Origin: Escherichia phage PhiV-1
Reading direction: 5' to 3' (one strand)
Sequence record: MT542512
DNA: 39,461 bases
In this document: positions 1-39,461 of the stretch, piece by piece
How positions within the stretch are numbered: the stretch's first letter is position 1
Layout of the letters: each line of letters opens with the position of its first letter
Program-made: the position numbers and the translations under genes
The notes under the pieces: model-generated
What the model was told of the DNA's origin: nothing
What the model saw: only the letters and a program-made list of their open reading frames with translations
Database searches by the model: none

Positions 1-180
1 CCCCCCCCTATGGCCTCCTTCAGTTCCACCCAAAGAGTGCCACCCCTATGGTAACTTATGGTTTACTTAATGTCAATCCTTATGTGTGACATTGGGATGA
101 CTTAGGGTTAACCACTAGATATGGTGCTTAGGGTGACCTTATGACCACTATATGTAGTCCTCTCTGTGTCCCTATCTGTA
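1..180. repeat. Probable terminal-repeat segment (single collapsed copy) continuing from the window end; inner boundary near 180 is inferred
   Basis: Window end (tctcatagttcatacaaagtgtttcccccccc) joined to window start (cccccccctatgg...) resembles the T7/T3 left terminus (TCTCA.AG..AAAGT.CCCCC.ATAGG); ctctctgtgtccctatctgt at 160-179 matches the inner end of the T7 terminal repeat as recalled. Confidence 0.4.
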
Positions 181-283
181 AGTGACCTTTGAGTCATCAC
201 CTTATGTTTCCTCTTTGAGTCATCACCTTATGACCTCCTTATGGCTGGCTATCCTTATGTTAACCTTCAGTCGGTGCCTTATG
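78..283. repeat. Left-end array of short CCTTATG direct repeats (counterpart of T7 CCTAAAG repeats)
   Basis: CCTTATG at 78, 137, 200, 226, 237, 253, 277; 20-bp duplicate ctttgagtcatcaccttatg at 187-206 and 213-232. Confidence 0.6.
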
Positions 284-423
284 TTTATCAGTGACCAGTA
301 GGCTACGTCACTAAGAGAATCACTATCTTACTCTGTTTAGCAGTCTCTGAGTAATGAGAGAGACAAGTAGAATTGACTGAGTGCTTATAGTGCCTTAAAG
401 GTGACTAAGAGTCAATCCCTGAT

Positions 424-446
424 TAATGCGACTCACTAATGGGATA
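424..446 (+). promoter_or_regulatory. Phage RNAP promoter (phiOL position)
   Basis: TAATGCGACTCACTAATGGGATA. Confidence 0.6.
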
Positions 447-530
447 GGTTGATTATGGTCTAATTATAATCCCTTCCTTATAGGCTAACTTAAAGACCAC
501 TTAAAGATAACTTAAAGTCTAACTAAGGGG

Positions 531-561
531 TTGACTCTAAGAAACAGCTATGGTTTAATAG
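531..561 (+). promoter_or_regulatory. sigma70-type early promoter (A1-like)
   Basis: TTGACT 531-536, about 17-nt spacer, TTTAAT/TAATAG -10 candidates 554-561; cttaaag repeats just upstream as around T7 A1. Confidence 0.45.
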
Positions 562-666
562 CTACCAGTTGAGAGACACAACGCCACCAACTACTAGACA
601 AGACCACGAGTTATCTAGTAAGGCTGAAGGGTCTCAAGTAGTCATCAACCAGACATACGAAAGTGG

Positions 667-695
667 TTGACTCAACGAAAGCAATAACGTAGTAT
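667..695 (+). promoter_or_regulatory. sigma70-type early promoter (A2-like)
   Basis: TTGACT 667-672, 17-nt spacer, TAGTAT 690-695. Confidence 0.5.
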
Positions 696-762
696 AGCAG
701 TCGTCAACAACTGGTCGCCCTCTGAAACAACATGAGGTGTCACGGTGAGAAACAAAAAGTAG

Positions 763-792
763 TTGACAAGTAGTAACGATAAGATGTAAGAT
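763..792 (+). promoter_or_regulatory. sigma70-type early promoter (A3-like)
   Basis: TTGACA 763-768, 18-nt spacer, TAAGAT 787-792; same -35/-10 hexamers as T7 A3 as recalled. Confidence 0.55.
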
Positions 793-888
793 GTACGACA
801 TAACGTTCTCGTGAAGTCCCACACTGAAAGGGACTCGGTGCTAACAAACCTGCACTTAAAGCTCTTTAACAATTTGGATAACGATAAG

Positions 889-953
889 CACTCTTGAGAT
901 GACGACAACAGCGATTAACTCAAGGTGACTCGAAAGAGAAGCCTTTATGATAA
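889..953 (+). promoter_or_regulatory. RNase III-type processing hairpin (R0.3 position)
   Basis: cttgag/ctcaag imperfect stem with G-U pairs followed by cctttatgata; resembles T7 R0.3 as recalled. Confidence 0.4.
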
Positions 954-980
954 TCACTGCAACCACATAAGGTAATCATC

Positions 981-1436
981 ATGATTCACACTAAAGAGCA
1001 AGCTAACGTTTTCTATGTACTGGTAAGCGCATTCCGTTCTAACCTGCACCACTTGGATAACATTAGCCGTCATCGTCGCTTAGTTAACAGCTTACGCAAT
1101 GCACCTCTGGAATACGGTAGCGTTGAGTCTACTGATTTAACTGGCTGTTATCATGAGGCTGGCATGGAGTCACCCTCTGAAGAGCAAACCATCCGAGTAC
1201 GCTGCACGACCAAGGCGCAAGCTATAAGTGTCGCACGGTTGGCTTGTAACGACTATGAGCAAGACTGTGTACTGGTCTATAAGTCACAGACTCACAGCGC
1301 TGCACTAATCTTTGCTGGTGGCTTGGACGGTTGGAAGACTGAGCGTATCGGGTCGTTCCAGATGGTCGCACCTGAAGTTGAACTGACAGGCAACTACACG
1401 GTCGATGAGTTCGGACGTGGCTGGAAGGTAATCTAA
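981..1436 (+). CDS. 0.3: S-adenosylmethionine lyase/hydrolase (T3-type gene 0.3 anti-restriction protein)
   Basis: 151 aa; closely matches recalled T3 SAMase (M..TKE.ANVFYVLVSAFRSNL...YGSVESTDLTGCY...VRC..KAQA..VARLACN..EQDCVLVYKSQTH); RBS aagg upstream. Confidence 0.8.
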   Translation: MIHTKEQANVFYVLVSAFRSNLHHLDNISRHRRLVNSLRNAPLEYGSVESTDLTGCYHEAGMESPSEEQTIRVRCTTKAQAISVARLACNDYEQDCVLVYKSQTHSAALIFAGGLDGWKTERIGSFQMVAPEVELTGNYTVDEFGRGWKVI

Positions 1437-1636
1437 TGGTCATGGCACTCTTTGTAATCACGATGTACGCTCTGATTGGGGCGTACTTCCTAAGAGACTT
1501 CCGCAAGGGTCTCAAGGTACACAAGGCTAACTTCTCGCACTTGAAGTATGGCTTTCTACCACGATTCACAGTCCGTGAACGTAACGGGCGCTTTAAGGCT
1601 AACAAGGTTGGTATCTTCTATGTTGCAACGCACTGA
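1436..1636 (+). CDS. Hypothetical small early membrane protein
   Basis: 66 aa, hydrophobic N-terminus (FVITMYALIGAYFL); start overlaps 0.3 stop. Confidence 0.4.
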   Translation: MVMALFVITMYALIGAYFLRDFRKGLKVHKANFSHLKYGFLPRFTVRERNGRFKANKVGIFYVATH

Positions 1637-1784
1637 TAGTTTAACTAAGAAAGTTCTGTACGCACTGGCATATGGTGCTACCAACAAGACTCTAATGCGG
1701 ACATTGCACCTGAAGCGGCTACCAGCCAGAAAGGTAGCAAAGGCACGTAAAGAAGCGCGTTTAATCCTCAATTCTCTTTCTTAA
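1620..1784 (+). CDS. Hypothetical basic early protein (start uncertain; track ORF begins 1548)
   Basis: ORF in track 1548..1784; internal ATG at 1620 gives shorter overlap with upstream gene. Confidence 0.3.
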   Translation: MLQRTDSLTKKVLYALAYGATNKTLMRTLHLKRLPARKVAKARKEARLILNSLS

Positions 1785-1804
1785 ACTCAATAGGACACAA
1801 TCTA

Positions 1805-2908
1805 ATGAACTACACCGACATTCAGGCACGTCTGGCAATCATCAAGTCACTCCCGATTAGCGAACTGGACAAGCGCCAGCCTCTTCTGGTTGCACTGGCT
1901 GCTGACATCGTGAATGGTGAGACAAGCGATGGCAACGACACAGACGGGTCGCAGGGTCTTGAGTATCAGGACTGGTGGCACACCTTGGGTGCACTCATGC
2001 GTGATGCAGGTTTCCGCATGCTGGGTAATGGTCACTTCAGTGCGGCCTACTCGCACGAAATGTTACCGGGTCGAGTCATCAAGGTTGGCTTTAAGAAAGA
2101 GGATTCAGGCGCTGCATACACTGCATTCTGTAGGATGCACCAAGGCCGTGCTGGTATCCCTAACGTCTATCACGTAGCACGTCATGCAGGTTGCTATACG
2201 GTCGTACTGGACCGCTTAAAAAGCTGTGACCGCTACGCTAACGATGTTCACGCAAAGTATGCAAGCGCTGCGCAGGAGTTCATTGAGTGCTCTGGAGGTG
2301 ATGCCGATTGGTACGCACAGTATGTTAGCAAGGAGTTCATTGAGACGTGCAAGATGATTCGTGAGTTCTTCCACGGTATTGCATCTTTCGACATGCACAG
2401 TGGGAACATTATGTTCGATGACAACGATGTCCCGTACATCACTGACCCGGTTAGTTTCTCACATGACCGTGAACGTGAGGATGGTTTCCCTCTGGACCCT
2501 GATGCGTTGATTGCCGAGGTCGAGGCGATAGCTAACGAGCGCATCATTGAACGGTGCCGCAACCGCAAGGCCAAATGTGACCCTAACGGAACCTTTCAGG
2601 TTAACCGCAAGGCCGCAATGAAACGCCGTAAGCGCAACCGCAAGTTACGTGCTAAACATGCAGCGGAAGGAATGCACCAGTTTGTCAAAGAGCGCCTTAA
2701 GCGTAAAGCTATTGACCGAAATGAACGCCGTGCTGAGATGCTCATGGGGTCTGCATGGCATTACGCATGGTTGCATAATGGTAACTCAACGTTCCGCAAG
2801 GTTGAACAAGTGAACGGCCTCAAGTGGCAACTAGGGGACCGCCTAGCAATCCAAGCGGGTCTACCTCTGAACATTGACAAGTTACTTGACGCACAACTGC
2901 AAGGCTGA
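1805..2908 (+). CDS. 0.7: Ser/Thr protein kinase / host shut-off protein
   Basis: 367 aa; strong match to recalled T7 gp0.7 (LGNGHFSAAYSH..RVIKVGFKKEDSGAAYTAFCRM..GIPNVY..HAGCYTVVLD, FDMHSGNIMF, VPYITDPVSFS). Confidence 0.9.
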   Translation: MNYTDIQARLAIIKSLPISELDKRQPLLVALAADIVNGETSDGNDTDGSQGLEYQDWWHTLGALMRDAGFRMLGNGHFSAAYSHEMLPGRVIKVGFKKEDSGAAYTAFCRMHQGRAGIPNVYHVARHAGCYTVVLDRLKSCDRYANDVHAKYASAAQEFIECSGGDADWYAQYVSKEFIETCKMIREFFHGIASFDMHSGNIMFDDNDVPYITDPVSFSHDREREDGFPLDPDALIAEVEAIANERIIERCRNRKAKCDPNGTFQVNRKAAMKRRKRNRKLRAKHAAEGMHQFVKERLKRKAIDRNERRAEMLMGSAWHYAWLHNGNSTFRKVEQVNGLKWQLGDRLAIQAGLPLNIDKLLDAQLQG

Positions 2909-2917
2909 TAAGGTGTA

Positions 2918-2955
2918 TCTTCAAGGTCGGCACTGACTGCTGGCCTTCATAGATA
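2918..2955 (+). promoter_or_regulatory. RNase III-type processing hairpin (R1 position)
   Basis: aaggtcgg...ctggcctt stem with G-U pairs then catagataaac; same family as the sites at 6297, 6817, 13473. Confidence 0.5.
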
Positions 2956-2981
2956 AACTTTCTTAACAACGTGAGGCAACA

Positions 2982-5633
2982 ATGACTAACGTAATCAACG
3001 CACCAAAGAACGACTTCTCTGACATCGCTAACGCAATCCAGCCGTACAACATTCTGGCTGACCATTACGGCGCACAGCTTGCAGCTACGCAGTTACAGCT
3101 TGAGCACGAAGCACACACCGAGGGCGAGAAGCGTTTTCTTAAGGCAATGGAACGTCAAATCAAAGCGGGTGAGTTCGGTGATAACGCAGTGGCTAAACCG
3201 CTCCTGTCATCTCTCGCACCGAAGTTCATCGAGGCGTGGAACACTTGGTTCACCGAGGTGGAAGCGAAGCGTGGCAAGCGTCCAGTAGCCTACAATCTGG
3301 TACAGAAGGTTGCACCTGAAGCGGCCGCTTTCATCACACTGAAGGTCACACTCGCTTGCTTGACGAAAGAAGAGTTCACCAACCTGCAATCGGTCGCCAC
3401 TAAGATTGGTCGCAGTATTGAGGATGAACTGCGTTTTGGTCGCATCCGTGACGAAGAAGCGAAGCACTTTAAGAACCACGTACAGGAGGCACTGAACAAG
3501 CGCGTTGGTATCGTCTACAAGAAAGCATTCATGCAAGCCGTAGAAGGCAAGATGTTAGACGCTGGTCAACTGCAAACCAAGTGGACTACATGGACACCTG
3601 AAGAATCAATTCACGTTGGTGTGCGCATGTTGGAACTGCTCATCGGGTCTACTGGTCTCGTTGAGTTACACCGACCGTTTGCTGGTAACGTTGAGAAGGA
3701 TGGCGAGTACATCCAGTTAACAGAACAATATGTAGACCTGCTATCCAAACGTGCTGGCGCACTGGCTGCAATCGCTCCGATGTATCAGCCTTGCGTGGTC
3801 CCTCCGAAGCCTTGGACTTCTCCGGTTGGTGGTGGCTATTGGGCTGCTGGTCGCAAGCCTCTCTCTCTGGTTCGCACTGGTAGCAAGAAGGGACTTGAGC
3901 GTTACAACGATGTGTATATGCCTGAAGTCTACAAGGCGGTGAACATCGCACAGAATACTCCTTGGAAGATTAACAAGAAGGTTCTGGCAGTGGTCAACGA
4001 GATTGTGAACTGGAAGCATTGCCCGGTTGAAGATGTTCCTGCTCTGGAACGTGGTGAACTGCCTGTCAAACCTGATGACATTGACACCAACGAGGCATCG
4101 CTCAAAGCGTGGAAGAAAGCGGCCTCCGCAATCTACCGCAAAGAGAAGGCACGAGTGTCTCGTCGTATGAGCATGGAGTTCATGTTAGGTCAGGCCAATA
4201 AGTTCGCACAGTTTAAAGCTATCTGGTTCCCGATGAACATGGACTGGCGCGGCCGAGTGTATGCGGTCCCAATGTTTAACCCGCAAGGCAACGACATGAC
4301 CAAAGGCTTGCTGACGCTCGCTAAAGGTAAACCAATCGGTGTCGATGGGTACTACTGGCTGAAGATTCACGGTGCTAACACTGCTGGTGTGGACAAGGTG
4401 GACTTCGCTGAACGCATCAAGTTCATTGATGACAACCACGAGAACATCATGAGCGTTGCGGCTGACCCGATTGCTAACACTTGGTGGGCTGAACAAGACT
4501 CTCCGTTCTGCTTCCTCGCGTTCTGCTTTGAGTATGCGGGAGTCCAGCATCACGGGATGAACTACAACTGCTCTTTACCGCTGGCGTTCGATGGCTCTTG
4601 CTCTGGTATTCAGCACTTCTCCGCAATGCTCCGCGATGAGGTCGGTGGTCGTGCGGTTAACCTGCTTCCAAGCAAAGAGGTACAAGACATCTACCGCATC
4701 GTTGCTGAACGTGTGAACGAGATTATGCAACAGGACGTAATCAACGGAACTGATAACGAAGTGGAAACTGTTATCAACAAGGACACTGGAGAAATCACTG
4801 AGAAGCTCAAGCTGGGTACGAAGGAACTGGCGGGTCAATGGTTGGCCTACGGTGTGACTCGCAAGGTCACTAAGCGTTCGGTCATGACGTTGGCTTACGG
4901 CTCCAAAGAGTATGGCTTCCGTGACCAAGTTCTTGAGGACACAATTCAGCCAGCTATCGACGATGGCAAGGGCTTGATGTTCACTCAACCGAACCAAGCG
5001 GCTGGCTACATGGCTAAACTGATTTGGAATGCTGTAACGGTCACAGTTGTCGCAGCGGTTGAAGCGATGAACTGGTTGAAGTCTGCTGCTAAACTTCTGG
5101 CTGCTGAAGTCAAGGACAAGAAGACCAAAGAGGTTCTCCGCAAGCGTTGCGCAGTACATTGGGTAACTCCTGATGGCTTCCCTGTGTGGCAGGAATACAA
5201 GAAGCCAGTACAGACCCGCTTGAATCTGATGTTCTTAGGCCAGATTCGTCTACAGCCTACCGTGAACACCAACAAGGATAGCGGGATTGATGCTCGTAAA
5301 CAGGAGTCAGGCATCGCACCTAACTTTGTCCACTCAATGGATGGAAGCCACCTGCGCATGACCGTGGTTCGCTCCAATGAGGTCTACGGTGTGGAATCGT
5401 TCGCACTGATTCACGACTCCTTTGGTACTATCCCTGCTGATGCTGGCAACCTGTTTAAAGCAGTGCGTGAAACGATGGTCAACACTTACGAAGAGAACGA
5501 TGTACTTGCAGACTTCTATGAGCAATTTGCTGACCAGTTGCACGAATCACAGCTTGACAAGATGCCTGAGATGCCAGCTAAAGGTTCTCTGGACCTGCAA
5601 GAAATCCTTAAGTCAGACTTTGCGTTTGCCTAA
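2982..5633 (+). CDS. 1: Single-subunit DNA-dependent RNA polymerase
   Basis: 883 aa; co-linear with T7 RNAP as recalled; motifs LAFDGSCSGIQH and HDSFGT; specificity loop R746/N748/R756/Q758 identical to T7. Confidence 0.98.
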   Translation: MTNVINAPKNDFSDIANAIQPYNILADHYGAQLAATQLQLEHEAHTEGEKRFLKAMERQIKAGEFGDNAVAKPLLSSLAPKFIEAWNTWFTEVEAKRGKRPVAYNLVQKVAPEAAAFITLKVTLACLTKEEFTNLQSVATKIGRSIEDELRFGRIRDEEAKHFKNHVQEALNKRVGIVYKKAFMQAVEGKMLDAGQLQTKWTTWTPEESIHVGVRMLELLIGSTGLVELHRPFAGNVEKDGEYIQLTEQYVDLLSKRAGALAAIAPMYQPCVVPPKPWTSPVGGGYWAAGRKPLSLVRTGSKKGLERYNDVYMPEVYKAVNIAQNTPWKINKKVLAVVNEIVNWKHCPVEDVPALERGELPVKPDDIDTNEASLKAWKKAASAIYRKEKARVSRRMSMEFMLGQANKFAQFKAIWFPMNMDWRGRVYAVPMFNPQGNDMTKGLLTLAKGKPIGVDGYYWLKIHGANTAGVDKVDFAERIKFIDDNHENIMSVAADPIANTWWAEQDSPFCFLAFCFEYAGVQHHGMNYNCSLPLAFDGSCSGIQHFSAMLRDEVGGRAVNLLPSKEVQDIYRIVAERVNEIMQQDVINGTDNEVETVINKDTGEITEKLKLGTKELAGQWLAYGVTRKVTKRSVMTLAYGSKEYGFRDQVLEDTIQPAIDDGKGLMFTQPNQAAGYMAKLIWNAVTVTVVAAVEAMNWLKSAAKLLAAEVKDKKTKEVLRKRCAVHWVTPDGFPVWQEYKKPVQTRLNLMFLGQIRLQPTVNTNKDSGIDARKQESGIAPNFVHSMDGSHLRMTVVRSNEVYGVESFALIHDSFGTIPADAGNLFKAVRETMVNTYEENDVLADFYEQFADQLHESQLDKMPEMPAKGSLDLQEILKSDFAFA

Positions 5634-5640
5634 CGGAATC

Positions 5641-5663
5641 TAATACGACTCACTAGTGGGAGA
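5641..5663 (+). promoter_or_regulatory. Phage RNAP promoter (phi1.1A position)
   Basis: TAATACGACTCACTAGTGGGAGA followed by AT-rich ctttaag x3 region. Confidence 0.7.
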
Positions 5664-5723
5664 CCCTTGGGGTTTCCCTACTTTAAGATAACTTTAAGTT
5701 TAACTTTAAGAGGAAACATAATC

Positions 5724-6281
5724 ATGTTTACTTTCATCACTTCAGTAGGCGCTCTCGTATCAACAATTCTTGCAGCAACATACTATAATCGTTCAAAGGT
5801 ATTTCTCACTAAGCTAATCAAAGAAGAGAAGAACTCTCATGCACTCAAAGAGAGACTTGAAGATGGATGGCGAGAGAAGCAGGAACTAGCTGGTCGAATC
5901 CGTACCTTAGAGTTCGAACAACAATACGACATGTCGAACCAACGAGAACTCATTGAGCGTCTACGCGCTGAGGCAGTGGAGTACCGCAAGGAACTTAAAG
6001 AGGCAAAGAGTACCATCCGTGAGTACACTCACAGTGACATCACGTCTATCAAGTTTACCGCTCACATCCCGGATGCTGGGTGGAAGCGCACTGAGTTCAA
6101 GCTGGGTATAGGGTCTTGTGGCAAAGAGGTTACATGTTTGCACTGGAAAGAACAGTCGGACCGCTATCTGCTGACACAGACGTGCACTGACGGTGAGCGC
6201 AAAGAGTTCACCTATTATAAGAAAGATGTAGCTGGTCGCATTGAGATTGCACGTAAGGTTGCAGACAATACGACTCACTAA
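5724..6281 (+). CDS. Hypothetical membrane-anchored coiled-coil protein (T3 gene 1.05 position)
   Basis: 185 aa from ATG 5724 with RBS gagga and tttaactttaag enhancer; the track ORF start at 5667 lies inside the promoter; N-terminal TM helix, central coiled coil, Cys-containing C-terminus. Confidence 0.6.
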   Translation: MFTFITSVGALVSTILAATYYNRSKVFLTKLIKEEKNSHALKERLEDGWREKQELAGRIRTLEFEQQYDMSNQRELIERLRAEAVEYRKELKEAKSTIREYTHSDITSIKFTAHIPDAGWKRTEFKLGIGSCGKEVTCLHWKEQSDRYLLTQTCTDGERKEFTYYKKDVAGRIEIARKVADNTTH

Positions 6282-6288
6282 TGGGAAA
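6266..6288 (+). promoter_or_regulatory. Phage RNAP promoter (phi1.1B position)
   Basis: CAATACGACTCACTAATGGGAAA; overlaps stop codon of upstream ORF. Confidence 0.7.
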
Positions 6289-6296
6289 CACTGAAA

Positions 6297-6340
6297 GTTA
6301 AACTCAAGGTCATCACTGCATGGTGGCCTTCATGATTAAC
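6297..6340 (+). promoter_or_regulatory. RNase III-type processing hairpin (R1.1 position)
   Basis: gttaaactcaaggtcatca / tggtggccttcatgattaac; 10-bp stem with G-U wobbles. Confidence 0.55.
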
Positions 6341-6372
6341 TGTCAACGATACTACCAAGAGGAAACAACATT

Positions 6373-6522
6373 ATGCGTACCAACTTTGAACCAACCACTA
6401 AGCGCAACAACGTAATCAACGAACACGGTGCTGAATGGCAGGAACGTAAAGACCGCATGAAGAAACGCCACAAGACACAACGTGGCAACGCTGAGAAACG
6501 TAACTGGAAGGAGGCACTCTAA
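6373..6522 (+). CDS. 1.1: Small basic protein gp1.1
   Basis: 49 aa (below track threshold); MRTNFEPTTKRNN... resembles recalled T7 gp1.1; stop overlaps 1.2 start. Confidence 0.6.
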   Translation: MRTNFEPTTKRNNVINEHGAEWQERKDRMKKRHKTQRGNAEKRNWKEAL

Positions 6523-6794
6523 TGGGTCGCTTATATAGTGGTAACTTAATGGCGTTAAAGGATGTCATCGAGAGACTTAAAGAAGACCACGATGTCAGTG
6601 TTGTAACTGAGACTTTCCGCTATGAGAACTACGCACAGCGCCGATGGGTCTCCGGTGAGACTCTCCGCATTGTTCTACGCAATGGCCTCGTACTGACATC
6701 CAAGTGTTTCGAACAGTCAGACGAAGATGTCCGGTGCAATGCACAGACTGAGTGGCTCCGCAAGGTACACGCAGACCTGAAGCACTGGAAGTAA
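6522..6794 (+). CDS. 1.2: Inhibitor of host dGTP triphosphohydrolase
   Basis: 90 aa; MGRLYSGNL... N-terminus and DEDV...W...DLKHWK C-terminus as in T7 gp1.2. Confidence 0.8.
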   Translation: MGRLYSGNLMALKDVIERLKEDHDVSVVTETFRYENYAQRRWVSGETLRIVLRNGLVLTSKCFEQSDEDVRCNAQTEWLRKVHADLKHWK

Positions 6795-6814
6795 TACGAC
6801 TCACTAATGCGAAA
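6792..6814 (+). promoter_or_regulatory. Phage RNAP promoter (phi1.3 position)
   Basis: TAATACGACTCACTAATGCGAAA (C at +2). Confidence 0.6.
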
Positions 6815-6816
6815 GA

Positions 6817-6861
6817 GTTAAACTAAAGGTCATCCATAATACGGTGGCCTTTGTGATTAAC
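6817..6861 (+). promoter_or_regulatory. RNase III-type processing hairpin (R1.3 position)
   Basis: gttaaactaaaggtcatc / ggtggcctttgtgattaac. Confidence 0.55.
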
Positions 6862-6898
6862 TTTTGACTACTTAATAACCAACAATAGGAGTTCCATC

Positions 6899-7930
6899 AT
6901 GGAAATCACATTCAAGACTAACCCTTTTAAAGCTGTATCCTACGTTGAGTCTGCCATTAAGAAAGCACTCGACAAAGCTGGCTACCTGATTGCTGACACT
7001 AAGCATGATGGTGTACGTGGTAACATCGTGGTTGACAATACGGCTGACTGCCTGTGGCTATCCCGTGTCTCCAAGACCATCCCCGCGCTTGAGCACCTCA
7101 ATGGGTTCGACCAACGCTGGGCTAATGTTCTCAAAGATGACCGCTGGATTTTCCCTGATGGCTTCATGCTGGATGGTGAACTGATGGTCAAAGGCGTAGA
7201 CTTCAACACAGGGTCTGGCCTACTGCGTACCAAGTGGCTCAAGAAGACAAACTGTGGATTTGATATTGGTGGAGTAGAGCCTCTCAAGGGGAGTAAAGTA
7301 GACTTCTGCCTAGACCCTAAGAAACTTAAGGTTGTCCTGTATGCCGCTATGCCGTATCACGATATGGTAGAAGGCAAAGAGTACGGCGTTATGTCCCTCC
7401 TGATGCAAGAGCATGTGCGTTCCCTCATTCCGGTTCTTAGTGAACACTTCCCGGAAATCACATGGGAACTCTCTGAGGCCAAAGAAGTATACGACATGGT
7501 AGAACTTCAGGAACTCTACGAGAAAGCCCGTGCCGATGGTCATGAAGGTCTGGTCGTCAAAGACCCGCTGGAAGTCTACAAGCGTGGCAAGAAGTCTGGC
7601 TGGTGGAAGATGAAGCCTGAGAATGAAGCTGATGGTATTATCGTTGGTATCAATTGGGGGACTAAAGGTCTCGCTAATGAAGGCAAAGTTATTGGCTTCG
7701 AGGTTCTCTTGGAGTCCGGTCGTGTAGTCTCTGCCAACAACATTAGTCAAGCATTGATGGATGAGTTTACCGCTGCCGTCAAACATGCTGAGTCTGTGGG
7801 TATGGGTATGCCGTACACTGGCTTCGCCTGTCAGGTAGCCTACATGGAGGAAACTCCTGATGGTTCTCTTCGTCACCCATCGTTCGTTATGTTCCGTGGT
7901 GTCGAGTCAGACCCAACGGTCAAGATGTAA
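6899..7930 (+). CDS. 1.3: ATP-dependent DNA ligase
   Basis: 343 aa; KxDG adenylation motif (TKHDGVRG); strong match to recalled T7 ligase. Confidence 0.95.
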   Translation: MEITFKTNPFKAVSYVESAIKKALDKAGYLIADTKHDGVRGNIVVDNTADCLWLSRVSKTIPALEHLNGFDQRWANVLKDDRWIFPDGFMLDGELMVKGVDFNTGSGLLRTKWLKKTNCGFDIGGVEPLKGSKVDFCLDPKKLKVVLYAAMPYHDMVEGKEYGVMSLLMQEHVRSLIPVLSEHFPEITWELSEAKEVYDMVELQELYEKARADGHEGLVVKDPLEVYKRGKKSGWWKMKPENEADGIIVGINWGTKGLANEGKVIGFEVLLESGRVVSANNISQALMDEFTAAVKHAESVGMGMPYTGFACQVAYMEETPDGSLRHPSFVMFRGVESDPTVKM

Positions 7931-7940
7931 GTAAATCAAT

Positions 7941-7975
7941 GGTCAGTCCTTAGCGGGGCTGGCCTTTTGCGTTTC
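7941..7975 (+). terminator. Intrinsic terminator for host RNAP (TE position)
   Basis: ggtcagtcc-ttagc-ggggctggcc hairpin followed by ttttgcgtttc, immediately after ligase as in T7. Confidence 0.5.
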
Positions 7976-7997
7976 TATACGACTCACTATGGAGGAA
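7975..7997 (+). promoter_or_regulatory. Phage RNAP promoter, variant (phi1.5 position)
   Basis: CTATACGACTCACTATGGAGGAA. Confidence 0.5.
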
Positions 7998-8004
7998 CAA
8001 CCTC

Positions 8005-8085
8005 ATGCTATTTCTTATTGCTGCTGTTATCTTTGCCACGTTTGCCTTCGTTATCATTGACGACAACTGCTGGCCTGATTGCTAA
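8005..8085 (+). CDS. Tiny hydrophobic ORF (26 aa)
   Basis: GGAGG RBS 8 nt upstream; MLFLIAAVIFATFAFVIIDDNCWPDC; sits between two promoters. Confidence 0.2.
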   Translation: MLFLIAAVIFATFAFVIIDDNCWPDC

Positions 8086-8105
8086 TACGACTCACCTATG
8101 GAGGA
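8083..8105 (+). promoter_or_regulatory. Phage RNAP promoter, variant (phi1.6 position)
   Basis: TAATACGACTCACCTATGGAGGA. Confidence 0.5.
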
Positions 8106-8112
8106 AACACTT

Positions 8113-8376
8113 ATGTTACGACTACACTTCAACAAATCAAATGGCATCTTCTCTGCCCGTGGCGCTGACCGTTCAACCGTTCTGGCCTCTGAGAAACACG
8201 CAGTCATCCCTAAAGTGCTTGGCTCGACCATTGAGTTAGCACCTCGTGTTCACGCTGTAATCACCACTGGCTTATATAAAGAAGCGACCACTGGCTCCCG
8301 GCCTTTCATTCCGGTTCTCGTCACCCGTTTCCCTAAAGTCCGTCTGGTAATTGCGCGTATCAAGGAGGTGTTCTAA
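8113..8376 (+). CDS. 1.6: gp1.6-like protein
   Basis: 88 aa from ATG 8113 with GGAGG RBS; MLRLHFNKSNG...RGADRSTVLASEK resembles T7 gp1.6 as recalled. Confidence 0.7.
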   Translation: MLRLHFNKSNGIFSARGADRSTVLASEKHAVIPKVLGSTIELAPRVHAVITTGLYKEATTGSRPFIPVLVTRFPKVRLVIARIKEVF

Positions 8377-8687
8377 TGGTCTGCATGGCATGTTTAGAGA
8401 ATGATGACCGCTACCCACATACATGTGAACCTGTAGCTAAACCACAAGATATAGAGGGTGTTCGAACTCCGAGCCACTATATGTTGTTTGATGACATTGA
8501 GGCTATCGAAGTGATTGCCCGGTCGATGACCCGTGAACAGTTCAAAGGGTACTGCTTAGGGAACATCCTTAAGTATCGCCTACGTGCTGGTAAGAAATCC
8601 GAACTGGCATTCTTAGAGAAGGACATGGCGAAAGCTTGGTTCTACGGTGAACTGTACGAGAAACATAAGGGTAAGTGCTATGCTTAA
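8376..8687 (+). CDS. 1.7: gp1.7-like protein, short form (C-terminal homology only)
   Basis: 103 aa; HYMLFDD.EAIEVIARSMT.EQFKGYC.GNILKYRLRAGKKSELA.LEKD resembles C-terminal part of T7 gp1.7 (196 aa) as recalled. Confidence 0.6.
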   Translation: MVCMACLENDDRYPHTCEPVAKPQDIEGVRTPSHYMLFDDIEAIEVIARSMTREQFKGYCLGNILKYRLRAGKKSELAFLEKDMAKAWFYGELYEKHKGKCYA

Positions 8688-8781
8688 TGACATCTTATCT
8701 TTCCTGTTAATTTGTGTTGGAATGGGCGCTTGCCTGTTCCTCATGTTTTGGGCTATAGAGGTGGAATATGGAAAAGCCTAG
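8680..8781 (+). CDS. Small hydrophobic ORF (33 aa)
   Basis: ATG 8680, RBS aaggg; MLNDILSFLLICVGMGACLFLMFWAIEVEYGKA. Confidence 0.25.
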   Translation: MLNDILSFLLICVGMGACLFLMFWAIEVEYGKA

Positions 8782-8862
8782 CGAATGGTGTGAGCGTATG
8801 TTTGAAAAGACAGGCAACACCGACTACCTTGAATTATATAATCACTGGAAGGAGAGAGGACA

Positions 8863-9054
8863 ATGAGCACTCTGAATAAAGGGTCACTCGTAAACGGTGA
8901 CAAGAAGTTCTTCGCAACGGTCGAAGGCCAAGGCCAATCGTTCGAAGTCCCTGTGTTCGCTGCGTCTCTTGAAGAGGCAAACGAGTTAGCTGAATGGCAG
9001 TATGTTCCGGCTGGCTTCGCAGTGACACGCATCCGTCCAGACCGAAAGGTTTAA
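8863..9054 (+). CDS. 2: Inhibitor of host RNA polymerase
   Basis: 63 aa; FEVP...[18 protein letters not shown] matches T7 gp2 as recalled. Confidence 0.85.
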
Positions 9055-9074
9055 TAGGACTCACTATTGGGAGA
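9052..9074 (+). promoter_or_regulatory. Phage RNAP promoter (phi2.5 position)
   Basis: TAATAGGACTCACTATTGGGAGA. Confidence 0.65.
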
Positions 9075-9122
9075 CACATCGTTTCCCAATTTTAACTTTC
9101 AGAAACTTTAAGGAGAAACATC

Positions 9123-9821
9123 ATGGCTTTCAACAAACGTAAAGTATTCACTTCCGCTCGTGGCGTTGCTGAACCGTATTGCTATCTGGCTAAACCGGAC
9201 TTCGGTAGCGGTGACTTCAAGAACGAACGTGGTGTCTACAAGGTGTCACTTACTGTATCCAACGACGACCCCCGCTGTCAGAAAATGATTTACGAGATTG
9301 TCGAAGCCCATGAAGCGGACTATGCTGCTCGTCTCGAAGAGTACGAAGCGAACCCGCCGAAAGTTGTCAAGGGTAAGAAACCGCTGAAGCCGTATGTTGG
9401 CGACATGCCTTTCGTGGATAACGAAGACGGAACCACTACGTTCAACTTCAAGTGCTACGGCTCGTTCACTGACAAGAAGACTGGTGAGAACAAACCAATC
9501 GACTTGGCTATCGTGGACTCCAAGGGCAAGCGCATTCGTGGTGAACGTCCAGCTATCTCTGGTGGCTCTGAACTGAAAATCAAATACACCCTGTTCCCTT
9601 ATGGCTGGTCTGCTGTGGCTGGTGCATCCGTTAAACTACAACTGGATTCTGTGATGCTGATTAAGCTGGTCGAGTTCGGTGGTGGTGATGACGATTGGGG
9701 TGATGAAGTCGAAGAAGACGGTTATGTAGCTGATGAAGCACAGACCCGCAAGCCGCAGAACGACTCTGGCTGGGACGAAGAACCAGAAGAGGACGATGAA
9801 GATGAAGACGGTGACTTCTAA
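9123..9821 (+). CDS. 2.5: Single-stranded DNA-binding protein
   Basis: 232 aa; acidic C-terminal tail ...DEDGDF; strong match to recalled T7 gp2.5. Confidence 0.95.
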   Translation: MAFNKRKVFTSARGVAEPYCYLAKPDFGSGDFKNERGVYKVSLTVSNDDPRCQKMIYEIVEAHEADYAARLEEYEANPPKVVKGKKPLKPYVGDMPFVDNEDGTTTFNFKCYGSFTDKKTGENKPIDLAIVDSKGKRIRGERPAISGGSELKIKYTLFPYGWSAVAGASVKLQLDSVMLIKLVEFGGGDDDWGDEVEEDGYVADEAQTRKPQNDSGWDEEPEEDDEDEDGDF

Positions 9822-10267
9822 TGGCTAAGGGTTATGCAGGTCGAGGCACTCGTGTGGGTGCCTTTCGCTCTGGCTTGGAGGATAAGGTAAGCAAGCAACT
9901 CGAAGGGAAGAACATTAAGTTCGACTACGAGCGCTGGCGTGTACCATATGTTGTTCCTGCAAGCAACCATACCTATTGCCCGGACTTCCTATTACCTAAT
10001 GGCATCTTTGTGGAAACAAAGGGTCTGTGGGATAGTGACGACCGCAAGAAACACTTACTGATTCGTGAACAGTATCCTGAACTTGATGTGCGCATCGTGT
10101 TCTCTTCAAGCCGCTCTAAGCTATACAAAGGGTCTCCGACCAGTTATGGTGAGTGGTGCGAGAAGCATGGCATTCTGTTTGCTGACAAATTAATTCCAGT
10201 TGATTGGCTGAAAGAGCCTTCTAAGGATGTTCCGTTCGATAAATTTAAAGAGGTGAAGAAGAAATGA
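9821..10267 (+). CDS. 3: Endonuclease I (Holliday junction resolvase)
   Basis: 148 aa; VGAFRSGLEDKVSKQLE, PDFLLPNGIFVETKGLW, KKHLLIREQ.PELD.RIVFSSSR as in T7 gp3. Confidence 0.95.
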   Translation: MAKGYAGRGTRVGAFRSGLEDKVSKQLEGKNIKFDYERWRVPYVVPASNHTYCPDFLLPNGIFVETKGLWDSDDRKKHLLIREQYPELDVRIVFSSSRSKLYKGSPTSYGEWCEKHGILFADKLIPVDWLKEPSKDVPFDKFKEVKKK

Positions 10268-10719
10268 GTAAGGTACAATTCAAACCACGCGCTGTGACAG
10301 AAGCAATCTTTGTCCACTGTAGCGCAACCAAGGCGTCCATGAATGTTGGACTGCGTGAAATCCGTCAGTGGCATAAAGAACAGGGCTGGCTTGATGTAGG
10401 CTACCACTTCATTATTCGCCGTGATGGTACAATCGAAGAAGGCCGTCCGGTCGATGTAGTTGGGTCTCACGTTAAGGACTGGAACAGTAAGTCAGTCGGT
10501 GTGTGCCTCGTTGGTGGTATCGACGATAAGGGCAGACACGAAGCTAACTTTACGCCAGCACAGATGCACTCTCTTAAAGAGAAACTGGCAGACCTGAAAG
10601 ACCTGTACCCGGATGCAGAAATCAAAGCACACCACGATGTGGCTCCTAAAGCGTGTCCAAGTTTTAACTTGAGTCGCTGGCTGAAGACTGGTGAATTAGT
10701 AACAAGTGATTGGGGTTAA
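10264..10719 (+). CDS. 3.5: Lysozyme / N-acetylmuramoyl-L-alanine amidase (also RNAP inhibitor in T7)
   Basis: 151 aa; AIFVHCSATK, REIRQWHKEQGWLDVGYHFII, AHH.VAPKACPSF as in T7 gp3.5. Confidence 0.95.
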   Translation: MSKVQFKPRAVTEAIFVHCSATKASMNVGLREIRQWHKEQGWLDVGYHFIIRRDGTIEEGRPVDVVGSHVKDWNSKSVGVCLVGGIDDKGRHEANFTPAQMHSLKEKLADLKDLYPDAEIKAHHDVAPKACPSFNLSRWLKTGELVTSDWG

Positions 10720-10723
10720 TATT

Positions 10724-10813
10724 ATGATGATTATTCATGAGATGGGAATGTACGATATGATTTACCGCTGTGTATTCGTTCTGGCATTGACCTATATCTT
10801 AACTCGTAAGTAA
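10724..10813 (+). CDS. Tiny ORF (29 aa)
   Basis: MMIIHEMGMYDMIYRCVFVLALTYILTRK; below track threshold. Confidence 0.2.
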   Translation: MMIIHEMGMYDMIYRCVFVLALTYILTRK

Positions 10814-10833
10814 TAGAACTCACTATGGGAGGA
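10811..10833 (+). promoter_or_regulatory. Phage RNAP promoter, variant (phi3.8/4c position)
   Basis: TAATAGAACTCACTATGGGAGGA. Confidence 0.5.
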
Positions 10834-10883
10834 CCGAAAGGTTTCTCCCTTTGTTCGCTAAAATTGTATAAGGAGTAACCACT

Positions 10884-12687
<1,804 letters not shown>

Positions 12688-12695
12688 TAGTAAAT

Positions 12696-12718
12696 CAATA
12701 GAACTCACTAATGGGACA
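12696..12718 (+). promoter_or_regulatory. Phage RNAP promoter (phi4.3 position)
   Basis: CAATAGAACTCACTAATGGGACA. Confidence 0.6.
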
Positions 12719-12761
12719 GACACTCTGTTCCCACTTATCAATCCACTTAAGGAGAATCACA

Positions 12762-12974
12762 ATGTTTAAATTCATCAACACTCTTGGTAAGCTGGTAGTT
12801 AAAATGTACTTCCGTGAAGCTAAACGTCTGAACGACAAGGCACGTAAGGATGCAGAACAGGCTCAACGCTTGGCGAAACAGGCGCGTCTACTATCTGAAG
12901 ATGCAAGTGCTGGCGTTACGTCTGCTGCTAAGATTGCAGCGAAAGCAACCGACCTGAACAAGTTCTTCCTGTGA
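12762..12974 (+). CDS. 4.3: gp4.3-like protein
   Basis: 70 aa from ATG 12762 (RBS aaggag); MFKFINTLGKLVVKMY..EAKRLND.ARK resembles T7 gp4.3. Confidence 0.7.
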   Translation: MFKFINTLGKLVVKMYFREAKRLNDKARKDAEQAQRLAKQARLLSEDASAGVTSAAKIAAKATDLNKFFL

Positions 12975-13153
12975 TGGTTACGATAACCCTTGTGCTCACT
13001 CTGATAACTGTGAGCGGACAAACAATAAGTCAAGTCCCTATCACGGCACCGAAGGCTGAGGCATACGAGATATGCGAACAGCAAGGGCGCTCATGGTCTA
13101 AGGACTTGATGAAGAACGGCAGGGTTTTCACTGCCAACTACAACTGTATCTAA
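12974..13153 (+). CDS. Hypothetical small protein with N-terminal signal/TM segment
   Basis: 59 aa; MVTITLVLTLITVSGQ... hydrophobic N-terminus. Confidence 0.45.
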   Translation: MVTITLVLTLITVSGQTISQVPITAPKAEAYEICEQQGRSWSKDLMKNGRVFTANYNCI

Positions 13154-13167
13154 TAGGAGTACACAAC

Positions 13168-13470
13168 ATGGCTATTAAATTCCCCGGCAACACAATCCGT
13201 CTGTCCGACACCATCGACCAGTATGCCCGTCGAGTGCACATCAACGTCCGCAACGGAAAGGTAACACTGGTCTACCGTTGGAAGGACAGTAAGTCCACCA
13301 AGGCGCACACACAGCGTGTGACTCTGGATGACACACAGGCAGGTCGTCTGCTGGCCTCCGTTGCTGTAGCCGCTACTGTGGCTGTAGGTGAAGACAATGT
13401 TCGTCAGGTTCTGCTGGGTAAAGCCGTGGAGTCTGAGGGCAACATGCTTGCTGACAAGTGTGAAGAGTAA
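13168..13470 (+). CDS. Hypothetical protein (gene 4.5 position)
   Basis: 100 aa; RBS taggag; no recognised motif. Confidence 0.55.
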   Translation: MAIKFPGNTIRLSDTIDQYARRVHINVRNGKVTLVYRWKDSKSTKAHTQRVTLDDTQAGRLLASVAVAATVAVGEDNVRQVLLGKAVESEGNMLADKCEE

Positions 13471-13472
13471 GA

Positions 13473-13517
13473 GTTAAACTAAAGGTCATCTTAACGGGTG
13501 GCCTTCGTGATTAACTT
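13473..13517 (+). promoter_or_regulatory. RNase III-type processing hairpin (R4.7 position)
   Basis: gagttaaactaaaggtcatc / gggtggccttcgtgattaac. Confidence 0.55.
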
Positions 13518-13528
13518 TTGTATGAAAT

Positions 13529-13551
13529 CTATTCAACTCACTAATGGGAGA
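13529..13551 (+). promoter_or_regulatory. Phage RNAP promoter (phi4.7 position), degenerate upstream half
   Basis: CTATTCAACTCACTAATGGGAGA. Confidence 0.5.
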
Positions 13552-13559
13552 ACAATACT

Positions 13560-13976
13560 ATGCGTAATCGTAATGTAATCGAAGCTGAAATCGCTAAACT
13601 GGAAGCTGAACTGGCAGATGTTAAAGAGTATGACTGTGCTCGTGACTCCGCTGTCCACATCCTGAAGAACTTAGGGTGGACCCGCAAGTATGGCAAGTGG
13701 GTCAAACCAGTAGCCAACTGTGGTAGCGTTGGTATGCAGACTTTCGACGCAGACAAGATGACCCACATTAAGGCTGGGGACTTCTGCACCTCCACCAGCA
13801 ACGCAGACATTTGGTATGTCCGTAAGGTCGAAGGGACAGACATTTGGTGCTCCCGTGTGACTCGCATTGATGCAATGGGTACAGTCGCTGGGATTCAGTA
13901 CTACAAGATGAACCACAAGAACCTGCGTGTGGTTGACCCTAAGAACTTCATGGGATACCGCAAATCTACATTTTAA
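13560..13976 (+). CDS. 4.7: gp4.7-like protein
   Basis: 138 aa, position and size equal T7 gp4.7. Confidence 0.65.
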   Translation: MRNRNVIEAEIAKLEAELADVKEYDCARDSAVHILKNLGWTRKYGKWVKPVANCGSVGMQTFDADKMTHIKAGDFCTSTSNADIWYVRKVEGTDIWCSRVTRIDAMGTVAGIQYYKMNHKNLRVVDPKNFMGYRKSTF

Positions 13977-13988
13977 GGAGTAAACACA

Positions 13989-16103
13989 ATGTTACTATCC
14001 GACATCGAAACAAACGGGTTGCTGCACAACGTTAGTCAATTTCACTGTGCGGTGACTTACGACTACACAACTGACCAGTACATCCGTTACCGACCTGATG
14101 ACTTTGGGGCGTACATTGATGCACTCGAAGCCGAGGTTGCTCGTGGTGGTCTCATTGTGTTCCATAACGGTCACAAGTATGACATCCCGGTAATCGAGTT
14201 GCTCGCCAAGAAACTGTTAGGCCGCGACGTTAAGTTCCCGAAAGAGAACGTACTGGATACCCTCGTGATGTCCCGCTTGATTTACTCTAACATCAAAGAC
14301 ACCGATGCTGGTCTGCTGCGTTCTGGCAAGCTGCCGGGTAAACGTTTTGGTTCCCACGCTCTGGAGGCTTGGGGTTATCGCTTAGGCGAAATGAAGGGTG
14401 AGTACAAGGACGACTTCAAGGCTTCACTGGCTGAGTCTGGTGAAGAATATGTTGATGGTATGGAATGGCTCCTGTTCAACGAAGATATGATGGAATATAA
14501 CGTTCAAGACGTTGTAGTCACCAAGGCTCTCTTCGAGAAACTTTGTAGCAACACATTCTATTTCCCTAACGAGACACCCGCTGGAAGCACAGAAGCAGAC
14601 CGTTTCTGGAATGGTAGCCTTGAGGCTGTTAAACTGGAACATGATGCTGCATGGTTGTTAGCCAAGATGGAACGTAACGGTTTCCCGATTGACATTAAGT
14701 CTCTTGAGAACCTGTACGCAGAACTCGCTGGTAGACGTGGTGAGCTACTCGTAGAGTTAACCAATACGTTTGGCTCATGGTACTCCGCTAAGGGCGGTAC
14801 TGAAGCATTCAGACACCCTCGTACCGGAAAGCCGCTCACCAAGTATCCTCGTGTTAAGTACCCGAAACAGGGTGGCATCTTTAAGAAGCCTAAGAACAAG
14901 AAGCAACGTGAGGGATTAGAGCCGTGCGAGTTGGATACCCGCGATTACGTTGAGGGTGCTCCGTATACTCCGGTTGAGCACGTTGTGTTTAACCCTGCGA
15001 GCCGAGACCACATCACCCGTGTTCTCACCAAGGCTGGTTGGGTTCCCGTTGAGTTCACCCCAAGTGGTGCACCAAAGGTAGACGACGAGGTCTTAGAGCA
15101 CGTTAAGGTAGACGACCCTGATGCACAGCGTTGCATTGAGTTGATTAAAGAATACCTTATGATTCAGAAACGTATCGGTCAGGTTGCTGAGGGTGATAAC
15201 GGCTGGCTCCGAATGATTGGAGAAGATGGTCGTATTCACGGAAGCGTTAACCCGAACGGTGCGGTAACTGGTCGTGCAACTCATAGTTTCCCTAACGTGG
15301 CACAGGTGCCTTCAATCCGTGCTGCATATGGCGAACCTTGCCGTGCTGCTTTCGGTGCCGAGCACAACATGAAAGACGGTAAGCCAGACCCTTGGATTCA
15401 AGTTGGTGTGGATGCGTCCGGCCTTGAGCTACGATGCTTAGGTCACTTCATGTATCGCTATGATGAGGGAGAGTACGTTGAGACTATCCTCACTGGTGAC
15501 ATCCATACGAAGAACCAATTGGCTGCTGGTCTGCCAACTCGTGACAACGCTAAGACGTTTATCTATGGGTTCCTCTATGGTGCTGGCGCTGCGAAGATAG
15601 GACAGATTGTTGGTGGTACTGCCGAAGACGGTAAGCGACTCATCAAGAACTTCCTTGAGCAAACTCCGGCTATCGCTGCATTACGTGAGGCCATTACAGG
15701 TACTCTCGTCAAGGACTCTAAGTGGGTTGGCGGTGAACAGAAAGTAACTTGGAAACGCCGTTGGGTTCGTGGATTGGATGGTCGTAAAGTACACGTCCGT
15801 AGTCCTCACGCTGCGTTGAACACCTTGTTGCAGTCTGCTGGTGCTCTGATTTGTAAACTGTGGATTGTCGAGACTGAACGACTGTTACTGGAAGCTGGCC
15901 TGAAGCATGGCTGGGATGGTGACTTTGCGTACATGGCATGGGTTCACGACGAAATACAGGTCGCTGCAAGGACTCAAGAGATTGCCGATAAGATTGTCGA
16001 GTTGGCACAGCAAGCAATGCGTAATGTGGGAGACCACTTTAACTTTAGATGTCAGTTAGATACCGAAGGTAAGACTGGCGCAAACTGGAAGGATTGTCAC
16101 TAA
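13989..16103 (+). CDS. 5: DNA polymerase (family A) with 3'-5' exonuclease domain
   Basis: 704 aa; DIETNGL exo motif, thioredoxin-binding loop (FGSWY..KGGTE.F.HPRTGKP..KYPR.K.PK.GGIFKKPKNK), YGFLYGAG, HDEIQV; strong match to recalled T7 gp5. Confidence 0.98.
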   Translation: MLLSDIETNGLLHNVSQFHCAVTYDYTTDQYIRYRPDDFGAYIDALEAEVARGGLIVFHNGHKYDIPVIELLAKKLLGRDVKFPKENVLDTLVMSRLIYSNIKDTDAGLLRSGKLPGKRFGSHALEAWGYRLGEMKGEYKDDFKASLAESGEEYVDGMEWLLFNEDMMEYNVQDVVVTKALFEKLCSNTFYFPNETPAGSTEADRFWNGSLEAVKLEHDAAWLLAKMERNGFPIDIKSLENLYAELAGRRGELLVELTNTFGSWYSAKGGTEAFRHPRTGKPLTKYPRVKYPKQGGIFKKPKNKKQREGLEPCELDTRDYVEGAPYTPVEHVVFNPASRDHITRVLTKAGWVPVEFTPSGAPKVDDEVLEHVKVDDPDAQRCIELIKEYLMIQKRIGQVAEGDNGWLRMIGEDGRIHGSVNPNGAVTGRATHSFPNVAQVPSIRAAYGEPCRAAFGAEHNMKDGKPDPWIQVGVDASGLELRCLGHFMYRYDEGEYVETILTGDIHTKNQLAAGLPTRDNAKTFIYGFLYGAGAAKIGQIVGGTAEDGKRLIKNFLEQTPAIAALREAITGTLVKDSKWVGGEQKVTWKRRWVRGLDGRKVHVRSPHAALNTLLQSAGALICKLWIVETERLLLEAGLKHGWDGDFAYMAWVHDEIQVAARTQEIADKIVELAQQAMRNVGDHFNFRCQLDTEGKTGANWKDCH

Positions 16104-16330
16104 TGGCTTGGTTATATAGAATACGTGAAGTTAGACTTACTACAGGAGAGACACTCTACTACCCTCAATTCCGCCACAAGTGGTTACCGTTTTGGTGCCA
16201 CTTCCGGGATTATTCAAATGAGAACAAAGTGTCATTCACTTATTACTCTGAAGCTGTCAACTTTGTTAACGAGTCGAAAGCAAATGACGAACCTGAAGTT
16301 AAACAGGTTGTCCGTAATCACTATCTTTAA
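16103..16330 (+). CDS. Hypothetical protein (gene 5.3 position)
   Basis: 75 aa from ATG 16103 overlapping gene 5 stop; the track ORF starts at an upstream TTG. Confidence 0.45.
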   Translation: MAWLYRIREVRLTTGETLYYPQFRHKWLPFWCHFRDYSNENKVSFTYYSEAVNFVNESKANDEPEVKQVVRNHYL

Positions 16331-16345
16331 TAGGAGACATACATC

Positions 16346-16630
16346 ATGGCTATTACTAAACGTTTTAAAGTATCATTTGAAGTTACCGCTGTAATCAACT
16401 CTGAGATGGAGAAAGGCTTCACCGAGGAACTGGTTCATTTGGCTAAGAAGGCTGCGGCAGGTGAGAAGATTAGTCCTCGTGACCGTGAACTTCTGGTACA
16501 AGCGCTGACTCATGGTGTCGGTGGTGCTATCTCCTTTGCCGCCAAACAGGGTATGCGAGAGTTCATCCGTACCGAGTTACCGGAAGATGGTCTGAAGGTT
16601 TCTCCAGCAACTATCCGTGAGGTGAAGTAA
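16346..16630 (+). CDS. 5.5: gp5.5-like protein (H-NS-binding protein in T7)
   Basis: 94 aa; M.ITK.FKVSF.VTA...MREFIR...SPATIREVK resembles T7 gp5.5. Confidence 0.7.
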   Translation: MAITKRFKVSFEVTAVINSEMEKGFTEELVHLAKKAAAGEKISPRDRELLVQALTHGVGGAISFAAKQGMREFIRTELPEDGLKVSPATIREVK

Positions 16631-16839
16631 TGGGTGAATATCTACGTGTACTGGCGGCTATCAAAAGCTGCCCTAAGACCTTTCAGTCGAACTATGTGCG
16701 CAACAATGCGTCACTGGTGGCTGAGGCTGCGAGTCGAGGTCATATCTCTTGCCTATCAGTCGATGGGCGTAATGCTGGCGCTTGGGAAGTAACAGGCGCT
16801 GGTGTCCGATTCCTGAAGAAGATGGGAGGTTGCGTATGA
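16630..16839 (+). CDS. 5.7: gp5.7 protein
   Basis: 69 aa; YL.VL.AIKSCPKTFQSNYVRNNASLVAEAASRGHISCLS.DGRN near-identical to recalled T7 gp5.7. Confidence 0.8.
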   Translation: MGEYLRVLAAIKSCPKTFQSNYVRNNASLVAEAASRGHISCLSVDGRNAGAWEVTGAGVRFLKKMGGCV

Positions 16840-17021
16840 GTCTGCACACAGACAACGTTACAGTGACCCGTGAGGCGTGGAACGACATGCAGTCGTACAT
16901 CCAGTCACTGGAGAAGAAAGCTGAGAAGCTGGACGCTCTGGAGGCTGGAGGTGTGGACAATAGGTCCGGCTACTGGTTCTCTCTGGAAGAGGCTGGTCTC
17001 ACAGGGGAGGACGACTTATGA
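16836..17021 (+). CDS. 5.9: gp5.9-like protein (RecBCD inhibitor in T7)
   Basis: 61 aa from ATG 16836 (RBS gggagg); ..R..WNDMQSYIQSLEKK resembles T7 gp5.9; acidic. Confidence 0.6.
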   Translation: MSLHTDNVTVTREAWNDMQSYIQSLEKKAEKLDALEAGGVDNRSGYWFSLEEAGLTGEDDL

Positions 17022-17932
17022 GTGCAATTACACTGAAGGAGTTCTACGAGTTACGCCAAGGGAAATCCGATAAGGGTGTTCTCGTAATGGATGGTGACTG
17101 GTTGGTATTCCAAGCGATGGCAGCAAGTGAAGTCGAGACAGATTGGGGTGACGATGTGTGGACCTTAGAGTGTGACCACGGGAAAGCGTGGAACATTCTG
17201 GTTGACTCTATCAAGTCCTATGCGAGCCGTAAGAAGGCTTGGCGTGATGCACCTATCGTATTGGCCTTCACTGACGCTGTGAACTGGCGTAAGGAACTGG
17301 TGGACCCAACCTATAAGGAGAACCGTAAGGCATCCCGTAAGCCTGTAGGCTACCGTGCGTTCATCGAGCGTGTCCAAGCCTGTGAGGACTGGACGTCTAT
17401 CCTTGAGGAACGACTTGAGGGTGATGACGTAATGGGAATCATCGGGTCTGGTGCTAAACATTTTGGTTTCAAGAAGGCTGTTCTTGTCTCCTGTGATAAG
17501 GATTTTAAGACCATCCCTGATTGTGACTTCTTGTGGTGCACGACTGGTAACATCTTGACTCAAGACCAAGCGACTGCTGACTACTGGCATATCTATCAGA
17601 CCATTAAAGGTGACTTGACAGATGGTTATGGTGGCATTCCGGGCTGGGGCGAGACTACCGCTGAGTGGCTGGAGAACCCATATGCCTTTGAACAGGTTGA
17701 GAAAACTTTCAAGTCTGGTGCCCGTAAGGGTCAGACAGTTCTCGAATGGAAGAAGGTTGACATGGGTGAGCGAACCTTATGGGAAGCCATTGTGACACTT
17801 GGTGCGAAAGCTGGGATGACCGAAGAGGAAATCATTAAGCAAGGCCGGATGGCTCGCATCCTTCGATTCGAAGAGTACAACTTTATCGACAAGGAGATTT
17901 ACCTATGGTCGCCGGAACAGTTGCGTTCGTAA
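17018..17932 (+). CDS. 6: 5'-3' exonuclease
   Basis: 304 aa; position, size and sequence match recalled T7 gp6. Confidence 0.95.
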   Translation: MSAITLKEFYELRQGKSDKGVLVMDGDWLVFQAMAASEVETDWGDDVWTLECDHGKAWNILVDSIKSYASRKKAWRDAPIVLAFTDAVNWRKELVDPTYKENRKASRKPVGYRAFIERVQACEDWTSILEERLEGDDVMGIIGSGAKHFGFKKAVLVSCDKDFKTIPDCDFLWCTTGNILTQDQATADYWHIYQTIKGDLTDGYGGIPGWGETTAEWLENPYAFEQVEKTFKSGARKGQTVLEWKKVDMGERTLWEAIVTLGAKAGMTEEEIIKQGRMARILRFEEYNFIDKEIYLWSPEQLRS

Positions 17933-17988
17933 TGTTCGCAATCGTAGTCCTCGCAATGGTGTGGGCTGCATTCATCGCAACACTTTGA
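17932..17988 (+). CDS. Tiny hydrophobic ORF (18 aa) at gene 6.3 position
   Basis: MFAIVVLAMVWAAFIATL; very short. Confidence 0.15.
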   Translation: MFAIVVLAMVWAAFIATL

Positions 17989-18023
17989 GTGTGTAACTCT
18001 AGGCATTCTGACCCTCGTGAAAT

Positions 18024-18046
18024 CAATACGACTCACTATGGGAGAG
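18024..18046 (+). promoter_or_regulatory. Phage RNAP promoter (phi6.5 position)
   Basis: CAATACGACTCACTATGGGAGAG. Confidence 0.65.
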
Positions 18047-18099
18047 GGGTGCCTATATGATACCTACTTTAAGTTCTAACTTTAAGGAGAACATCTATT

Positions 18100-18345
18100 A
18101 TGTTAACCCCTATCAAGAAATACATGGAGAACCCACAAGATATTCCTAGCGTTCCACGTAGTGTTATGGAGTATTTACAGGTTCAATATAATGCTGGATA
18201 TGCCTTGCAGTCTGGTTTAGTTAACCGATTGAAACAGGCTGGTTGGTCTGAAAGCTACATTGCTGGGTTCCTCGCGGGTCTCAACTATGCGTCTCAAACC
18301 TTAGACGACATGGAGGCAATCCGTAAGGAACAGGCTGAGTCCTAA
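18100..18345 (+). CDS. 6.5: gp6.5-like protein
   Basis: 81 aa; preceded by ctaactttaaggaga leader. Confidence 0.7.
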   Translation: MLTPIKKYMENPQDIPSVPRSVMEYLQVQYNAGYALQSGLVNRLKQAGWSESYIAGFLAGLNYASQTLDDMEAIRKEQAES

Positions 18346-18360
18346 TCGTATGGAGGTCTT

Positions 18361-18633
18361 ATGTGCTTTTCACCAAAGATTAAGACACCTAAAGTAAAGA
18401 CCGATACTGTCCGAGCTATTGACCCAGCGCCACTGACTGAGGAACCGAAAGGTATTCTCTTTGGAGGCGATGAGGACACAGATAGCGGAACCTCTTCTGA
18501 GGTGCCAACGGGTGGCAAGAAGTCCCTTAAGGTGAAACTGGATGACTCCGTTGAGAAGTCCAAGAAGGCTGATGATGCAGCCAAGAAGAAGTCTAAATCT
18601 GGTATCCGTACCAGTATCTTTAAGAAGAAATAA
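18361..18633 (+). CDS. 6.7: gp6.7 virion protein
   Basis: 90 aa; MCFSPKIKTPK... matches T7 gp6.7 as recalled. Confidence 0.8.
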   Translation: MCFSPKIKTPKVKTDTVRAIDPAPLTEEPKGILFGGDEDTDSGTSSEVPTGGKKSLKVKLDDSVEKSKKADDAAKKKSKSGIRTSIFKKK

Positions 18634-18647
18634 TTAGGAGGTCTATC

Positions 18648-18962
18648 ATGGGTTGGGGTAAAAAGATTCGAAAATCAGTTAAGAAGGCTGTCAAGAAAGT
18701 AACCAAGCCTATCGAGAAGGTAGTCAAGGAAACTGGCAAGGCAGTTGAGAAGGTTGGTAAGGAAGCTGGGAAAGTAGTTGGTGGTGTTGCTGGTACTGTT
18801 CAAGCTGCACCTCCTGCTGCACAGATTATTGAGCCACCGAGTAAAGACGATGTAGACTCCGATGATGATGCACAGACTGAATCCGGTAAGAAGAAAGCCC
18901 GTGCTGGCGGTAAGAAATCTCTGAGTGTCGCTCGCAGTTCTGGCGGTGGTCTGAATATCTAA
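18648..18962 (+). CDS. 7.3: gp7.3 tail-associated/host-range protein
   Basis: 104 aa; AQTESGKKKARAGGKKSLSVARSSGGG.NI C-terminus as in T7 gp7.3. Confidence 0.85.
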   Translation: MGWGKKIRKSVKKAVKKVTKPIEKVVKETGKAVEKVGKEAGKVVGGVAGTVQAAPPAAQIIEPPSKDDVDSDDDAQTESGKKKARAGGKKSLSVARSSGGGLNI

Positions 18963-18975
18963 TTAAGGAGGCACT

Positions 18976-20583
18976 ATGGCAAGCTCACAGAAACGTGAAG
19001 GCTTCGCGGAGAATGGTGCCAAGGCGGTGTATGACGCATTGAAGAACGACCGGAACTCCTACGAGACCCGTGCGGAAAACTGTGCGAAGTACACCATCCC
19101 TTCGTTGTTCCCTAAAGACTCCGACAACGCCTCTACTGACTACACCACTCCGTGGCAAGCAGTTGGCGCTCGTGGCTTGAACAACTTGGCCTCTAAGCTC
19201 ATGCTCGCTCTGTTCCCTATGCAGACTTGGATGAAGCTGACCATCTCTGAGTTCGAAGCGAAACAATTGGTTGCACAGCCAGCCGAACTAGCGAAGGTCG
19301 AAGAAGGTCTCTCAATGGTCGAGCGAATCTTGATGAACTACATCGAGTCCAACTCGTACCGTGTGACACTCTTTGAGACCCTCAAGCAGTTGGTCGTTGC
19401 AGGTAACGCTCTGCTCTACATTCCTGAACCTGAAGGTGCTTACAATCCCATGAAGCTATACCGCCTGTCTTCTTATGTTGTCCAACGAGACGCATTCGGC
19501 ACGGTGCTACAGATTGTAACCTTAGATAAGACTGCCTATGCAGCACTTCCAGAAGACGTGCGAAACGCTATGGACTCCGGTCAGGAACATAAAGGCGACG
19601 AAATGATTGATGTGTACACTCACATTTATCTTGACGAAGAATCAGGAGAATACCTCAAGTACGAAGAGATTGATGGTGTTGAAGTCGATGGTACAGATGC
19701 TTCTTATCCGGTGGACGCTTGTCCTTATATCCCGGTTCGCATGGTACGCATTGATGGAGAATCATATGGTCGTTCTTACTGTGAGGAATACTTAGGTGAC
19801 TTACGGTCCCTTGAGAACCTTCAGGAAGCTATCGTTAAGATGTCAATGATTAGTGCAAAAGTTATCGGCTTGGTTAACCCGGCTGGTATCACACAGGTTC
19901 GTCGTTTGACCAAAGCACAGACAGGTGACTTCGTGTCCGGTCGTCCAGAAGACATCTCGTTCCTTCAGCTTGAAAAGGCCGCTGACTTCTCTGTAGCGAA
20001 AGCTGTGAGTGAACAGATTGAGGGCCGACTGTCCTATGCCTTTATGCTGAACTCCGCTGTGCAACGTACTGGTGAGCGTGTGACTGCTGAAGAGATTCGA
20101 TATGTCGCATCTGAACTCGAAGATACCCTTGGTGGTGTCTATTCGATTCTCTCACAGGAACTTCAGTTGCCAATGGTTCGTGTCCTGCTGAAGCAACTTC
20201 AAGCAACCAATCAGATTCCTGAGTTACCGAAAGAGGCCGTTGAGCCTACTATCAGTACCGGGATGGAAGCATTGGGTCGTGGTCAAGACCTCGATAAGCT
20301 GGAACGTTGTATTGCTGCGTGGTCTGCGCTGGCTCCTATGCAGAATGATCCTGACATCAACATTGCGACCATTAAGTTGCGCATTGCGAACGCTATCGGC
20401 ATCGACACTTCTGGTATCCTCAAGACACCTGAAGAGAAACAACAGGAGATGGCTGAGGCTGCTCAAGGCACTGCTCTGGAGAACGCTGCTGCGTCTGCTG
20501 GTGCTGGTGCTGGTGCACTGGCTACTGCAAGTCCTGAGAACATGGAAGCTGCGGCTGCACAGGCTGGTATGGTTCCTAATTAA
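18976..20583 (+). CDS. 8: Portal (head-tail connector) protein
   Basis: 535 aa; strong match to recalled T7 gp8. Confidence 0.97.
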   Translation: MASSQKREGFAENGAKAVYDALKNDRNSYETRAENCAKYTIPSLFPKDSDNASTDYTTPWQAVGARGLNNLASKLMLALFPMQTWMKLTISEFEAKQLVAQPAELAKVEEGLSMVERILMNYIESNSYRVTLFETLKQLVVAGNALLYIPEPEGAYNPMKLYRLSSYVVQRDAFGTVLQIVTLDKTAYAALPEDVRNAMDSGQEHKGDEMIDVYTHIYLDEESGEYLKYEEIDGVEVDGTDASYPVDACPYIPVRMVRIDGESYGRSYCEEYLGDLRSLENLQEAIVKMSMISAKVIGLVNPAGITQVRRLTKAQTGDFVSGRPEDISFLQLEKAADFSVAKAVSEQIEGRLSYAFMLNSAVQRTGERVTAEEIRYVASELEDTLGGVYSILSQELQLPMVRVLLKQLQATNQIPELPKEAVEPTISTGMEALGRGQDLDKLERCIAAWSALAPMQNDPDINIATIKLRIANAIGIDTSGILKTPEEKQQEMAEAAQGTALENAAASAGAGAGALATASPENMEAAAAQAGMVPN

Positions 20584-20603
20584 TACGACTCACTAATGGG
20601 AGA
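20581..20603 (+). promoter_or_regulatory. Phage RNAP promoter (phi9), perfect local consensus
   Basis: TAATACGACTCACTAATGGGAGA; overlaps gene 8 stop; transcript 5' end can fold gggagagacactacgtcctccc. Confidence 0.75.
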
Positions 20604-20659
20604 GACACTACGTCCTCCCTTTGAGTTCAACTTTATGAAATCTAAAGGAGATAACAATT

Positions 20660-21571
20660 ATGGCTGGTGAATCTAACGCTGACGTATACGCATCTTTCGG
20701 TGTGAACTCTGCGGTTGTTGGTGGGTCTACTCATACTGAACACGAACAGGCTATGCTTGAACTCGATGTTTCTGCCCGTGATGGCGATGATGCAATCGAG
20801 CTAGTTAGCAACGATGACCCTTATGGCAATCCAGACCCATTCGGTGAAGAGGATGAGAGTCGTACTGAGATTCGCATCTCCACTGATGGTGAACCTGAAG
20901 TAACCGAAGAAGGTGAAATCGACTATGAAGGAACCGAAGATGAAGGCTCCGAAGAGTTTGAACCAGTTGGTGACGTTCCAGATGAACTGAACGAAGCCTC
21001 AAGTCAACTCGAAGAGCACGAAGCTGGTTTCGAAGAGATGGTCAATCAGGCGGCTGAACGTGGTCTGTCAGAAGAAACCATCGTGCGTATCCAACAGGAA
21101 TACGGAGAGGACGGTCTGTCTGAAGAGTCTTACGAAGAGTTAGCCAAAGCTGGTTACTCCAAGTCGTTTGTTGACTCCTACATCCGTGGTCAGGAAGCAC
21201 TGGTAGAACAGTATGTTCAGTCCGTTATGGAATACGCTGGCGGTGAAGCACAGTTCCAAGCAATCTACAATCATCTCGAAGTGTCCAACCCGGATGCTGC
21301 TGAGTCTCTGATTAGTGCCTTGGAGAACCGTGACCTCGCAACAGTTAAGGCTATCGTCAATCTCGCTGGTGCAAGCCGTGCTAAGACTTTCGGTAAGCCT
21401 GCTGCCCGTAGTATCTCTAAACGTGCCGTACCTGCTGCACCTGTACGCACCAAACAGTCTGGCTTTGAGTCACAGGCTGAGATGATTGCTGCAATGTCCG
21501 ACCCTCGCTATCGCCACGACAGTAAGTTCCGTGCGGAAGTTGAGCGCAAGATGATGTACAGTCAGTTCTAA
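20660..21571 (+). CDS. 9: Capsid assembly (scaffolding) protein
   Basis: 303 aa, acidic; matches recalled T7 gp9. Confidence 0.95.
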   Translation: MAGESNADVYASFGVNSAVVGGSTHTEHEQAMLELDVSARDGDDAIELVSNDDPYGNPDPFGEEDESRTEIRISTDGEPEVTEEGEIDYEGTEDEGSEEFEPVGDVPDELNEASSQLEEHEAGFEEMVNQAAERGLSEETIVRIQQEYGEDGLSEESYEELAKAGYSKSFVDSYIRGQEALVEQYVQSVMEYAGGEAQFQAIYNHLEVSNPDAAESLISALENRDLATVKAIVNLAGASRAKTFGKPAARSISKRAVPAAPVRTKQSGFESQAEMIAAMSDPRYRHDSKFRAEVERKMMYSQF

Positions 21572-21574
21572 AAT

Positions 21575-21597
21575 TAATACGACTCACTATTGGGAGA
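21575..21597 (+). promoter_or_regulatory. Phage RNAP promoter (phi10)
   Basis: TAATACGACTCACTATTGGGAGA; 5' hairpin gggagagacattacgttctccc. Confidence 0.75.
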
Positions 21598-21703
21598 GAC
21601 ATTACGTTCTCCCACTTTGAGTGATACACAATGAGAACCAACTCGTTTCAAGTAGTACCTCACATTTAAACTTTTCATATAAATCAACAGAAGGAGATTC
21701 AAC

Positions 21704-22747
21704 ATGGCTAACATGAATGGTGGACAGCAGATGGGTAAAGACCAAGGTAAAGGCATGAGCGCTGGTGACAAACTGGCTCTGTTCCTGAAGGTCTTCGGTG
21801 GTGAAGTTCTGACTGCATTTACCCGTACCTCCGTAACTATGAACAAACACCTTGTGCGTTCTATTCAGTCCGGTAAGTCCGCGCAGTTCCCTGTGCTGGG
21901 TCGTACCAAAGCTGCTTACCTGCAACCGGGTGAGAACCTCGATGACAAACGTAAAGACATGAAGCACACTGAGAAGGTCATCAACATTGATGGTCTGCTG
22001 ACTGCTGACGTTCTGATTTACGACATCGAAGACGCAATGAACCACTATGACGTGCGCTCCGAGTATACCGCACAGTTGGGTGAATCTCTCGCGATGGCTG
22101 CTGATGGCGCGGTTCTGGCTGAAATGGCTAAACTGTGTAACCTGCCGTCTGCGTCTGATGAGAACATCGCTGGTCTCGGTAAGGCTCATGTACTGGAAGT
22201 TGGCAAGCAGTCTGATCTTCAGGGAGACCAAGTTAAGCTGGGTCAGGCTATTATCGCACAGTTAACTCTGGCTCGTGCCAAGCTGACTAGCAACTATGTT
22301 CCGTCTGCTGACCGTGTGTTCTACACCACTCCAGACAACTACTCTGCTATTCTGGCTGCTCTGATGCCTAACGCTGCAAACTATCAGGCTCTGATTGACC
22401 CGTCTACTGGCTCTATCCGCAACGTTATGGGCTTCGAAGTTATTGAGGTTCCGCATCTGACTGCTGGTGGTGCTGGCGAAGACCGTCCAGAAGAGGGTGT
22501 AAATCCGACTGGTCAGAAACATGCGTTCCCTGAGACTTCCTCTGGTGACACCCGTGTTGCTCTGGACAACGTTGTCGGTCTGTTCAATCACCGCTCTGCC
22601 GTTGGTACTGTTAAGCTGAAAGATATGGCACTGGAACGTGCTCGTCGAGCTAACTTCCAAGCAGACCAGATTATCGCTAAGTACGCTATGGGTCACGGTG
22701 GTCTGCGCCCTGAAGCATGTGGCGCGCTGGTTTTCAACAAGGCTTAA
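21704..22747 (+). CDS. 10A: Major capsid protein 10A
   Basis: 347 aa; MA.M.GGQQMG N-terminus and RANFQADQIIAKYAMGHGGLRPEA as in T7 gp10A. Confidence 0.98.
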   Translation: MANMNGGQQMGKDQGKGMSAGDKLALFLKVFGGEVLTAFTRTSVTMNKHLVRSIQSGKSAQFPVLGRTKAAYLQPGENLDDKRKDMKHTEKVINIDGLLTADVLIYDIEDAMNHYDVRSEYTAQLGESLAMAADGAVLAEMAKLCNLPSASDENIAGLGKAHVLEVGKQSDLQGDQVKLGQAIIAQLTLARAKLTSNYVPSADRVFYTTPDNYSAILAALMPNAANYQALIDPSTGSIRNVMGFEVIEVPHLTAGGAGEDRPEEGVNPTGQKHAFPETSSGDTRVALDNVVGLFNHRSAVGTVKLKDMALERARRANFQADQIIAKYAMGHGGLRPEACGALVFNKA

Positions 22748-22881
22748 CTTCTCGCAAACTCGTGGGGGACATTGAGTCCCTTACTGAAGTTGAGCAAGAG
22801 CTAACGCCACAACAGAAAGCTGCCCGTACCCGTGCGGCAAACAAGGCTCGAAAGGAAGCTGAGTTAGCTGCTACTGAATGA
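21704..22881 (+). CDS. 10B: Minor capsid protein 10B (10A extended by -1 frameshift at 22729-22735)
   Basis: -1 frame after slippery site encodes ..QQGLTSRKLVGDIESLTEVEQELTPQQKAARTRAANKARKEAELAATE, ending just before the terminator hairpin. Confidence 0.5.
22729..22735 (+). other. Putative -1 programmed ribosomal frameshift heptamer G_GUU_UUC
   Basis: Heptamer 15 nt before the 10A stop; the -1 frame stays open for 50 codons to TGA at 22879. Confidence 0.55.
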
Positions 22882-22891
22882 TAACTATATG

Positions 22892-22933
22892 AAACCCCTT
22901 GGGTGCCTTCGCGGGTGCTTGAGGGGTTTTTTT
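22892..22933 (+). terminator. Tphi-like late terminator
   Basis: aaccccttgggtgccttcgcgggtgcttgaggggttttttt; G-U containing hairpin plus U-tract, resembles T7 Tphi. Confidence 0.7.
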
Positions 22934-22940
22934 CGTACCA

Positions 22941-22963
22941 CTAATAGACTCACTAATGGGAGG
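22941..22963 (+). promoter_or_regulatory. Phage RNAP promoter, variant (phi11 position)
   Basis: CTAATAGACTCACTAATGGGAGG. Confidence 0.5.
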
Positions 22964-22971
22964 AAATCACT

Positions 22972-23562
22972 ATGCGTTCCTATGAGACTACCCTAGAGAC
23001 TGGCGAAGAGTTGGCTGCGGTAAATGACATCTTGGCCTCTATCGGTGAACCACCTGTGTCCACTTTGGAAGGTGATGCTAACGCCGATGTTGCCAATGCT
23101 CGTCGAGTTCTCAATAAGATTAACCGACAGATTCAGTCCAAGGGTTGGACGTTCAACATTGAGGAAGACCAACAGTTGCTACCTGATGTGTTCAACGGAT
23201 TGATTCCTTATATGTCCGACTACCTGTCTGTGATGACACCGGGAGGCGCTACTGCCTATGTCAACCGGGGTGGTTACGTGTTTGACCGGACTACTGGAAC
23301 TGACGTGTTTAAAGAACCAATCACTGTGACCATTATCAAGCTGAGAGAGTTCTACGAGATGCCTGAATGTTTCCGCTTCTGGATTGTCACCAAAGCTGCC
23401 CGTCAGTTTAACAACAGGTTCTTTGGTGCTCCCGAGATTGACGCAGTGTTAGCTGAAGAAGAACAAGAAGCAAAGATGCAGTGTCACGAGTATGAACTGG
23501 ACTTTGGTAACTTCAACATGCTTGATGGTGATGCCTTCACTGGCGGTCTGCTATCTCGCTAA
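22972..23562 (+). CDS. 11: Tail tubular protein A
   Basis: 196 aa; [47 protein letters not shown] as in T7 gp11. Confidence 0.95.
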
Positions 23563-23587
23563 TGATAACAACTTAAGGAGGTCTCTA

Positions 23588-25966
23588 ATGGCTCTTATTT
23601 CACAATCCGTCAAGAACCTGAAGGGCGGTATCAGTCAACAGCCGGACATCTTAAGGTTCCCCGAACAGGGTTCCGAACAGATTAACGGCTGGTCTTCGGA
23701 GACTGAGGGTCTTCAGAAGCGTCCACCTTTTGTCTTCACTAAGACCATTGGAGACCAGAATGCCCTTGGTGCAAAACCGCTCATCCATTTAATCAACCGT
23801 GATAGCGTAGAACAGTATTACGTTGTGTTCACAGGACAGTCAGTCCGAGTGTTCGACCTCAATGGCAAAGAGTACACAGTGAAAGGTGACTTGAGCTACG
23901 TGAAGGTAGGGAACCCGCGTGATGACCTGCGAATGGTAACGGTTGCTGACTATACGTTTATCGTCAACCGCAACATGGTGGTTCGTGCCGATAAGACACC
24001 ACTCTATACTCTGAAAGAGAACGGAGACTGTTTGATTAACGTTCGTGGTGGACAGTATGGGAGAACGCTTGCATTTACAATAAACAACGTTCGAATTGAG
24101 TACAAGATTGCACAAGGAGATAAGCCTGAACATGTACAAGAGACCGATGCACAGTGGCTCGTTAAGAAACTGGCAGGTCTTGCTCGTGCTCACGGTTCCT
24201 TCAAGGACTGGAGGTTCGACGAAGGGTCTGGCTTCATCCACGTAATCGCTCCGGGTAACAGTCAGATTAACCAGCTGTCCACTGAGGATGGCTATGCTAA
24301 CCAGTTGATGAACGCGGTAATGCACACAAGCCAGTCATTCAGTAAGTTGCCAATCGAGGCTCCTAATGGGTACACTGTGAAGATTGTTGGTGACACCTCT
24401 AAGACTTCCGACATGTTCTATGTCCAGTATGACAACGTGAAGAAAGTCTGGAAGGAAGTCGCCGGATGGGGAGTTGAGAAGGGTCTCAATGGAGGCACTA
24501 TGCCACACGCATTGGTTCGTCAGTCTGATGGTTCCTTCCAGATGCAGGTGCTACCGTGGGCGCAACGAACTTGTGGTGACATGGATACTAACCCGACTCC
24601 ATCCATCGTGGACCAGAAGATTAACGATGTGTTCTTCTTCCGTAACCGCTTAGGGTTCCTCGCTGGTGAGAACATTGTGATGTCTCGTACCTCTAAGTAT
24701 TTCTCACTGTTCCCTGCGTCAGTAGCTAACCTGTCCGACGATGACCCGATTGATGTGGCTGTATCTCACAACCGTATCTCAATCCTGAAGTATGCCGTAC
24801 CGTTCTCTGAAGAGTTGCTGCTATGGTCTGACCAAGCACAGTTCGTCCTGAGCGCTTCCGGTATCCTATCACCGAAGACAGTTGAGTTGAACCTTACGAC
24901 CGAGTTCGATGTGTCCGACCGAGCGAGACCTTTTGGCGTTGGGCGTGGTGTGTACTTTGCGTCACCTCGTGCTTCCTACACGTCACTGAACCGTTACTAT
25001 GCGGTACAGGATGTTAGCTCCGTGAAGTCTGCTGAGGATATGAGTGCTCACGTTCCAAGTTACATTCCGAACGGTGTGTTCTCCATTCGCGGCTCCGGTA
25101 CTGAGAACTTTATCTCCGTGCTCTCTGCGAACGCCCCAAGTAAAATCTTCCTATATAAGTTCCTCTACTTGAATGAAGAGATTGCCCAACAGTCGTGGTC
25201 TCATTGGGAACTTGGTAGTAACGTAACGGTTCTGGCTTGTGACTCTATCGGCTCAACGATGTACCTTGTGTTGCGCAATCAGTCACACACTTGGATGTGC
25301 CGAGCACACTTTACGAAGAACTCCATTGACTTCAACGATGAACCATATCGGCTGTACATCGACAACAAGGTCAAGCATGTGATTCCTAAAGGTGCGTACA
25401 ACGATGACACCTACACGACCACTATCAAGCCTGTGGACATCTACGGTATGAAATATTGGACTGGTAGGTTCTACATCGTGGCCTCTGATGGTATGGTCTC
25501 GTGGTTCGACCCTCCGCGTGGTGGTTGGCCTAATGGTGTCCCTGTGTTGTCAATGAGTGGGAACCGTGAGGATGAGACAATCTACGTCGGCTTGGCTATC
25601 AACTTCCGTTATGTGTTCTCTAAGTTCCTCATCAAGAAGACTGCTGATGATGGCTCGACAGCTACCGAGGACATTGGGCGCTTGCAATTACGCCGAGCGT
25701 GGGTGAACTATGAGGACTCTGGTGCATTCACTGTAGAAGTGGAGAACACCTCTCGACTGTTCAGCTATGACATGGCGGGTGCTCGCTTGGGTTCCAATGC
25801 GTTACGCACTGGTGGACTTAACGTTGGTACTGGTCAGTTCCGATTCCCGGTTGCTGGCAACGCACAGTTGAACGAAGTAAGGATTATCTCTGACCACACT
25901 ACACCACTTAACGTGATTGGCTGTGGATGGGAAGGTAACTACCTACGACGCTCTTCTAGTATCTAA
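23588..25966 (+). CDS. 12: Tail tubular protein B
   Basis: 792 aa from ATG 23588 (RBS aaggagg); MALISQS.KNLKGGISQQPDILR...CGWEGNYLRRSS.I as in T7 gp12; the track ORF start at 23492 is upstream of the RBS. Confidence 0.95.
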   Translation: MALISQSVKNLKGGISQQPDILRFPEQGSEQINGWSSETEGLQKRPPFVFTKTIGDQNALGAKPLIHLINRDSVEQYYVVFTGQSVRVFDLNGKEYTVKGDLSYVKVGNPRDDLRMVTVADYTFIVNRNMVVRADKTPLYTLKENGDCLINVRGGQYGRTLAFTINNVRIEYKIAQGDKPEHVQETDAQWLVKKLAGLARAHGSFKDWRFDEGSGFIHVIAPGNSQINQLSTEDGYANQLMNAVMHTSQSFSKLPIEAPNGYTVKIVGDTSKTSDMFYVQYDNVKKVWKEVAGWGVEKGLNGGTMPHALVRQSDGSFQMQVLPWAQRTCGDMDTNPTPSIVDQKINDVFFFRNRLGFLAGENIVMSRTSKYFSLFPASVANLSDDDPIDVAVSHNRISILKYAVPFSEELLLWSDQAQFVLSASGILSPKTVELNLTTEFDVSDRARPFGVGRGVYFASPRASYTSLNRYYAVQDVSSVKSAEDMSAHVPSYIPNGVFSIRGSGTENFISVLSANAPSKIFLYKFLYLNEEIAQQSWSHWELGSNVTVLACDSIGSTMYLVLRNQSHTWMCRAHFTKNSIDFNDEPYRLYIDNKVKHVIPKGAYNDDTYTTTIKPVDIYGMKYWTGRFYIVASDGMVSWFDPPRGGWPNGVPVLSMSGNREDETIYVGLAINFRYVFSKFLIKKTADDGSTATEDIGRLQLRRAWVNYEDSGAFTVEVENTSRLFSYDMAGARLGSNALRTGGLNVGTGQFRFPVAGNAQLNEVRIISDHTTPLNVIGCGWEGNYLRRSSSI

Positions 25967-25993
25967 ATGAAACACCCCGACTCAATAAGTGAA

Positions 25994-26016
25994 CAATACG
26001 ACTCACTATTGGGAAG
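25994..26016 (+). promoter_or_regulatory. Phage RNAP promoter (phi13)
   Basis: CAATACGACTCACTATTGGGAAG. Confidence 0.7.
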
Positions 26017-26042
26017 GGGTTTATACTTAAAGGAGAAACTCT

Positions 26043-26456
26043 ATGCTAATAATCAGACCTACTAAAGAATCAGACTTTGCTAGGTTCACTCCGTCACCTG
26101 AAGACATCGCTGAGGCAAAAGCCTATGGCATTGAACCTTCATTTCCACCAGCTAACGAGTGCGTCACTATGTCACTTCATGGTATGCCCGTGGCTATCGG
26201 TGGTAATTGTGGCGACCAAGTGTGGTTCGTAACGTCCGCTCGTGTTTGGAAACTAAGTATGAAGACCCGAAGAGAGTTCCGAAAGCTCATTCTGGAGTAT
26301 CGTGATACCATGCTCAAACAGTATCCGATTATCTGGAACTACGTTTGGGTCGGCAACAAGTCCCACATTAGGTTCTTGAAGTCTATTGGTGCGGTGTTCC
26401 ATAATGAGTTTACTGGTGACAGTAATCAATTCCAACTATTCACTATAGGAGGTTAA
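26043..26456 (+). CDS. 13: Internal virion protein A
   Basis: 137 aa at gene 13 position. Confidence 0.75.
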   Translation: MLIIRPTKESDFARFTPSPEDIAEAKAYGIEPSFPPANECVTMSLHGMPVAIGGNCGDQVWFVTSARVWKLSMKTRREFRKLILEYRDTMLKQYPIIWNYVWVGNKSHIRFLKSIGAVFHNEFTGDSNQFQLFTIGG

Positions 26457-26458
26457 CT

Positions 26459-27064
26459 ATGTGCTGGATGGCTGCAATCCCAATCGCCATGCAAGGTGCG
26501 TCTATGGTAATGGGCGGTATGCAGGGTGAACAGGCAAAGGCCGCACAGATTGACCAAGGTCGTCGACAAAGCTGGCAGATGATTAAGGAGATGAACTACA
26601 ACGATGCTAACCTTAAGTTAGAATCTCGTGACCTCATCGACTCAACTGTCCAAGAGATGACCCAAGCGAATATGAACCGTGTGCGAAACATGGGGACTAT
26701 CCGTGCGGCAATTGGTGAAGGGATGCTTGAAGGTAACTCAATGGAACGTGTAGCTCGCGTTACTGAGGGTGACTTCCTTCGAGAGTCTCAAGGTCTCACC
26801 GAGAACTACCAACGTGACTACAGTGTCATCTTAGGTAAGCGTTTAGCTAACCGTGAGAATACCGTAAGTCAAATCAATGAAATCAACAAGTCCGAACCAC
26901 GTCTGAAAGGCAAGCTGGAACAAATCATTGACCCATTAGGCTTAGGCTTAACGAAGCTGGTCGATGTGGCAACTGCTGGTAGCCCTCTGACTAACAAGCT
27001 GGGTAAGAAGGCAGCTGCTAAAGTTAAGGCTTCGGATGCTAAGTCTACCGGACAAGGCAAGTAA
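26459..27064 (+). CDS. 14: Internal virion protein B
   Basis: 201 aa at gene 14 position; RBS aggagg. Confidence 0.85.
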   Translation: MCWMAAIPIAMQGASMVMGGMQGEQAKAAQIDQGRRQSWQMIKEMNYNDANLKLESRDLIDSTVQEMTQANMNRVRNMGTIRAAIGEGMLEGNSMERVARVTEGDFLRESQGLTENYQRDYSVILGKRLANRENTVSQINEINKSEPRLKGKLEQIIDPLGLGLTKLVDVATAGSPLTNKLGKKAAAKVKASDAKSTGQGK

Positions 27065-27081
27065 ACACAGGAGGTAACTGT

Positions 27082-29361
27082 ATGAGTAAGTTAGCACAAG
27101 CATTGGGTAACATGGGTGCTCCTGCTGCAAGCCGACTCCGTGGTACTGGTCGTATGGACGTTAAGGCTGCGACTGTCTATGAAGACCCTAGCTATGCCAA
27201 TAAGTCCGCACTGATTGGGACTGTAGGTAAACTTGCTGAGATGGGTGCTGATGCGTACATGAAGTATGACCAGAAGCAGAAGGACAAGGCAGATGAGCGC
27301 TCCAACGAGATTATCCGCAAGTTGACTCCTGAGCAACGACGTGAGGCCATTAAGAATGGAACACTTCTGTATCAGGACGACCCTTACGCGATGGAAGCAT
27401 TGAAGATTAAGACTGGTCGCAACGCGGCCTACTTGGTTGACGATGAGGTTGCACAGAAGGTTAAGAACGGTGAGTTCCGTACTCGTCAAGAGTTGGAAGA
27501 GTTCCGTCACAGCCGACTGCAAGAAGCCGCTAAGAACTATGCGGAACAGTTCGGTATCAATGAGTCAGATGAGTTTTATCAGAAGGGTTTCAACTCCGAC
27601 ATCACTGAACGTAACATCGCCATCTATGGTGCTCATGATAACTTCCTGAGTGACCAAGCTAAGAAGGGTGCCGTTATCAACAGCCGTGTCGAACTGAACT
27701 CTGTACTCAACGACCCTGAGACCCTTCGTTCCCCATATGCTGGTGAGTTCTTTGAGAACTACTTCAGTGCTGGATTGACGACTGGTAGTATCCCTAGTGA
27801 TGACCAAGCGTTCACAATGATTAGCCAAGGTCTGTCTGACGTGGTTAACCGTGAAGGTGGCGGTCAGTTCCTACAACAGATTGAGAACCGTAAGGTGAAA
27901 CTCCACGGAAAAGAGACAACCTTCAAGGAACTGATGGGTGCCGAACAGTGGAACAATCTGATGGTTAAGGCTCAACATAATGAGTTCCAGTTGAATGCTA
28001 AGAAGACCGAGGCGTTCCAACTTAATGTGAACTCTGCGTTGAACCAAGAGAACGTGAACACTGGCTGGGAACAGTTGCAATCCATCAAGGCTGAACTGGA
28101 CACACTGCAACCGGGCGAAGAGATGACACCTGAACGTCAGGCGTTAATCAATGCACAGACGCAGATGCAGGACAGGATGAAGCGGGAGACTGCTGAGTTA
28201 GCAAAGCAGATGGACAAGCAACAGAAGTCGATGAACAAGATGAACGTCATTGACGCACAGTTCCAGAAGCGACTCAATGGTCAGTATGTGTCTACTGCGT
28301 ATGGCGATATGCCTACCAACGAGAACACTGGTGAGTTCACCCATAGTGACATGGTTAACTATGCGAACAAGAAGTTAGCCGACATTGACGCTATGGACAT
28401 CCCTGCTGAACAGAAGGACCGAATGAAGCTGGACTACCTCAAGGCTGACTCCGAGAAGGGTGCTTTCCGTACTGCGGTGGGTGAACTGATTGGTGACGCT
28501 GAGAAGGAATGGACGTCCGCTGTGATTAATGGGAAGATGCCTGAAGATGGCGGTGTTGCCCTTAACGCTCTTCGTCGTGTCCGTAATGCTGACCCTGAGT
28601 TATTTGCTGCGCTGTATCCTGATAAAGCCGAGATGTTCCTCACTATGGACATGATGGACAACCAAGGGATTGACCCGCAGATTCTCTTAGATGCAGACAA
28701 GGCTCGACAATCTCTGACCAAGGATATGCAGTATGAGGACGACAAGGCATGGGCTGCTCTCAAGAACAACTCACAGTCTCCTGAACTGTCCCGTATGCCA
28801 GCCACCTTGGATGCTGGTGCTCGTAAGATTTATGACTCTGTGAAGTACCGTACTGGTAACGCTGACATGGCAATGCAACAGGTCGATAAGTATCTCAAAG
28901 AGAACACAACGACTCTCACTGGTGATGATGTTGATGGCGATACCATTGGTGTCTTGACGAGAAACTCTCTGCGTGTGACCGATGACCCGGACTCTTGGAA
29001 ACAAGGTAAGGACATCATCGACCAAGCCGCTAAGAAACTCGCTGAGACGAACCCTTGGGTGACTAATAAGCAACTCACTGTGTTCGAGCGTGGTGACTCT
29101 ATCTACCTGATGGACACTACCGGACAGGTTAACGTAAGGTATGACAAGCAGTTGCTCTCGAAGATGTACCAAGAGAATCAGGCCAAGTTGGATGCGGAAG
29201 CACGCGACAAGGCACTCAAAGATGCCAACAAGCGAACCCTGCATACACGAGCTATGAACCGTAAGCGTGAACGTGAAGCCAAGAAACCTAAGCGTTCTGG
29301 TAGCATGTATGATTCGGTGAGTGGTAAAGGTATTCTGGACACGCTGACTGGTAAAGACTAA
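27082..29361 (+). CDS. 15: Internal virion protein C
   Basis: 759 aa at gene 15 position; RBS aggagg. Confidence 0.9.
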   Translation: MSKLAQALGNMGAPAASRLRGTGRMDVKAATVYEDPSYANKSALIGTVGKLAEMGADAYMKYDQKQKDKADERSNEIIRKLTPEQRREAIKNGTLLYQDDPYAMEALKIKTGRNAAYLVDDEVAQKVKNGEFRTRQELEEFRHSRLQEAAKNYAEQFGINESDEFYQKGFNSDITERNIAIYGAHDNFLSDQAKKGAVINSRVELNSVLNDPETLRSPYAGEFFENYFSAGLTTGSIPSDDQAFTMISQGLSDVVNREGGGQFLQQIENRKVKLHGKETTFKELMGAEQWNNLMVKAQHNEFQLNAKKTEAFQLNVNSALNQENVNTGWEQLQSIKAELDTLQPGEEMTPERQALINAQTQMQDRMKRETAELAKQMDKQQKSMNKMNVIDAQFQKRLNGQYVSTAYGDMPTNENTGEFTHSDMVNYANKKLADIDAMDIPAEQKDRMKLDYLKADSEKGAFRTAVGELIGDAEKEWTSAVINGKMPEDGGVALNALRRVRNADPELFAALYPDKAEMFLTMDMMDNQGIDPQILLDADKARQSLTKDMQYEDDKAWAALKNNSQSPELSRMPATLDAGARKIYDSVKYRTGNADMAMQQVDKYLKENTTTLTGDDVDGDTIGVLTRNSLRVTDDPDSWKQGKDIIDQAAKKLAETNPWVTNKQLTVFERGDSIYLMDTTGQVNVRYDKQLLSKMYQENQAKLDAEARDKALKDANKRTLHTRAMNRKREREAKKPKRSGSMYDSVSGKGILDTLTGKD

Positions 29362-29384
29362 CAGACCACGATAGGAGGTTCCAA

Positions 29385-32300
29385 GTGGATAAGTATAACC
29401 AGAACGAACCGCATGAATATGATGCGTTATTTCAACAAGCTGCTGACACACATGGAGTCTCCTATGGCCTTCTTCGGAAGGTCGGTTGGGTAGAGTCCCG
29501 CTTTAAGCCTACGGCTCAATCACCAACAGGGCCGAGAGGTGTCATGCAGTTCACTAAGGCAACTGGTCAGGCTTATGGTCTCCAGAACGATGAGGACTTC
29601 GCTGACCCGGCTAAGTCCATTGATGCAGGTGCTCGTTACCTTGCAGACCTCGTTAAGAAATACAATGGGGATGAACTTAAAGCTGCCCTAGCGTACAACC
29701 AAGGTGAGGGACGTAATGGTAAACCCCAATTGGAAGCCTACGACTCTGGTAACTTTGCTGGCATCGGTGATGAGGGGCGCAACTATCTCCGCTCACTTCT
29801 GGATGTCGCTAAGTCTCCTAAGAGTGGTGACATTGAGTCATTCGGGGGTATCACCCCAAAGGGTAAAGGGATTCCGTTCGATACTGCTATGAGTGGTATC
29901 GGGAAGAAAGGAAAGGTAACTACAGAACTCCCTGAGTCTCACTCAATGTCCTTTCAAGGTAAAGAACAGTCCGCTCCCAATCAGCCGTTCGGAAAAGACT
30001 ATTGGGAAGCAAAAGGAACTACACTCGACGAAGCTAATGAGCGTTCAACCTTCTTCGGATTCGGTAATGCTACTGAAGCAGAACTCTCCAACTCAACCTT
30101 GGGTGTGGCCTTCCGTGCTGGTAAGCGTGATAATGGTTTCGATGTTGTTACTGATGTACTTCAACCGACACGGTTTAACAGCCACATTTGGTCGCCTGAA
30201 GAACTCGAAAGGATTCGCAACGAAGTGAAGAACCCTGCGTACATGAACGTAGTGCTTGGAGGTTCCTCTGAGAATCTGGATGAACTCATCAAGTTAGCCA
30301 ATGAGAACTTCGAGTTGGACTCTAAGGCCGCTGATGCTGGTATTGGTGCCAAACTGTCTGCTGGCCTTATTGGTGCTGGTGTTGACCCATTGACCTACGT
30401 TCCTATCGCTGGGACTGCGGCTAAAGGGTTCAAGCTGGTTAACAAGGCATTGATTGTAGGTGCTCAAGCTGGCGCTCTTAACGTGGCCTCTGAAGGACTC
30501 CGCACATCGGTTGCTGGCGGTGATGCTCACTATGCTGAAGCTGCCCTTGCTGGTATGCTGTTCGCTGGTGGCCTTACTGCTATCGCTGATGGTGTGGCTG
30601 CTGGTCTCCGTAAGTCCGGTGCTGAACAGATTGAGAACCCATTCGCTGCTGCACAGATGCGCTTTGAGGCTCGTGAGACTGCACGTAACACTGGTGGTTA
30701 TGACGCAAGCCGTATGCCTCCTAGTGAAGACCGAGTGTTCTCGAATCACAATGGCGTTGAGTATTCACCTCTTGAAACTGAACCGGGTGCCGTAGTGTTG
30801 CGTGATGGTTCCATTATCAGTGATACAAACTTGGCTAACCCGATGACAGCCAAAGAGTTCGCAGAAGTAGACCCTGAACGTGCTGCGTGGGGCTTGCCTA
30901 TGCGTGGACTGAGTGAAATCGGCTTGAGGACTTTGCGTTCTGAACACGCTGAAATCCGTGGTCTCGCTAAGGACTTAGTGCGTTCACCTACAGGGATGGA
31001 GTCTGGCTCACATGGTAAGTTCGGTGCTACGGCCTCTGACATCAAAGAGCGTCTGCACAGTACCAACCAGCGAACCTACAATGACCTCTATGATGCAATG
31101 AAGGAAGCAATGGCTGACCCTGAGTGGTCAGTGGGTATGTTCAAGCGTGGTGCTCAAGGTGCCCGTCAGGAAATCTATCGTCGTGCTGCTATCGCTATTG
31201 AGCGTCCAGAACTTCAAGCCAACTTAACGAAGGCTGAACGTAAGGTAATGGACATCATGAAGGAACATTTCGACCTCAAGCGTGAGATGATGGAGAACCC
31301 GGCTATGTTCGGTAACAAGGCAACTTCCATCTTCCCTAACAGTCGTCACAAAGGGACTTACGTTCCTCATGTGTACTCACGGGAAGCCAAGCAGTTGTAC
31401 GCACAGGCTCTTGGTGGCTCTGACGGTTTACAGGAAGCTATCGCTGCAAGCTGGATGACCTCTTACCGTTCACGCCCTGAAGTTAAGGCTCGTGTGGATG
31501 AGCATTTAGCGGAGACATTGGGTATCGACCCGAAGGCTGTAACCGAAGAGATGGTGATGAAACATGCCAGCGACAAGGCTTATGGTATTGCGAAGACTGA
31601 TGAGTTCAACTCTTCGAGTGTCATCGACGATAACATTGAGGGTCTCGTTGGGATTGAGAACAACTCGTTCCTTGAAGCCCGTAACCTGTTTGACTCTGAC
31701 ATGCCAGTCACTCTACCTAATGGACAGCAATTCTCTGTGAATGACCTCCGTGACTTCGATATGAAGCATGTGATGCCAGCCTATGACCGCCGTGTTGATG
31801 GTGACATTGCTATCATGGGTGGTACAGGAAAGACTACTGCTGAACTCAAGGATTCCATTATGGCTCTCGATAAGAAGTCAGAAGGGAAGGGTACGATGAA
31901 AGGTGAAGTTGAAGCACTCAAGGATACCGTTAAGATTCTCACAGGTCGCGCTCGACGCAATCAGGATACTATGGGTGACACTATGGTTCGCGCTCTGTCC
32001 GATATGTCCTTCTTTACGAAGAACGCATACATGGGCTTGCAGAACCTAACTGAAATCTCTGGTCTCTTGGCGAAGGGTAACACCCGTGCGATGCTGCATG
32101 GCATTCCTGCTCTGCGTGACCTAGCATTCCGTAACAAGCCAGTGTCAGGTAAGGAACTTAAGGAACTACACTCTATGGTGTTCGGTAAAGAGTTCGATGA
32201 CTTAATCAGACCGACACGTCAGGACATCATTCAGCGACTCCGTGAATCTACGGATACACCTGATGTTGCCGCTAAGGTTGTTGGTACGGTTAAGCACACC

Positions 32301-33332
32301 ACTCAAGAGTTTGCTGCTCGCTCTCCGTTCACTAAGTTCCTGAATGGTACATCAAACTACATTCTCGACATGGCTCGACAGGGTGTGATGGGTGATGTGG
32401 TCACTCATGCTATCACTGGCAAGGGTGCCAACAAGTGGATTAAAGGCGACATGCTGAAGTCTGCGAGTATCTCAAAGGAACAGTGGGAAGGCATTCAGAA
32501 CCTCATCCGTGAGAACGTCACTCAAGGTGCTGACGGTAAGTACACCTTCAAGGACAAACGCAAGCTGGCTAATGACCCTCGTGCTATGGACTTGTGGCGC
32601 TTAGCTGATAAGGTTGCCGATGAGACAATGCTGAGACCTCACAAGGTTTCACTTCAGGATTCCCATGCGTTTGGTGCTGCCGCTAAGTTGGTCCTTCAGT
32701 TCAAGTCTTTCGTAATCAAGTCGATGAACTCTAAGTTTATCCGCTCTGGTCACGAGGCTATGAAGAATCACCGAGCTATGGACATGGCATTAACCTATGC
32801 AATCTCTGGAGGCATCGCTGGTGCTTACTATGTTGCACAGGCACACATGAAGGCTGCTGGTCTACCTAAAGAGCAACAGAAGGATTACTTGAAGAAAGCT
32901 CTGGACCCTAAGATGATTGCGTATGCTGCTGCATCCCGTAGTTCACATTTAGGTTCCCCGTTGAGTATCGCCAACTTCGCTATGGGTGCTGCTGGTTACG
33001 ACCAAGGTCTCATGGTGCGCTCCACGATTCTACCGAAAGGAGAAGACAAGCGTGACCGGAATAAAGCAGTGACCTCTCGTGATATGGGAGAATCCATCAT
33101 GGGCGCTATTGGTGAACAGATTCCTGCTCTTGGTTTCGCTGGGGCAACTCTTGCTGCTGGTCGAAATGCTTATGGTGTCCTAACGGCTCCTAACAAAGTG
33201 ACCGAGCGTGAGATGATGACTGGCTTGATGAATGCTCATCGTGAGATGGTTCCTAACGACCCTATCACTCAACAGATGCTCATTAAGTTCTATGAGGCTA
33301 ACGGTGTTCACCTTAAGTCTGACAAGAAGTAA
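29385..33332 (+). CDS. 16: Internal virion protein D with N-terminal lytic transglycosylase domain
   Basis: 1315 aa; GTG start 7 nt after aggagg; N-terminus MDKY..N.P..YD.LFQ.AAD..GVSY.LLRKV.W.ESRF.PTA.S.TGP.G.MQFTKAT as in T7 gp16. Confidence 0.95.
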   Translation: MDKYNQNEPHEYDALFQQAADTHGVSYGLLRKVGWVESRFKPTAQSPTGPRGVMQFTKATGQAYGLQNDEDFADPAKSIDAGARYLADLVKKYNGDELKAALAYNQGEGRNGKPQLEAYDSGNFAGIGDEGRNYLRSLLDVAKSPKSGDIESFGGITPKGKGIPFDTAMSGIGKKGKVTTELPESHSMSFQGKEQSAPNQPFGKDYWEAKGTTLDEANERSTFFGFGNATEAELSNSTLGVAFRAGKRDNGFDVVTDVLQPTRFNSHIWSPEELERIRNEVKNPAYMNVVLGGSSENLDELIKLANENFELDSKAADAGIGAKLSAGLIGAGVDPLTYVPIAGTAAKGFKLVNKALIVGAQAGALNVASEGLRTSVAGGDAHYAEAALAGMLFAGGLTAIADGVAAGLRKSGAEQIENPFAAAQMRFEARETARNTGGYDASRMPPSEDRVFSNHNGVEYSPLETEPGAVVLRDGSIISDTNLANPMTAKEFAEVDPERAAWGLPMRGLSEIGLRTLRSEHAEIRGLAKDLVRSPTGMESGSHGKFGATASDIKERLHSTNQRTYNDLYDAMKEAMADPEWSVGMFKRGAQGARQEIYRRAAIAIERPELQANLTKAERKVMDIMKEHFDLKREMMENPAMFGNKATSIFPNSRHKGTYVPHVYSREAKQLYAQALGGSDGLQEAIAASWMTSYRSRPEVKARVDEHLAETLGIDPKAVTEEMVMKHASDKAYGIAKTDEFNSSSVIDDNIEGLVGIENNSFLEARNLFDSDMPVTLPNGQQFSVNDLRDFDMKHVMPAYDRRVDGDIAIMGGTGKTTAELKDSIMALDKKSEGKGTMKGEVEALKDTVKILTGRARRNQDTMGDTMVRALSDMSFFTKNAYMGLQNLTEISGLLAKGNTRAMLHGIPALRDLAFRNKPVSGKELKELHSMVFGKEFDDLIRPTRQDIIQRLRESTDTPDVAAKVVGTVKHTTQEFAARSPFTKFLNGTSNYILDMARQGVMGDVVTHAITGKGANKWIKGDMLKSASISKEQWEGIQNLIRENVTQGADGKYTFKDKRKLANDPRAMDLWRLADKVADETMLRPHKVSLQDSHAFGAAAKLVLQFKSFVIKSMNSKFIRSGHEAMKNHRAMDMALTYAISGGIAGAYYVAQAHMKAAGLPKEQQKDYLKKALDPKMIAYAAASRSSHLGSPLSIANFAMGAAGYDQGLMVRSTILPKGEDKRDRNKAVTSRDMGESIMGAIGEQIPALGFAGATLAAGRNAYGVLTAPNKVTEREMMTGLMNAHREMVPNDPITQQMLIKFYEANGVHLKSDKK

Positions 33333-33333
33333 T

Positions 33334-33356
33334 CAATACGACTCACTAATGGGAAG
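33334..33356 (+). promoter_or_regulatory. Phage RNAP promoter (phi17)
   Basis: CAATACGACTCACTAATGGGAAG; 5' hairpin gggaaggctcacacagcttccc. Confidence 0.7.
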
Positions 33357-33403
33357 GCTCACACAGCTTCCCTCTATCCAACACATTCGAAAGGAGGCTA
33401 CTG

Positions 33404-35371
33404 ATGGCTAACAAGATTCGTACTGTGATGACTTACCCACTTAATGGTGCCGTGAACTTCACGATTACCTTTGAGTATCTGGCACGTAAGTTCATCCAAG
33501 TGACACTCATTGGTAAAGACCGTAAAGAACTGGTTCTCAATCAGGACTACCGTTTTACCAGTAAGACTCAAATTACTACTACCCGTGCGTGGACTGCTGC
33601 TGATGGCTACCAGATGATTGAGATTCGTCGATTCACTTCGGCTACTGACCGTCTGGTTGACTTTGCCGATGGCTCAATCCTCCGTGCGTATGACCTGAAC
33701 ATCTCGCAGATTCAAACACTGCATGTTGCCGAAGAAGCACGAGACCTCACTGCGGATACCATTGGTGTCAACAATGATGGTCACTTAGATGCTCGTGGTC
33801 GTAAGATTGTTAACTTGGCGTATGCCACAAGTGACTATGATGCCGTTCCTTTAAAGCAGGTTAAAGAGCGTGAATCCTCTGCATGGAATGCTGTGACAAA
33901 AGCTAACGAACACGCTGACAGGGCCAATAAGGAAGCAAACCGTTCTCGTGATGAGGCCAACCGTGCCCAACGTGAAGCTGACCGCTCAACGCAACAGGCA
34001 GGTGTCTCTACACAACAAGCAGTTGAGGCCAAGAAGCAAGCTGACCGTTCTAACTCTGAGGCTAACCGAGCTAAAGGTTATGCTGATAGTATGACCGCAA
34101 GTGTCGCTGAGGCCAAGAAGCAAGCTGACCGTTCCACCTCTGAGGCCAATCGTGCCCGTGATGAGGCCAATCGTGCTGCCGGAGAAGTGACTAAAGCTGC
34201 TGCTGAGGTTGCCAAGGCTGCTGCACACGTTGAGACCGCTAAGAGTCACGCCAATCGTGCTAACACTGAGGCAGAACGCTCTAAGAGTGAAGCCGACCGT
34301 GCTAAAACCGAGGCTGACAAGCTGGGTAATATGAATGAATTAGCTGAGGCCATCGACAGGGTTGATGCTCCTGATGTTTACTTCAAGAGGAATGTTATAG
34401 CCGGACACAAATTGGAGACTTCTGGAGGCTCGCATCTTCACCCTAATGAGATTAAATTGGTTAACAATAAATCTCCAGACCAGCACTTCATTGTACAAGC
34501 GTGGGGAACTGGAGACCCTAATAATAGGTCGCAGGTGTTTGAGTTAAAGGATAACTTGGGTCCGTACGCATTCTATATCCAGCGCCAGAAGAAGACAGAC
34601 CAAACTTGGCAAATGAGTGTGAACGGTACTGTTAGCTGCGTATCCATCGAGGCTGGCAAGGGTTTCATCTCTAAGGACAGTACAGGCTCCATTCAGATGA
34701 AGACTTGGGGGGGTGGTTGGAACCAATGGACTTCTAATGCTGTTCCAGACATTCAGCACGATATTGAGGCCCAACATGATGCTGCTTATCTTCTGGAGAG
34801 GGCTACCATTTGGGGTAAGGAGCATTTATACGCAAAACAACTGTACAATAATGGCACTGGCGCAAACTTCTTTATTCGCCACTACCTACGAGGCTCTTAC
34901 TTCGACTTCCGCTCTGATGGTACTCTTATCAGTTCCACCGGATGGAATATCCCGGCAGATGGAAACCTGTACATCAAGAAATATGGACTATATATTGATG
35001 CGTGGGTTAACAAGCGCTTGGGCGAACACGCCTACAACAAGAGCGAGACAAACAACCTAGTGAATGGTCGATTGACACAAGCGCAAGCTGATGGTCGCTA
35101 CATTCGCAAGAACGCTGGTTGGGCTGAGGTCTGGAGCGGCTCTGCTGGTGGTGGTGTTTCCGTAGGTCTCTCACAGGATGTTCGTTGGAGAACCATCTGG
35201 ATTCAAACTCAAGGCAGATGGAACCCTGTTCAGATTGGTGATAATGGTGCTTACTACATCTCGTCTAATGGTGGGTGGTTGAAGTTCACCATCTCTAATA
35301 ACGGTAGGACGTTCCGTAACGATGAGGACAGGACTTCTGTTCCTACGAGAATCTTGATTCAAAACCAATAA
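33404..35371 (+). CDS. 17: Tail fibre protein
   Basis: 655 aa; N-terminal about 150 aa and C-terminal tip (AWTQVWSGSAGGGVSV..SQD.R.R.IWI...SNG..F.N..D.RSVP) match T7 gp17; central coiled-coil longer than in T7 (553 aa). Confidence 0.95.
   Translation: MANKIRTVMTYPLNGAVNFTITFEYLARKFIQVTLIGKDRKELVLNQDYRFTSKTQITTTRAWTAADGYQMIEIRRFTSATDRLVDFADGSILRAYDLNISQIQTLHVAEEARDLTADTIGVNNDGHLDARGRKIVNLAYATSDYDAVPLKQVKERESSAWNAVTKANEHADRANKEANRSRDEANRAQREADRSTQQAGVSTQQAVEAKKQADRSNSEANRAKGYADSMTASVAEAKKQADRSTSEANRARDEANRAAGEVTKAAAEVAKAAAHVETAKSHANRANTEAERSKSEADRAKTEADKLGNMNELAEAIDRVDAPDVYFKRNVIAGHKLETSGGSHLHPNEIKLVNNKSPDQHFIVQAWGTGDPNNRSQVFELKDNLGPYAFYIQRQKKTDQTWQMSVNGTVSCVSIEAGKGFISKDSTGSIQMKTWGGGWNQWTSNAVPDIQHDIEAQHDAAYLLERATIWGKEHLYAKQLYNNGTGANFFIRHYLRGSYFDFRSDGTLISSTGWNIPADGNLYIKKYGLYIDAWVNKRLGEHAYNKSETNNLVNGRLTQAQADGRYIRKNAGWAEVWSGSAGGGVSVGLSQDVRWRTIWIQTQGRWNPVQIGDNGAYYISSNGGWLKFTISNNGRTFRNDEDRTSVPTRILIQNQ
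33948..34175 (+). repeat. Internal direct repeats within tail-fibre shaft coding region
   Basis: 26-bp exact repeat gaggccaagaagcaagctgaccgttc at 34025-34050 and 34109-34134; cgtgatgaggccaa(c/t)cgtgc at 33948 and 34157. Confidence 0.65.
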
Positions 35372-35415
35372 TGGAATACAACGAGGCCACGGATGGCTGA
35401 CACTAGGAGGACATA

Positions 35416-35625
35416 ATGTTGTCATTGGATTTTAACAACGAGGTAGTGAAGGCTGCTCCGATTGTAGGGACAGGGGTTGCCGATGGTGCTTCCAGACTGT
35501 TCTTCGGCCTATCACTTAACGAGTGGTTTTATGTAGCCGCAATTGCCTACACAGTGGCTCAAATTGGTGCCAAGGTAGTCGACGTGGTTATCAAATGGAA
35601 GAAGGAGGGTAGAGATGTCGGATAA
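35416..35625 (+). CDS. 17.5: Holin (class II)
   Basis: 69 aa; MLSLDFNNE..KAAPIVGTGVAD...RLFFGLSLNEWFYVAAIAYTV.QIGAKVVD near-identical to recalled T7 gp17.5. Confidence 0.9.
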   Translation: MLSLDFNNEVVKAAPIVGTGVADGASRLFFGLSLNEWFYVAAIAYTVAQIGAKVVDVVIKWKKEGRDVG

Positions 35626-35881
35626 ATCTTTGATTCAATTCCTTGAGATGCTGGACACTGAGATGGCTCAACGTATGCTTGCTGACTTGCAGAACGATGA
35701 ACGCCGTACACCTCAACTGTACAACGCAATCGGGAAACTGTTAGAACGCCACAAGTTCCAAGTCTCCAAGTTACAGCCAGACCGTAACATCCTTGGTGGA
35801 CTGGCAGATGGACTTCAGGAGTATCAGAACCTAGTAGGTGACGATGGTCTCACTGAAGATGAGAAGTACACGCTGAACTGA
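35615..35881 (+). CDS. 18: Terminase small subunit
   Basis: 88 aa; DKSLI.FLEMLDT.MAQRMLADL...ERR.PQLYNAI.KLL.RHKFQ..KLQPD..ILGGLA as in T7 gp18. Confidence 0.9.
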   Translation: MSDKSLIQFLEMLDTEMAQRMLADLQNDERRTPQLYNAIGKLLERHKFQVSKLQPDRNILGGLADGLQEYQNLVGDDGLTEDEKYTLN

Positions 35882-35885
35882 TGGA

Positions 35886-35925
35886 ATAACTCAAGGCCAC
35901 TACATCTAGTGGTCTTTATGATATT
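35886..35925 (+). promoter_or_regulatory. RNase III-type processing hairpin (R18.5 position)
   Basis: aaggccacta-catc-tagtggtctt 10-bp stem then tatgatattt. Confidence 0.5.
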
Positions 35926-35979
35926 TCAACACAACTCACGGTGACGCTACGTGAAATCTGAAAATACGGGAGGGTAGTT

Positions 35980-36423
35980 ATGCTCAAGAATTTAAAGAGC
36001 TACGTCATAATCGCTGCGTTTGCCTTGGGGATGACCCTTGCGTACAACCACGGCTATGACAAGGCTAACACTAAATGGGAACAGGAGGTGCACAATGAGT
36101 ACGTTAAGAAAGTTAAGGCGACTGAGGATAAACAGGCTGCTATCAACGAAGTCTCACGACAATACCAAGAAGACCTTGCGGCGCTGGAAGGCAGCACTGA
36201 TAGGGTCATTAATGATTTGCGTAACGATGGTAAGCGGCTGCGTGTCAAACTATCAGCCACCTCACGAGAACTCCAAGCTAACGGTGGATGCCTCGTTGAT
36301 GGTCGAGCCGAACTTGACGAAGAGTTTAGTAAGCGTCTTATCGGAGTAACACAAAGAGGGGATGCGTGGATTAAAGCGCTCCAAAATACAATAACTGAAA
36401 TGCAATCTAAGAAGGAGAAATAA
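35980..36423 (+). CDS. 18.5: i-spanin (Rz-like)
   Basis: 147 aa; N-terminal TM (YVIIAAFALGMTLAY) plus coiled coil; matches T7 gp18.5 position. Confidence 0.9.
   Translation: MLKNLKSYVIIAAFALGMTLAYNHGYDKANTKWEQEVHNEYVKKVKATEDKQAAINEVSRQYQEDLAALEGSTDRVINDLRNDGKRLRVKLSATSRELQANGGCLVDGRAELDEEFSKRLIGVTQRGDAWIKALQNTITEMQSKKEK
36095..36349 (+). CDS. 18.7: o-spanin (Rz1-like lipoprotein) embedded in +1 frame of Rz
   Basis: 84 aa from ATG 36095 (RBS aggaggtg); lipobox-like VSGC; SLMVEPNLT as in T7 gp18.7. Confidence 0.75.
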   Translation: MSTLRKLRRLRINRLLSTKSHDNTKKTLRRWKAALIGSLMICVTMVSGCVSNYQPPHENSKLTVDASLMVEPNLTKSLVSVLSE

Positions 36424-36424
36424 T

Positions 36425-36982
36425 ATGGCTACTACAAACTCAAGAACCCGCACACTCTGGACCATCAATGGTCGCTCACCGGACAGCCGGGATATGTACG
36501 ACCGAAACAATGTTGGCCTTCGTGTTGGGCGCATCGACATCCCAGCGTCAGAAATGGTCAAGGTAGATGGCTACGACAAGGTTGAATACGTGGTGCAACT
36601 GAGTGATGGCACAACCGAGCAACATGCTACGTTTGAGACCTTGATGTCCACTTGGGGTGGCTCCGTAGAGTCTAAACCGGGTAGTGGGTTCATGACGGTA
36701 TTTCTGAATGAGCAAAGCACTGAGCGGCTCGGTATGGTTCGAATCGACGTATACAAAGAGTGGACTGGTGCTGACCCTGAGCCGGAAGGTGGTGTGGCTT
36801 CATTAGTTAGTGCAACGCTTTCTGCGTCTGATAGTGCATTTGGTACACAGTTCGTGGATAGCGAAGGGAAGAGCGCTTCCGTTATGTTCCAACCTAGTAA
36901 CATCGACGGGGCTGTATCTAAGACCGACACTATCAAGGCTCTTGAGAAGCGCATCGCTGCCTTAGAGAAATCTGCCGAGTAA
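36425..36982 (+). CDS. Hypothetical protein, unassigned; no T7/T3 counterpart recalled at this locus
   Basis: 185 aa; strong RBS gaaggagaaataatATG; acidic S/T/G-rich with C-terminal amphipathic tail TIKALEKRIAALEKSAE. Confidence 0.6.
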   Translation: MATTNSRTRTLWTINGRSPDSRDMYDRNNVGLRVGRIDIPASEMVKVDGYDKVEYVVQLSDGTTEQHATFETLMSTWGGSVESKPGSGFMTVFLNEQSTERLGMVRIDVYKEWTGADPEPEGGVASLVSATLSASDSAFGTQFVDSEGKSASVMFQPSNIDGAVSKTDTIKALEKRIAALEKSAE

Positions 36983-36997
36983 CAATAGGAGGCCATA

Positions 36998-38758
36998 ATG
37001 TCACAATCCCAAGAAGCTAAGAATGCGCTCATCATTGCGCAACTCAAGGGTGACTTCGTGGCCTTCCTGTTCGTCTTATGGAAGGCTCTGAACTTACCTA
37101 AACCAACCAAGTGTCAGATTGATATGGCACGAACACTCGCTAATGGAGACCACAAGAAGTTTATCCTTCAGGCGTTCCGTGGTATCGGCAAGTCCTTTAT
37201 CACCTGTGCGTTCGTTGTGTGGGTCTTATGGCGTGACCCTCAACTTAAGGTGCTCATTGTGTCTGCCTCTAAGGAACGTGCGGATGCTAACTCCATCTTC
37301 ATCAAGAACATCATCGACCTCTTACCGTTCCTCTCTGAGTTGAAACCTCGACCGGGACAGCGAGACTCCGTGATTAGCTTTGATGTTGGCTTGGCTAAAC
37401 CCGACCACTCACCTTCTGTGAAGTCTGTGGGTATTACTGGTCAGTTGACTGGTAGCCGTGCTGACATCATTATTGCAGATGACGTTGAGGTTCCCGGTAA
37501 TAGCTCTACGAGTTCTGCCCGTGAGAAGCTCTGGACGTTGGTAACTGAGTTTGCTGCATTGCTTAAGCCGCTGCCTACCTCTCGTGTTATCTACCTTGGC
37601 ACACCTCAAACCGAGATGACGCTCTACAAGGAACTTGAGGATAACAAAGGGTACAGCACAGTAATCTGGCCAGCACAGTATCCTCGTAATGATGCTGAGG
37701 CTCTCTACTATGGGGACCGCTTGGCTCCGATGCTTAAGGCTGAGTACGACGAGGGCTTTGAGTTACTCCGTGGTCAACCTACTGACCCTGTTCGATTCGA
37801 CATGGATGACCTCCGTGAACGTGAACTCGAATATGGCAAAGCTGGCTACACTCTTCAGTTCATGCTTAACCCGAACCTTAGTGATGCCGAGAAGTACCCA
37901 CTACGACTCCGTGACGCTATCGTGTGCGCTGTGGACCCTGAACGTGCCCCATTGTCTTACCAGTGGTTGCCGAACCGTCAGAACCGCAATGAGGAACTCC
38001 CTAACGTTGGTCTGAAGGGTGATGACATCCATGCGTTCCATACGTGCTCTTCTCGTACCGCTGAGTATCAGTCTAAGATTCTGGTCATTGACCCAAGTGG
38101 TCGTGGTAAGGATGAGACCGGGTATGCAGTCCTCTACTCACTGAACGGTTACATCTACCTGATGGAAGTCGGAGGGTTCCGTGGTGGCTACGATGATGCT
38201 ACCCTAGAGAAGCTCGCTAAGAAGGCCAAGCAGTGGAAGGTACAGACAGTCGTCCACGAGTCCAACTTCGGTGATGGTATGTTCGGTAAGATTTTCTCTC
38301 CGATTCTCCTGAAGCACCATAAGTGTGCCTTAGAGGAAATCCGTGCTAAGGGCATGAAGGAGATGCGAATCTGCGATACTATCGAGCCGTTGATGGGTGC
38401 ACACAAGCTGGTCATCCGTGATGAGGTCATCCGTGAGGACTACCAGACTGCCCGTGACCTTGATGGGAAACATGATGTCCGCTACAGTGCGTTCTATCAG
38501 ATGACACGTATGACCCGTGAGCGAGGCGCTGTGGCACACGATGACCGCATTGATGCTATCGCATTGGGTATCGAATATCTCCGCGAGGGGATGCTTGTGG
38601 ACAGCCGTGTAGGTGAAGAAGAGATGACCCTTGAGTTCCTTGAACACCACATGGAGAAACAGACCATTGGTGGCGACCAGATTCATAGCTTTGATGTTGG
38701 GGGTGTGGACATCTACTATGAGGATGAGGACGGAGGTTCTAGCTTCATTGAGTGGTAA
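36998..38758 (+). CDS. 19: Terminase large subunit
   Basis: 586 aa; Walker A-like GIGKSF; strong match to recalled T7 gp19. Confidence 0.98.
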
Positions 38759-38845
38759 TAGATAAGTATGCGGGAAAGGTGCATAGGTAAGCACTTAGTA
38801 CCGCTACGTTACCATCAAGTAACTTACTGATATACATGAAGAAAT

Positions 38846-38868
38846 TAATACGACTCACTATTGGGAAG
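38846..38868 (+). promoter_or_regulatory. Phage RNAP promoter (phiOR position)
   Basis: TAATACGACTCACTATTGGGAAG followed by cttaaag repeats. Confidence 0.7.
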
Positions 38869-39024
38869 GGCACCCTAAGACAACTTAAAGACACTTAAAG
38901 ACTGCATATGCAAAGTGCATACTTAGTGACTACTCTTAGAGACCCTTACAGTGAGGTATGATGGTAATAGTAATTACATCCCTACTATCAGTGTAACCAT
39001 CAAGTATAACAAGGAGGACGCTCT

Positions 39025-39180
39025 ATGCGCTTACTATCCGTGCTCAAGACACTGGCAACGCATCGAGCGACTTACAAATTTCTCGTTGTACTTGCTGCTT
39101 CCATTGGTCTCGCATCTAGTGCTGAACACATCGGTGAACTGGAGACTCTGCTTTGTTCTCTACTCACTTGTGTTCCTTAG
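39025..39180 (+). CDS. 19.5: gp19.5-like small protein
   Basis: 51 aa (below track threshold); aaggagg RBS 5 nt upstream; MRLLSVLKTLATHRATYKFLVVLAASIGLASSAEHIGELETLLCSLLTCVP. Confidence 0.45.
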   Translation: MRLLSVLKTLATHRATYKFLVVLAASIGLASSAEHIGELETLLCSLLTCVP

Positions 39181-39348
39181 ACTACTCATCGGCGCTTAGT
39201 GCGCTCTTAGTGATTATGGTCGATATACATCTTCCCTATAATCACTGTAAGAAGTCAACTCTAAGAGTATCCATTATGTAACCTCTATGGTCTACAGGGT
39301 CTCTTAGGGTCTATCACGTAGTCTCACCGCTATGCTCCCTGCGTAGCA

Positions 39349-39381
39349 CCTTATGATAGCCACTCTGTGGTGAACCTTATG
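39349..39381. repeat. Right-end CCTTATG repeat copies
   Basis: ccttatga at 39349 and 39375, same heptamer as left-end array. Confidence 0.45.
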
Positions 39382-39429
39382 AGACTTGATGTACCCTTTA
39401 AGAATCCTACAGAAAAATCTGAGTGGGTA

Positions 39430-39461
39430 TCTCATAGTTCATACAAAGTGTTTCCCCCCCC
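39430..39461. repeat. Probable physical left genome terminus / start of terminal repeat (TCTCATAGTTCA...)
   Basis: tctcatagttcatacaaagtgtttcccccccc resembles the conserved T7/T3 genome 5' terminus. Confidence 0.45.

Follow-up and report, generated by a model that had tools for sequence, protein, structure and literature searches.

The terminal junction of the PhiV-1 genome

The sequence analysed here, referred to throughout as the window, is the entire 39,461-nucleotide record of Escherichia phage PhiV-1 (MT542512). Both of its ends carry short co-oriented copies of the heptamer CCTTATG, which lie between two phage promoter-like sequences, and the genes for gp18 (PF11123) and gp19 (T7 terminase RNaseH-like domain) lie a short way upstream. 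The features of this region are collected in Table 1 in the order in which they would follow one another once the two ends are joined.

Table 1. Features of the terminal junction in the window (SRR, array left of the terminal repeat; SRL, array right of it; TR, terminal repeat, with boundaries placed by homology)
Feature	Position	Strand	Remarks
phiOR-like phage promoter TAATACGACTCACTATTGGGAAG	38846..38868	+	phiOR of BA14 annotated at the homologous place; transcription runs on through the junction
Degenerate SRR copy CATTATG	39272..39278	+	exact CCTTATG in 10/10 relatives with complete junctions
SRR heptamer CCTTATG	39349..39355	+	81 nt short of the TR start; unchanged in 11/11 aligned junctions (window + 10)
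SRR heptamer CCTTATG	39375..39381	+	26 nt beyond the preceding copy and 55 nt short of the TR start; invariant in 11/11
Conserved box immediately left of the TR, CCCTTTAAGAATCCTACAGAAAAATCTGAGTGGGTA	39394..39429	+	common to T7, T3 and K11; ends at the inferred left-end cut
TR, first 32 nt, TCTCATAGTTCATACAAAGTGTTTCCCCCCCC	39430..39461	+	identical to the mature left terminus in BA14 and Kvp1
C8 run, overlap at the contig opening within the TR	1..8	+	duplicate of 39454-39461
TR, remainder	9..173	+	terminates ...CTCTCTGTGTCCCT, as in BA14, T7, T3 and K11
Heptamer CCTTATG within the TR	78..84	+	TR position 102
Heptamer CCTTATG within the TR	137..143	+	TR position 161
ATCTGTA, corresponding to ATCTGTT, the class II RNA polymerase pause core in T7	174..180	+	by homology; junction feature of BA14 overlaps
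SRL array, eight co-oriented sites	187..283	+	CTTTGAG 187, 213; CCTTATG 200, 226, 237, 253, 277; CCTTCAG 264
26-bp unit, two copies	187..232	+	exact 20-bp cores CTTTGAGTCATCACCTTATG at 187-206 and 213-232
phiOL-like phage promoter TAATGCGACTCACTAATGGGATA	424..446	+	right limit of the SRL region; phiOL of BA14 annotated at the homologous place

The window ends are 85–95% identical to those of Berlinvirus genomes (Kvp1, BA14, FE44, S523, CarlSpitteler and others), and the genome body shows ~93% identity to its nearest records, 285P, CarlSpitteler and ErnstBeyeler, over 24 kb. Both boxes by which a T7-group junction is recognized, AAAAATCTGAGTGGGTA/TCTCATAG and CTCTCTGTGTCCCT/ATCTGT, are found in the window. 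The window very probably represents the genome of a phage of the T7-group genus Berlinvirus, in which the TR was collapsed to one copy and the contig opened inside it. As ~93% falls under the 95% species line, PhiV-1 probably represents a Berlinvirus species of its own when set against that collection of records.

The original prediction had assumed that the window is bounded by terminal repeats. This is not the case: the only sequence common to both ends is a run of eight C, the suffix at 39454–39461 being repeated as the prefix at 1–8, and no second copy of the TR was found in the window, where no other end-derived 12- or 15-mer recurs. Because this C8 run is all that the ends share, and because the relatives carry C5–C7 at the place where the contig is opened, the ends are best interpreted as overlapping by 8 nt, the collapsed junction having been opened within the TR. 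The opening bases of the window, CCCCCCCCTATGGCC..., carry on from the left-end sequence of BA14 and Kvp1 that occupies its last 32 nt. It follows that the ‘left-end’ and ‘right-end’ copies of CCTTATG belong to one contiguous array at a single junction. A genuine run of 16 C at the contig ends was also considered and was rejected in favour of the overlap, given the shorter runs of the relatives; the true run in the window might be either 8 nt long or C5–C7, as in the relatives.

With its limits and C-run length taken by homology to Kvp1 and BA14, the TR of the window would measure about 197 bp in total. The TR of BA14 is 194 bp long and ends in ...CTCTCTGTGTCCCT, followed by ATCTGT, with an annotated ‘concatemeric junction’ misc_feature overlapping the homologous site. 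That of Kvp1 is also 194 bp long, ending one base earlier than in BA14 (...GTGTCCC); the Kvp1 termini were established by primer walking on phage DNA. Among the relatives with complete junctions, TR length ranges from 177 to 197 bp. The record of phage Berlin, of which only the left end was compared, annotates a 226-bp terminal repeat.

Several further elements accompany the junction. Inside the TR, adjoining the heptamer at 78, lies a leftward sigma-70-like promoter (76–48 on the minus strand; TTGACA, 17 nt, TACCAT; 10 of 12 matches), which resembles A0, the leftward promoter annotated for T3 inside the repeat and for T7 in the SRL. Of the 16 promoter-like sites in the genome, most read TAATACGACTCACTA(T/A)TGGGA; the phiOL-like sequence deviates from these and from the phiOR-like promoter. 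The phiOL-like and phiOR-like promoters are both followed by members of a second short repeat family, represented by 2.8 tandem copies of AACTTAAAGAC at 487–517, just after the phiOL-like promoter, and by two copies of CTTAAAG at 38884–38900, after the phiOR-like one. T7 likewise possesses a second short repeat family, with ACTTAAAG after phiOL.

Distribution and anatomy of the CCTTATG copies

Exact CCTTATG occurs on the plus strand at 78, 137, 200, 226, 237, 253, 277, 39349 and 39375, and none is found on the minus strand in the junction. The predicted seven or more copies at 78–283 and two additional ones near the right end are thus all present, exact and on one strand, and the predicted 20-bp duplicate is exact as well. 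The existence of the array had been made to depend on a copy number above random expectation, and the excess is clear: on both strands of the whole window there are 16 copies versus 3.26 +/- 1.77 expected from 100 dinucleotide shuffles, which reached a maximum of 8 (0/100 reached 16). The nine junction copies fall within 388 nt, where about 0.02–0.05 would be expected; under a Poisson model, base composition gives a probability of 2e-21 for at least nine in that length, and the rate elsewhere in the genome gives 5e-18. Of all 7-mers in the genome, CCTTATG shows the strongest clustering. The seven copies outside the junction (five on the plus strand, two on the minus strand) correspond to about the chance number, with no depletion, and all lie in coding sequence in contexts of the Pro-Tyr type.

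Another heptamer, TGAGGCC, occurs six times at 33952–34345 (at most five per 400 nt), within the tail-fibre gene at 33404–35371. Its surroundings repeat GAGGCCAA(G/T/C)... and, judged from the DNA alone, look like repeats of a coding sequence rather than a DNA signal.

Relative to the TR, two of the junction copies lie in SRR, two in the TR and five in SRL, the last at +27 to +104. The array had been predicted to lie internal to the terminal repeat, which holds for the five left copies situated to the right of the TR but not for those at 78 and 137, which fall inside the inferred repeat. Spacings in the array range from 11 to 26 bp. When CTTTGAG and CCTTCAG are counted, the eight SRL sites follow one another in steps of 13, 13, 13, 11, 16, 11 and 13 bp, and the series begins 13 nt past the ATCTGTA pause core. 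One-mismatch copies in the window include, besides the degenerate SRR copy, CCCTATG at 6 and 44 and ACTTATG at 54. The ratio of exact to one-mismatch copies is about 3 to 1, against a chance ratio of 1 to 21.

The looser pattern CYTNNNG occurs 23 times on the plus strand versus 3 times on the minus strand in 421 nt, or 5.5 per 100 nt versus 1.2 genome-wide, and base autocorrelation in the junction shows peaks at lags 11 and 26 (z = 4.9 and 3.7, respectively). With high confidence, held jointly with the identification of the array as a Berlinvirus one, CCTTATG and the degenerate CTTTGAG, CCTTCAG, CCCTATG and CTTAGGG form a strand-asymmetric, quasi-periodic CYT-N3-G series with a spacing of 10–13 bp, extending from about 39349 to 283. 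This is not a head-to-tail array of the VNTR kind, as the 26-bp unit is present only twice and the sites are interspersed. Tandem Repeats Finder (TRF), run on positions 1–700, did not call the array tandem and reported solely the repeat after the phiOL-like promoter. Rfam gave no match at the array, and no relevant inverted repeats turned up around the left cut.

The junction in other Berlinviruses

All 11 other Berlinviruses examined (Kvp1, BA14, Berlin, S523, CarlSpitteler, ErnstBeyeler, SWJM-03, P151, DS_BP2, P694 and P483) carry CCTTATG in the junction region. The ten with complete junctions have 7–12 copies each, distributed over the same three compartments as in the window, and share with it the arrays, a TR of ~180–197 bp, the ATCTGTA sequence and the SRR pair, 26 bp apart at about -81/-55. 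In phage Berlin, compared at its left end only, both the array (8 CCTTATG in the left 420 nt) and the ATCTGTA core are present. The junction of the window differs from theirs only in the copy number and unit arrangement of SRL and in the degenerate state of its third SRR copy. The number of exact SRL copies ranges from 1 in Kvp1 to 8 in CarlSpitteler, with 5 in the window, and shifts by units of 13 or 26 bp; the 20-bp core and its 26-bp unit, found twice in the window, exist in CarlSpitteler as four identical copies and a variant fifth. Within the TR, individual copies toggle by point changes between CCTTATG, CCCTATG, CTTAATG and CATTATG.

The sequence surrounding the heptamers is far from uniform. 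The 104 copies in 11 junctions fall into 73 distinct 27-nt contexts, and their flanks hold less than 0.65 bit per position. In the alignment of SRR and TR, mean pairwise identity is 0.95 for heptamer columns versus 0.83 for the others (one-sided Mann–Whitney P = 0.005, with the sites defined from the window's own row).

P483 differs from the other Berlinviruses in the internal repeat of its TR (about 565–700), which lacks CCTTATG and holds about 6–8 copies of an 11–12-bp unit, ATAACTYTGTGG, instead; as its SRR and SRL retain CCTTATG, the interior of the TR appears to have been exchanged within the genus. In the SRL spacer of CarlSpitteler, (GA)n is expanded to about 16 units, against GAGAGAGA at 355–362 in the window; this expansion and the extra 26-bp units together show active slippage in a non-coding stretch. 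A scan of IMG/VR for three CCTTATG in a row returned at least 120 loci; the junction box was present in 5 among the matches listed, and the remaining ones listed look unrelated.

Comparison with T7, T3 and K11

Dunn & Studier reportedly described in 1983 the short-repeat arrays of T7, SRL and SRR, in which CCTAAAG recurs on either side of the 160-bp terminal repeat. We verified these arrays in the sequence NC_001604. Counted as SRR/TR/SRL, CCTAAAG is present in 2/3/8 copies in T7 and in 4/3/2 copies in T3, and Klebsiella phage K11 (Przondovirus) has CCTGAGG in 2/1/2 copies, all of them on the plus strand. The CCT-N3-G frame on that strand is enriched 5–10 fold per junction (11–23 copies versus about 2 in shuffles). 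SRL steps in T7 are 13, 13, 12, 13, 13, ..., 13, 13, 13, 13, 13, in Berlin 13 six times and in T3 12–13.

T7 and the window agree in having co-oriented plus-strand copies within the TR as well as to its left and right, with ~13-bp spacing and the CCT-N3-G frame, in an array that adjoins conserved cut and pause boxes between phiOR and phiOL. They differ in the central triplet (AAA in T7, TAT in the window), in the size of SRL (8 exact copies and 13 in series versus 5 and 8), in TR length (160 versus 197 bp) and in the pause core (ATCTGTT versus ATCTGTA). K11 shares the architecture, the frame and the placement of copies on both TR flanks, and differs by the triplet GAG, fewer exact copies and a weaker strand bias. 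There is no CCTAAAG in the junction of the window and no CCTTATG in that of T7. The proposal that the array stands in place of the CCTAAAG array of T7 is therefore borne out, with the same position and orientation and a comparable copy number, and so is the lineage specificity of the heptamer: CCTTATG in 12 of 12 Berlinviruses, CCTAAAG in T7 and T3, CCTGAGG in K11. Set against the SRL/SRR type, the array is found in a T7-group host, flanks the TR and has a co-oriented, interspersed 7-bp unit with ~13-bp spacing in SRL; its unit is CCTTATG, sharing with CCTAAAG only the CCT..G frame, which makes it a Berlinvirus variant. We thus have little doubt, as far as sequence comparison can tell, that the CCTTATG copies are the Berlinvirus form of the same-orientation 7-bp repeats that flank (SRR, SRL) and enter the TR in T7, T3 and K11.

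The processing boxes themselves follow a different pattern. The left-cut box AAAAATCTGAGTGGGTA/TCTCATAG and the right-boundary box CTCTGTGTCCCT/ATCTGT are both common to the window, T7, T3 and K11, so the known processing signals are not lineage-specific, contrary to what the original prediction proposed. Since separate boxes for cleavage and pausing are conserved across genera, the heptamers themselves are, by this comparative reasoning, neither cleavage nor pause signals. The pause core reads ATCTGTT in T7, T3 and K11; the window and the 11 other Berlinviruses examined all have ATCTGTA. Any change in ATCTGTT has been published to abolish class II termination by T7 RNA polymerase; either ATCTGTA is a variant core read by the polymerases of Berlinviruses, or pausing is different there.

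Possible roles of the repeats

The CCTTATG array is real but ordinary: it is the genus-typical Berlinvirus form of repeats that have been known from T7 ever since the sequencing of that genome. Its use lies in the corrections it affords, namely where the TR lies, that the ‘left’ and ‘right’ copies are one array and that the heptamers are distinct from the processing boxes. The array and the conserved boxes together place the physical ends (39430 and 173) of a collapsed, arbitrarily opened Berlinvirus genome, and the reading of the window is corrected accordingly. Biologically, little is new; T7-group genera hold the position, orientation, frame and ~13-bp spacing of the array, but change the triplet jointly on both TR flanks, and such joint change with a preserved layout argues for a shared reader. 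To our knowledge, the function of the T7 short-repeat arrays has never been established. No experiment assigning one to the T7 heptamers was found in the accessible literature, nor was an open-access description of the CCTTATG form, text matches to CCTAAAG and CCTTATG being of the primer type only.

What, then, could the repeats be for? We tentatively favour, as the most likely role, redundant cis-acting sites for junction-processing proteins; the array identity and this mechanism taken together receive a probability of roughly 0.45, and the role considered by itself somewhat less. The CCTTATG sites would serve as individually dispensable, redundant contacts, with the gp18/gp19 small/large terminase as the best candidate for binding them. 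In favour of this candidate, its genes lie close to the junction, and T3 and T7, which have one heptamer in common, possess interchangeable gp18 proteins. Proteins seated on both flanks of the single TR would help to place the nuclease at ...GGGTA/TCTCATAG and ...GTGTCCCT/ATCTGTA during repeat duplication. In support, one heptamer is retained on both flanks within each lineage, though it differs between lineages. Selection on the motif is suggested by the near-uninformative flanks around the heptamers and by the greater conservation of heptamer columns in SRR and TR, and redundancy by the variation of SRL copy number among relatives. In a published T7 insertion scan, insertions were tolerated at most genome-end loci but not at 142 and 162, two positions at the end of the TR, which is consistent with essential boxes accompanied by redundant flanking arrays. 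On the other side, the irregular SRL spacing (11–26 bp) is out of phase with the DNA helix, CCTTATG is not depleted in the remainder of the genome, and the single exact SRL copy of Kvp1 and the absence of any in the TR of P483 indicate that any requirement is loose.

Short iterated motifs flank terminase cut sites in other phages as well: the pac hexamers of P1, the pacL/pacR boxes of SPP1 and the R sites of lambda cosB. Like these, the Berlinvirus array consists of short repeated motifs next to a terminase cleavage site, and the resemblance may be one of working principle rather than homology, the motifs being unrelated in sequence to CCTTATG. T7-type maturation, unlike the pac and cos systems, involves two sequence-specific cuts, TR duplication and an RNA polymerase pause.

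Could the array instead be a neutral by-product without sequence-specific function, VNTR-like and generated by replication slippage and unequal recombination in a junction that is non-coding and prone to recombine? Much in its evolution would fit such an origin: the gain and loss of 13- and 26-bp units, by which SRL varies from 1 to 8 copies in close relatives, the exact 20-bp duplicate of the window, the further multiplied unit of CarlSpitteler with an expanded (GA)n nearby, the flipping of individual TR copies among four variants and the tolerance of most T7 end loci to insertions. We nevertheless regard this origin as unlikely, because slippage does not readily account for a single orientation, for one heptamer in three compartments split by unique conserved sequence, for a core more conserved than its flanks or for the surplus of exact over one-mismatch copies; TRF sees no head-to-tail array, and the position of the array is held in four genera while its unit changes jointly on both flanks. 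Somewhat less likely still is a structural or replicative role, in which the quasi-periodic series would shape or flex the junction DNA, or aid annealing or strand displacement during concatemer formation and TR duplication, with no sequence-specific reader. The 10–13-bp quasi-period across the entire junction and the persistence of frame and spacing under a triplet that varies by lineage are what would be expected if shape outweighed sequence. A shape effect, however, needs no exact heptamer identity within a lineage, the AAA triplet of T7 and the TAT of the window have different bending properties, and SRL and SRR lie outside the annealing segment; a part in replication is also disfavoured by the absence of GTC, required by T7-type primase, from the heptamer.

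We consider it improbable that the heptamers modulate the phage RNA polymerase on its way from phiOR through the junction, by pausing, lysozyme-dependent arrest or R-loop formation, or act in the transcript. Every copy is indeed co-oriented with transcription from the phiOR-like promoter, and the SRL series opens 13 nt beyond ATCTGTA, but the heptamers are unlike the class II signal, copies stand well upstream of the pause site (SRR) as well as downstream of it, and Rfam matches nothing there. The class II signal has, moreover, been published as a short autonomous element in vitro. A coding explanation, in which the array would lie within a small gene, is the least credible of all and was rejected. 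An open reading frame does exist at 182–301 (39 aa), owing to the ATG carried by each heptamer, and the phage Berlin record annotates a comparable hypothetical protein (ORF1, 150–359) across its array. This frame, however, has no Pfam match, the stop-free stretches of SRL vary in frame, length and sequence over 11 junctions, and a single genome reads its heptamers in more than one frame, with further copies in the TR and SRR. With neither a conserved frame nor a conserved peptide in the relatives, the array is taken as non-coding, and the ORF1 annotation is probably spurious.

The original prediction also suggested lineage-specific packaging signals. Published work on T3 and T7 found their gp18 proteins interchangeable and traced packaging specificity to gp19 together with the terminal 5% of the DNA. 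The two phages share a heptamer and yet display gp19-dependent specificity; heptamer identity therefore does not set that specificity. A bolder extension, which we consider rather doubtful, is that the CCT-N3-G series provides a cooperative platform for a ring-shaped junction protein (the gp18 terminase or a partner), with the triplet (AAA in T7 and T3, TAT in Berlinvirus, GAG in K11) co-evolving with its reader and contributing to the packaging incompatibility of co-infecting T7-group genera. If this were true, swapping arrays among the three natural variants would put a T7 feature that has gone unexplained for 40 years to a direct test.

A comparison of the terminase proteins gives gp18 identities of 92% between T7 and T3 and of 72–75% for all pairs across lineages with different heptamers; for gp19, the corresponding values are 86% for T7–T3 versus 79–84% between lineages. 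The gp18 identities are compatible with redundant contacts but, like those of gp19, track the overall phylogeny, and at the level of sequence they neither identify nor exclude a reader. Co-variation of gp18 with the central triplet was not detected beyond phylogeny, and there were no triplet-specific changes. In its N-terminal half, the gp18 of the window is no more distant from that of T3 than the gp18 of T7 is.

Follow-up and report, generated by a model that had tools for sequence, protein, structure and literature searches.

Gene 0.3 of Escherichia phage PhiV-1 encodes a protein that, as judged from profile, structure and alignment matches, is a real and apparently intact member of the T3-type SAM lyase family. 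The gene occupies positions 981..1436 of the + strand in the 39,461-nucleotide sequence analysed here (record MT542512, referred to as the window), and its product is 151 aa long. Taken together, the analyses presented below make it very likely that the enzyme acts by depleting SAM, that the T7-like promoter specificity of the phage is a trait of its whole genus, that the 0.3 allele is the lineage's own, and that the more T3-like allele of BA14 and similar phages arose by a later exchange.

The gene begins with an ATG, and a putative ribosome-binding site, TAAGGT (968..973, + strand), can be read from the sequence 7 nt upstream. The product matches the Pfam family S-AdoMet_lyase (PF23780) over profile positions 1-132 of 133, with 136.3 bits (E 7.8e-40; curated family cut-off, 28 bits), and also matches PHROG 2226. 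Its sole match among solved structures is the T3 SAM lyase (7OCK/8BB1; E 1.9e-61, residues 1-150 aligned to 1-151). Identity to T3 gp0.3 is about 66.9-68% (66.9% by blastp), and full-length identity of 67% to the solved T3 structure settles the predicted fold. A blastp comparison with the 117-aa T7 Ocr gave no match at E<=10, and an identity as Ocr was rejected on this basis. A sequence-only reading of the window had assigned gene 0.3 to the T3 SAMase rather than to Ocr and had proposed alignment to both proteins as a check; the alignments agree with that assignment. GenBank lists the protein (QLF85750.1) as a 'hypothetical protein', and UniRef names it 'S-adenosyl-L-methionine hydrolase'. A minus-strand ORF overlapping the gene (1222-1605) was treated as spurious because all other genes and promoters found are on the + strand.

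T3 gp0.3 and the PhiV-1 protein belong to the same family and length class (152 and 151 aa, respectively) and share the position of first early gene, but about one third of their residues differ. The SAM-binding and catalytic positions of the T3 enzyme, G55, Y57, E67, E68, Q94 and D95, are kept in PhiV-1 with the same numbering. Among the residues that contact MetK, T4, N9, Q103, T104 and H105 are retained (5 of 5), and two further positions at this interface are changed (F3H and T106S). The PhiV-1 protein has a one-residue deletion after R122. It also has no methionine at the in-frame internal start of T3 (M28, which is I28 here), and a shorter second product is therefore probably absent.

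Based on nucleotide similarity, PhiV-1 is a member of the genus Berlinvirus (Studiervirinae), a genus other than that of T3. Two blocks of the window (the first 6 kb and positions 6001-31000) match Berlinviruses at 92-94% nucleotide identity over 96-100% of their length, and the relatives matched by both blocks include CarlSpitteler, ErnstBeyeler, SPLA4, 285P, Kvp1 and BA14. Most of the Berlinviruses checked carry a SAM lyase at the 0.3 position. The combination of SAM lyase and T7-like promoters is the normal state of the genus and was already known; the Kvp1 paper (2008) described T3-like gp0.3, 0.6 and 0.7 alongside Berlin-like promoters. The BASEL study reported a SAM hydrolase at 0.3 in all tested Studiervirinae outside Teseptimavirus and found those phages largely insensitive to type I restriction. 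Across the phage collection, 502 records contain a SAM lyase homologue and 572 an Ocr homologue; each family is scattered over the genera of Studiervirinae, with both kinds present in Kayfunavirus and in the Klebsiella przondoviruses. The type species of Berlinvirus, Yersinia phage Berlin, encodes neither protein at this position (978-1208); its slot is occupied by a lone 76-aa ORF that includes a hydrophobic stretch, and the kinase gene comes immediately after it.

Within Berlinvirus, gp0.3 falls into two classes that are only about 68% identical to one another, although the RNA polymerases (RNAPs) of the genus are 97-100% identical. The PhiV-1-type protein was found in 12 records at 92.7-98% identity to PhiV-1 (SPLA4, 98%; ErnstBeyeler, 97%; PYPS50, 96.7%; PcCB251 and LPST144, 94% each) and is 66-67% identical to T3 gp0.3, as measured for SPLA4, ErnstBeyeler and PcCB251. 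The other class, found in BA14, Kvp1, 285P, CarlSpitteler and many others, is 67.5-69% identical to PhiV-1. By amino acid identity, the PhiV-1 allele is further from T3 than the BA14-type allele is. The four named phages of the BA14 class share genus, locus and an identical stretch of 22 N-terminal residues with PhiV-1, but the body of their gene is a T3-like cassette, 89-90% identical to T3 at the amino acid level (measured for BA14, Kvp1 and CarlSpitteler) and only 68% identical to PhiV-1.

The segment that differs between the classes corresponds to codons 23-151 of the PhiV-1 gene (1046..1436, + strand). A four-way alignment placed its left boundary at 1045/1046, between codons 22 and 23, and showed that it ends on the right at the stop codon of gene 0.3. 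Nucleotide identity of PhiV-1 to CarlSpitteler, BA14 and Kvp1 is 54-80% at about 1001-1440 and 90-100% on either side. The right-hand conserved flank is the gene 0.6 homologue (1436..1636, + strand; 66 aa; PHROG 2385, E 3.6e-29), whose start overlaps the 0.3 stop and which is 98-100% identical to BA14 at the nucleotide level.

To this alignment we can add counts of quartet-informative sites for PhiV-1, BA14, T3 and pEa_SNUABM_57 (hereafter pEa57), a basal Berlinvirus whose RNAP is 90% identical to that of PhiV-1. At 881-1045, eight sites group PhiV-1 with BA14, one groups PhiV-1 with pEa57 and BA14 with T3, and two group PhiV-1 with T3. The corresponding counts are 9, 54 and 6 at 1046-1436, and 26, 1 and 1 at 1437-1636, such that the switch in topology is confined to 1046-1436. 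Neighbor-joining (NJ) trees of gp0.3 likewise unite the PhiV-1 type with pEa57 (98% bootstrap) and the BA14 type with T3, AP5 and 2050H2 (100%). Both the 0.3 allele and the RNAP of PhiV-1 group with pEa57.

Comparison of divergence in gene 0.3 and in the RNAP gene (gene 1) indicates which allele is out of step. BA14 and T3 are 90% identical in gp0.3 and 76% identical in RNAP, with dS of 1.4 in the 0.3 body and 2.2 in gene 1, and dN of 0.09 and 0.21, respectively. Gene 0.3 is thus much less diverged than the RNAP in this pair, making the BA14-type allele the discordant one. PhiV-1 and pEa57 are 76% identical in gp0.3 and 90% in RNAP (dS 1.15 in the 0.3 body and 0.89 in gene 1), and dS between PhiV-1 and T3 is 2.3 in the 0.3 body and 1.8 in gene 1; both PhiV-1 pairs fit an accessory gene that evolves faster than the RNAP but has descended with it. 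We consider it probable that PhiV-1 keeps its own SAM lyase and that, in the BA14 group, homologous recombination brought in a Teetrevirus-like cassette in place of codons 23-152. We place this direction of transfer at probable, and no higher, because it is drawn from NJ trees of few taxa (15-16) and from relative distances, with dS values above 1 close to saturation. The allele of PhiV-1 would be the lineage's own because it has diverged in step with the RNAP, and the T3-like gene of BA14, Kvp1 and CarlSpitteler would have been acquired in a subsequent exchange with Teetrevirus-like phages, in which the conserved first 22 codons of 0.3 and gene 0.6 may have served as homology arms.

The two alleles are scattered relative to the RNAP subclades, and both therefore circulate within the genus. 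For example, SPLA4, with the PhiV-1-type gene, groups with CarlSpitteler and Kvp1, with the BA14-type gene, in the gp1 tree (78%). A broader but unlikely reading is that the locus is a long-lived polymorphism of at least three deeply diverged SAM lyase alleles (the PhiV-1 type, the T3-like BA14 type and the pEa57 type) plus the SAMase-less state of Berlin, maintained by functional differences and exchanged through homologous recombination, with the conserved first 66 nt on one side and gene 0.6 on the other. If this were true, the alleles may differ in their fit to the MetK of their hosts or in their escape from defences that sense a particular SAM lyase. Slightly less likely again, in our judgment, is that the PhiV-1-type allele was imported into the Berlinviruses of E. 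coli and Salmonella from a pEa57-like lineage of Erwinia or Pectobacterium phages, such that both alleles are mobile cassettes and neither is native. The scatter just described would be consistent with import, as would the identical breakpoints of the two alleles and the presence of the PhiV-1-type allele in PcCB251, a phage from Pectobacterium. However, the divergence between PhiV-1 and pEa57 is as deep in gene 0.3 as in gene 1, or deeper, and the pair therefore lacks the excess similarity seen between BA14 and T3.

The exact core CGACTCACT occurs 11 times in the window, always on the + strand, against an expectation of 0.54 and a maximum of two in 100 shuffled sequences. A relaxed core identifies 16 promoter-like 23-mers, all on the + strand, with the consensus TAATACGACTCACTAWTGGGAGA. 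This consensus equals that of T7 throughout -17 to -3 but not at -2/-1, where AT or TT replaces the TA of T7. CGACT is present at -12 to -8 in 11 of the 16 sites, and the other five have GGACT, GAACT (twice), CAACT and AGACT. No T3-type promoter was found within three mismatches anywhere in the PhiV-1 sequence.

The leftmost of these sites is a phiOL-like promoter (TAATGCGACTCACTAATGGGATA, 424..446) at the site where phiOL is annotated in BA14. It is followed by phi1.05 (TAATACGACTCACTAGTGGGAGA, 5641..5663), phi1.1 (CAATACGACTCACTAATGGGAAA, 6266..6288; identical to the annotated phi1.1 of BA14 and Kvp1) and phi1.3 (TAATACGACTCACTAATGCGAAA, 6792..6814). Further promoters lie at 9052..9074 (TAATAGGACTCACTATTGGGAGA, with the variant core GGACT), 18024..18046 (CAATACGACTCACTATGGGAGAG), 20581..20603 (TAATACGACTCACTAATGGGAGA), 21575..21597 (TAATACGACTCACTATTGGGAGA, one mismatch to the T7 consensus), 25994..26016 (CAATACGACTCACTATTGGGAAG) and 33334..33356 (CAATACGACTCACTAATGGGAAG), and a phiOR-like promoter is found at 38846..38868 (TAATACGACTCACTATTGGGAAG). 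The remaining sites are classed as promoter-like: 7975..7997 (CTATACGACTCACTATGGAGGAA), 10811..10833 (TAATAGAACTCACTATGGGAGGA, variant core GAACT), 12696..12718 (CAATAGAACTCACTAATGGGACA), 13529..13551 (CTATTCAACTCACTAATGGGAGA) and 22941..22963 (CTAATAGACTCACTAATGGGAGG). The depositor-annotated promoters of BA14 and Kvp1 are almost identical to those of PhiV-1.

Gene 1 (2982..5633, + strand; PF00940 and PF14700) encodes a single-subunit RNAP of 883 aa. Its specificity loop (residues 739-770, encoded at 5196..5291 on the + strand) carries R746, N748, R756 and Q758, as well as T745, L749 and M750, all as in T7; T3 has K, D, M and I at the positions that differ from the T7-state loop. R746, N748, R756 and Q758 make hydrogen bonds to promoter bases, and grafting the T3-type residues 745K/748D/749M/750I switches recognition from CGACT to ACCCT (PMC11880802). 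Based on the loop residues and the promoter cores, the PhiV-1 RNAP is predicted to have T7-state specificity, and cross-recognition with T7 may occur despite the difference at -2/-1. A literature search for experimental work on the promoter specificity of the BA14 or other Berlinvirus RNAPs returned nothing relevant. N748, R756 and Q758 are identical in nine of nine Berlinviruses examined, whatever sits at 0.3, and are also present in the more distant phage P15 (Unyawovirus). Thus, the T7 state is probably ancestral and the T3 state derived, and the T7-like specificity would be a genus-wide trait separate from gene 0.3.

The sequence-only reading was correct in recognizing both a T7-type promoter core and T7-type specificity residues in the RNAP. 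It went further, however, in proposing that the early region is a mosaic, with a T3 SAMase gene gained by a T7-type phage, and this we regard as highly improbable and already contradicted, even though gp0.3 does belong to the T3 family and the T7 state is seen in both the promoters and the specificity loop. The PhiV-1 RNAP is 76.3% identical to that of T7 and about 75-76% identical to that of T3 (74.9% by direct comparison), while T3 and T7 share 82.1% identity, and PhiV-1 therefore belongs to a third lineage and does not have a T7 backbone. Consistent with this, the gp1 NJ tree joins T7 to the T3 clade (93% bootstrap) and places all Berlinviruses in one clade (100%), with PhiV-1 in an outgroup position to T7 and T3. 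Both traits are common to the whole genus. Moreover, the PhiV-1 protein shares only 67% identity with T3 gp0.3 and groups with pEa57 as its RNAP does, and the dS between PhiV-1 and T3 is not lower in gene 0.3 than in gene 1. The truly T3-like allele sits in the genus-mates BA14, Kvp1 and CarlSpitteler, not in PhiV-1. The comparison of gene 0.3 and gene 1 phylogenies that had been suggested as a check thus divides the claim: there is a mosaic signal at the locus, but it points to BA14-type phages, and the PhiV-1 allele tracks its RNAP.

Gene 0.3 lies in the position of a first early gene, 3' of candidate host promoters and a hairpin resembling an RNase III site, all on the + strand. Three candidate sigma-70 promoters were identified: TTGACT...TTTAAT at 531..568, which aligns to the annotated host promoter of BA14 at 460-496; TTGACT-17-TAGTAT at 667..703, found by consensus scan and identical to the BA14 promoter at 595-631; and TTGACA-18-TAAGAT at 763..797, which scored 10 of 12 in the consensus scan and aligns to BA14 685-722. 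The fourth annotated host promoter of BA14 (834-870) has no counterpart in PhiV-1 from about 797 on, so that three of the four are kept. The hairpin (909..959; AACTCAAGG...GCCTTTATGAT) aligns with the T3 stretch annotated as R0.3 (822-875), and its predicted RNA fold of -16.4 kcal/mol (z = -2.0) is weak by itself. We propose these promoters and an RNase III site on the basis of their alignment with annotated sequences in related phages, together with this weak fold. Gene 0.3 would be the first PhiV-1 gene to enter the cell, where host RNA polymerase probably transcribes it from the three early promoters at about 531-797 into a transcript that probably bears the RNase III hairpin just upstream of the gene.

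The T3 enzyme is a lyase that produces MTA and homoserine lactone (PMC7877911), and the roles of its residues are known from mutagenesis and cryo-EM. Either E68Q or Q94A alone lowers its activity about fivefold, and combining the two abolishes it. Through its N-terminal tail and beta4-beta5 loop it also binds MetK, which inhibits SAM synthesis. T3 circumvents type I restriction by SAM cleavage, and both SAM cleavage and MetK binding contribute to its escape from BREX. By homology, the PhiV-1 protein would cleave SAM to methylthioadenosine and homoserine lactone and would also bind the host SAM synthase MetK. The resulting depletion of SAM would inactivate type I restriction-modification, BREX and other defences that depend on SAM ahead of entry of the remaining genome. 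Anti-restriction by SAM depletion, which the earlier reading had put forward, is the likely function of the PhiV-1 protein because it keeps most of the catalytic and MetK-contact residues that have been tested in T3.

It is very unlikely that the protein is no longer a lyase and works solely by binding MetK, or that it plays no part in anti-restriction. A catalytically dead T3 mutant does keep partial anti-BREX activity via MetK binding, and GenBank labels the PhiV-1 protein as hypothetical, but the ORF is full length and retains every residue at which mutation reduces the activity of the T3 enzyme (E68, Q94 and D95), and dN/dS between the two Berlinvirus alleles is well below 1. The least probable of the readings, that these alleles diverged in place by fast diversifying selection and without recombination, appeals to the often rapid evolution of anti-defence genes and to a high dN between the alleles (0.31), but was rejected on dS and quartet site counts: synonymous divergence between PhiV-1 and BA14 is 4-10 times higher in the 0.3 body (1.14) than in the flanks (0.12-0.31; gene 1, 0.31; gene 0.6, 0.12), which rules out fast protein evolution in place, the boundaries are abrupt, and derived sites in the BA14 body are shared with T3 (85) more often than with PhiV-1 (38).

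Two other kinds of protein invite comparison with the PhiV-1 lyase. T7 Ocr occupies the same genomic slot and has a broadly similar role in overcoming type I restriction and BREX, but is a DNA mimic rather than an enzyme and has no sequence similarity to PhiV-1 gp0.3. The environmental SAM lyases Svi3-3 and Orf1 (eLife 2021) catalyze the same reaction and share a few SAM-binding residues (equivalents of the Gly, Tyr, Glu and Gln), but are trimeric, have no MetK-binding residues and show barely detectable similarity to the T3 family.

Several features elsewhere in the genome were recorded. The early gene 0.7 (1805..2908, + strand) encodes a Ser/Thr protein kinase (PHROG 2828, E 1.5e-182) and is another recombining or fast-evolving early gene. 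In two patches (2201-2400 and 2601-2900) it is 45-75% identical to some genus-mates, and between PhiV-1 and BA14 it has dS of 0.72 and dN of 0.18, compared with 0.31 and 0.009 for gene 1; the kinase of ErnstBeyeler is annotated as shorter. An ORF at 1548-1784 resembles 0.65 (PHROG 10380, no Pfam match) and falls within a second mosaic patch, 1601-1800, which is 86-99% identical to CarlSpitteler, ErnstBeyeler and SPLA4 and only 30-69% identical to BA14 and Kvp1. The gene 1.05 ORF (5667-6281) encodes 204 aa from a TTG start, with the T3 1.05 domain (PF25755) only at residues 125-195 and an N-terminal part that is coiled-coil-like in appearance; its BA14 homologue is annotated as a fusion protein. 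Between the spanin and large terminase genes, positions 36425-36982 contain a 185-aa ORF (PHROG 20446, no Pfam match), where CarlSpitteler has an annotated 185-aa hypothetical protein and ErnstBeyeler has no gene.

The tail fibre gene (33404-35371) contains five diverged 65-nt repeats at 33902-34302, spaced in every case at multiples of 21 nt, which fits heptad (coiled-coil) repeats in the fibre shaft. The heptamer CCTTATG occurs 16 times in the window, against 3.3 expected, with seven copies near the left end (78-283) and two near the right (39349-39381); these copies look like a counterpart of the end-proximal short repeat arrays of T7. A search for a terminal direct repeat did not reveal a second copy within the PhiV-1 sequence, which starts about 22 nt inside the left ends of BA14 and Kvp1.

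The main value of these results is for annotation, given that GenBank leaves gene 0.3 of PhiV-1 unnamed, and we attach little importance to them beyond that. The contrast between the T3-like cassette of BA14-type phages and the allele of PhiV-1 offers a clean, small example of the exchange of an anti-defence cassette, in keeping with typical phage mosaicism. PhiV-1 has been widely used as a 'T7-like' test phage in studies of bacterial defence systems. At the anti-restriction locus, however, it is unlike T7 and encodes a predicted SAM lyase instead of Ocr, a difference that bears on SAM-dependent defences (type I restriction-modification and BREX) and on systems triggered by Ocr, such as PARIS.

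Follow-up and report, generated by a model that had tools for sequence, protein, structure and literature searches.

The RNA polymerase (RNAP) of phage T7 binds its promoters through an element spanning -17 to -5 and melts a segment spanning -4 to -1, with a non-template strand that is dispensable from -4 onward (PMC11617373). According to the same review, an AT-rich recognition loop contacts -17 to -13 in the minor groove, and an intercalating hairpin has a role in opening at -5/-4 (PMC11617373). The specificity loop of T7-type enzymes reads individual bases of the binding element: N748 reads -11/-10, R756 reads -9 and Q758 reads -8 (PMC5937735), while -7 is read by R746 (PMC11880802). When coupling between RNAP and promoter was analyzed across 840 genomes, it was strong in the specificity loop only (PMC11880802). 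Closer to the phage considered here, promoter logos have been presented for phage Kvp1, whose promoters were called closest to those of phage Berlin (PMC2579914). Membership in a genus of these phages requires at least 70% genome-wide nucleotide identity together with collinearity with members (ICTV, quoted in PMC13600099).

A Berlinvirus genome with a T7-type RNA polymerase

The window, by which we mean the entire 39,461-nucleotide stretch of Escherichia phage PhiV-1 (MT542512), is a near-complete genome of the Berlinvirus group (BA14/Kvp1/285P/Berlin) within the T7-like Studiervirinae. Across 97% of the first 25 kb, it shares 93.4% nucleotide identity with CarlSpitteler and ~93% with 285P; a total of 39.2 kb could be aligned to BA14 at 90.4% identity, and identity to T7 was ~70%. 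The last 14 kb was compared to BA14 and T7. The window is collinear with members of Berlinvirus at nucleotide identities of at least 70%, which places it in this genus, and it falls short of the 95% species line given a best match of 93.4% (first 25 kb) and an RNAP gene that is at most 95.3% identical.

The product of gene 1 (Table 1) contains the catalytic domain (Pfam RNA_pol, PF00940, E = 9.5e-112, 374.5 bits) and the N-terminal domain (RPOL_N, PF14700, E = 6e-22, 78.9 bits) of this polymerase family, and it matches the T7 RNAP structures 1CEZ and 1QLN over its full length (1CEZ chain A, residues 3-883, 1563.7 bits). It is 99% identical to BA14 gp1 and 76% identical to T7 gp1. Residue numbering coincides with that of T7 from approximately residue 201, one additional residue at the N-terminus being offset by one fewer near residue 200. 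The catalytic and initiation residues D537, K631, Y639, H784 and D812, as well as W422, R425 and R632, were all found at aligned positions. Within the intercalating hairpin (231-245) V237 is kept and 8 of the 15 residues are unlike those of T7; the specificity loop (739-770) is changed only by I743V, F755I, I761V and E768G. The four base-reading residues are encoded where the initial annotation had placed them in the frame of 2982-5633 (R746, cgc at 5217-5219; N748, aat at 5223-5225; R756, cgt at 5247-5249; Q758, cag at 5253-5255), and alignment bore out both their identity to T7 RNAP and the presence of D in T3 where T7 has N748.

Seventeen promoter sites at gene boundaries

A weight matrix built from the 17 promoter sites scored them at 25.0-38.2 bits, all on the + strand, and the next-best match on either strand reached 5.2 bits, such that a 20-bit gap sets the sites apart from background. 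All are located at gene boundaries, with the next ORF following downstream at a distance of 13-162 nt (540 nt for phiOL); 16 have orthologues among the annotated BA14 promoters, and the remaining one corresponds to the annotated phi11 of Kvp1. The sites had been described as sharing one 23-mer: ten lie within three mismatches of it (0 expected from shuffles), and exact copies are present at only two of the 17 (20581 and 21575). The accompanying statement that no exact T7 consensus 23-mer occurs held for both strands of the window. A full-text literature search recovered no paper in which either of the two consensus 23-mers, or a shorter form of them, is printed.

Table 1 Polymerase and promoter features of the window. 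Promoter sequences are divided at the predicted start; scores are from the matrix built on the 17 sites.
Feature	Position	Strand	Sequence up to -1	Sequence from +1	Bits	Remarks
Gene 1, T7-type single-subunit RNA polymerase, 883 aa + stop	2982..5633	+				ORF, translation, Pfam, T7 RNAP match
AT-rich recognition loop codons	3261..3287	+				Residues 94-102 (= T7 93-101), EAKRGKRPV vs T7 KAKRGKRPT
Intercalating hairpin codons	3672..3716	+				Residues 231-245, RPFAGNVEKDGEYIQ vs T7 RQNAGVVGQDSETIE
Specificity loop codons	5196..5291	+				Residues 739-770, includes 5217-5255
phiOL type	424..446	+	TAATGCGACTCACTAAT	GGGATA	32.1	Position of BA14 annotated phiOL
phi1.05 type	5641..5663	+	TAATACGACTCACTAGT	GGGAGA	35.4	8 bp past gene 1 stop; BA14 phi1.05 orthologue
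phi1.1 type	6266..6288	+	CAATACGACTCACTAAT	GGGAAA	37.9	BA14 phi1.1 orthologue
phi1.3 type	6792..6814	+	TAATACGACTCACTAAT	GCGAAA	34.6	Upstream of ligase gene; BA14 phi1.3 orthologue
phi1.5 type	7975..7997	+	CTATACGACTCACTATG	GAGGAA	28.2	G at -1, GGAGG in initial transcript; BA14 phi1.5 orthologue
phi1.6 type	8083..8105	+	TAATACGACTCACCTAT	GGAGGA	27.3	23-mer = BA14 annotated phi1.6
phi2.5 type	9052..9074	+	TAATAGGACTCACTATT	GGGAGA	35.7	BA14 phi2.5 orthologue
phi3.8 type	10811..10833	+	TAATAGAACTCACTATG	GGAGGA	27.6	Orthologue of annotated BA14 promoter at 10827-10849
phi4.3 type	12696..12718	+	CAATAGAACTCACTAAT	GGGACA	31.2	BA14 phi4.3 orthologue
phi4.7 type	13529..13551	+	CTATTCAACTCACTAAT	GGGAGA	31.4	23-mer = BA14 phi4.7
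phi6.5 type	18024..18046	+	CAATACGACTCACTATG	GGAGAG	30.5	BA14 phi6.5 orthologue
phi9 type	20581..20603	+	TAATACGACTCACTAAT	GGGAGA	38.2	Exact consensus match; = BA14 phi9
phi10 type	21575..21597	+	TAATACGACTCACTATT	GGGAGA	38.0	Exact consensus match; = BA14 phi10
Tphi-type terminator hairpin + T-run	22906..22935	+				After gene 10; aligns to BA14 annotated terminator, T7 Tphi region
phi11 type	22941..22963	+	CTAATAGACTCACTAAT	GGGAGG	25.0	Weakest site, one base short in -13/-12 region
phi13 type	25994..26016	+	CAATACGACTCACTATT	GGGAAG	36.5	= BA14 phi13
phi17 type	33334..33356	+	CAATACGACTCACTAAT	GGGAAG	36.8	BA14 phi17 orthologue
phiOR type	38846..38868	+	TAATACGACTCACTATT	GGGAAG	36.6	= BA14 phiOR

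The phi11-type site reaches 8.7 bits with a matrix built from T7 promoters; its 23-mer is identical to that annotated as phi11 in Kvp1 and is absent from BA14. A phi11 promoter is present in T3 as well. At the phi1.5-type site an ATG follows 13 nt past the inferred start. Two other CACTA-containing sequences, at 26431 (TCCAACTATTCACTATAGGAGGT, with T at -9 and 5.8 bits under the T7 matrix) and at 25973 (CACCCCGACTCAATAAG), were rejected as promoters.

In the binding region, the consensus at -17 to -13 is TAATA, as in T7, ACTCAC at -10 to -5 is invariant throughout the 17 sites, and at -11 there are 14 sites with G and 3 with A. R746, N748, R756 and Q758 are paired with GACTC at -11 to -7, the combination that marks the T7 promoter-specificity class against the T3, K11 and SP6 classes, and this conservation of the binding region follows from that of the specificity loop. 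The initiation segment of the T7 class, TATA at -4 to -1 with A at -1, is found at none of the 17 sites.

A lineage-specific base at -1

The promoters had initially been reported to differ from those of T7 at -2/-1, with AT or TT preceding the +1 G. Only the -1 half of this difference stood: -1 is T at 14 sites, G at 3 and A at none in the window, vs A at 16 and T at 1 in T7 (Fisher p = 1.5e-8), whereas -2 is A or T in both phages (A9 T7 G1 in the window vs T12 A5 in T7, p = 0.17). AT (9 sites) and TT (4) together account for 13 of the 17; TG precedes the start at three and GT at one. Sites 7975, 10811 and 18024 read CACTATG-G, which corresponds either to G at -1 or to a spacer one base shorter, and site 8083 reads CACCTAT. 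The only T7 promoter with T at -1 is phi2.5, which starts with A.

The same pattern extends to relatives. Among 91 sites from 12 Berlinvirus-like loci, -1 is T in 72, G in 19 and A in none, whereas loci of the T7 group have A in 141 and T in 14; at -2, by contrast, A in one promoter may be T in its orthologue. To judge from these alignments, the change near the start is clade-wide and constrained, and because -1 is conserved in spite of this drift at -2, it is probably under selection. T at -1 is also present in fPS-50 (Helsettvirus), L034 and Dickeya phage JA10 (Ningirsuvirus), and other lineages have A, C or T. One may speculate that the position distinguishes keto from amino bases (T/G here vs A/C in T3 and K11), although one JA10 site has C, T7 phi2.5 has T, and loci L044 and L045 mix T and A.

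Search for a polymerase partner

The initial annotation further suggested co-variation of polymerase and promoter limited to the initiation region. On the promoter side, a change close to the start does exist, but no protein partner was found: after loci L043-L046 were added and hairpin and loop residues compared, no polymerase residue tracked the -1 base across independent lineages. True co-variation would mean that the Berlin-clade polymerase gained a preference for T (or G) at -1, i.e., template A or C, through changes outside the specificity loop, with the intercalating hairpin, the N-terminal domain and near-active-site residues such as Q786M as candidates; -1 would then be a second specificity determinant dividing this enzyme from T7 RNAP. 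We regard this as unlikely, although several observations speak for it. A is missing at -1 from the 17 window sites and the 91 related ones while -2 varies, and T occupies -1 in all of the strongest, class III-type promoters, hardly what one would expect of an enzyme with the A preference of T7 RNAP. The hairpin is the divergent one described above, and 72 alignment columns, including hairpin residues 232, 233, 238, 239, 241 and 243, perfectly separate -1T from -1A lineages.

These columns were nevertheless rejected as evidence of a partner. The Berlin, Helsett and Ningirsu lineages with T at -1 form one clade in the RNAP tree and therefore represent one evolutionary event only, in which all 72 columns are confounded by descent, and the hairpin candidates fail in L043-L046. 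L044 and L045 have T at -1 (mixed with A) and a differing hairpin, RTHAGQADKD-VNFVS, and L043, whose loop residues are T7-type and whose core is GACTCAC, has C at -1, such that no residue code emerges; L046 has A at -1. JA10 likewise uses T at -1 but lacks Q786M. Co-variation of this kind also runs against the restriction of strong coupling to the specificity loop in the 840-genome analysis (PMC11880802), and against the dispensability of the non-template strand downstream of -5 for T7 RNAP (PMC11617373).

The expected behavior of T7 RNAP on these promoters bears on the same question. With the T7 matrix, 16 of the 17 window sites score 21-36 bits, vs 26.5-39.9 bits for T7's own promoters. Entries in the supplement of PMC5937735 give T7 RNAP an activity of 73 on TAATACGACTCACTATTGG vs 142-188 for wild type, i.e., ~40% of wild-type activity on an A-1T promoter (one barcode in a pooled assay), a tolerance that speaks against co-variation. 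Its S1 Table lists TAATAGGACTCACTATTGG, which bears on the phi2.5-type site, among the 'high group' variants of T7 RNAP, and summary figures from that study put retention in the high-activity group at ~85% for -1, 84% for -2 and 99% for -9 to -7 (PMC5937735). Substantial cross-recognition of the window promoters by T7 RNAP is therefore predicted. On the other side, a statement in a 2026 paper citing Mertens & Hausmann 1982 holds that the polymerase/promoter system of BA14 shows functional differences from its T7 and T3 counterparts by cross-transcription (PMC13600099), secondary testimony that favors co-variation; if the difference from T7 is large, then -1 or another feature outside the specificity loop matters more than assumed.

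A more specific proposal, to which we give somewhat less credence still, is that Berlin-clade polymerases read -1 directly through residues outside the specificity loop, favoring T/G on the non-template strand vs A/C in T7, T3 and K11. Were this true, enzymes with the same specificity-loop residues and the same promoters from -17 to -3 would be functionally separated, the BA14 cross-transcription difference of 1982 would be accounted for, and a second, independent handle would become available for orthogonal T7-type expression pairs.

The -1 difference would dissolve into a shifted alignment if transcription started one base away from the assumed +1, for example at the T or the second G. The three CACTATG-G sites, in which the stretch from CACTA to the G-run is short by one base, and the CACCTAT site lend themselves to such a reading, as do two BA14 features that annotators shifted or lengthened to cope. 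However, the spacing from GACTCAC (-11 to -5) to GGGA is exactly that of T7 in 13 of the 17 sites, and the binding element and G-run align without gaps across T7, T3, K11 and all examined clades, which makes a different register very improbable. T7-type enzymes generally position the start by its distance from the binding element. The predicted +1 comes from aligning the sites with T7 promoters whose starts are mapped and from the way relatives are annotated. Finally, the idea that the 17 sites match by chance, or are repeats serving some other function, rather than being promoters of the gene 1 product has a negligible chance of being correct given the gap to background, their common placement on the coding strand and at gene boundaries, and their synteny with annotated promoters of BA14, Kvp1, fPS-50 and T7.

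Discussion

The explanation we hold with good confidence is that the window is a Berlinvirus genome of unit length in which the gene 1 RNAP is accompanied by 17 cognate middle and late promoters, combining T7-like recognition of the binding region with a lineage-specific base at -1. The polymerase keeps the T7 catalytic residues, the core of the AT-rich loop, V237 and the four base-reading residues of the specificity loop, and in the promoters the T7 binding element (-17 to -5, TAATACGACTCAC) is retained, as is a G-rich start. By analogy with T7, the duplex from -17 to -5 would be bound as by T7 RNAP, -4 to +2/+3 would be opened with the help of the hairpin, and the G at base 18 of each 23-mer would be where transcription starts, with GTP. 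The T (or, in a minority, G) at -1 lies inside the melted initiation segment and outside the part read by the specificity loop. Most likely, it adjusts quantitatively how the cognate enzyme forms the open complex or initiates, and -1 is unlikely to act as an on/off specificity switch. This must be weighed against more than 100 sites without a single A at -1, which argues that the cognate enzyme does care.

Because the -1 trait is already annotated in the records of published relatives (BA14, Kvp1 and fPS-50), the finding is real but ordinary. Beyond annotation its importance is small: a Berlinvirus genome is identified, and its polymerase gene and 17 promoters are fixed. It does illustrate that T7-type enzymes may agree in their specificity-loop residues and yet use a lineage-specific base, be it A, T or C, at -1, a position hardly explored as a design variable in T7-based expression systems.

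Comparison with known systems

The closest systems are those of BA14, 285P and Kvp1, with an RNAP 99% identical to that of the window, which have the same gene order at ~90-93% nucleotide identity, under the 95% species line. The annotated promoters of BA14 share the consensus CACTA[AT]TGGGAGA with the window, although individual promoters vary at -2 and in the initial transcript; its phi6.5 reads CACTATT followed by GAGAGG, with T at -1 where the window has G, and BA14 has an additional endonuclease-like gene. The sister lineages in the RNAP tree, Helsettvirus fPS-50 and Ningirsuvirus JA10 (RNAP 83% and 75% identical to that of the window, respectively), resemble it in T at -1, in R746, N748, R756 and Q758, and in an RP[FY]AG hairpin. 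In JA10, by contrast, the promoters start with CCATG where the window has TAATA, and R96 and K98 are missing from the AT-rich loop.

T3, compared over its bases 2500-12000, shares the overall architecture and the CACTA box but has D at the position of N748, CCCTCAC at -11 to -5 and AA or AC at -2/-1. Use of the window sites by T3 RNAP is not expected. T7 itself has an RNAP of the same length (883 aa), with identities of 64% over the N-terminal domain and 84% over the C-terminal part and the same AKRGKRP core in the AT-rich loop. It has 17 promoters, in number and placement as in the window, and their consensus equals that of the window over -17 to -3 and +1 to +4.

Position −1 of the promoters

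A position weight matrix built from the 17 promoter sites scores them at 25.0–38.2 bits across the window, all on the + strand, and the best remaining 23-mer on either strand reaches 5.2 bits. ACTCAC is invariant at −10 to −5 in all 17, and the −2/−1 dinucleotide is AT in nine, TT in four, TG in three and GT in one. The 23-mer quoted in the initial annotation occurs exactly only at 20581 and 21575; with up to three mismatches it recovers 10 of the 17 sites and nothing in shuffled sequence, and we likewise found no exact T7 consensus 23-mer in the window. Four sites depart from the consensus (CACTATG-G at 7975, 10811 and 18024, CACCTAT at 8083); all four are class II-like, with an initial transcript that includes GGAGG, 13–16 nt upstream of ATG. 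A GGAG(G)-type ribosome-binding sequence also lies in the first transcribed bases of the promoters at 7975, 13529, 18024 and 22941, whose leaders have just 13–16 nt to the ATG, an arrangement also seen in the T7 class II promoters phi1.5 and phi1.6.

The initial annotation held that these promoters differ from those of T7 only at −2 and −1. With T7's own 17 promoters as reference (NC_001604, annotated starts), this is borne out at −1, where the window has T14/G3/A0 versus A16/T1 in T7 (Fisher p = 1.5e-8), and fails at −2, which is A or T in both (p = 0.17). The lone −1 T site of T7 is phi2.5, which starts with A. Between orthologous promoters of the window and its Berlinvirus relative BA14 (EU734171), −2 differs in 4 of 16 pairs and −1 in a single pair (T to G).

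Features of the window, with position, strand and basis
Feature	Position	Strand	Basis
RNA polymerase gene	2982–5633	+	ORF, 883 aa
Specificity codons	R746 at 5217, N748 at 5223, R756 at 5247, Q758 at 5253	+	frame reading
phi11-type promoter	22941 (CTAATAGACTCACTAATGGGAGG); terminator and promoter region 22906–22963	+	identical to 'Kvp1 phi11' annotation
Promoters with short leaders	7975–8005, 13529–13560, 18024–18057, 22941–22972		GGAG(G)-type ribosome-binding sequence
Sigma-70-like promoter matches	667–695, 763–792, 925–954		5′ of gene 0.3 (start 981)
Stretches without BA14 alignment	16104–16332, 16840–17017		between genes 5 and 6
Small ORFs in these stretches	16094–16330, 16782–17021

RNA polymerase and the search for a partner of −1

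The RNA polymerase (RNAP) matches Pfam RNA_pol and RPOL_N, is 76% identical to T7 gp1 in alignment, and has T7 RNAP (1CEZ/1QLN) as its closest solved structure, with a full-length match; relative to T7 it gains a residue at the N-terminus and loses one near residue 200, which leaves the numbering the same from about residue 201. The in-frame translation of 5217–5255 is R-L-N-L-M-F-L-G-Q-I-R-L-Q, which, with the alignment, confirms that the four specificity codons match T7; the alignment also bears out the D given for T3 at the position of N748. The sole changes in the specificity loop (739–770) are I743V, F755I, I761V and E768G; the AT-rich loop core AKRGKRP is identical, and D537, K631, Y639, H784, D812, W422, R425, R632 and V237 are kept. 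The intercalating hairpin reads RPFAGNVEKDGEYIQ versus RQNAGVVGQDSETIE in T7. The N-terminal promoter-binding domain carries most of the divergence from T7 (64% identity over 1–325 versus 84% over 326–883), and Y418M, close to W422, is found in Berlinvirus only.

In published work on T7 RNAP, N748 is assigned to −10/−11, R756 to −9 and Q758 to −8 (PMC5937735), and R746 to the conserved C at −7 (PMC11880802); the conserved specificity loop explains the conserved binding element. Binding spans −17 to −5 and melting −4 to −1, the non-template strand can be dispensed with from −4 onwards, V237 of the hairpin (232–243) stacks on −5, and R425/R632/H784 hold the initiating GTP (review PMC11617373). 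As the specificity codons are unchanged, they are not the partner of the −1 change. Lineages with T at −1 are split perfectly from those with A by 72 alignment columns, six hairpin positions included, a pattern that reflects one evolutionary event because the −1 T lineages (Berlinvirus; Helsettvirus fPS-50; L034, which is related to Erwinia phage pEa_SNUABM_57; and Dickeya phage JA10) cluster as a single clade in a neighbour-joining tree of RNAPs. The hairpin residues were rejected as the partner, failing once the related phage loci L043–L046 were added. Q786M, which adjoins H784 and is common to Berlinvirus, L034 and Helsettvirus, was also rejected, being absent from JA10, where −1 is T. Across 4750 RNAP–promoter pairs (840 genomes), a published direct-coupling analysis detected strong coupling at 746/748/756/758 of the specificity loop and nowhere else (PMC11880802).

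Distribution of the base at −1

The base at −1 is T72/G19/A0 in 91 sites from 12 Berlinvirus-like IMG/VR loci and A141/T14 in 155 sites from 15 T7-group loci, where exactly one T occurs per locus, within a TT dinucleotide. It is A in the T7 group, A or C in the T3 and K11/KP32 types, and T with a minority of G in Berlinvirus, Helsettvirus (fPS-50, promoters annotated) and Ningirsuvirus (JA10, with CCATGCGACTCACTATTGAGAGA); L034 also has T. L046 has A and uses TATA, L044/L045 (AATTAACTATCACTATTGGCAGA) have T or A, and L043 (IMGVR_UViG_2595698761; TAATAAGACTCACTAACGGGAGA) has C together with T7-type R746/N748/R756/Q758 and a GACTCAC core. Within Studiervirinae, −1 thus varies from lineage to lineage, and the trait of the window is one of several lineage-specific states. 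In the two loci of the Dickeya phage vB_DsoP_JA10 type (L015/L017), CCATG replaces TAATA at −17 to −13 and the AT-rich recognition loop reads SKGGHRP, with R96 and K98 lost, a possible co-variation of loop and upstream element.

Functional implications and cross-recognition

A purely neutral change at −1 is counted against by the absence of A there in more than 100 Berlin-clade sites, whereas −2 flips between orthologues, and by a 1982 BA14 cross-transcription study, which a 2026 paper cites as showing a functional difference from both T7 and T3 (PMC13600099). Of the co-variation confined to the initiation region that had been proposed, the change in the initiation segment is real and constrained, while its protein partner was not found among the 72 columns of a single clade or in the hairpin. 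The cognate enzyme probably prefers T at −1.

A T7 weight matrix places 16 of the 17 sites at 21–36 bits, overlapping T7's own 26.5–39.9. In a pooled in vitro assay with T7 RNAP, activity was 73.3 on the A-1T variant TAATACGACTCACTATTGG versus 142–188 for five wild-type barcodes, and 138–161 on a T-2A variant (PMC5937735 S2 File); retention in high-activity variants was 84.8% at −1, 83.6% at −2 and ~99% at −9 to −7 (PMC5937735). Based on these scores, activities and retention values, we would expect T7 RNAP to show substantial cross-recognition of the window promoters and T3 RNAP to show none.

Comparison with known phages

The RNAP gene is 94–95% identical to those of Berlinvirus phages PZJ0206, CarlSpitteler, 285P, BA14 and Kvp1 (FJ194439); CarlSpitteler matches the first 25 kb at 93.4% identity over 97% of the length, and collinear alignment of the whole window gives ~90% identity to BA14 and ~70% to T7. 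Because bases 4–173 match the terminal repeats at both BA14 ends, with one repeat copy in the window, this is a unit-length genome with a single terminal-repeat copy. A run of eight C stands at each end (1–8 and 39454–39461), and the window has the look of an assembly that is unit-length or circularised, not of a sequence running from one virion end to the other.

BA14 carries an additional annotated gene, gp2.8, an endonuclease-like insert at genes 4.7/5 (14102–14536 of its locus, L001), which the window lacks; here the gap between gene 4.7 (end 13976) and gene 5 (start 13989) leaves no room for it. Between the two stretches without BA14 alignment, the gene 5.5 region is only ~78% identical to BA14. 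BA14 has host-RNAP early promoters annotated at the same place as the three sigma-70-like matches, a match class not significantly above shuffles (4 found versus 2.5 expected). The phi11-type promoter lies 5 bp downstream of a Tphi-type terminator and 14 nt upstream of the gene 11 ATG, in a region 95–99% identical in CarlSpitteler, vB_CECAV_058, Carena and JSS1; the promoter is missing from BA14, whose spacer there reads TTTTTTCGCTACAACAGGAGG.

Sixteen phage promoters are annotated in the GenBank entry for BA14 (phi9, TAATACGACTCACTAATGGGAGA, and phi10, TAATACGACTCACTATTGGGAGA, among them); they have 16 window sites as positional orthologues and yield the same consensus. Promoter logos appear in the Kvp1 genome paper, which places the Kvp1 promoters nearest to those of phage Berlin (PMC2579914). 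The system belongs to known, annotated phages, and the BA14 and Kvp1 annotations and the Kvp1 logos already record the promoter pattern of the window.

What the first reader, a model, noticed from the sequence alone, without database searches (positions are those of the whole stretch)
5641..6288. Membrane-anchored coiled-coil ORF sandwiched between the paired origin promoters
In T7 the phi1.1A and phi1.1B promoters are adjacent and precede the primary origin. Here they are about 625 bp apart and bracket a 185-aa ORF (5724-6281). The ORF has an N-terminal TM helix, a long coiled coil, a C-terminal region with three Cys, and a gene-10-like leader (tttaactttaagagga). The phi1.1B promoter core overlaps the ORF's last codons. 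The TM-plus-coiled-coil architecture resembles i-spanins or membrane-targeting host-takeover proteins, but function is unknown.
Basis: partly seen in the sequence, partly recalled or inferred. Interest (0 to 1): 0.6.

Follow-up and report, generated by a model that had tools for sequence, protein, structure and literature searches.

The report
Known T3-type gene 1.05 membrane protein
The ORF is real, but it is the already annotated, dispensable "gene 1.05" of T3/BA14-type phages: a small conserved domain of unknown function on a coiled-coil stalk, anchored in the inner membrane and probably facing the cytoplasm. It is an ordinary accessory gene, not a spanin and not a new origin feature.

Summary
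Two consensus phage-RNAP promoters start 625 bp apart (+1 at 5658 and 6283) and bracket a 185-aa ORF (5724-6281). The ORF has an N-terminal hydrophobic helix, a helix of about 80 residues with heptad periodicity, a six-strand C-terminal domain and three Cys. Its last 16 nt lie inside the second promoter.

None of this is new. The window is a Berlinvirus-like T7-group phage. The same gene and both promoters are annotated in BA14, Kvp1 and 285P as gene 1.05, phi1.05 and phi1.1. The C-terminal domain is Pfam PF25755 (Phage_T3_1_05, E=1e-29). It occurs in 583 phage records, alone (T3, 90 aa) or fused to TM and/or coiled-coil modules (KP32 "fusion protein").

The gene is under strong purifying selection (dN/dS about 0.08) yet dispensable. 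FE44 and RN5i1 lack a 649-bp cassette bounded by 11-nt RBS repeats. T7 has nothing between phi1.1A and phi1.1B.

Charge distribution, and relatives with no signal peptide, point to an N-out/C-in topology. That argues against an i-spanin-like role; the real spanin is at 35980-36423.

No solved structure, defence-system model or paper gives a function. My best inference is a membrane-tethered, cytoplasm-facing accessory host-takeover or counter-defence protein.

The parts
2982..5633 (+). Gene 1, phage RNA polymerase (883 aa). Its stop codon lies 25 nt before the +1 of the first promoter.
5641..5663 (+). Promoter phi1.05 (TAATACGACTCACTAGTGGGAGA), +1 at 5658. It is positionally equivalent to T7 phi1.1A.
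   Evidence: Exact pattern match. Annotated as phi1.05 at the same offset, 83 nt before the ATG, in BA14 and Kvp1.
5658..5678 (+). 5' stem-loop of the phi1.05 transcript (GGGAGACCCUUGGGGUUUCCC).
   Evidence: Fold. The same element follows other promoters of the window and T3 phi1.05.
5680..5710 (+). Three ACTTTAAG repeats (5680-5687, 5691-5698, 5703-5710) in an AT-rich leader (75-78% AT).
   Evidence: Similar to the T7 phi1.1B leader.
5708..5718 (+). AAGAGGAAACA: the Shine-Dalgarno region of gene 1.05, and the left copy of an 11-nt direct repeat.
5724..6281 (+). Gene 1.05 CDS, 185 aa.
5727..5786 (+). N-terminal transmembrane helix (residues about 2-21), predicted N-out/C-in.
5796..6029 (+). 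Coiled-coil stalk (residues about 25-102). Its sequence is variable and it is exchanged between phages as a module.
6033..6257 (+). T3-gp1.05 domain (PF25755), residues 104-178, six beta-strands. Family-wide invariant residues are F125, L127, G128, G130, C132, G133, V136, Q152, K160, F162, Y164, G171 and R172.
6266..6288 (+). Promoter phi1.1 (CAATACGACTCACTAATGGGAAA), +1 at 6283. It overlaps the last 16 nt of gene 1.05 and is positionally equivalent to T7 phi1.1B.
6292..6345 (+). R1.1-type (RNase III-like) hairpin in the gene 1.1 leader.
   Evidence: Fold. Similar hairpins follow phi1.3 here, T3 phi1.1 and T7 phi1.1A. Cleavage was not tested.
6357..6367 (+). AAGAGGAAACA: the Shine-Dalgarno region of gene 1.1, and the right copy of the 11-nt direct repeat. 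The segment 5719-6367 (649 bp) is absent from FE44 and RN5i1.
6373..6522 (+). Gene 1.1 (49 aa), followed by gene 1.2 (6522-6794) and the ligase gene 1.3 (6899-7930).
7941..7964 (+). TE-like intrinsic terminator after the ligase gene. It places gene 1.05 inside the early (host-RNAP) transcription unit as well.
   Evidence: The comparison with T7 TE rests on my own knowledge.

Best explanation
The ORF is gene 1.05 of a Berlinvirus-type T7-group phage. It is a non-essential accessory protein made early and in the middle of infection. Two transcript sources are expected: read-through host-RNAP early transcripts, which end at the TE-like terminator after the ligase gene, and phage-RNAP transcripts from phi1.05, which carry a strong leader.

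The protein has three modules:
(1) An N-terminal helix that inserts into the inner membrane with only 1-3 residues outside (N-out/C-in).
(2) A helix of about 80 residues with heptad periodicity. It probably oligomerises the protein and acts as a stalk of about 11 nm.
(3) The T3-gp1.05 domain, a six-stranded beta module of about 75 residues that is nearly invariant across the family. Its conserved polar residues cluster in a glycine-rich F-K-L-G-x-G-P/S-C-G-K-x-V hairpin loop and in Q152, K160, Y164 and R172.

Inferred mechanism. The C-terminal domain is the working part and binds a conserved cytoplasmic partner or small ligand. In T3 it acts as a free protein. In this variant it is held as an oligomer at the cytoplasmic face of the membrane. 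There it would sequester, relocate or block its target, as part of host takeover or counter-defence.

What is shown: identity, layout, coding status, purifying selection, dispensability and modular architecture. What is inferred: topology (from the positive-inside rule and from relatives without a signal peptide), oligomerisation, and the binding or sequestering role. The target is unknown.
For: Identity and layout.
- 93-96% nucleotide identity to P483, 285P, BA14 and Kvp1.
- BA14 and Kvp1 annotate phi1.05, gene 1.05 ('fusion protein with gene 1.05'; 'similar to C-terminus of T3 gene 1.05') and phi1.1 at the same offsets.
- PF25755 matches residues 106-176 with E=1.2e-29. PHROGs 8103 and 6440 match and have no known function.

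Coding and selection.
- dN/dS is 0.07-0.09.
- SD and leader are present.
- A TE-like terminator lies downstream of the ligase gene.

Architecture.
- AF2 gives helix 2-102 plus six strands 106-177, mean pLDDT 88. The domain alone gives pLDDT 83.
- Heptad periodicity is present.

The domain is the conserved working part.
- Over 465 pairs, median identity is 85% in the domain against 24% in the N-terminal half. P0007 is 100% against 27%.
- Thirteen residues are at least 90% conserved across 156 sequences, among them C132, Q152, K160, Y164 and R172.
- The domain occurs alone (T3, 90 aa), with a TM only, with a coiled coil only, or with both.

Topology.
- There is no K/R before the TM helix in nearly all TM-bearing clusters (one exception, P0036) and 1-6 K/R after it.
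- Domain-only relatives have no signal peptide.

Accessory status.
- FE44 and RN5i1 lack a 649-bp cassette bounded by 11-nt repeats.
- T7 has only 75 bp between its two promoters.
- P694 carries a second gene 1.1-1.2 pair (dGTPase inhibitor) in the same slot.
- In more distant Autographiviridae the domain gene lies elsewhere in the early region.
Against: - No partner or ligand is identified.
- The topology rests on sequence rules only.
- A weak profile match to extracellular Ig-like (Big_13-type) repeats (hhalign 85.7%), together with the partly conserved second Cys (C154, 60%), would fit a periplasmic domain better.
- The near-invariance of the domain among close relatives could partly reflect recent recombination rather than functional constraint. 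However, synonymous divergence in the domain is substantial (dS 0.39-0.52).
Confidence: 0.5

Rival explanations
1. Replication organiser, working like phi29 p16.7. A membrane-anchored, coiled-coil dimer or oligomer uses its C-terminal domain to hold phage DNA or replisome components at the membrane, next to the origin-like promoter/AT-rich region that it is encoded beside.
For: - It has the same three-part architecture (N-terminal TM, coiled coil, small C-terminal domain facing the cytoplasm) as phi29 p16.7. p16.7 is a membrane protein that recruits TP and ssDNA to the membrane (PMC4974454; its architecture is from my own knowledge).
- The gene lies directly downstream of a promoter plus an AT-rich ACTTTAAG leader that resembles the T7 phi1.1B origin leader.
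Against: - The domain is not basic. Mean net charge is +0.6, range -5 to +7, over 156 sequences.
- T3 and many other phages have the domain with no membrane anchor.
- In distant phages the gene is not near the RNAP or origin region.
- T7, FE44 and RN5i1 lack the gene.
- There is no sequence or fold similarity to p16.7.
Confidence: 0.12
2. Periplasm-facing membrane protein (N-in/C-out). This covers an i-spanin-like or envelope-acting protein, or a superinfection-exclusion factor whose Ig-like domain sits in the periplasm and is stabilised by a C132-C154 disulfide.
For:
- Profile-profile comparison gives 85.7% probability to tandem Ig-like repeats of an extracellular C25-peptidase protein. phmmer also hits PKD-rich proteins.
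- Two Cys are conserved among close relatives.
Against: - There is no positive charge before the TM in nearly all TM-bearing clusters (one exception, P0036), and there are 1-6 after it. The real i-spanin of this window has K3 and K6 before its TM and an embedded o-spanin ORF with a lipobox.
- Domain-only relatives and coiled-coil-only relatives have no signal peptide.
- C154 is only 60% conserved family-wide.
- The gene lies in the early/class II region, not the lysis region.
Confidence: 0.08
3. Small-molecule or nucleotide binder, a special case of the best explanation. The invariant glycine-rich GxGxCGK hairpin and the Q/K/Y/R cluster would form a pocket for a nucleotide-type ligand, for example an immune second messenger. 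The protein would then act as a membrane-proximal sponge against a defence system with membrane effectors.
For: - The pattern of invariant polar and glycine residues is typical of a binding site rather than of a fold core.
- It is a small, oligomer-prone, early, accessory phage protein.
- The same genomic slot holds an extra dGTPase-inhibitor pair in P694.
Against: There is no similarity to known sponge families or to any PADLOC model. The motif argument is by analogy only. No ligand was tested.
Confidence: 0.12
4. The ORF has no function of its own. It would be a spacer, or a by-product of the regulatory region (promoters, leader, RNase III site).
For: The gene is dispensable in nature. Its last four codons are dictated by the promoter.
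Against: - dN/dS is 0.07-0.09 with dS up to 0.52.
- The domain is conserved in 583 phage records and 129 clusters at 50% identity.
- AF2 models it with confidence.
- It has a strong RBS and leader.
Confidence: 0.02

Closest known systems
Gene 1.05 of phages BA14, Kvp1 and 285P (Berlinvirus); GenBank ACF15732.1 and ACJ14549.1
   Same: Same gene: 185 aa, about 95% amino-acid identity. It has the same flanking promoters (annotated phi1.05 and phi1.1), the same 16-nt overlap with phi1.1, and the same neighbours (gene 1 upstream; 1.1, 1.2 and 1.3 downstream).
   Different: Only point differences. BA14 and Kvp1 differ from the window at 8-9 non-synonymous sites.
Phage T3 gp1.05 (NP_523302; Pfam PF25755 Phage_T3_1_05)
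   Same: The C-terminal domain is homologous, with the F-K-L-G-x-G-P-C-G-K, Q, K-x-F-x-Y and G-R-I-E motifs. The position is the same, between phi1.05 and phi1.1. The leader is the same type (5' hairpin plus ACTTTAAG repeats), and an R1.1-type hairpin follows phi1.1.
   Different: T3 gp1.05 is 90 aa and consists of the domain only, with no TM helix and no coiled coil. It is about 47% identical in the domain. Its function is equally unknown.
Klebsiella phage KP32 'fusion protein' (Przondovirus, 186 aa)
   Same: Same three-module architecture and the same position after the RNAP gene. The domain is 52-56% identical, and the predicted structures superpose with TM-score 0.84.
   Different: The N-terminal TM and coiled-coil sequence is unrelated at the sequence level. 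The protein is uncharacterised.
T7 phi1.1A/phi1.1B promoter pair and primary origin
   Same: Two phage promoters lie between gene 1 and gene 1.1, at equivalent distances from those genes. The same two leader elements are present: an R1.1-type hairpin and an AT-rich ACTTTAAG leader.
   Different: T7 has 75 bp and no ORF between the two promoters. The order of the two leader elements is reversed. Origin function was not tested here.
phi29 p16.7 (membrane organiser of phage DNA replication)
   Same: Works-like analogy only: an N-terminal TM anchor, a coiled coil and a small cytoplasmic C-terminal domain, in an early gene (PMC4974454; my own knowledge).
   Different: There is no sequence or fold relationship. 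The p16.7 domain is helical and binds DNA, whereas this one is all-beta and not basic.
T7-type i-spanin gp18.5
   Same: A single N-terminal TM followed by a long helical region.
   Different: The charge bias, and hence the predicted topology, is opposite. This gene has no embedded o-spanin and lies in the early region. The genuine gp18.5/18.7 pair is present elsewhere in the window.

Membership tests
Pfam PF25755 Phage_T3_1_05 (T3 gene 1.05 protein domain) | Score above the Pfam gathering threshold (27 bits) over the whole model. | tested here: met
   102.5 bits, E=1.2e-29, model positions 2-72 of 73, residues 106-176.
Pfam PF25755 Phage_T3_1_05 (T3 gene 1.05 protein domain) | The family's conserved motifs are present (F-x-L-G-x-G-x-C-G, Q, K-x-F-x-Y, G-R). 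| tested here: met
   All 13 positions that are at least 90% conserved in 156 family sequences are kept in the window protein.
Gene 1.05 of T3/Berlinvirus-type phages (positional orthologue) | Located between gene 1 (RNAP) and gene 1.1, with a phage promoter before it and the next promoter at or over its stop codon. | tested here: met
i-spanin (Rz/gp18.5 type) | Type II topology: N-in, with the bulk of the protein in the periplasm. | tested here: not met
   There is no K/R before the TM and there are 4 K/R within 15 residues after it. The same bias holds across the TM-bearing family clusters with one exception, P0036. This is a sequence-rule prediction only.
i-spanin (Rz/gp18.5 type) | A partner o-spanin lipoprotein gene that is embedded, overlapping or adjacent, within the lysis cassette. 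| tested here: not met
   There is no lipobox ORF in or next to 5724-6281. The holin, i-spanin and embedded lipoprotein ORF are at 35416-36423.
phi29 p16.7-like replication organiser | N-terminal TM plus coiled coil plus C-terminal cytoplasmic domain. | tested here: met
   This concerns architecture only.
phi29 p16.7-like replication organiser | A C-terminal domain that binds DNA and terminal protein; homology to p16.7. | tested here: not met
   The domain is all-beta and near-neutral. There is no PDB sequence or fold match to p16.7. Binding itself cannot be tested here.
T7 primary origin of replication | Replication initiates at a phage promoter followed by an AT-rich segment. | not testable with these tools
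   Only sequence resemblance could be assessed. The phi1.05 leader (64% AT overall, 75-78% AT over 5680-5739) resembles the T7 phi1.1B leader (71% AT).
Ig-like / Big_13 / PKD beta-sandwich domains | Significant profile similarity and a beta-sandwich fold. | tested here: inconclusive
   [not shown]
Known anti-phage defence or anti-defence protein families | A match to a PADLOC model or to a solved anti-defence protein. | tested here: not met
   No PADLOC hit at E up to 1. No PDB hit.

The most novel reading that the evidence does not exclude
The T3-gp1.05 domain would be an unrecognised binding module: a small beta-barrel whose invariant GxGxCGK hairpin and Q/K/Y/R cluster form a ligand or protein pocket. 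T7-like phages would deploy it in several formats (free, coiled-coil oligomer, membrane-tethered) to neutralise a conserved host factor or immune signal at the cytoplasmic face of the inner membrane. The wholesale swapping of the TM/coiled-coil module onto an unchanged domain would reflect selection on where and in what oligomeric state the inhibitor acts. This would define a new anti-host or anti-defence family present in hundreds of therapeutic-type Klebsiella, E. coli, Salmonella and Yersinia phages.
Probability: 0.15. Interest if true: 0.65.

Novelty: already known. Interest (0 to 1): 0.25.

Why it matters
As a genome feature it does not change anything. The gene, its promoters and its 'fusion' nature have been in GenBank annotations of BA14, Kvp1 and 285P since about 2008, and the domain has its own Pfam entry.

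What remains open is the function of a domain carried by more than half of the T7-like phage records matched here: 583 records carry the domain, out of 1029 matched by the left half of the genome. Many of these are Klebsiella, Salmonella and E. coli phages considered for therapy.

Three points from this work make that question more tractable:
- The topology is predicted to face the cytoplasm.
- There is a short list of invariant residues to mutate.
- Natural deletion variants exist (FE44, RN5i1, T7) that differ by a clean 649-bp cassette.

Tried and rejected
- Sequence search of the full protein against PDB chains: only chance hits, E above 0.4. A profile of 43 domain sequences against PDB: best E=1.3.
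- Foldseek against PDB: nothing below E=0.1. Foldseek against BFVD: only uncharacterised Autographiviridae relatives. The afdb50 library was not available.
- PADLOC: no hit. NCBIfam: no meaningful hit. Other Pfam hits (HIP1_clath_bdg, UPF0242) lie in the coiled coil, below threshold, and were disregarded.
- Literature searches for 'gene 1.05', 'gp1.05', 'phi1.05', 'PF25755' and 'Berlinvirus'+'1.05' returned only genome-annotation tables or nothing. The Kiljunen 2005 paper on non-essential phiYeO3-12 genes is not held.
A back-translated FKLGLGPCGK pattern scan of bacterial genomes found one Sphingobium contig, where the domain-only ORF lies in what I read from the ORF list as a prophage-like context (not checked further). 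It gave no functional clue.
- I tested whether TM-less variants carry an N-terminal amphipathic membrane-targeting helix. Hydrophobic moments are not above shuffles in 15 of 16 cases, so the idea was dropped.
- I tested whether the domain is basic, as expected for nucleic-acid binding. It is not.
- I considered that gene 1.05 is lost by recombination between the two promoter copies. That is rejected: the junction in FE44 and RN5i1 lies in the 11-nt RBS repeat, and those phages keep the phi1.05-type promoter and leader.
- The minus-strand ORF at 5961-6278 and the TTG-5667 start were considered and dismissed. There are no homologues that start there, and the purifying-selection signal (low dN/dS) was measured in the plus-strand frame from ATG 5724.
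Full report
**What is in the sequence**

The window is a complete T7-group phage genome. Its left 20 kb is 92-94% identical to Berlinvirus-type phages such as 285P, ErnstBeyeler, CarlSpitteler and SPLA4. The finding's region, 5600-6400, is 93-96.5% identical to P483, nasanit, 285P, BA14 and Kvp1.

The pattern AATACGACTCACTANNGGGA occurs 14 times at up to 3 mismatches, all on the + strand, against 0.01 expected. Two exact copies lie at 5642-5661 and 6267-6286. With T7 numbering the promoters are 5641-5663 and 6266-6288, with +1 at 5658 and 6283, so they are 625 bp apart.

Between them lies an ORF from ATG 5724 to TAA 6281, encoding 185 aa. It is preceded by AAGAGGA, 9 nt upstream. The leader has a 5' stem-loop (GGGAGACCCUUGGGGUUUCCC) and three ACTTTAAG repeats. 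The last 16 nt of the ORF are promoter positions -17 to -2, so the C-terminal N-T-T-H-stop is dictated by the promoter core.

- The hydrophobic N-terminus has a mean Kyte-Doolittle value of 1.74 over residues 1-19.
- The Cys residues are at 132, 138 and 154.
- AF2 models a single helix over residues 2-102. Residues 25-102 show 3.5-residue periodicity; 1.1% of shuffles reach it.

**It is a real gene**

Against the BA14 and Kvp1 orthologues, dN/dS is 0.07-0.09 in both halves of the gene. dS reaches 0.39-0.52 in the C-terminal part.

A TE-like terminator follows the ligase gene at 7941-7964. By analogy with T7 (my own knowledge), gene 1.05 therefore lies inside the early host-RNAP transcription unit, and it also has its own phage promoter.

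**It is already annotated**

BA14 (EU734171) annotates promoter phi1.05, CDS '1.05' ('fusion protein with gene 1.05') and promoter phi1.1, at exactly the same offsets. Kvp1 annotates the same features and notes 'similar to C-terminus of gene 1.05 protein [T3]'. The Kvp1 paper lists gene 1.05 among the regions that differ from phage Berlin (PMC2579914).

Pfam PF25755 (Phage_T3_1_05) matches residues 106-176 at E=1.2e-29. PHROGs 8103, 6440 and 6379 match and all have unknown function.

T3 has the same layout: phi1.05, a 5' hairpin, ACTTTAAG repeats, gene 1.05, phi1.1 overlapping the stop codon, and an R1.1-type hairpin. Its gp1.05, however, is only 90 aa and consists of the domain alone.

**The family**

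tblastn with the domain finds 583 phage records: Klebsiella 342, Escherichia 40, Salmonella 37, Yersinia 29 and others. An exhaustive HMMER search of 1.84 billion representatives finds 129 clusters at E of 1e-3 or below.

The architectures fall into four types:
- TM plus coiled coil plus domain (about 160-200 aa; the domain starts at residue 90-120).
- TM plus domain (about 100-130 aa).
- Coiled coil plus domain, without a TM.
- Domain only (75-99 aa).

Across 156 sequences, 13 positions are at least 90% conserved: F125, L127, G128, G130, C132, G133, V136, Q152, K160, F162, Y164, G171 and R172. This gives the signature F-K-L-G-x-G-P/S-C-G-K-x-V ... Q-x-C-x-D-G-x-x-K-x-F-x-Y ... C154 is 60% conserved, and position 138 is usually Ala.

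The N-terminal half behaves quite differently. Over 465 pairs of close relatives, median identity is 24% in residues 1-103 and 85% in residues 104-178. P0007 is 27% identical in the N-terminal half and 100% in the domain. At the DNA level the homology breakpoint falls at about window 6033, which is residue 104. The TM/coiled-coil module is therefore exchanged as a unit onto a constant domain.

**Topology**

In nearly every TM-bearing cluster there is no Lys or Arg before the hydrophobic helix (one exception, P0036), and there are 1-6 within the 15 residues after it. The window protein has R23, K25, K30 and K33. By the positive-inside rule this predicts N-out/C-in.

Independently, the domain-only and coiled-coil-only relatives have no signal peptide, so the domain works in the cytoplasm in those phages.

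The window's own i-spanin (35980-36423) shows the opposite bias, with K3 and K6 before its TM. It contains an embedded ORF with a lipobox-like VSGC, next to the holin. The i-spanin comparison is therefore not supported.

**Dispensability and the cassette**

FE44 and RN5i1, both Berlinviruses, have a single promoter between gene 1 and gene 1.1. Alignment shows that they keep the phi1.05-type promoter, hairpin and ACTTTAAG leader. They then join gene 1.1 inside an 11-nt sequence, AAGAGGAAACA. In the window this sequence occurs twice, at 5708-5718 (RBS of 1.05) and 6357-6367 (RBS of 1.1).

The 649-bp segment between the repeats holds gene 1.05, phi1.1 and the R1.1-type hairpin. It is thus a cassette bounded by short direct repeats.

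P694 carries a second gene 1.1-1.2 pair in the same slot. T7 has only 75 bp between phi1.1A and phi1.1B. In Pseudomonas phage G11 the domain gene lies just upstream of the RNAP gene. In the Melnykvirinae phages 25AhydR2PP and ISAO8 it lies among early hypothetical genes.

**Relation to the T7 origin**

The two promoters are positionally equivalent to T7 phi1.1A and phi1.1B. By sequence, however, the AT-rich ACTTTAAG leader after T7 phi1.1B matches the leader after the first promoter here, and the hairpin after T7 phi1.1A matches the one after the second promoter. The AT-rich segment after phi1.1B is the T7 origin segment by my own knowledge.

If the origin is conserved, it would lie upstream of gene 1.05 rather than downstream of the pair. 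This is inference only, and no tool here can map an origin.

**Structure and remote similarity**

The domain model has pLDDT 83 and six strands. It has no convincing match among solved structures:
- Foldseek against PDB gives E of 0.12 or higher.
- A domain profile against PDB sequences gives E of 1.3 or higher.
- BFVD returns only uncharacterised Autographiviridae proteins, including KP32 'fusion protein' and phiSG-JL2 Gp1.05 (TM-score normalised to the query, 0.70-0.84).

PADLOC and NCBIfam give nothing. The domain is not basic, with mean net charge +0.6.

**Mechanism**

Shown: the protein is an accessory, selected, early/middle-expressed protein made of a membrane anchor, a heptad-periodic stalk and a highly conserved C-terminal domain. 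That domain also exists as a free protein in other phages.

Inferred: the domain faces the cytoplasm. It is the functional unit and binds a conserved partner or ligand through its invariant glycine-rich hairpin and Q/K/Y/R cluster. The anchor and stalk set its location and oligomeric state. The likely biological role is host takeover or counter-defence.

I give about 0.9 to identity and architecture, about 0.75 to the cytoplasmic orientation, and about 0.35-0.4 to the sequestering, host-directed role.

The rivals are:
- A phi29 p16.7-like replication organiser (architecture analogy; PMC4974454). The neutral domain, the anchor-less relatives and the gene's absence from T7, FE44 and RN5i1 argue against it.
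- A periplasmic or spanin-like role, which the topology evidence argues against.
- A nucleotide-sponge variant of the main model.
- No function, which the selection data refute.

**Verdict**

The genuinely open item is the function of the PF25755 domain, which no tool or paper available here resolves.

Noticed in passing
window 5708-5718 and 6357-6367: An 11-nt direct repeat, AAGAGGAAACA (the RBS of gene 1.05 and the RBS of gene 1.1), bounds a 649-bp cassette holding gene 1.05, phi1.1 and the R1.1-type hairpin. Berlinviruses FE44 and RN5i1 lack exactly this cassette, and their junction lies inside the repeat.
   Followed up: yes
L006 (Escherichia phage P694) 1325-2205: In the slot where gene 1.05 sits in the window, P694 carries a second gene 1.1-1.2 pair, giving two dGTPase-inhibitor paralogues in tandem. 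The region between gene 1 and gene 1.1 appears to be an exchange site for accessory cassettes.
   Followed up: partly
window 5658-5723 and 6283-6372; L012 (T7) 149-307: The two leader types are in the opposite order from T7. Here the order is promoter, AT-rich ACTTTAAG leader, gene 1.05, promoter, R1.1-type hairpin. In T7 it is phi1.1A, R1.1 hairpin, phi1.1B, AT-rich leader.
   Followed up: partly
window 5724-6032 versus 6033-6257; alignment A1: The TM/coiled-coil half is swapped as a module between phages while the domain stays nearly constant. P0007 is 27% identical in the first half and 100% in the domain; medians over 465 pairs are 24% and 85%. At least four or five unrelated N-terminal classes exist, including some without a TM.
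   Followed up: yes
window 6267-6281: The C-terminal tetrapeptide N-T-T-H and the stop codon are encoded by the promoter core AATACGACTCACTAA and are conserved in most close homologues. Homologues ending in ...IKPTL probably overlap a promoter of different specificity. AF2 models this tail as disordered (pLDDT below 50).
   Followed up: partly
window about 490-530 and 38880-38910: ACTTAAAG repeats (three and two copies, about 11 nt apart) follow the terminal promoters at 425 and 38847. The motif is the near reverse complement of the ACTTTAAG repeats in the phi1.05, phi2.5 (9104) and phi6.5 (18078) leaders.
   Followed up: no
[not shown]
   Followed up: partly
L011 (Sphingobium sp. CCH11-B1 contig) 2702-2956: A domain-only homologue (the 85-aa protein P0153) lies in a bacterial genome contig. 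From the ORF list I read the context as prophage-like, though this was not checked further. It shows the domain is not strictly confined to lytic Autographiviridae.
   Followed up: no
window 6793-6815 and 6816-6870: The phi1.3 promoter has one mismatch in the initiation region (GCGA instead of GGGA). It is followed by a second R1.1-like hairpin (gttaaactaaaggtcatcc...ggtggcctttgtgattaac), presumably the R1.3 RNase III site.
   Followed up: no
window 35980-36423: This is the genuine i-spanin (147 aa, with K3 and K6 before its TM). It contains an embedded +1-frame ORF with a lipobox-like VSGC (o-spanin), downstream of the 69-aa holin at 35416-35625.
   Followed up: partly

Follow-up and report, generated by a model that had tools for sequence, protein, structure and literature searches.

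Organization of the locus

The window analysed here is the whole 39,461-nucleotide stretch (39.5 kb) of Escherichia phage PhiV-1 (sequence record MT542512). It is assigned to Berlinvirus (a T7-group podovirus), with ~93% identity to 285P and CarlSpitteler, and the best matches to its first 25 kb show ~93% identity as well. RNA polymerase, DNA polymerase and DNA primase/helicase are features that lie under the 93%-identical matches, so a T7-type replisome is encoded. The element under study lies at 5.68 of 39.46 kb, corresponding to 14.4% of the genome, just to the right of gene 1. The 1.2 kb flanking it show 93-96% identity to ErnstBeyeler, 285P, BA14, P483 and Kvp1. The window contains ~13 phage promoters. 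The features of the locus, together with one replication gene further to the right, are the following.

2982-5633, + strand: gene 1, the RNA polymerase gene, from the list of open reading frames
5641-5663, + strand: phage RNA polymerase promoter phi1.05, TAATACGACTCACTAGTGGGAGA, with one mismatch to the window consensus and zero matches expected by chance
5658-5678, + strand: GC-rich hairpin of 9 bp at +1, GGGAGACCC-UUG-GGGUUUCCC, at the predicted 5' end of the transcript (MFE structure)
5680-5711, + strand: three ACTTTAAG units with cores at 5680-5687, 5691-5698 and 5703-5710 and a period of 11-12 bp
5681-5730: 50-bp duplex with the lowest stability in the window, as calculated from nearest-neighbour free energies (rank 1, z = 4.09), with a GC content of 22%
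5699-5707, + strand: TTAACTTTA, formed by the last unit and identical to the 'epsilon' translational enhancer of T7 gene 10
5708-5714, + strand: AAGAGGA, the Shine-Dalgarno (SD) sequence of gene 1.05, which shares bases with the last repeat unit
5724-6281, + strand: gene 1.05 (185 aa), with its ATG at 5724 and its start as in BA14 and Kvp1
6266-6288, + strand: promoter phi1.1, a consensus match, followed by an R1.1-type RNase III hairpin region at ~6290-6345
9123 (start): gp2.5-like ORF

The first-pass annotation had called the promoter past gene 1 phi1.1A-type. Its conventional name is phi1.05, as used in the annotations of BA14, Kvp1, K11 and T3, and in BA14 and Kvp1 phi1.05 is annotated at the corresponding place. 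By analogy with T7 promoters, transcription from phi1.05 is expected to start at 5658. The stem of the +1 hairpin is nearly identical to that of the T7 phi10 leader hairpin. A strong +1 hairpin precedes the array in every lineage compared, and the hairpin sequence differs by lineage.

The ORF that follows had been described as inserted; it turns out to be gene 1.05, which is common in the group and is annotated in BA14, Kvp1, K11 and T3. The relative without gene 1.05 is T7, and the ORF is thus not an insertion peculiar to PhiV-1. The gene 1.05 product matches only PHROG families of unknown function, and its C-terminal part shows 47% identity to T3 gp1.05. Coding use of 5667-5723, through a TTG-initiated extension of this ORF, was rejected because the 10-13-nt indels among relatives are not multiples of three and the annotated starts agree on the ATG.

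Gene 1.05 runs into the next promoter, phi1.1, which covers its last codons and stop (6279-6281), an overlap also present in T3 and BA14. The R1.1-type assignment of the hairpin region is based on sequence similarity to the R1.1 sites of T7 and T3. Downstream of phi1.1 the DNA is ~40% GC and has no AT-rich tract. Initiation downstream of this second promoter (6266-6288) appears less likely than initiation after phi1.05, since an R1.1-type hairpin and ~40% GC DNA are found there and not an AT-rich tract.

The window ends show some features of their own. A run of eight C is present at both ends (1-8 and 39454-39461). No second copy of the left-end sequence occurs at the right end; apparently, the window therefore contains the direct terminal repeat only once, which may reflect an assembly collapse or an arbitrary cut. 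CCTTATG occurs seven times at 78-283 near the left end, with an irregular spacing of 11-63 bp, and twice near the right end (39349-39381); these copies resemble the T7 short-repeat arrays beside the terminal repeats. ATCTGT at 174-179 resembles the pause signal for T7 RNA polymerase at the concatemer junction.

The CTTTAAG array

The string ctactttaagataactttaagtttaactttaag is located at 5678-5710 and includes exact CTTTAAG copies at 5681-5687, 5692-5698 and 5704-5710, which are spaced by 11 and 12 bp and lie 23-52 nt downstream of the start site at 5658. Tandem Repeats Finder reports the array at 5680-5711 with a period of ~12 and 2.8 copies. The first-pass annotation had noticed three ctttaag repeats in AT-rich DNA directly past the promoter, and the exact copies starting at 5681, 5692 and 5704 agree with this. 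It had also presented the whole interval 5664-5723 as AT-rich, which is correct for the array tract and incorrect for 5664-5678, where the 15 nt form the GC-rich 3' half of the +1 hairpin. The AT-rich tract continues to ~5740, into the first codons of gene 1.05, and the GC content of 5680-5739 is 23%.

The CTTTAAG 7-mer is present in 27 copies on both strands of the window, compared with 4.5 expected. The tandem arrangement is rarer than this over-representation itself. With a cluster defined by the relaxed motif CTT[AT]?AAG and a gap of <=16 bp, the window contains four tandem clusters compared with 0.07 in shuffles that roughly preserve the dinucleotide content, and a 3-copy cluster appears in 0 of the 300 shuffles. 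Tandem repeats also occur within coding regions, with 33 bp x 2 at 18714-18780 (79% match) and 15 bp x 4 at 20896-20955 (64% match), and these probably encode repeated peptide segments.

A scan of 5400-6600 against Rfam gave no match at E <= 1, and a scan for sigma-70 promoters and terminators gave none within the array. The idea that the array units are -35-like elements, which came from reading the T7 A1 promoter sequence TTGACTTAAAGTCTAAC, was dropped since the sigma-70 scan found none in the array. An iteron-type origin, in which direct repeats of ~17-22 bp are accompanied by a Rep initiator encoded nearby, was also rejected: the units here are 8-bp cores with variable spacers of 2-5 bp, their copy number is unstable among close relatives, and the adjoining gene 1.05, whose only matches are PHROG families of unknown function, is absent from relatives that keep the array. 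Replication in the T7 group needs no Rep initiator.

The leader of gene 1.05

The suggestion that the same stretch doubles as the leader of the ORF is upheld by the Shine-Dalgarno sequence AAGAGGA and the ATG at 5724, in agreement with the gene 1.05 start of BA14 and Kvp1. A leader function of the stretch for gene 1.05 is as good as certain. The layout is that of gene 10: the epsilon motif, as defined in PMC12923837, lies upstream of the SD and adjoins it, and a start codon and an unstructured leader are present. In the predicted fold, the last unit and the SD region are largely unpaired.

We compared this leader with that of T7 gene 10 (g10-L) behind promoter phi10. Both consist of a promoter, a GGGAGACC...GGUUUCCC hairpin at +1, an AU-rich tract with the epsilon motif, an SD and an ATG. 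However, g10-L has one unit, whereas the window has three in tandem, and g10-L serves the major capsid gene, whereas the window leader serves a small class II gene. In several well-expressed genes, namely 2.5, 6.5 and 13 of the window and 6.5, 9, 10 and 17 of T7, a single ACTT(T/A)AAG unit stands directly before the SD.

Duplex stability and other origin signals

The least stable duplex of the window coincides with the array and the start of gene 1.05, and we compared its rank with the ranks of promoter-associated tracts in four other genomes. The ranks among the least stable 50-mers of each genome are as follows.

Window: phi1.05 1, phi6.5 2, phiOL 4, phiOR 9
T7: phiOL 1, mapped primary origin 2, phi6.5 3, phiOR 5
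T3: annotated origin 1, phiOL 2, phi6.5 3
BA14: phi1.05 1, phi6.5 2, phiOL 3
K11: phiOR 1, phi6.5 2, phiOL 3, phi1.05 8

Used to detect origins, this ranking performs sensibly and recovers the T7 and T3 origins. Other signals are less helpful. Primase recognition sites, (G/T)(G/T)GTC, occur around the element at the background density of ~11 per kb. On the minus strand, a GGGTC site at 5666 is located within the hairpin and not within the array, while T7 and T3 each have one site inside the tract; at ~11 sites per kb genome-wide, the site at 5666 carries no weight. GC/AT skew was rejected as an origin marker. The cumulative minimum in T7 falls near 1.1 kb, whereas the origin is at 5.9 kb, so that cumulative skew misses the origin even in T7 and is uninformative for the window.

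Comparison with the T7 and T3 origins

The best characterized origin in the group is that of T7, where replication begins from 10-60-nt transcripts at phi1.1A/1.1B (14.75-15% of the genome length) (PMC8373140; bioRxiv 10.1101/2024.10.01.616023). Secondary origins, e.g. phiOR and phi6.5, are used when the primary origin is deleted (PMC8373140). The T7 sequence past phi1.1B, ggagaaCCTTAAGgtttaaCTTTAAGacCCTTAAGtgttaattagagatttaaattaaag, contains three CTT(W)AAG units with a spacing of 10-12 bp and opens the AT-rich tract. These units form the single tandem CTT(W)AAG cluster of the whole T7 genome (5930, 5942 and 5952) and are located at the start of the AT-rich region of the mapped primary origin. 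When the window is compared with this region, the three-unit array and the 12-mer TTTAACTTTAAG (window 5699-5710) are common to both, and the distal 40 bp of the T7 tract are not; TTTAACTTTAAG also occurs in the T7 gene-10 leader.

The two loci share a rightward phage RNA polymerase promoter after gene 1 and an AT-rich tract within ~10-25 nt of the start site, and both tracts are among the least stable duplexes of their own genome. The arrangement of the surrounding elements differs. In T7, the R1.1 RNase III site separates two tandem promoters, the second of which is followed by the tract, whereas the window has one promoter, and its R1.1-type hairpin lies past the next promoter, phi1.1, with gene 1.05 intervening. 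The T7 tract is also longer and ends ~15 nt before gene 1.1, whereas the window tract is ~50 bp and runs into gene 1.05. The T7 origin has been mapped experimentally, whereas the PhiV-1 element is known from sequence.

The match in gene order is closer for T3 and phiYeO3-12. The RefSeq records of both carry a rep_origin annotation directly past phi1.05 (NC_003298, 5682-5758, for T3 and NC_001271, 5995-6136, for phiYeO3-12). As in the window, the order is gene 1, phi1.05, an AT-rich tract with CTTTAAG units, gene 1.05, phi1.1, R1.1 and gene 1.1. The tract overlaps the leader and the start of gene 1.05, and in T3 it is the least stable 50-mer of the genome. However, the T3 tract continues for ~40 nt within the coding sequence of gene 1.05, where two of its units lie, and the promoter specificity is T3-type. 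The window gp1.05 is twice the length of T3 gp1.05, with homology in the C-terminal part only. T3 has two clusters past phi1.05, of which the one at 5737/5749 is wholly inside the annotated origin and the one at 5668/5682 straddles its left edge. The sole 3-copy cluster of K11 lies past phi1.05 as well. No origin annotation was present at the homologous element in the Berlinvirus records examined, a literature search for experimental mapping of a T3 or Berlinvirus origin found none, and no origin is mentioned in the paper on the Kvp1 genome.

Conservation of the array among relatives

The sample for this comparison consisted of 80 loci encoding relatives of the polymerase C-terminus, which represent 75 distinct sequences. 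A tandem cluster is present within 200 nt of the gene 1 stop in 68 of the 75 distinct relatives, in arrays of 2-5 units. Three copies are found in 58 of the 75, across four genera that use different unit variants: ACTTTAAG is the unit of Berlinvirus, T7-like and T3-like phages, and ACTTAAAG is that of the K11-like Klebsiella phages. The largest copy number seen is that of a Berlinvirus relative, L015 (IMGVR_UViG_2700988866_000001, 2598-2720), with four exact ACTTTAAG units and one ACTCTAAG.

The locus is mosaic, and either unrelated 1.05 variants or gene 1.1 directly follow the array. The array is kept without gene 1.05 in L008, L010, L011, L014, L015, L063 and L073; in L010 and L015, gene 1.1 stands directly past arrays of four and five units, respectively. 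This retention without gene 1.05 ties the array to the promoter and the position and not to that gene. Genes 1.05 and 1.1 have the same 11-mer, AAGAGGAAACA, as their ribosome-binding sites (5708-5718 and 6357-6367, respectively). Recombination between the two copies seems to have produced the relatives L010, L011 and L008, in which gene 1.05 is absent.

In three K11-like relatives (L048, L065 and L072), promoter phi1.05, the array and gene 1.05 are all missing, and recombination between promoters phi1.05 and phi1.1 seems to have given rise to these sequences. An array past gene 1 is also absent from K1F and gh-1. These absences show that the array is a feature of the T7/T3/Berlin/K11 clade and is dispensable. 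This dispensability matches the tolerance of T7 to deletion of its primary origin.

Arrays downstream of other promoters

The remaining three tandem clusters of the window are also located downstream of phage promoters.

487-517, + strand: three AACTTAAAG units with a period of 11, 48 nt past the phiOL start site (441); stability rank 4
18066-18086, + strand: two ACTTTAAG units in the phi6.5 leader (18041-18102), start site 18041; stability rank 2
38877-38902, + strand: two ACTTAAAG units with a period of 10, 21 nt past the phiOR start site (38863)

As clusters of the relaxed motif, these three span 489-517, 18067-18086 and 38884-38900. All four clusters thus lie 21-48 nt downstream of the start sites of 4 of the 13 phage promoters, and by a rough estimate the 100-nt windows downstream of promoters cover ~3% of the genome. 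T3, BA14 and K11 show a similar pattern of promoter-downstream arrays. The arrays at phiOL and phiOR have no adjoining gene start, so the arrays are not only translational signals. A degenerate CCCTAAG accompanies the two phiOR units. The phiOL array ends just before a TTGACT that resembles the -35 element of the first host promoter, and its third unit with the flank (ACTTAAAGTCTAAC) matches the -35 region of T7 promoter A1 given above.

The phiOR region of T7 is implicated in secondary-origin and packaging functions. T7 phiOL, phi6.5 and phiOR each combine a promoter with very AT-rich DNA that follows it, as do their window counterparts, which in addition carry ACTT(T/A)AAG arrays. In T7, by contrast, phiOR has no array, and phiOL and phi6.5 have single exact copies only. 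The T7 secondary origins also differ from a primary site in that their use depends on deletion of the primary origin (PMC8373140). T7 phiOR functions as an origin (PMC8373140), and since it works without an array, AT-richness rather than the motif probably matters. The common denominator of T7-group origins is thus a promoter followed by very AT-rich DNA, and the motif is probably not essential.

Interpretation of the element

The first-pass annotation had proposed the stretch as a candidate primary replication origin, and the sequence-level tests that we ran (promoter, position, melting and partial T7/T3 homology) support it in that capacity, as a candidate only. We favour, with moderate confidence, the reading in which the stretch forms the AT-rich half of a transcription-primed origin of the T7 type and doubles as the leader of gene 1.05. 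Because it matches the mapped T7 origin in position and in part of its sequence, it is probably the main origin of PhiV-1; we infer from homology with T7 both that replication initiates at the element and that the element is the primary site. The origin and leader functions are compatible. Such an element is an expected feature of the T7 group and not a new type; its homologue has been mapped in T7, and T3 and phiYeO3-12 carry it as an annotation. Several findings count against the origin reading: the tract is only ~50 bp and is without the second half of the T7 AT-rich region, the corresponding K11 tract is only eighth in instability, the element is dispensable, as the K11-like relatives without it and the array-less K1F and gh-1 indicate, and primase sites near it do not exceed the background density. 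In addition, the combination of a promoter, a +1 hairpin, an AU-rich CTTTAAG tract and an SD is also found in ordinary strong leaders (T7 phi10/gene 10, phi9 and phi17; window phi2.5 and phi13), so translation alone could explain it.

On the favoured reading, the transcription-primed origin would work as follows. The phage RNA polymerase would start at 5658, transcribe rightward and, within the first few tens of nucleotides, enter the most easily melted DNA (5681-5730), which would serve as the zone of unwinding and primer handover. The phage DNA polymerase would then take the 3' end of the short nascent transcript as a primer for rightward synthesis. Loading of the gp4 helicase-primase on the displaced strand may help the DNA polymerase to take over, and primase sites on that strand would subsequently start leftward synthesis. 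Transcripts that are not captured would act as mRNA, with the 5' end protected by the +1 hairpin and translation of gp1.05 driven by the unstructured AU-rich tract, the epsilon motif and the Shine-Dalgarno sequence.

Conversion of an RNA polymerase transcript into a leading-strand primer is shared with ColE1 plasmids and mitochondrial DNA. Unlike those systems, the window has neither a defined site of RNase H processing nor a G-rich element that forms a hybrid, the region being AU-rich, and the phage helicase and polymerase would take part directly in the handover. Plasmids with a T7 origin need the loss of RNase H (PMC8373140; PMC5997990), which points to an RNA-DNA hybrid intermediate.

The most serious competitor is that the element is nothing but a strong 5' UTR of gene 1.05, with a stabilising hairpin, an AU-rich landing pad for the ribosome, epsilon-like units and an SD, and that replication starts mainly elsewhere. 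We regard this as unlikely, though the leader evidence is substantial: an exact epsilon motif adjoins the SD, the layout and the stem are almost those of the T7 phi10/gene-10 leader, and single ACTT(T/A)AAG units precede the SDs of several window and T7 genes, the AAG of the unit being the 5' part of an extended SD. Moreover, the array ends at an SD in every relative, whichever gene comes next. A leader role by itself, however, does not account for the arrays past phiOL and phiOR, where no gene start adjoins, or for the T7 array, which lies ~50-75 nt upstream of the gene 1.1 start and inside the mapped origin; and three copies together with the genome-wide minimum of duplex stability exceed what other strong leaders show. 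The repeats could also be a by-product of evolution, the scar of slippage or illegitimate recombination between near-identical leader cassettes at a hot spot for gene gain and loss, in which only the last, SD-proximal unit is functional. The locus is highly mosaic, the copy number ranges from 2 to 5, and the AAGAGGAAACA sequence at the 1.05 and 1.1 ribosome-binding sites would generate natural 1.05 deletions such as L010 and others. Nevertheless, such a scar is very improbable in view of the three copies kept in 58 of the 75 distinct relatives, in four genera and with different unit variants, the independent arrays at phiOL and phiOR, and the coincidence of the site with the mapped T7 origin.

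A further reading assigns the function to the motif. The ACTT(T/A)AAG units, about one helical turn apart, would serve to bind or phase some factor of the phage or the host, or to load the replisome, which we consider quite unlikely, and it is equally doubtful that the motif, rather than AT-richness, is the functional determinant that marks phiOL, phi1.05, phi6.5 and phiOR as 'replication promoters'. The distribution of the four tandem clusters, all of them 21-48 nt downstream of 4 of 13 promoters within ~3% of the genome, the recurrence of the arrangement in T3, BA14 and K11, and the use of one variant per array (central T or A) at a period of 10-13 bp are in line with such a signal. In its most explicit form, phased arrays would be the specific signal of the four replication promoters in the T7/T3/Berlin/K11 clade and would convert a transcribing polymerase into a primer donor; we give this version little credence as well. 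If it were true, some factor of phage or host origin would recognise the arrays as DNA or nascent RNA, or else the arrays would force a particular geometry on the DNA; either way, they would define origins by sequence and not by AT-richness alone. Against this, T7 phiOR is a working origin without an array and T7 phiOL and phi6.5 have single exact copies (PMC8373140 for phiOR), and even close relatives differ freely in copy number (2-5) and spacing, as slippage would give. The overlap of the unit with the extended SD explains much of its recurrence. We also know of no candidate binding protein for the array.

In summary, the transcription-primed origin that doubles as a leader is the reading that we prefer for the stretch past phi1.05. 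The transcription-primed mechanism was established in T7 decades ago, and an origin of this kind in PhiV-1 changes nothing in principle. If the reading is correct, it places the main replication start of a Berlinvirus-type phage, which would be useful for annotation and would guide both phage engineering, by indicating where not to insert or delete, and the construction of phage-dependent replicating plasmids. A tandem CTT(W)AAG array lies past the post-gene-1 promoter in T7, T3, BA14 and K11, and in the two of these that have a mapped or annotated origin (T7 and T3) the origin and the array coincide. The post-gene-1 array is therefore a possible marker, which could help to annotate origins in the clade.

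Follow-up and report, generated by a model that had tools for sequence, protein, structure and literature searches.

Escherichia coli RNase III recognises about two helical turns through base pairs in a proximal and a distal box, and internal loops restrict its cleavage to a single phosphodiester (PMC1540722). The early precursor RNA of phage T7 is cut co-transcriptionally at five sites, and the R1.1 RNA is cut at one bond (PMC4858673). R1.1 is the standard model substrate for the enzyme (PMC1540722, PMC4858673). A hairpin retained at the 3' end guards the upstream RNA from 3'-5' exonucleases (PMC1540722). In addition, the kinase domain of T7 gene 0.7 phosphorylates and stimulates host RNase III and raises its turnover (PMC4858673).

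The window analysed here, the 39,461 bp of Escherichia phage PhiV-1 in record MT542512, represents a T7-family podophage genome that is complete or nearly so. One piece of 8.5 kb matches the Escherichia phages ErnstBeyeler, BA14 and 285P as well as Salmonella, Yersinia and Kluyvera relatives at 90-95% identity and, judged by its alignments, the phage is Berlinvirus-like, with ~94-95% identity to BA14 and 285P. In the ORF map the gene order is colinear with BA14 and T7, and the genes that flank the hairpins described below are T7 homologues by Pfam and BLASTP (0.3-position/0.7/RNAP, 1.1/1.2/ligase, 4.5/4.7 and 18/18.5); the last pair consists of the small terminase subunit gp18 and an Rz-like gp18.5. 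The first early gene (981-1436) encodes a SAM lyase (PF23780, E 8e-40), that is a T3-type anti-restriction function and not an Ocr-like one as in T7, although the R0.3-type leader hairpin in front of it is kept.

Other signals were observed along the genome. About 17 phage-polymerase promoters lie at 431, 5648, 6273, 6799, 7982, 8088, 9059, 10818, 12703, 13536, 18031, 20588, 21582, 22948, 26001, 33341 and 38853; their core is AATACGACTCACTAWTGGGA, close to the T7 promoter, and the -1/+1 region reads TAATGGGA or TATTGGGA, not TATAGGGA. A strong terminator hairpin with a U-tract (GGUCAGUCCUUAGCGGGGCUGGCC + UUUUGCGUUU) is found at 7941-7964 as the early terminator after the ligase gene, and the late terminator after gene 10 spans 22891-22932, with an 18-bp stem of -25.5 kcal/mol and a UUUUUU tract. 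A stable hairpin at 22738-22797 (-24.9 kcal/mol) covers the end of gene 10A for the major capsid protein, stop codon included (ORF end 22747), and could relate to the frameshift that yields the longer 10B form in T7-like phages. The most stable 60-nt local folds of the plus strand were found within coding sequence, at 12526-12585 in the gene 4 / 4.2 overlap (-28.0 kcal/mol) and at 16747-16806 in the gene 5.7 region (-29.4 kcal/mol).

Six hairpins of this genome can be read, with a probability of about 0.9, as orthologous and paralogous to the RNase III processing signals of phage T7. The observations concern their sequence, fold, strand bias, synteny, covariation and homology to the T7 sites. 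The hairpins had been proposed as an RNase III-type family in a sequence-only reading of the window, and all six were found at or within the ranges that it gave. One of these ranges, 889-953, begins ~20 nt early and stops a few nucleotides short; the others span the core of each hairpin and miss part of the lower stems. Table 1 gives the coordinates as they now stand, together with those of the further sites discussed below.

Table 1. RNase III-type sites of the PhiV-1 window with their scores, structure, predicted cuts and surroundings (CM, covariance model built from T7 sites only; z, fold z-score)
Feature	Coordinates	Strand	Scores and basis	Structural details	Predicted cut	Context and orthologues
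R0.3-type site	908..960	+	z -2.04; CM 42.5 bits, E 2.6e-7	upper stem with 2x2 internal mismatch (two mismatched pairs)	after 948	leader of first early gene (T3-type SAM lyase)
Gene 0.7 homologue	1805..2908	+	53% identity to T7 gp0.7, E 3e-134			context, not a site
R1-type site	2909..2962	+	z -4.39; CM 43.1 bits, E 1.9e-7		after 2950 (CCUUCAU^AGAUA)	between kinase gene 0.7 and RNA polymerase gene 1; in 14 related loci at a mean identity of 0.95
R1.1-type site (focus of the sequence-only reading)	6292..6345	+	z -3.46; CM 50.2 bits, E 3.9e-9	lower stem 6292-6301/6336-6345; internal loop ACUC / CAUGA; upper stem 6306-6330	single cut after U6333 (CCUUCAU^GAUUAAC)	starts 9 nt past phi1.1 promoter +1 (G6283); ends 27 nt before gene 1.1
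R1.3-type site	6812..6866	+	z -5.13; CM 49.0 bits, E 7.4e-9	internal loop largely closed through extra U-G/A-U pairs, as in T7 R1.3	after 6854	between gene 1.2 and ligase gene, 3 nt past phi1.3 +1 (G6809); 12 related loci
R3.8-type hairpin	10827..10852 (hairpin 10827-10849)	+	alignment with T7 and BA14; z -1.15	GGGAGGACC-GAAA-GGUUUCUCCC; stem 9 bp + bulge	after 10852, by analogy	begins at +1 of promoter upstream of gene 4; T7 + 12 related loci (BA14 + 11 IMG/VR contigs)
R4.7-type site	13468..13520	+	z -3.91; CM 53.8 bits, E 5.6e-10		after 13508	begins on gene 4.5 stop codon, upstream of phi4.7 promoter; 11 related loci
R6.5-type split site	17987..18069	+	fold; 12-sequence alignment; strongest arm-promoter complementarity	lower stem 17987-17995/18061-18069 (GAGUGUGUA/UACCUACUU); internal loop ACUC / UAUGA; upper stem 18000-18009/18046-18055 (UAGGCAUUCU/GGGGUGCCUA)	after U18058	phi6.5 promoter inside apical loop
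R13-type structure	25974..26020	+	fold z -3.16; duplex -21.8 kcal/mol	arm 25974-25992 pairs with 26003-26020	near 26020-26023, by analogy; exact nucleotide not predictable	3' arm is phi13 promoter + first transcribed bases
R18.5-type site	35879..35931	+	z -5.00; CM 40.7 bits, E 6.7e-7		after 35919	between gene 18 and gene 18.5

The comparison with T7 started from the cleavage coordinates that we take to be 890, 1468, 3138, 5887, 6448, 11203, 13892, 18563, 27281 and 36856. The T7 sites and their coordinates are reportedly described in the 1983 work of Dunn and Studier. In the T7 feature tables as viewed (NC_001604, V01146), RNase III features were not found. When the ten T7 regions at these coordinates were folded, seven of them were found to share one architecture and the boxes ACUCAAGGnC...GGnCUUUAUGAU. 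A covariance model built solely from these seven sites was run with filters off on both strands of the window and returned exactly six sites, all on the plus strand (40.7-53.8 bits, E 5.6e-10 to 6.7e-7), and the next match reached 13.8 bits with an E of 1.5. This gap indicates that the canonical family is exactly as large as had been said, with no seventh member.

In parallel, the six window sites and the seven T7 sites were aligned on a structure of 10 lower pairs, 9 upper pairs and a 4x5 internal loop. In this joint alignment 91.8% of the cells are paired and 13 of the 19 pairs show changes on both sides; none of 500 shuffles did as well, and sliding the 3' partner by 1-3 columns left 32-51% of the cells paired. 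The third nucleotide on the 3' side of the loop falls, in the seven T7 rows, at 890, 1468, 3138, 5887, 6448, 13892 and 36856, that is at the assumed coordinates in 7 of 7 rows, which validates both these coordinates and the register. The same column gives the predicted cuts of the six window sites (YAU^GA; Table 1). The counterparts claimed for T7 R0.3, R1, R1.1, R1.3, R4.7 and R18.5 are thus supported by the T7-only model, by the synteny of the flanking genes and by the cleavage column. Moreover, the R1.1-, R1.3- and R4.7-type sites match T7 R1.1, the RNA on which the proximal, middle and distal recognition boxes were defined, at each of the first eight pairs of the upper stem, so that the determinants of RNase III recognition are presumably kept in these three; two mismatches fall in this part of the 0.3 site.

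RNA folding of each site had been named as one way to check the proposal. All six sites, which are intergenic and on the sense strand, fold into a lower and an upper stem separated by an asymmetric internal loop, with plus-strand minimum free energies (MFE) of -16.4 to -20.9 kcal/mol and z-scores against dinucleotide shuffles of -3.5 to -5.1 at five sites and -2.0 at the gene 0.3 site. The lower stem has 10 pairs and the upper stem 9-10 pairs (AAGGnC...GGnCUU) in every site, 15-19 of the 19 modelled pairs are formed per site, and the apical loops measure 4-8 nt. The 4x5-nt asymmetric internal loop ACUC / YAUGA is present in five of the six; R1 has UUC / CAUAG, like T7 R1, and the loop of the R1.3-type site is partly closed, like that of T7 R1.3. 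A loose motif, AAGG-N14-30-CYTYNNWGAT, was counted 9 times where 0.46 would be expected, a number that none of the shuffles attained. When MFE was scanned along the plus strand in sliding 60-nt segments, G+C-rich coding hairpins and terminators ranked highest, not these A+U-rich sites.

G-U wobble pairs are present as described, with 1-4 in each site, from which it is expected that the reverse complements fold worse; this was seen at five of the six, with -7.7 to -13.2 kcal/mol. The further statement that the stems pair only as RNA holds in part: sense RNA folds better than DNA at all six, yet the same hairpins also form with DNA parameters, more weakly (-6 to -9 kcal/mol), and at the 0.3 site the minus strand has a fold of -18.9 kcal/mol. 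The difference between the strands is one of degree and not all-or-none.

Relatives were examined at 34 early loci, which comprise the BA14 genome and 33 IMG/VR contigs with the RNA polymerase gene as anchor, and at 80 terminase-anchored loci, among them 40-41-kb genomes at 78% terminase identity. In the early loci the T7-only model found 75 sites, all on the polymerase strand; they come from BA14 and the 14 contigs with a polymerase identity of 74% or more, and contigs at 35-46% gave none. Sites in relatives fall at the same six positions as in the window, even where the neighbouring genes differ. In nearly all of the 80 terminase-anchored loci an R18.5-type site was observed upstream of the terminase gene, mostly at ~500 nt and at ~1.1 kb in the closest relatives of the window. 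Altogether, 179 of 179 model matches in relatives are on the transcribed strand.

Pairing is maintained in these collections. Among 62 distinct early-region sequences 92.3% of the cells are paired and 14 of the 19 pairs changed on both sides; among 66 distinct sequences of the terminase-anchored loci, a set that also takes in some early-region sites from contigs running past the genome end, 94.1% are paired. With the joint T7 alignment the three sets give 91.8-94.1% paired and 13-14 of the 19 pairs changed on both sides against 27-53% paired in slid controls, the percentages being somewhat inflated because in two of the three cases the covariance model fitted the sequences to the structure. 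Close relatives have essentially invariant stems at the R1.1-, R1.3- and R4.7-type sites, with hypervariable apical loops. Invariant stems with free apical loops read, in these alignments, as a signature of selection on the duplex.

The hairpins noticed earlier as near-identical at 6297-6340, 6817-6861 and 13473-13517, here the R1.1-, R1.3- and R4.7-type sites, share almost their whole stem, lower stem included. In the lineage of PhiV-1 these three have one common lower stem (GAGUUAAAC / GAUUAACUUU), whereas the T7 lower stems all differ. Identity among the three paralogues is 0.70-0.81 against 0.86-0.92 among orthologues, and paralogues of the same genome are as similar as those of different genomes (0.81 and 0.80 for R1.3/R4.7, for example). 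This comparison gave no sign of ongoing gene conversion within genomes (concerted evolution) and points to an old duplication.

Abrupt changes of identity across hairpins were often observed in the flanks of related loci (L001, L004, L006 and L008); at R1.3, for example, BA14 goes from 86% identity upstream to 99.5% downstream, and at R1 the values for L004 are 75% and 94%. Such alignments suggest mosaic module boundaries at intergenic hairpin cassettes. It is a tentative and rather unlikely idea that, in the BA14/Kvp1/Berlin lineage, the hairpin GAGUUAAACU-AAGGUCAUC...GGUGGCCUU-GUGAUUAACUUUU was copied or converted onto R1.1, R1.3 and R4.7 and that the cassettes double as recombination junctions. 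If it were true, cassettes and adjacent promoters would let related phages swap modules, and the abrupt identity changes would be explained.

In another reading, the hairpins are a dispersed DNA-level repeat, be it recombination-junction cassettes or selfish repeats, and the RNA structure is incidental. The nearly complete stem sequence in common, a paralogue identity that approaches that of orthologues and the jumps of identity often seen across a site are all in its favour. It is nevertheless very improbable, as every match in relatives is on the transcribed strand, compensatory changes and conserved U-G wobbles keep the RNA pairing, and the apical loops drift while the stems do not. DNA-level roles could be additional, yet they leave the strand bias, the wobbles and the compensatory changes unexplained. 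A further reading of these intergenic hairpins is that they terminate transcription or pause the host or the phage RNA polymerase, and true terminators do exist elsewhere in the window, at 7941-7964 and 22891-22932. Here, however, no U-run follows any site, no terminator was called at any of them, a conserved internal loop breaks up the A+U-rich stems, and promoters that must drive the downstream genes lie a few nucleotides ahead of R1.1 and R1.3. Hardly any credence is left for a terminator or pause signal.

Alternatively, the hairpins might remain uncleaved and act mainly as RNase III-independent stabilisers or barriers, through 3'-end protection or a block to RNase E or exonucleases. Stable sense-strand hairpins do sit at gene ends, a 3' hairpin protects RNA however the end arose, and a bulge-helix-bulge variant of R1.1 binds RNase III without cleavage (PMC1540722). 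A plain protective hairpin would have no need, however, of the ACUC / YAUGA loop sequences and the lower stem, which are conserved as well, and the three best sites begin their upper stem with the pairs of a model substrate that is cleaved. Stabilisation of this kind is considered highly improbable as the main role, and RNase III processing signals of the T7 type are the reading retained below.

Four T7 sites had been left without clear counterparts in the sequence-only reading, namely R0.5, R3.8, R6.5 and R13. This stands for R0.5, and folds and alignments now give counterparts for the other three, a clear one in the case of R6.5, so that nine of T7's ten sites have counterparts in PhiV-1, the activity of the R3.8-type site being uncertain. 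No R0.5 counterpart was found by an unfiltered covariance-model search of the whole window or by reading 1620-1815, and the fold of 1700-1805 was unremarkable (z -0.25). The absence fits that of genes 0.4 and 0.5, which T7 has and PhiV-1 lacks.

Some relatives carry additional canonical sites between genes 0.3 and 0.7, one or two each (L007:1410-1469 and 1941-2001; L015:5610-5669 and 6206-6265; L009:5084-5144), and these are among the best-scoring matches, reaching 60 bits. Predicted early processing sites thus vary in number with gene content in the group, and the lack of an R0.5-like site is specific to the gene arrangement of PhiV-1.

The R6.5-type site is split, as in T7, where the canonical boxes and loop are likewise present and the promoter lies in the apical loop. 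The T7 upper stem, AAGGUCCCUA/UAGGGGCCUU, differs from that of PhiV-1 at several pairs, all of them compensated; the upper stem is AAGGCUCUC/GAGGGAGCCUU in T3-like contigs and AUGGCCUCUA/UAGGGGCCAU in one further relative (L090), again with compensatory changes. In an alignment of 12 sequences 93.3% of the cells are paired and 6 pairs changed on both sides, with 40-57% in slid controls. The R13-type structure resembles T7 R13 in that an upstream arm is complementary to the phi13 promoter through about +10, and it differs from it in that the PhiV-1 arms are interrupted by two internal loops. This arm changes along with the promoter of each relative, as read by eye from the folds. When the arm-promoter duplexes of 16 promoters were scored, phi6.5 gave -23.0 and phi13 -21.8 kcal/mol, and the others -6.8 to -15.3 kcal/mol. 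As R6.5 and R13 enclose a phage promoter, their duplex would form only in read-through RNA and not in RNA begun at that promoter.

The R3.8-type hairpin begins at +1, like that of T7 R3.8, and its 3' flank CCCUUUGUUCGC is identical to the T7 one. Its stem is shorter than the 11-12 bp found in T7, and an 11-bp helix has been reported as minimal for a model RNase III substrate (PMC1540722). Judged by alignment, the hairpin is a positional homologue of T7 R3.8; its fold does not stand out (z -1.15), and because of the shorter stem its activity is uncertain.

For the PhiV-1 sites we infer binding and cleavage by RNase III, the exact positions of the cuts and effects on mRNA stability and translation. 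The ~10-bp lower stem would stack on the 9-10-bp upper stem to make up about two helical turns, which a dimer of host RNase III could bind. The asymmetric 4x5-nt loop would then limit the enzyme to one cut on the 3' strand, between the U and the G of YAU^GA. The upstream mRNA would end in the upper-stem hairpin and be shielded from 3'-5' exonucleases, and the downstream mRNA would gain a short unstructured leader before its ribosome-binding site. The early transcript starts at host-polymerase promoters that lie upstream of gene 0.3 and extends to the terminator at 7941-7964; it is expected to be cut at R0.3, R1, R1.1 and R1.3. Its four cuts would leave messages for 0.3-0.6, 0.7, polymerase, 1.05, 1.1-1.2 and ligase. 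Transcripts of the phage polymerase would be cut at R4.7, R6.5, R13, R18.5 and perhaps R3.8.

RNase III processing of T7 mRNAs is classical, and the PhiV-1 sites are its orthologues in an unannotated relative; they leave the current understanding of RNase III and of T7 gene expression unchanged. Their use is rather in annotation. Processing sites are missing from the public records of this phage group, in which promoters and terminators are marked: in the BA14 record promoters are annotated and RNase III sites are not, the Kvp1 genome paper never mentions RNase III, and a search of the literature on such sites in BA14, Kvp1 or the Berlin group (Berlinvirus) found nothing specific. Rfam has no family for them, and no Rfam family was matched at gathering thresholds over the whole window or at E<=10 over 6200-6900, as T7 RNase III sites are not curated there. 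With the structure model from this analysis, such sites could be annotated in T7, T3, Berlin and Klebsiella T7-like phages. Boundaries of mature mRNAs are predicted by the sites as well, with four early cuts in PhiV-1 against five in T7, and these boundaries may be useful for phage engineering, or the hairpins themselves as mRNA-stabilising or insulating parts.

Compared with known systems, the six hairpins are closest to the canonical sites of T7 (R0.3, R0.5, R1, R1.1, R1.3, R4.7 and R18.5). Both have a 10-bp lower stem, a 4x5 loop and an upper stem of 9-10 bp; they share the boxes ACUCAAGGnC / GGnCUUYAUGAU and a conserved U-G wobble at upper-stem position 5, and both lie on the same strand at the same intergenic positions. 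PhiV-1 departs from T7 in having gene 1.05 between the polymerase gene and R1.1. Cellular substrates of E. coli RNase III, such as the stems of the rRNA precursor and the rnc leader, have in common with the phage sites a double helix of about two turns with proximal and distal box pairs (PMC1540722). The cellular substrates named in that work form a continuous helix that is cut on both strands, whereas the phage sites have an internal loop and a single predicted cut, by which the 3' hairpin would be retained.

Follow-up and report, generated by a model that had tools for sequence, protein, structure and literature searches.

A predicted programmed -1 ribosomal frameshift in gene 10 of Escherichia phage PhiV-1 and a putative stem-loop stimulator beside it

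Condron, Atkins and Gesteland are said to have described in 1991 the -1 programmed frameshift of T7 gene 10, by which the two proteins 10A and 10B are made. The review by Atkins (2016) gives the X_XX of the T7 site as G_GU, a recognised intermediate form, and reports an unexplained involvement in the frameshifting of a CCCC that lies in the terminator, over 200 nt downstream. The T7 heptamer with its immediate flank only gives less than 1% shifting, compared with about 10% in wild-type T7. Phages of the T3 and phiYeO3-12 type also shift by -1 in the last few capsid codons and make a minor, C-terminally extended capsid protein; they use a canonical lysyl slip site, C_CCA_AAG, whereas the phage described here has a phenylalanyl site, and their tail is about 85-90 aa long and forms an Ig-like domain, whereas that of the present phage is a linker and a helix. 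Escherichia coli dnaX offers a further comparison. It likewise has a -1 shift on bacterial ribosomes, and the structure that lies a few nt 3' of its heptamer is a simple stem-loop rather than a pseudoknot; removal of that stem-loop lowers efficiency. The dnaX heptamer is fully canonical (A_AAA_AAG), is assisted by an upstream Shine-Dalgarno stimulator and shifts at about 50%, in contrast to the non-canonical heptamer and expected value of about 10% in the present case.

The DNA analysed here (the window) is 39,461 nucleotides of Escherichia phage PhiV-1 (MT542512), a complete T7-like genome with its genes on the + strand; all coordinates are positions in this window and all features lie on that strand. 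The capsid region is 97% identical in nucleotides to Kluyvera phage Kvp1 and Escherichia phage CarlSpitteler, both of which belong to Berlinvirus (Studiervirinae), and the first 25 kb of the window are about 93% identical to CarlSpitteler and 285P. On these identities PhiV-1 is assigned to Berlinvirus as a relative of T7. The major capsid gene, 10A, occupies 21704..22747 in the list of open reading frames and ends at TAA 22745-22747. Its product has 347 aa (37.1 kDa) and matches the Pfam family PF21703, Gp10A-like, over residues 61-343 (E = 9.5e-108). We interpret the end of this gene as the site of a programmed -1 ribosomal frameshift of the kind found in gene 10 of T7-family phages, with a probability of about 0.93.

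The candidate shift site is the slippery heptamer G_GUU_UUC at 22729..22735, which is the same as the T7 gene 10 site. G22729 closes a CTG codon, after which the 10A frame reads GTT (Val343) and TTC (Phe344), the codons assigned to the ribosomal P site (GUU) and A site (UUC). Three 0-frame codons, AAC AAG GCT, separate the heptamer from the 10A stop, so that GTT begins 15 nt upstream of the TAA, which is the position given in the original prediction and can be read directly from the sequence. The string GGTTTTC has two copies in the 39.5-kb window, and only the copy at 22729 lies within an ORF in the phase G_GTT_TTC. Because TGA 22711-22713 closes the -1 frame upstream, a shift into that frame is possible only within 22714-22747, and GGTTTTC is the sole slippery motif in this permitted stretch. 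The heptamer departs from the canonical X_XXY_YYZ pattern in having G, G and U at the XXX positions, and the P-site tRNA-Val would therefore re-pair at only two of three positions. Inspection of the sequence 8-14 nt 5' of the heptamer revealed no convincing Shine-Dalgarno-like stimulator of the dnaX kind.

Beyond the heptamer, the -1 frame continues for 48 codons (QQGLTSRKLVGDIESLTEVEQELTPQQKAARTRAANKARKEAELAATE) to TGA 22879-22881. This extension (22735..22881), identified by translation and by alignment of the tail with T7 and other relatives, would give a 10B of 392 aa and 42.0 kDa encoded by 21704..22735 joined to 22735..22881, with C22735 read twice. The end of the frame is thus where it had been predicted from the sequence. 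The predicted length of 50 open codons holds if both heptamer codons in the -1 frame (GGT TTT) are included; the number of new residues is 48. The other two frames contain three and five stops over the same stretch. The open frame by itself is weak evidence, because a stop-free -1 frame over the same 144 nt also arises in 10% of shuffles, and we consider that it is the comparative evidence that decides between a programmed shift and chance. The length of the -1 extension after other genes was considered as a statistic and dropped, since it is confounded by overlapping downstream genes.

Comparison with T7 gene 10 reveals the same arrangement. The T7 locus has the site GTGGTTTTCAAAGTGGAGTAA and a tail that runs QSGVMLGV...LTPAQEAARTRAANKARKEAELAAATAEQ. 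In both phages the heptamer G_GUU_UUC stands three codons ahead of the 10A stop, with the shift directed into the -1 frame; a 10-bp stem starts 5-6 nt downstream of the site and includes the 10A stop codon; the tail contains LTPxQ(K/E)AARTRAANKARKEAELAA; and that tail ends just before a Tphi terminator bearing CCCC. The claim that the locus mirrors the T7 10A/10B arrangement is therefore upheld in the heptamer, its position where the Gp10A-like domain ends, a homologous tail and a Tphi-like terminator. The two differ in tail length (48 aa in PhiV-1, 53 in T7), and the N-terminal halves of their tails have unrelated sequences (QQGLTSRKLVGDIESLTEVEQE in PhiV-1, QSGVMLGVASTVAASPEEASVTSTEET in T7). 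The arms of the stem also differ in sequence, the structure enclosed by the stem is one hairpin in PhiV-1 and a branched fold in T7, and the terminator lies about 160 nt from the site in PhiV-1 compared with about 177-200 nt in T7.

A wider set of relatives was assembled from 80 loci fetched by capsid-protein homology, with further loci fetched by the tail motif; individual loci are designated L followed by a number. Among the loci chosen via capsid homology, NGTTTTC is present at the same place in all those with a T7-type tail, including T7 (L040) and L037. The first base of the heptamer is G, A or C across these relatives, so that the invariant core is U_UUC. Such a core is consistent with a tRNA-Phe that slips in the A site and a P-site tRNA that re-pairs only in part. 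The co-occurrence of slip motif and extension was counted in a non-redundant set of 70 T7-like capsid loci. Of the 45 loci that have U_UUY or A_AAR in the permitted stretch, 43 also have a -1 extension of 40 codons or more, and an extension of this kind is found in 5 of the 25 loci that lack the motif (Fisher p = 6e-11, uncorrected for phylogeny). The median gap to the next gene is 225 nt in relatives with an extension and 73.5 nt in those without. In two loci the slip site has been replaced and the tail kept: L095 has G_GUA_AAG and L126 has GCA_AAG_UAA. Many loci without the tail write Val-Phe as GTC or GTG followed by TTC.

A predicted two-tier stem-loop (22742..22795), recognised by folding and covariation, lies 3' of the heptamer and is a candidate stimulator. 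It is separated from the heptamer by the 6-nt spacer AACAAG (22736..22741), which places it within the 5-9 nt at which structures lie 3' of the heptamer in canonical cassettes. The spacer is the most variable stretch among close relatives, which also vary in the hairpin loop. In the predicted fold, an outer 10-bp stem pairs 22742-22751 (GCUUAACUUC, which holds the 10A stop) with 22786-22795, and an inner 9-bp hairpin pairs 22762-22770 with 22776-22784 around a loop at 22771-22775. The predicted free energy is -24.9 kcal/mol and the structure makes up 70% of the ensemble (z = -3.9); one of 200 shuffles was as stable. A search of Rfam 15 with 22500-23100 gave no meaningful match, even at E values up to 10.

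The stem-loops of the Berlin and T7 groups were analysed separately, because their loop lengths differ and their 3' arms are not positionally homologous. In 12 distinct Berlin-type sequences, 99.1% of cells are paired, four pairs have changed on both sides and nine further pair types occur; these pairing values were reached by none of 500 shuffles, and pairing in slid controls is 29-53%. A single divergent lineage, L014, accounts for all four double compensatory changes; it carries 12 stem substitutions and keeps all 19 pairs, an outcome matched by random replacement in 110 of 200,000 trials. An analogous 10-bp stem, formed by GGAGUAAUGC and GUGUUACUUC, occurs in the T7 group, where it starts 5 nt beyond the site and again spans the stop. 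Its pairing is 100% across 16 sequences, in which five changes affect one side of a pair, and RNAalifold predicts the stem independently; the shuffle control is uninformative for this group because the changes are one-sided only. Similar two-tier folds of different sequence are found in three loci with a T7-type tail, L019, L095 and L099 (z = -1.9 to -3.1), and some lineages with Ig-like tails have no comparable two-tier fold. Some of the conservation is protein-driven, since the stem-loop sits in coding sequence, and published studies of T7 implicate a distal element in the terminator. The compensatory changes indicate that pairing in the stem-loop is under selection. Whether this pairing serves as a frameshift stimulator is a proposition to which we give about even odds.

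The terminator at the far end of the tail is Tphi-like and intrinsic (22891..22936), with an 18-bp hairpin (22891-22908 paired with 22913-22930) and a U tract; it was identified by folding, by a terminator scan and by alignment with T7 Tphi. The hairpin starts 9 nt after TGA 22879-22881, in agreement with its predicted place directly downstream of the -1 stop. It contains CCCC at 22895-22898, about 160 nt downstream of the site, which on sequence grounds is the counterpart of the distal element reported for T7 gene 10. Long-range pairing of this CCCC with a G-run in the inner hairpin (22764-22768) was considered and dropped as unsupported. RNAduplex gives about -32 kcal/mol for the interaction in both PhiV-1 and T7, a value that ignores the stable intramolecular hairpins, and the G-run is not conserved in the T7 group, where TGGGGG, TGGAAG, TAAGGG and CAAGGA occur.

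The tail had been predicted to be basic and rich in Ala and Lys. As a whole it has a net charge of 0 (8 K/R and 8 D/E), and its first 26 residues are acidic; the description applies to the last 22 residues, which are Ala-rich as well as basic (+6/-3). Residues 23-38 of the tail (22801..22848) form the motif LTPQQKAARTRAANKA, whose columns are invariant or nearly so. AlphaFold2, supplied with an alignment of 21 tails, predicts an α-helix over tail residues 25-47 (22807-22875) with pLDDT 86-92 and gives low confidence to residues 1-24. These features suggest an acidic linker of about 24 residues, probably disordered, followed by one basic α-helix with LTPxQKAARTRAANKA. Within the 15-codon block LTPxQKAARTRAANK, 19 distinct nucleotide versions have 4, 1 and 14 variable sites at the first, second and third codon positions, and, when the block is read in the -1 frame, 2 of 15 codons vary in amino acid, compared with 13 of 14 in either other frame. 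This pattern argues that the motif is under strong purifying selection as protein across the T7 and Berlin groups.

No Pfam domain was found in the 48-aa tail by a Pfam search. Two whole-database protein searches with it returned only short stand-alone calls of the tail and two small motif-bearing proteins; the motif is too short for its distribution to be mapped by sequence search. The helix motif is also found in unrelated phage proteins, and where it is present in other proteins it matches phrog_12582. In Yersinia phage Yep-phi a nonsense mutation ends the tail prematurely, after 19 codons, and in L033 the tail helix is partly missing. 10B is dispensable in T7, and this together with the Yep-phi mutation means that selection for 10B is not absolute.

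Evidence at the protein level comes from Kvp1, whose record (FJ194439) annotates 10B as a two-piece joined CDS arising from ribosomal frameshifting. SDS-PAGE and MALDI mass spectrometry of Kvp1 virions revealed a 43.6-kDa band with tryptic peptides of m/z 2244.123, 2372.219 and 2692.310, covering residues 327-372 (Lingohr et al. 2008, PMC2579914). We computed MH+ values of 2244.124 and 2372.219 for (K)LVGDTESLTEVEQELTPQQK, and 2692.308 for the Kvp1 junction peptide YAMGHGGLRPEACGALVF/QQGLTSR (the slash marks the shift). The latter is within 0.002 Da of the published mass if carbamidomethyl-Cys and oxidised Met are assumed, and a shift one codon earlier or later would put the mass off by 14-42 Da or more. 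The heptamer, spacer and stop of Kvp1 are identical to those of PhiV-1, and the two tails agree at 47 of 48 residues, the exception being Thr to Ile at tail position 13; in the inner hairpin, the pair at 22764 is G-U in PhiV-1 and A-U in Kvp1. The Kvp1 paper states that there is "no typical slippage site" and locates a "potential pseudoknot" 144 bp beyond the capsid gene, at the terminator (PMC2579914); it does not describe the proximal stem-loop seen in PhiV-1. Virion mass spectrometry for the junction peptide, the check put forward with the original prediction, has in effect already been done for Kvp1, with a positive result. For PhiV-1 the calculated junction peptide is YAMGHGGLRPEACGALVFQQGLTSR, MH+ 2619.29 unmodified and 2676.31 with carbamidomethyl-Cys, and a tail peptide, LVGDIESLTEVEQELTPQQK, has a calculated MH+ of 2256.16.

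If the site works as a programmed frameshift, the majority of ribosomes would read GUU UUC AAC AAG GCU UAA and release the 347-aa 10A, and a minority would move back by one base on G_GUU_UUC. In this step the tRNA-Phe in the A site would re-pair from UUC to UUU, and the tRNA-Val in the P site, imperfectly, from GUU to GGU. The slipped ribosomes would continue with CAA CAA GGC and so on for 48 more codons to give the 392-aa minor capsid protein 10B, which would co-assemble into the capsid shell. The stem-loop, which carries the 10A stop in its 5' arm, would probably resist unwinding during decoding of the slippery codons and in this way act as a proximal stimulator, and the terminator region about 160 nt downstream may add a contribution, as in T7. 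PhiV-1 itself probably produces 10B, and by analogy with T7 the efficiency would be about 10%.

Three other explanations were weighed, which together hold less than a tenth of the probability. The extension might be an independent small gene, expressed without frameshifting as a 54-aa protein from ATG 22717 (22717..22881, -1 frame). Such an ATG-initiated ORF is indeed present in the ORF list, the PhiV-1 record carries an identical 54-aa product as a stand-alone entry ("hypothetical protein" or "capsid and scaffold protein"), and similar products of 42-55 aa have been called in many relatives, where they form phrog_12582, "head protein". However, the upstream sequence, CGCCCTGAAGC-ATG, has no usable Shine-Dalgarno, its GAAG being only 1 nt from the ATG. 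The ATG itself is missing in relatives with the same tail, which have GCAGTAGG (L008-L012) or GCTGCTGG (the T7 group) instead, and the stand-alone "genes" of relatives begin at differing, non-homologous Met or Leu codons. The mass of the Kvp1 junction peptide, moreover, places the tail in fusion with 10A residues. We regard the 54-aa stand-alone gene as an annotation artefact of the 10B tail and consider its independent expression very improbable. An equally slight chance is given to transcriptional slippage, in which the phage RNA polymerase would omit a single U at the run of four T and so produce a -1 subpopulation of mRNA. The shift site does contain the homopolymer TTTT (22731-22734), and the product of slippage would also read ...VF/QQ..., so that the Kvp1 mass spectrometry cannot separate the transcriptional from the ribosomal route, the protein product being the same. 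Productive slippage by RNA polymerase needs runs of about 7-9 or more identical bases, and a run of four is far too short. Relatives substitute A_AAG motifs, which are equally short runs and are classic ribosomal shift sites, and a structure 6 nt 3' of the site with pairing under selection fits a ribosomal mechanism. T7 gene 10 is also treated as ribosomal frameshifting in the Atkins 2016 review.

The remaining explanation, only slightly less improbable than the other two, is that shifting occurs at background level and that the tail is a functionless, decaying relic from a T7-like ancestor. Consistent with this, 10B is non-essential in T7, the tail is cut short in Yep-phi and its helix partly lost in L033, and the heptamer with its immediate flank shifts at less than 1%. 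Decay is difficult to reconcile, however, with the strong purifying selection on the tail motif at the protein level, with the persistence of the tail where the slip site has changed type, with the co-occurrence of slip motif and extension, with stem-loop pairing kept by compensatory change, and with 10B forming a visible virion band in Kvp1. Programmed ribosomal frameshifting is thus the reading that we prefer for the PhiV-1 site.

Read in this way, the site is a textbook case, the 10A/10B frameshift of T7, and PhiV-1 is a new isolate of a genus in which this frameshift is already known and demonstrated; confirmation consequently adds little. For annotation, the 54-aa call of the -1 frame should be joined to gene 10, so that the two together are recorded as the minor capsid protein 10B made by frameshifting. 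Work on anti-phage defence makes wide use of PhiV-1 as a test phage, and a correct capsid proteome is therefore useful. Beyond this we advance two tentative suggestions, both rather doubtful at present: that the proximal stem-loop may be the stimulator missing from the T7-family gene 10 model, which currently relies on a non-canonical heptamer and a long-range, unexplained effect of the terminator, and, separately, that the tail helix may be a portable binding motif. The covarying stem-loop could help to explain the difference between less than 1% shifting with the flank only and about 10% in the native context of the T7 heptamer. The occurrence of the tail helix in unrelated phage proteins provides a handle on the function of 10B, which, if the suggestion of a portable motif is true, would be a specific binding function.

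The -1 ORF at 22717-22881 is called as a stand-alone gene, and not as the tail of the frameshift product 10B, in the source record and in many relatives. These calls are 42-55 aa long, are named "hypothetical", "capsid and scaffold" or "head protein", and have annotated starts that are non-homologous from phage to phage. The stand-alone ORF is a systematic annotation artefact of the 10B tail. A natural truncation of 10B is found in L007/L097 (38,616-bp contig, Yersinia phage Yep-phi; L-numbers denote loci fetched for comparison by capsid homology or tail motif). A G-to-T change converts a tail codon from GAG to TAG after 19 tail residues, and also disrupts one pair of the predicted outer stem (U-G to U-U). 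Because the tail sequence 3' of the new TAG remains intact, this truncation is recent.

The spacer 3' of the slip site varies among Berlinvirus-like (Berlin-type) relatives. Several of them, including L009, L010, L013, L014, L067 and others, carry GGTTTTCAAAAAGG directly 3' of the GGTTTTC heptamer, which gives a second potential slip motif, C_AAA_AAG, immediately after the first; the window has AACAAG at the same place, without C_AAA_AAG. Farther 3', the outer stem and the inner hairpin are separated by a 10-nt internal loop, UCUCGCAAAC (22752-22761), that shows no variation among the Berlin-type sequences, even at synonymous positions, apart from one change in L014. Given the low diversity of these sequences, this invariance may or may not reflect a further constraint, for example a tertiary contact. 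Two phage-type promoters are seen on either side of the region: TAATACGACTCACTATTGGGAGA at 21575-21597, 5' of gene 10, and a weaker copy, TAATAGACTCACTAATGGGAGGA, at 22942-22964, which immediately follows the terminator and precedes gene 11. This weaker promoter is phi11 in the annotation of Kluyvera phage Kvp1 and is missing in several close relatives.

The conserved motif of the 10B tail, (E)LTPxQKAARTRAANKA (22801-22848 in the window, -1 frame), also occurs in-frame in unrelated proteins of phage and metagenome contigs. Loci with the motif outside 10B are L115, L117, L118, L122, L129, L133, L134, L136, L139 and L141. In L141 it lies in a 91-aa protein encoded three genes downstream of an HK97-type capsid gene, in L136 it lies in a 248-aa acidic protein flanked by a helicase and an exonuclease, and some DUF6496 proteins terminate in it. 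Unrelated proteins bearing the motif match phrog_12582 ("head protein") with E values of 1e-10 to 1e-14, through the motif only. The tail motif looks to be a short, portable helix motif.

The heptamer is likewise found with other partners. At the homologous capsid position of L054, L055, L057, L059 and L064 (also L011 and L077), GGTTTTC leads into an unrelated tail of about 90 aa (VTGVTLSQATMSLQIGNTKTLTATVAP...), which from its sequence looks Ig-like, with Big_2-like repeats. Since the same heptamer precedes unrelated tails in these other lineages, the slip site is shared and the tails joined to it differ.

Follow-up and report, generated by a model that had tools for sequence, protein, structure and literature searches.

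Gene 17 of Escherichia phage PhiV-1 (MT542512) encodes a T7-type tail fibre, and the segment flagged at positions 33890-34330 (aa 163-309), the shaft of the protein gp17, is the alpha-helical rod of that fibre. We analysed the whole 39,461-nucleotide sequence, here called the window. The segment as a whole is very probably best explained as the proximal rod of a T7-family fibre, built from old heptads at the protein level, in the 20-heptad form found in Berlinvirus-type phages. A 140-aa, 20-heptad shaft is the standard form of Berlinvirus-type gp17, already known and ordinary, and it did not arise by recent expansion of a DNA array. Because the same rod occurs in dozens of sequenced relatives, the feature is real and commonplace; it was comparison with T7 only that made an allele-wide feature look special.

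Gene 17 encodes a T7-type tail fibre

The product of gene 17 had been called a tail fibre of 655 aa, longer than the 553 aa of T7 gp17 (NC_001604), and this identity was confirmed by the open reading frame, Pfam, PHROG and PDB. At the DNA level the gene is 84-91% identical, from end to end, to the genes annotated as tail fibre in ETEP21B, CarlSpitteler and BA14, and the protein matches PHROG 4242, "tail fiber protein", at E ~ 1e-244. Pfam PF03906 covers aa 1-154 (E = 3.3e-51; 173.5 bits, cutoff 25.2), the N-terminal cryo-EM chains of T7 gp17 (7BOZ, 8E4G) match at E = 1e-67, and PDB entries 4A0T/4A0U match aa 555-655 at E = 2.6e-24.

The gene also has the expected neighbours. A 1315-aa open reading frame ending at 33332 fills the gene 16 slot (internal virion protein with lytic transglycosylase), and a 69-aa frame at 35416-35625 occupies the place of the class II holin annotated in relatives; the order of gene 16, gene 17 and then the holin gene is also that of annotated relatives. 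The promoter upstream of gene 17 is an exact copy of the window's own repeated promoter consensus, found at 11 sites against 0 expected by chance, and the phi17 promoters annotated in T7, Yepe2 and FE44 occupy the corresponding place. The PF03906 domain, the gene position, a heptad rod with its junction and a 4A0T-type tip together place the product in the T7 family of gp17.

The source phage is a Berlinvirus, ~93% identical to CarlSpitteler and 285P. Its gene 17 is a mosaic, S523-like up to ~nt 800 and ETEP21B-like beyond (identity to S523 is 95-99% before gene nt 800 and ~80% after), and its exact protein sequence is absent from a 15-billion-protein collection. With Berlinvirus-type gp17 (BA14, ETEP21B, CarlSpitteler/Bas68, 285P, FE44, P483 and S523, with the recombinant Sxt1/Sekstaphage-1, JeanTinguely and EG1) it shares a 162-aa N-terminal domain, a 140-aa shaft of 20 heptads in nearly the same sequence and an EADKLGNMN junction, and its total length equals that of BA14, ETEP21B and CarlSpitteler. 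It differs from these relatives in its mosaic make-up and in the DNA identity given above for its best full-length matches.

Table 1. Features of gene 17 and its upstream region (window coordinates)
Feature	Position	Strand	Basis
Phage RNA polymerase promoter (phi17 equivalent), upstream of gene 17	33335..33354	+	AATACGACTCACTAATGGGA
Gene 17, tail fibre protein, 655 aa + stop	33404..35371	+	ORF listing; full-length DNA matches; PHROG 4242
N-terminal tail-attachment domain, aa 1-162	33404..33889	+	PF03906; 7BOZ/8E4G; 69% identical to T7
Shaft between conserved anchors, aa 163-302, 140 aa (T7 98 aa)	33890..34309	+	Anchor-based measurement
20 uninterrupted heptads [A/S]xxEA[D/N]R, aa 167-306	33902..34321	+	Heptad listing, position composition
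27-bp exact repeat, copy 1, heptad 7, EAKKQADRS	34024..34050	+	Exact match
27-bp exact repeat, copy 2, heptad 11, EAKKQADRS	34108..34134	+	Exact match
Conserved shaft-end junction EADKLGNMNELAEAIDRVDAPDVYFK, aa 303-328	34310..34387	+	65% identical to T7 aa 262-287, ungapped
Distal region between shaft and tip, aa 329-571, 243 aa (T7 182)	34388..35116	+	26% identity to T7
C-terminal receptor-binding tip domain, aa 572-655	35117..35368	+	52% identical to T7 aa 470-553, ungapped; 4A0T/4A0U

Most of the extra length over T7 lies outside the shaft

Lengths were measured between conserved anchors on both sides, and the protein was aligned to T7 gp17 region by region. The two fibres have the same domain order and a heptad-built proximal rod (T7 structures: 7BOZ/7EY9, N-terminal; 4A0T, C-terminal), and the identities in Table 1 uphold the view that the N-terminal domain and tip are T7-like. 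Relative to T7, the N-terminal domain differs by -1 residue, the shaft by +42 (six heptads), the region between shaft and tip by +61, and the junction and tip by 0. It follows that 59% of the net extra length falls outside the shaft. The original prediction, which put the extra length in a central segment, was therefore right that the shaft is longer than that of T7, but the alignment assigns 61 of the 102 extra residues to the distal region. A contiguous insert of 26 aa sits there, around aa 535-560, within the linker that leads to the tip; insertions between shaft and tip have been described in a Berlinvirus-type fibre in the paper on Sxt1 (PMC11680406).

The rod ends in a conserved EADKL..N.N.LA junction. 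Megablast alignments to many relatives stop at gene nt 935-984, which points to a module boundary at this shaft-end junction.

The shaft is a run of heptads

Across the 20 heptads, position 1 is Ala or Ser in 19, position 4 is Glu in 11, position 5 is Ala in 16 and Val in 4, position 6 is Asp or Asn in 13, and position 7 is Arg in 12. At lags divisible by seven the mean identity is 0.27, whereas shuffled sequences give 0.11 +/- 0.009 (z = 17.7). The same analysis found no periodicity in the distal part of the protein. The heptad-like units that had been predicted for the central segment are thus present and contiguous, and internal repetition is significant, in this periodicity as in the exact DNA repeat described below. 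The T7 shaft has 14 heptads and carries aromatic residues (F, W, Y) in the first of them.

Repetition is mostly at the protein level

No exact direct repeat in the whole window, the repeated promoters included, is longer than TGAGGCCAAGAAGCAAGCTGACCGTTC, which is present in two copies 84 bp apart. It had been given as 26 bp; the repeat and its lag stand, and the length is 27 bp. The repeat goes beyond what the protein repeat and codon usage would lead one to expect (P = 0.001-0.002, 2000 synonymous-codon shuffles), and heptads 7 and 11 are identical in 7/7 codons. Elsewhere in the shaft, DNA repeats are imperfect, 60-71% identical, at lags that are multiples of 21. Tandem Repeats Finder (TRF) returned 0 arrays in gene 17, even at a minimum score of 30, and codons at same-residue positions are shared between the other heptads 188 times, against 193 +/- 10 expected. 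With no array and codon sharing at chance level, one pair excepted, the repetition resides mostly in the protein. The claim that the heptads are encoded by direct DNA repeats thus holds for one patch of ~27 bp, and the remainder follows from the amino-acid motif. We also considered a 28-aa unit (heptads 6-9 versus 10-13) as a DNA-level duplication and discarded it, as its sharing of 10/17 codons is not significant (P = 0.16).

Heptads 10-12 exist in two allelic forms. One, in the window, BA14 and others, is a copy of heptads 7-8; the other, in Yepe2, PYps50T and Sxt1, resembles heptads 17-18. Of the 13 fetched relatives that share the window's form, 12 repeat 14-37 nt exactly with the 84-bp lag seen here; the longest repeat of each measures 16-37 nt, except in KFSA9, where a 210-bp duplication is longest. 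In the three fetched relatives with the other form, an exact repeat at this lag is no longer than 14 nt (Sekstaphage-1) or was not found, and T7 gene 17 has no exact DNA repeat of at least 14 nt. The existence of two forms fits with conversion between repeats. The first residue of heptad 7 is Ala (GCC) in the window and Ser (TCC) in most relatives, by which the exact repeat is extended on its 5' side. The 27-bp patch may best be explained by short intragenic gene conversion, or as the remnant of a duplication inherited by this allele group. Comparison of the alleles suggests a conversion event at heptads 7 and 11; exchange of diverged alleles between phages would yield the same pattern.

Shaft length is fixed in this lineage

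Relatives were taken from GenBank phage records and from an exhaustive HMMER search. The shaft is 140 aa long in 15/15 fetched relatives (BA14, 285P, Yepe2 and others), with near-identical heptads in the same order, and their total gp17 length (569-674 aa) varies through the distal part only. In 70 of the 73 matching GenBank phage records the shaft aligns in one piece at a coverage of at least 80%, and query span equals record span in every such alignment among the 60 matches listed. The eight close loci in IMG/VR all have a 140-aa shaft. The comparison among relatives that the original prediction had suggested thus bears out a shaft longer than that of T7, but one that is constant at 140 aa and not special. 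Across the family, shafts range from 84 to 169 aa (155 representatives), with a mode of 98 aa (51 representatives) and a multiple of seven in 94 of the 155.

It has to be asked whether the shaft might instead be an actively length-variable array, in which unequal recombination regularly adds or removes heptad blocks and tunes the reach of the fibre to the host surface. Such activity is suggested by the 692-aa gp17 of Aeromonas phage vB_AroA_KFSA9 (PQ824399), whose shaft is of the same type and heptad sequence as in the window and whose distal part is unrelated. A perfect, in-frame tandem duplication of 210 bp (10 heptads) covers heptads 2-11 and results in a 30-heptad shaft; its copies are joined at a 12-nt repeat motif, GCTGACCGTTCC, with the new junction sequence AAGAATCAAGCTGACCGTTCCAATAAGGAAGC. 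Further, the lag of every exact repeat in these genes is divisible by 21, so that any crossover preserves both reading frame and heptad phase, and shaft lengths in the family differ mostly by whole heptads. Deletion between direct repeats in T7 climbs steeply with repeat length, in the account that PMC4362386 gives of Pierce et al. (1991).

We nevertheless consider an active array unlikely. The shaft has stayed unchanged in the fetched relatives and in the 70 records above despite DNA identities of 80-95%, and neither a TRF array nor an excess of codon sharing was found, save in one heptad pair. The KFSA9 duplication occurs in a single record with copies that are 100% identical, and may be an assembly artefact. 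The sole apparent shorter variant, CICC 80001, is unreliable: we rejected it as a shaft shorter by four heptads, since both ends of the record fall within the shaft repeat and the join makes a "heptad" of 8 residues. Neither mark of a copy-number-variable tandem locus, a high-identity tandem array and a copy number that varies among close relatives, is seen here. It is plausible that recombination between repeats of this kind can alter shaft length, and KFSA9 is one natural example, but in this lineage the length is fixed.

The rod is probably a three-stranded coiled coil

For the proximal rod of a T7-family fibre, which remains our preferred reading, homology with T7 gp17 predicts that a long alpha-helix (~aa 150-318) would assemble with its counterparts in two further copies of the chain into a parallel three-stranded coiled coil; a T7-family gp17 is expected to be a homotrimer, with six fibres per virion. 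The rod joins the N-terminal domain, which binds the tail, to a kinked distal half that binds the receptor. Its six heptads over the 14 of T7 would add ~6 nm (0.148 nm per residue), and its heptad repetition is old and maintained at the protein level. The equivalent region of T7 has been described as a triple-helical coiled coil from AFM, AlphaFold and MD (bioRxiv 10.1101/2025.10.22.683886). Heptads of the EADR/EVTKA type in the C-terminal part of the shaft are shared with gp53 of the Pseudomonas N4-like phage DEV (PDB 9COD sequence, E = 5.6e-6), where AlphaFold2 predicts a trimeric coiled coil that fits elongated low-resolution density (PMC11445570). DEV gp53 differs in its N-terminal attachment domain, phage family and distal domains, and only its N-terminal barrel has been modelled experimentally.

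A single-sequence AlphaFold2 model of the monomer reaches moderate confidence (pLDDT 65-75) only in two helices, aa 150-198 and aa 203-318; the model is poor overall (mean pLDDT 44) and breaks the helix at aa 199-202. The core positions are small (Ala/Val at position 5, Ala/Ser at position 1) and flanked by Glu and Arg, at positions 4 and 7 respectively. The apolar 3-4 spacing is uninterrupted and a helix is predicted, although the Ala/Ser/Val core is smaller and less hydrophobic than in canonical coiled coils. With this core, and with the position-4 aromatics of T7 absent from the first heptads, packing and stability could differ from those of T7. Of the coiled-coil shaft proposed originally, the heptad helix longer than that of T7 stands, and its three-stranded state is likely by homology with T7.

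The small core raises the question of a charge-stabilised single alpha-helix, or a loose, dynamic helical linker, that would depend less on a hydrophobic core than on intrahelical Glu(4)-Arg(7) salt bridges. These two residues do supply charge pairs at i/i+3 and i/i+4, and the proximal region of T7 fibres unwinds and rewinds in the same AFM study. However, a strict 3-4 spacing of small apolar residues across 20 heptads is the signature of a coiled coil, both ends of the rod are anchored in domains whose T7 counterparts are trimers (7BOZ, 4A0T), and the homologous T7 region has been seen as a triple helix. We regard a single helix or loose linker as quite improbable.

T7-group phages are generally transcribed from one strand only. 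An additional function of the DNA repeats at the nucleic-acid level or in another frame (an antisense ORF or a regulatory element) is extremely improbable: minus-strand stretches of 96-166 codons without a stop do overlap the shaft, in all relatives as well as in the window, but their frame and extent shift between relatives, every gene identified and all 11 phage-promoter sites are on the plus strand, an Rfam scan of the whole window gave no match, and a codon set restricted to GCN/GAN/CGN/AAN is expected to leave antisense frames open, so we rejected these ORFs as a by-product of composition.

Implications

The 20-heptad shaft is already present in BA14 and in dozens of deposited phage genomes, annotated as tail fibre in all but two, and the greater length of Berlinvirus-type fibres has been remarked upon for phage Sxt1 (PMC11680406). 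As a discovery the feature carries little weight, being already known, and comparison with T7 only exaggerates the rarity of the long shaft. For discussions of fibre length and host range, the extra length should be split into a rod component (+42 aa) and a distal component (+61 aa). The conserved junction at the rod end, as a module boundary for swapping receptor-binding parts, is useful in fibre engineering.

A rod length that stays fixed despite recombinable repeats, together with the lone duplication in KFSA9, raises a small question: is rod length under selection? It is tempting to speculate that the short repeats in heptad phase, the 27-bp pair and the GCTGACCGTTCC motif, are a built-in substrate for changing fibre length in steps of whole heptads, KFSA9 being a single such event caught in a sequenced genome. 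If so, the fact that ~70 genomes keep 20 heptads despite these repeats would mean that rod length is selected, for instance for docking to the capsid or for the depth of the host surface layer, a proposal we hold to be unlikely.

Results

The window corresponds approximately to a whole Berlinvirus genome (Autographiviridae, Studiervirinae), with about 93% identity to Escherichia phages CarlSpitteler and 285P across its first 25 kb. Gene 17 follows a gene-16 homologue (1315 aa) and precedes a small ORF whose counterpart is annotated in relatives as a class II holin. The T7 tail fibre N-terminal domain, Pfam PF03906, matches gp17 over aa 1-154 (E = 3.3e-51) and PHROG 4242 'tail fiber protein' spans its full length. 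The flagged segment was correctly identified as a tail-fibre shaft. The exact gp17 protein is absent from the large protein collection searched. A protein word-index search with aa 1-330 gave no protein above 576 aa among the matches listed; it missed the 655-aa relatives BA14 and CarlSpitteler, and exhaustive HMMER found one (P0121).

Features of the window and of gp17 (nucleotide positions unless marked aa)
Feature	Position	Strand	Remarks
Gene 17	33404..35371	+	ORF, 655 aa
Flagged range	33890-34330	+	aa 163-309 of gp17
Phage-polymerase promoter ahead of gene 17	33335-33354	+	promoter match
27-bp exact direct repeat, copy 1	34024-34050	+	copies 84 bp apart
27-bp exact direct repeat, copy 2	34108-34134	+	copies 84 bp apart
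Antisense ORFs over shaft	33835-34249	-	65 and 87 aa; ORF overlap
~55-nt element, two copies	6811-6866 and 13467-13518		AAGAGTTAAACTAAAGGTCATC ... GGTGGCCTT(C/T)GTGATTAACTTTTG
Promoter-like sites (11)	425, 5642, 6267, 6793, 9053, 12697, 20582, 21576, 25995, 33335, 38847	+	
20-nt exact direct repeat	187-206 and 213-232		CTTTGAGTCATCACCTTATG; 26-bp spacing, near left genome end
gp17 N-terminal domain	aa 1-162		T7 aa 1-163; difference -1
gp17 shaft	aa 163-302		140 aa vs T7 98 aa; difference +42
gp17 junction (EADKLGNMN... to ...YFK)	aa 303-328		T7 aa 262-287; difference 0
gp17 region between shaft and tip			243 aa vs T7 182 aa; difference +61
gp17 tip			84 aa vs T7 84 aa; difference 0

In gp17, 20 heptads follow one another without a break from aa 167 to aa 306 (consensus [A/S]-x-x-E-A-[D/N]-R). 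At lags divisible by seven, mean residue identity is 0.27; composition shuffles give 0.11 +/- 0.009 (z = 17.7). The same analysis found no periodicity in the distal half of gp17. Single-sequence AlphaFold2 modelled gp17 poorly overall (mean pLDDT 44), and its only moderately confident part is helix at aa 150-198 and 203-318 (pLDDT 65-75). Together with the 27-bp DNA repeat, these results bear out an internally repeated shaft.

The original prediction placed the extra length of gp17 in this central segment. Conserved anchors flank the shaft on both sides in the T7 reference (553 aa, NC_001604), and between them it holds 42 of the net 102 additional residues, exactly six heptads. The remainder lies elsewhere and includes, within the region ahead of the tip, a contiguous 26-aa linker insert; the shaft explains less than half of the excess over T7, and the original placement is correct only in part.

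At the DNA level, an exact repeat of 26 bp had been proposed at a separation of 84 bp; the spacing was right, and the repeat is 27 bp, the longest exact direct repeat in the entire window, whereas T7 gene 17 has no exact repeat of at least 14 nt. Repeats of at least this length arose in 0.1-0.2% of 2000 synonymous-codon shuffles with the protein held fixed, so the repeat reflects common descent of the DNA and not a repeated peptide alone. The wider proposal that direct DNA repeats encode the shaft stands for this patch and fails elsewhere: Tandem Repeats Finder reported zero arrays, and same-residue positions between heptads share codons in 188 of 438 cases against 193 +/- 10 expected from the codon usage of the shaft itself. 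For the remaining direct repeats, identity is 60-71% and the lags are divisible by 21. Heptads 7 and 11 are the sole outlier, with identical codons at 7/7 positions; a duplicated four-heptad DNA unit (heptads 6-9 vs 10-13) was not significant (10/17, P = 0.16). True DNA identity is thus one short patch; the heptad array of the shaft is old, its repetitiveness kept by selection on the protein.

Full-length gene 17 homologues occur in ETEP21B (90.7% DNA identity), CarlSpitteler (87.9%) and BA14 (84.0%), each encoding 655 aa as in the window. We fetched 15 relatives, comprising Berlinviruses and Teseptimavirus and Teetrevirus phages with this fibre type; all 15 have a 140-aa shaft of near-identical heptads, and the differences in their total gp17 length (569-674 aa) lie wholly in the distal part. 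The shaft plus anchors, as blastn query, matched 73 phage records (E <= 1e-30), 70 of them in a single piece with at least 80% coverage, and query and record spans were equal in all such rows among the 60 matches listed. Close IMG/VR loci concur on shaft length (8/8), and 12 of the 13 fetched relatives with window-type heptads 10-12 carry an 84-bp-lag exact repeat of 14-37 nt. Across 155 family representatives with both anchors, shafts span 84-169 aa, with a mode of 98 aa (51 proteins) and a multiple of seven in 94; 140 aa falls in the upper few per cent, and longer ones exist. The long repeated shaft is thus the normal state of a well-sampled allele group. In MT374859 (Yersinia phage vB_YpP_T3) the gp17 homologue is labelled 'smc: chromosome partition protein', a name almost certainly given in error because of its coiled-coil shaft.

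Other elements were noted in the window. Antisense stop-free stretches of 96-166 codons overlie the shaft in all relatives, and their frame and extent vary; a restricted codon set accounts for them, and we rejected the antisense ORFs as anything more than a by-product. The two ~55-nt copies have hairpin potential, one lying directly 3' of a phage promoter, and resemble RNase III processing sites of the T7 type; an Rfam gathering scan of the window gave no match. Each of the promoter-like sites departs from AATACGACTCACTA(A/T)TGGGA by two mismatches or fewer (chance expectation none), and the sites fall into two sub-types, ...CTAATGGGA and ...CTATTGGGA. The 20-nt repeat may belong to the array of short repeats that lies beside the terminal repeat in T7-like genomes.

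Discussion

Berlinvirus-type gp17 has the long shaft as an inherited trait common to its alleles; it is not special to this genome and is already known in kind. An elongated fibre of the same type has been remarked on in phage Sxt1, where the authors assigned the insertions to the 'pyramid' region and linker, not the rod (PMC11680406).

From its homology with T7 gp17 on both flanks, the segment is most likely the fibre's proximal rod. In a presumed trimer, three helices running in parallel would form a coiled coil between the N-terminal domain, bound to the tail, and the receptor-binding distal half, and six added heptads would lengthen it by ~6 nm at the textbook rise per residue. Work with AFM, AlphaFold and MD describes the T7 rod as a triple-helical coiled coil that is dynamic (bioRxiv 10.1101/2025.10.22.683886), and gp53 of phage DEV has similar EADR-type heptads in a predicted trimeric coiled coil. 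In the shaft heptads, one core position is occupied by Ala or Val and the other by Ala or Ser, without the aromatic residues of the T7 rod, so stability and packing may differ.

Exchange within gene 17 appears to have left shaft length unaltered. Heptads 10-12 occur as a copy of heptads 7-8 (the window, BA14 and most others) or in a form resembling heptads 17-18 (Yepe2, PYps50T, Sxt1); the two forms, apparent evidence of exchange, fit gene conversion among the repeats, or exchange of alleles from one phage to another. The gene is also mosaic, 95-99% identical to S523 over nt 1-800 and to ETEP21B over nt 1001-1400. The switch falls near the shaft end, and the similarity of many relatives stops at the shaft-end junction (gene nt 935-984), which marks a boundary for swapping distal modules.

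The proposal that recombination alters shaft length finds one supporting record, with length otherwise constant. In Aeromonas phage vB_AroA_KFSA9 (PQ824399, 977-3055 of the sequence fetched), gp17 has 692 aa and heptads 2-11 are duplicated. An exact repeat of 222 nt with a lag of 210 constitutes a perfect 210-bp tandem duplication, bounded and joined by the 12-nt motif GCTGACCGTTCC, which the window's 27-bp repeat has at its core too. Neither the reading frame nor the heptad phase is disturbed, and the shaft comes to 30 heptads. As the copies are identical and the record is single, the event may be genuine and recent or may be an artefact of assembly. Escherichia phage CICC 80001 (KM242061), the only candidate for a shorter shaft, was considered and rejected: its record both starts and stops within the shaft repeat, splitting gene 17 over the record ends and leaving a truncated fragment annotated 'tail fiber protein', so the apparent shortening is probably an assembly break. 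Apart from these two, shaft length is constant.

Every exact repeat in these genes lies at multiples of 21 bp, and therefore any crossover between them would keep frame and heptad phase. PMC4362386, citing Pierce et al. 1991, states that deletion between direct repeats in T7 climbs steeply with repeat length; by that measure, variants 84 bp shorter would be expected readily, yet none was seen among the relatives compared, which suggests selection on rod length. The point worth keeping is this juxtaposition of recombination-prone, heptad-phased repeats with a rod of almost invariant length.
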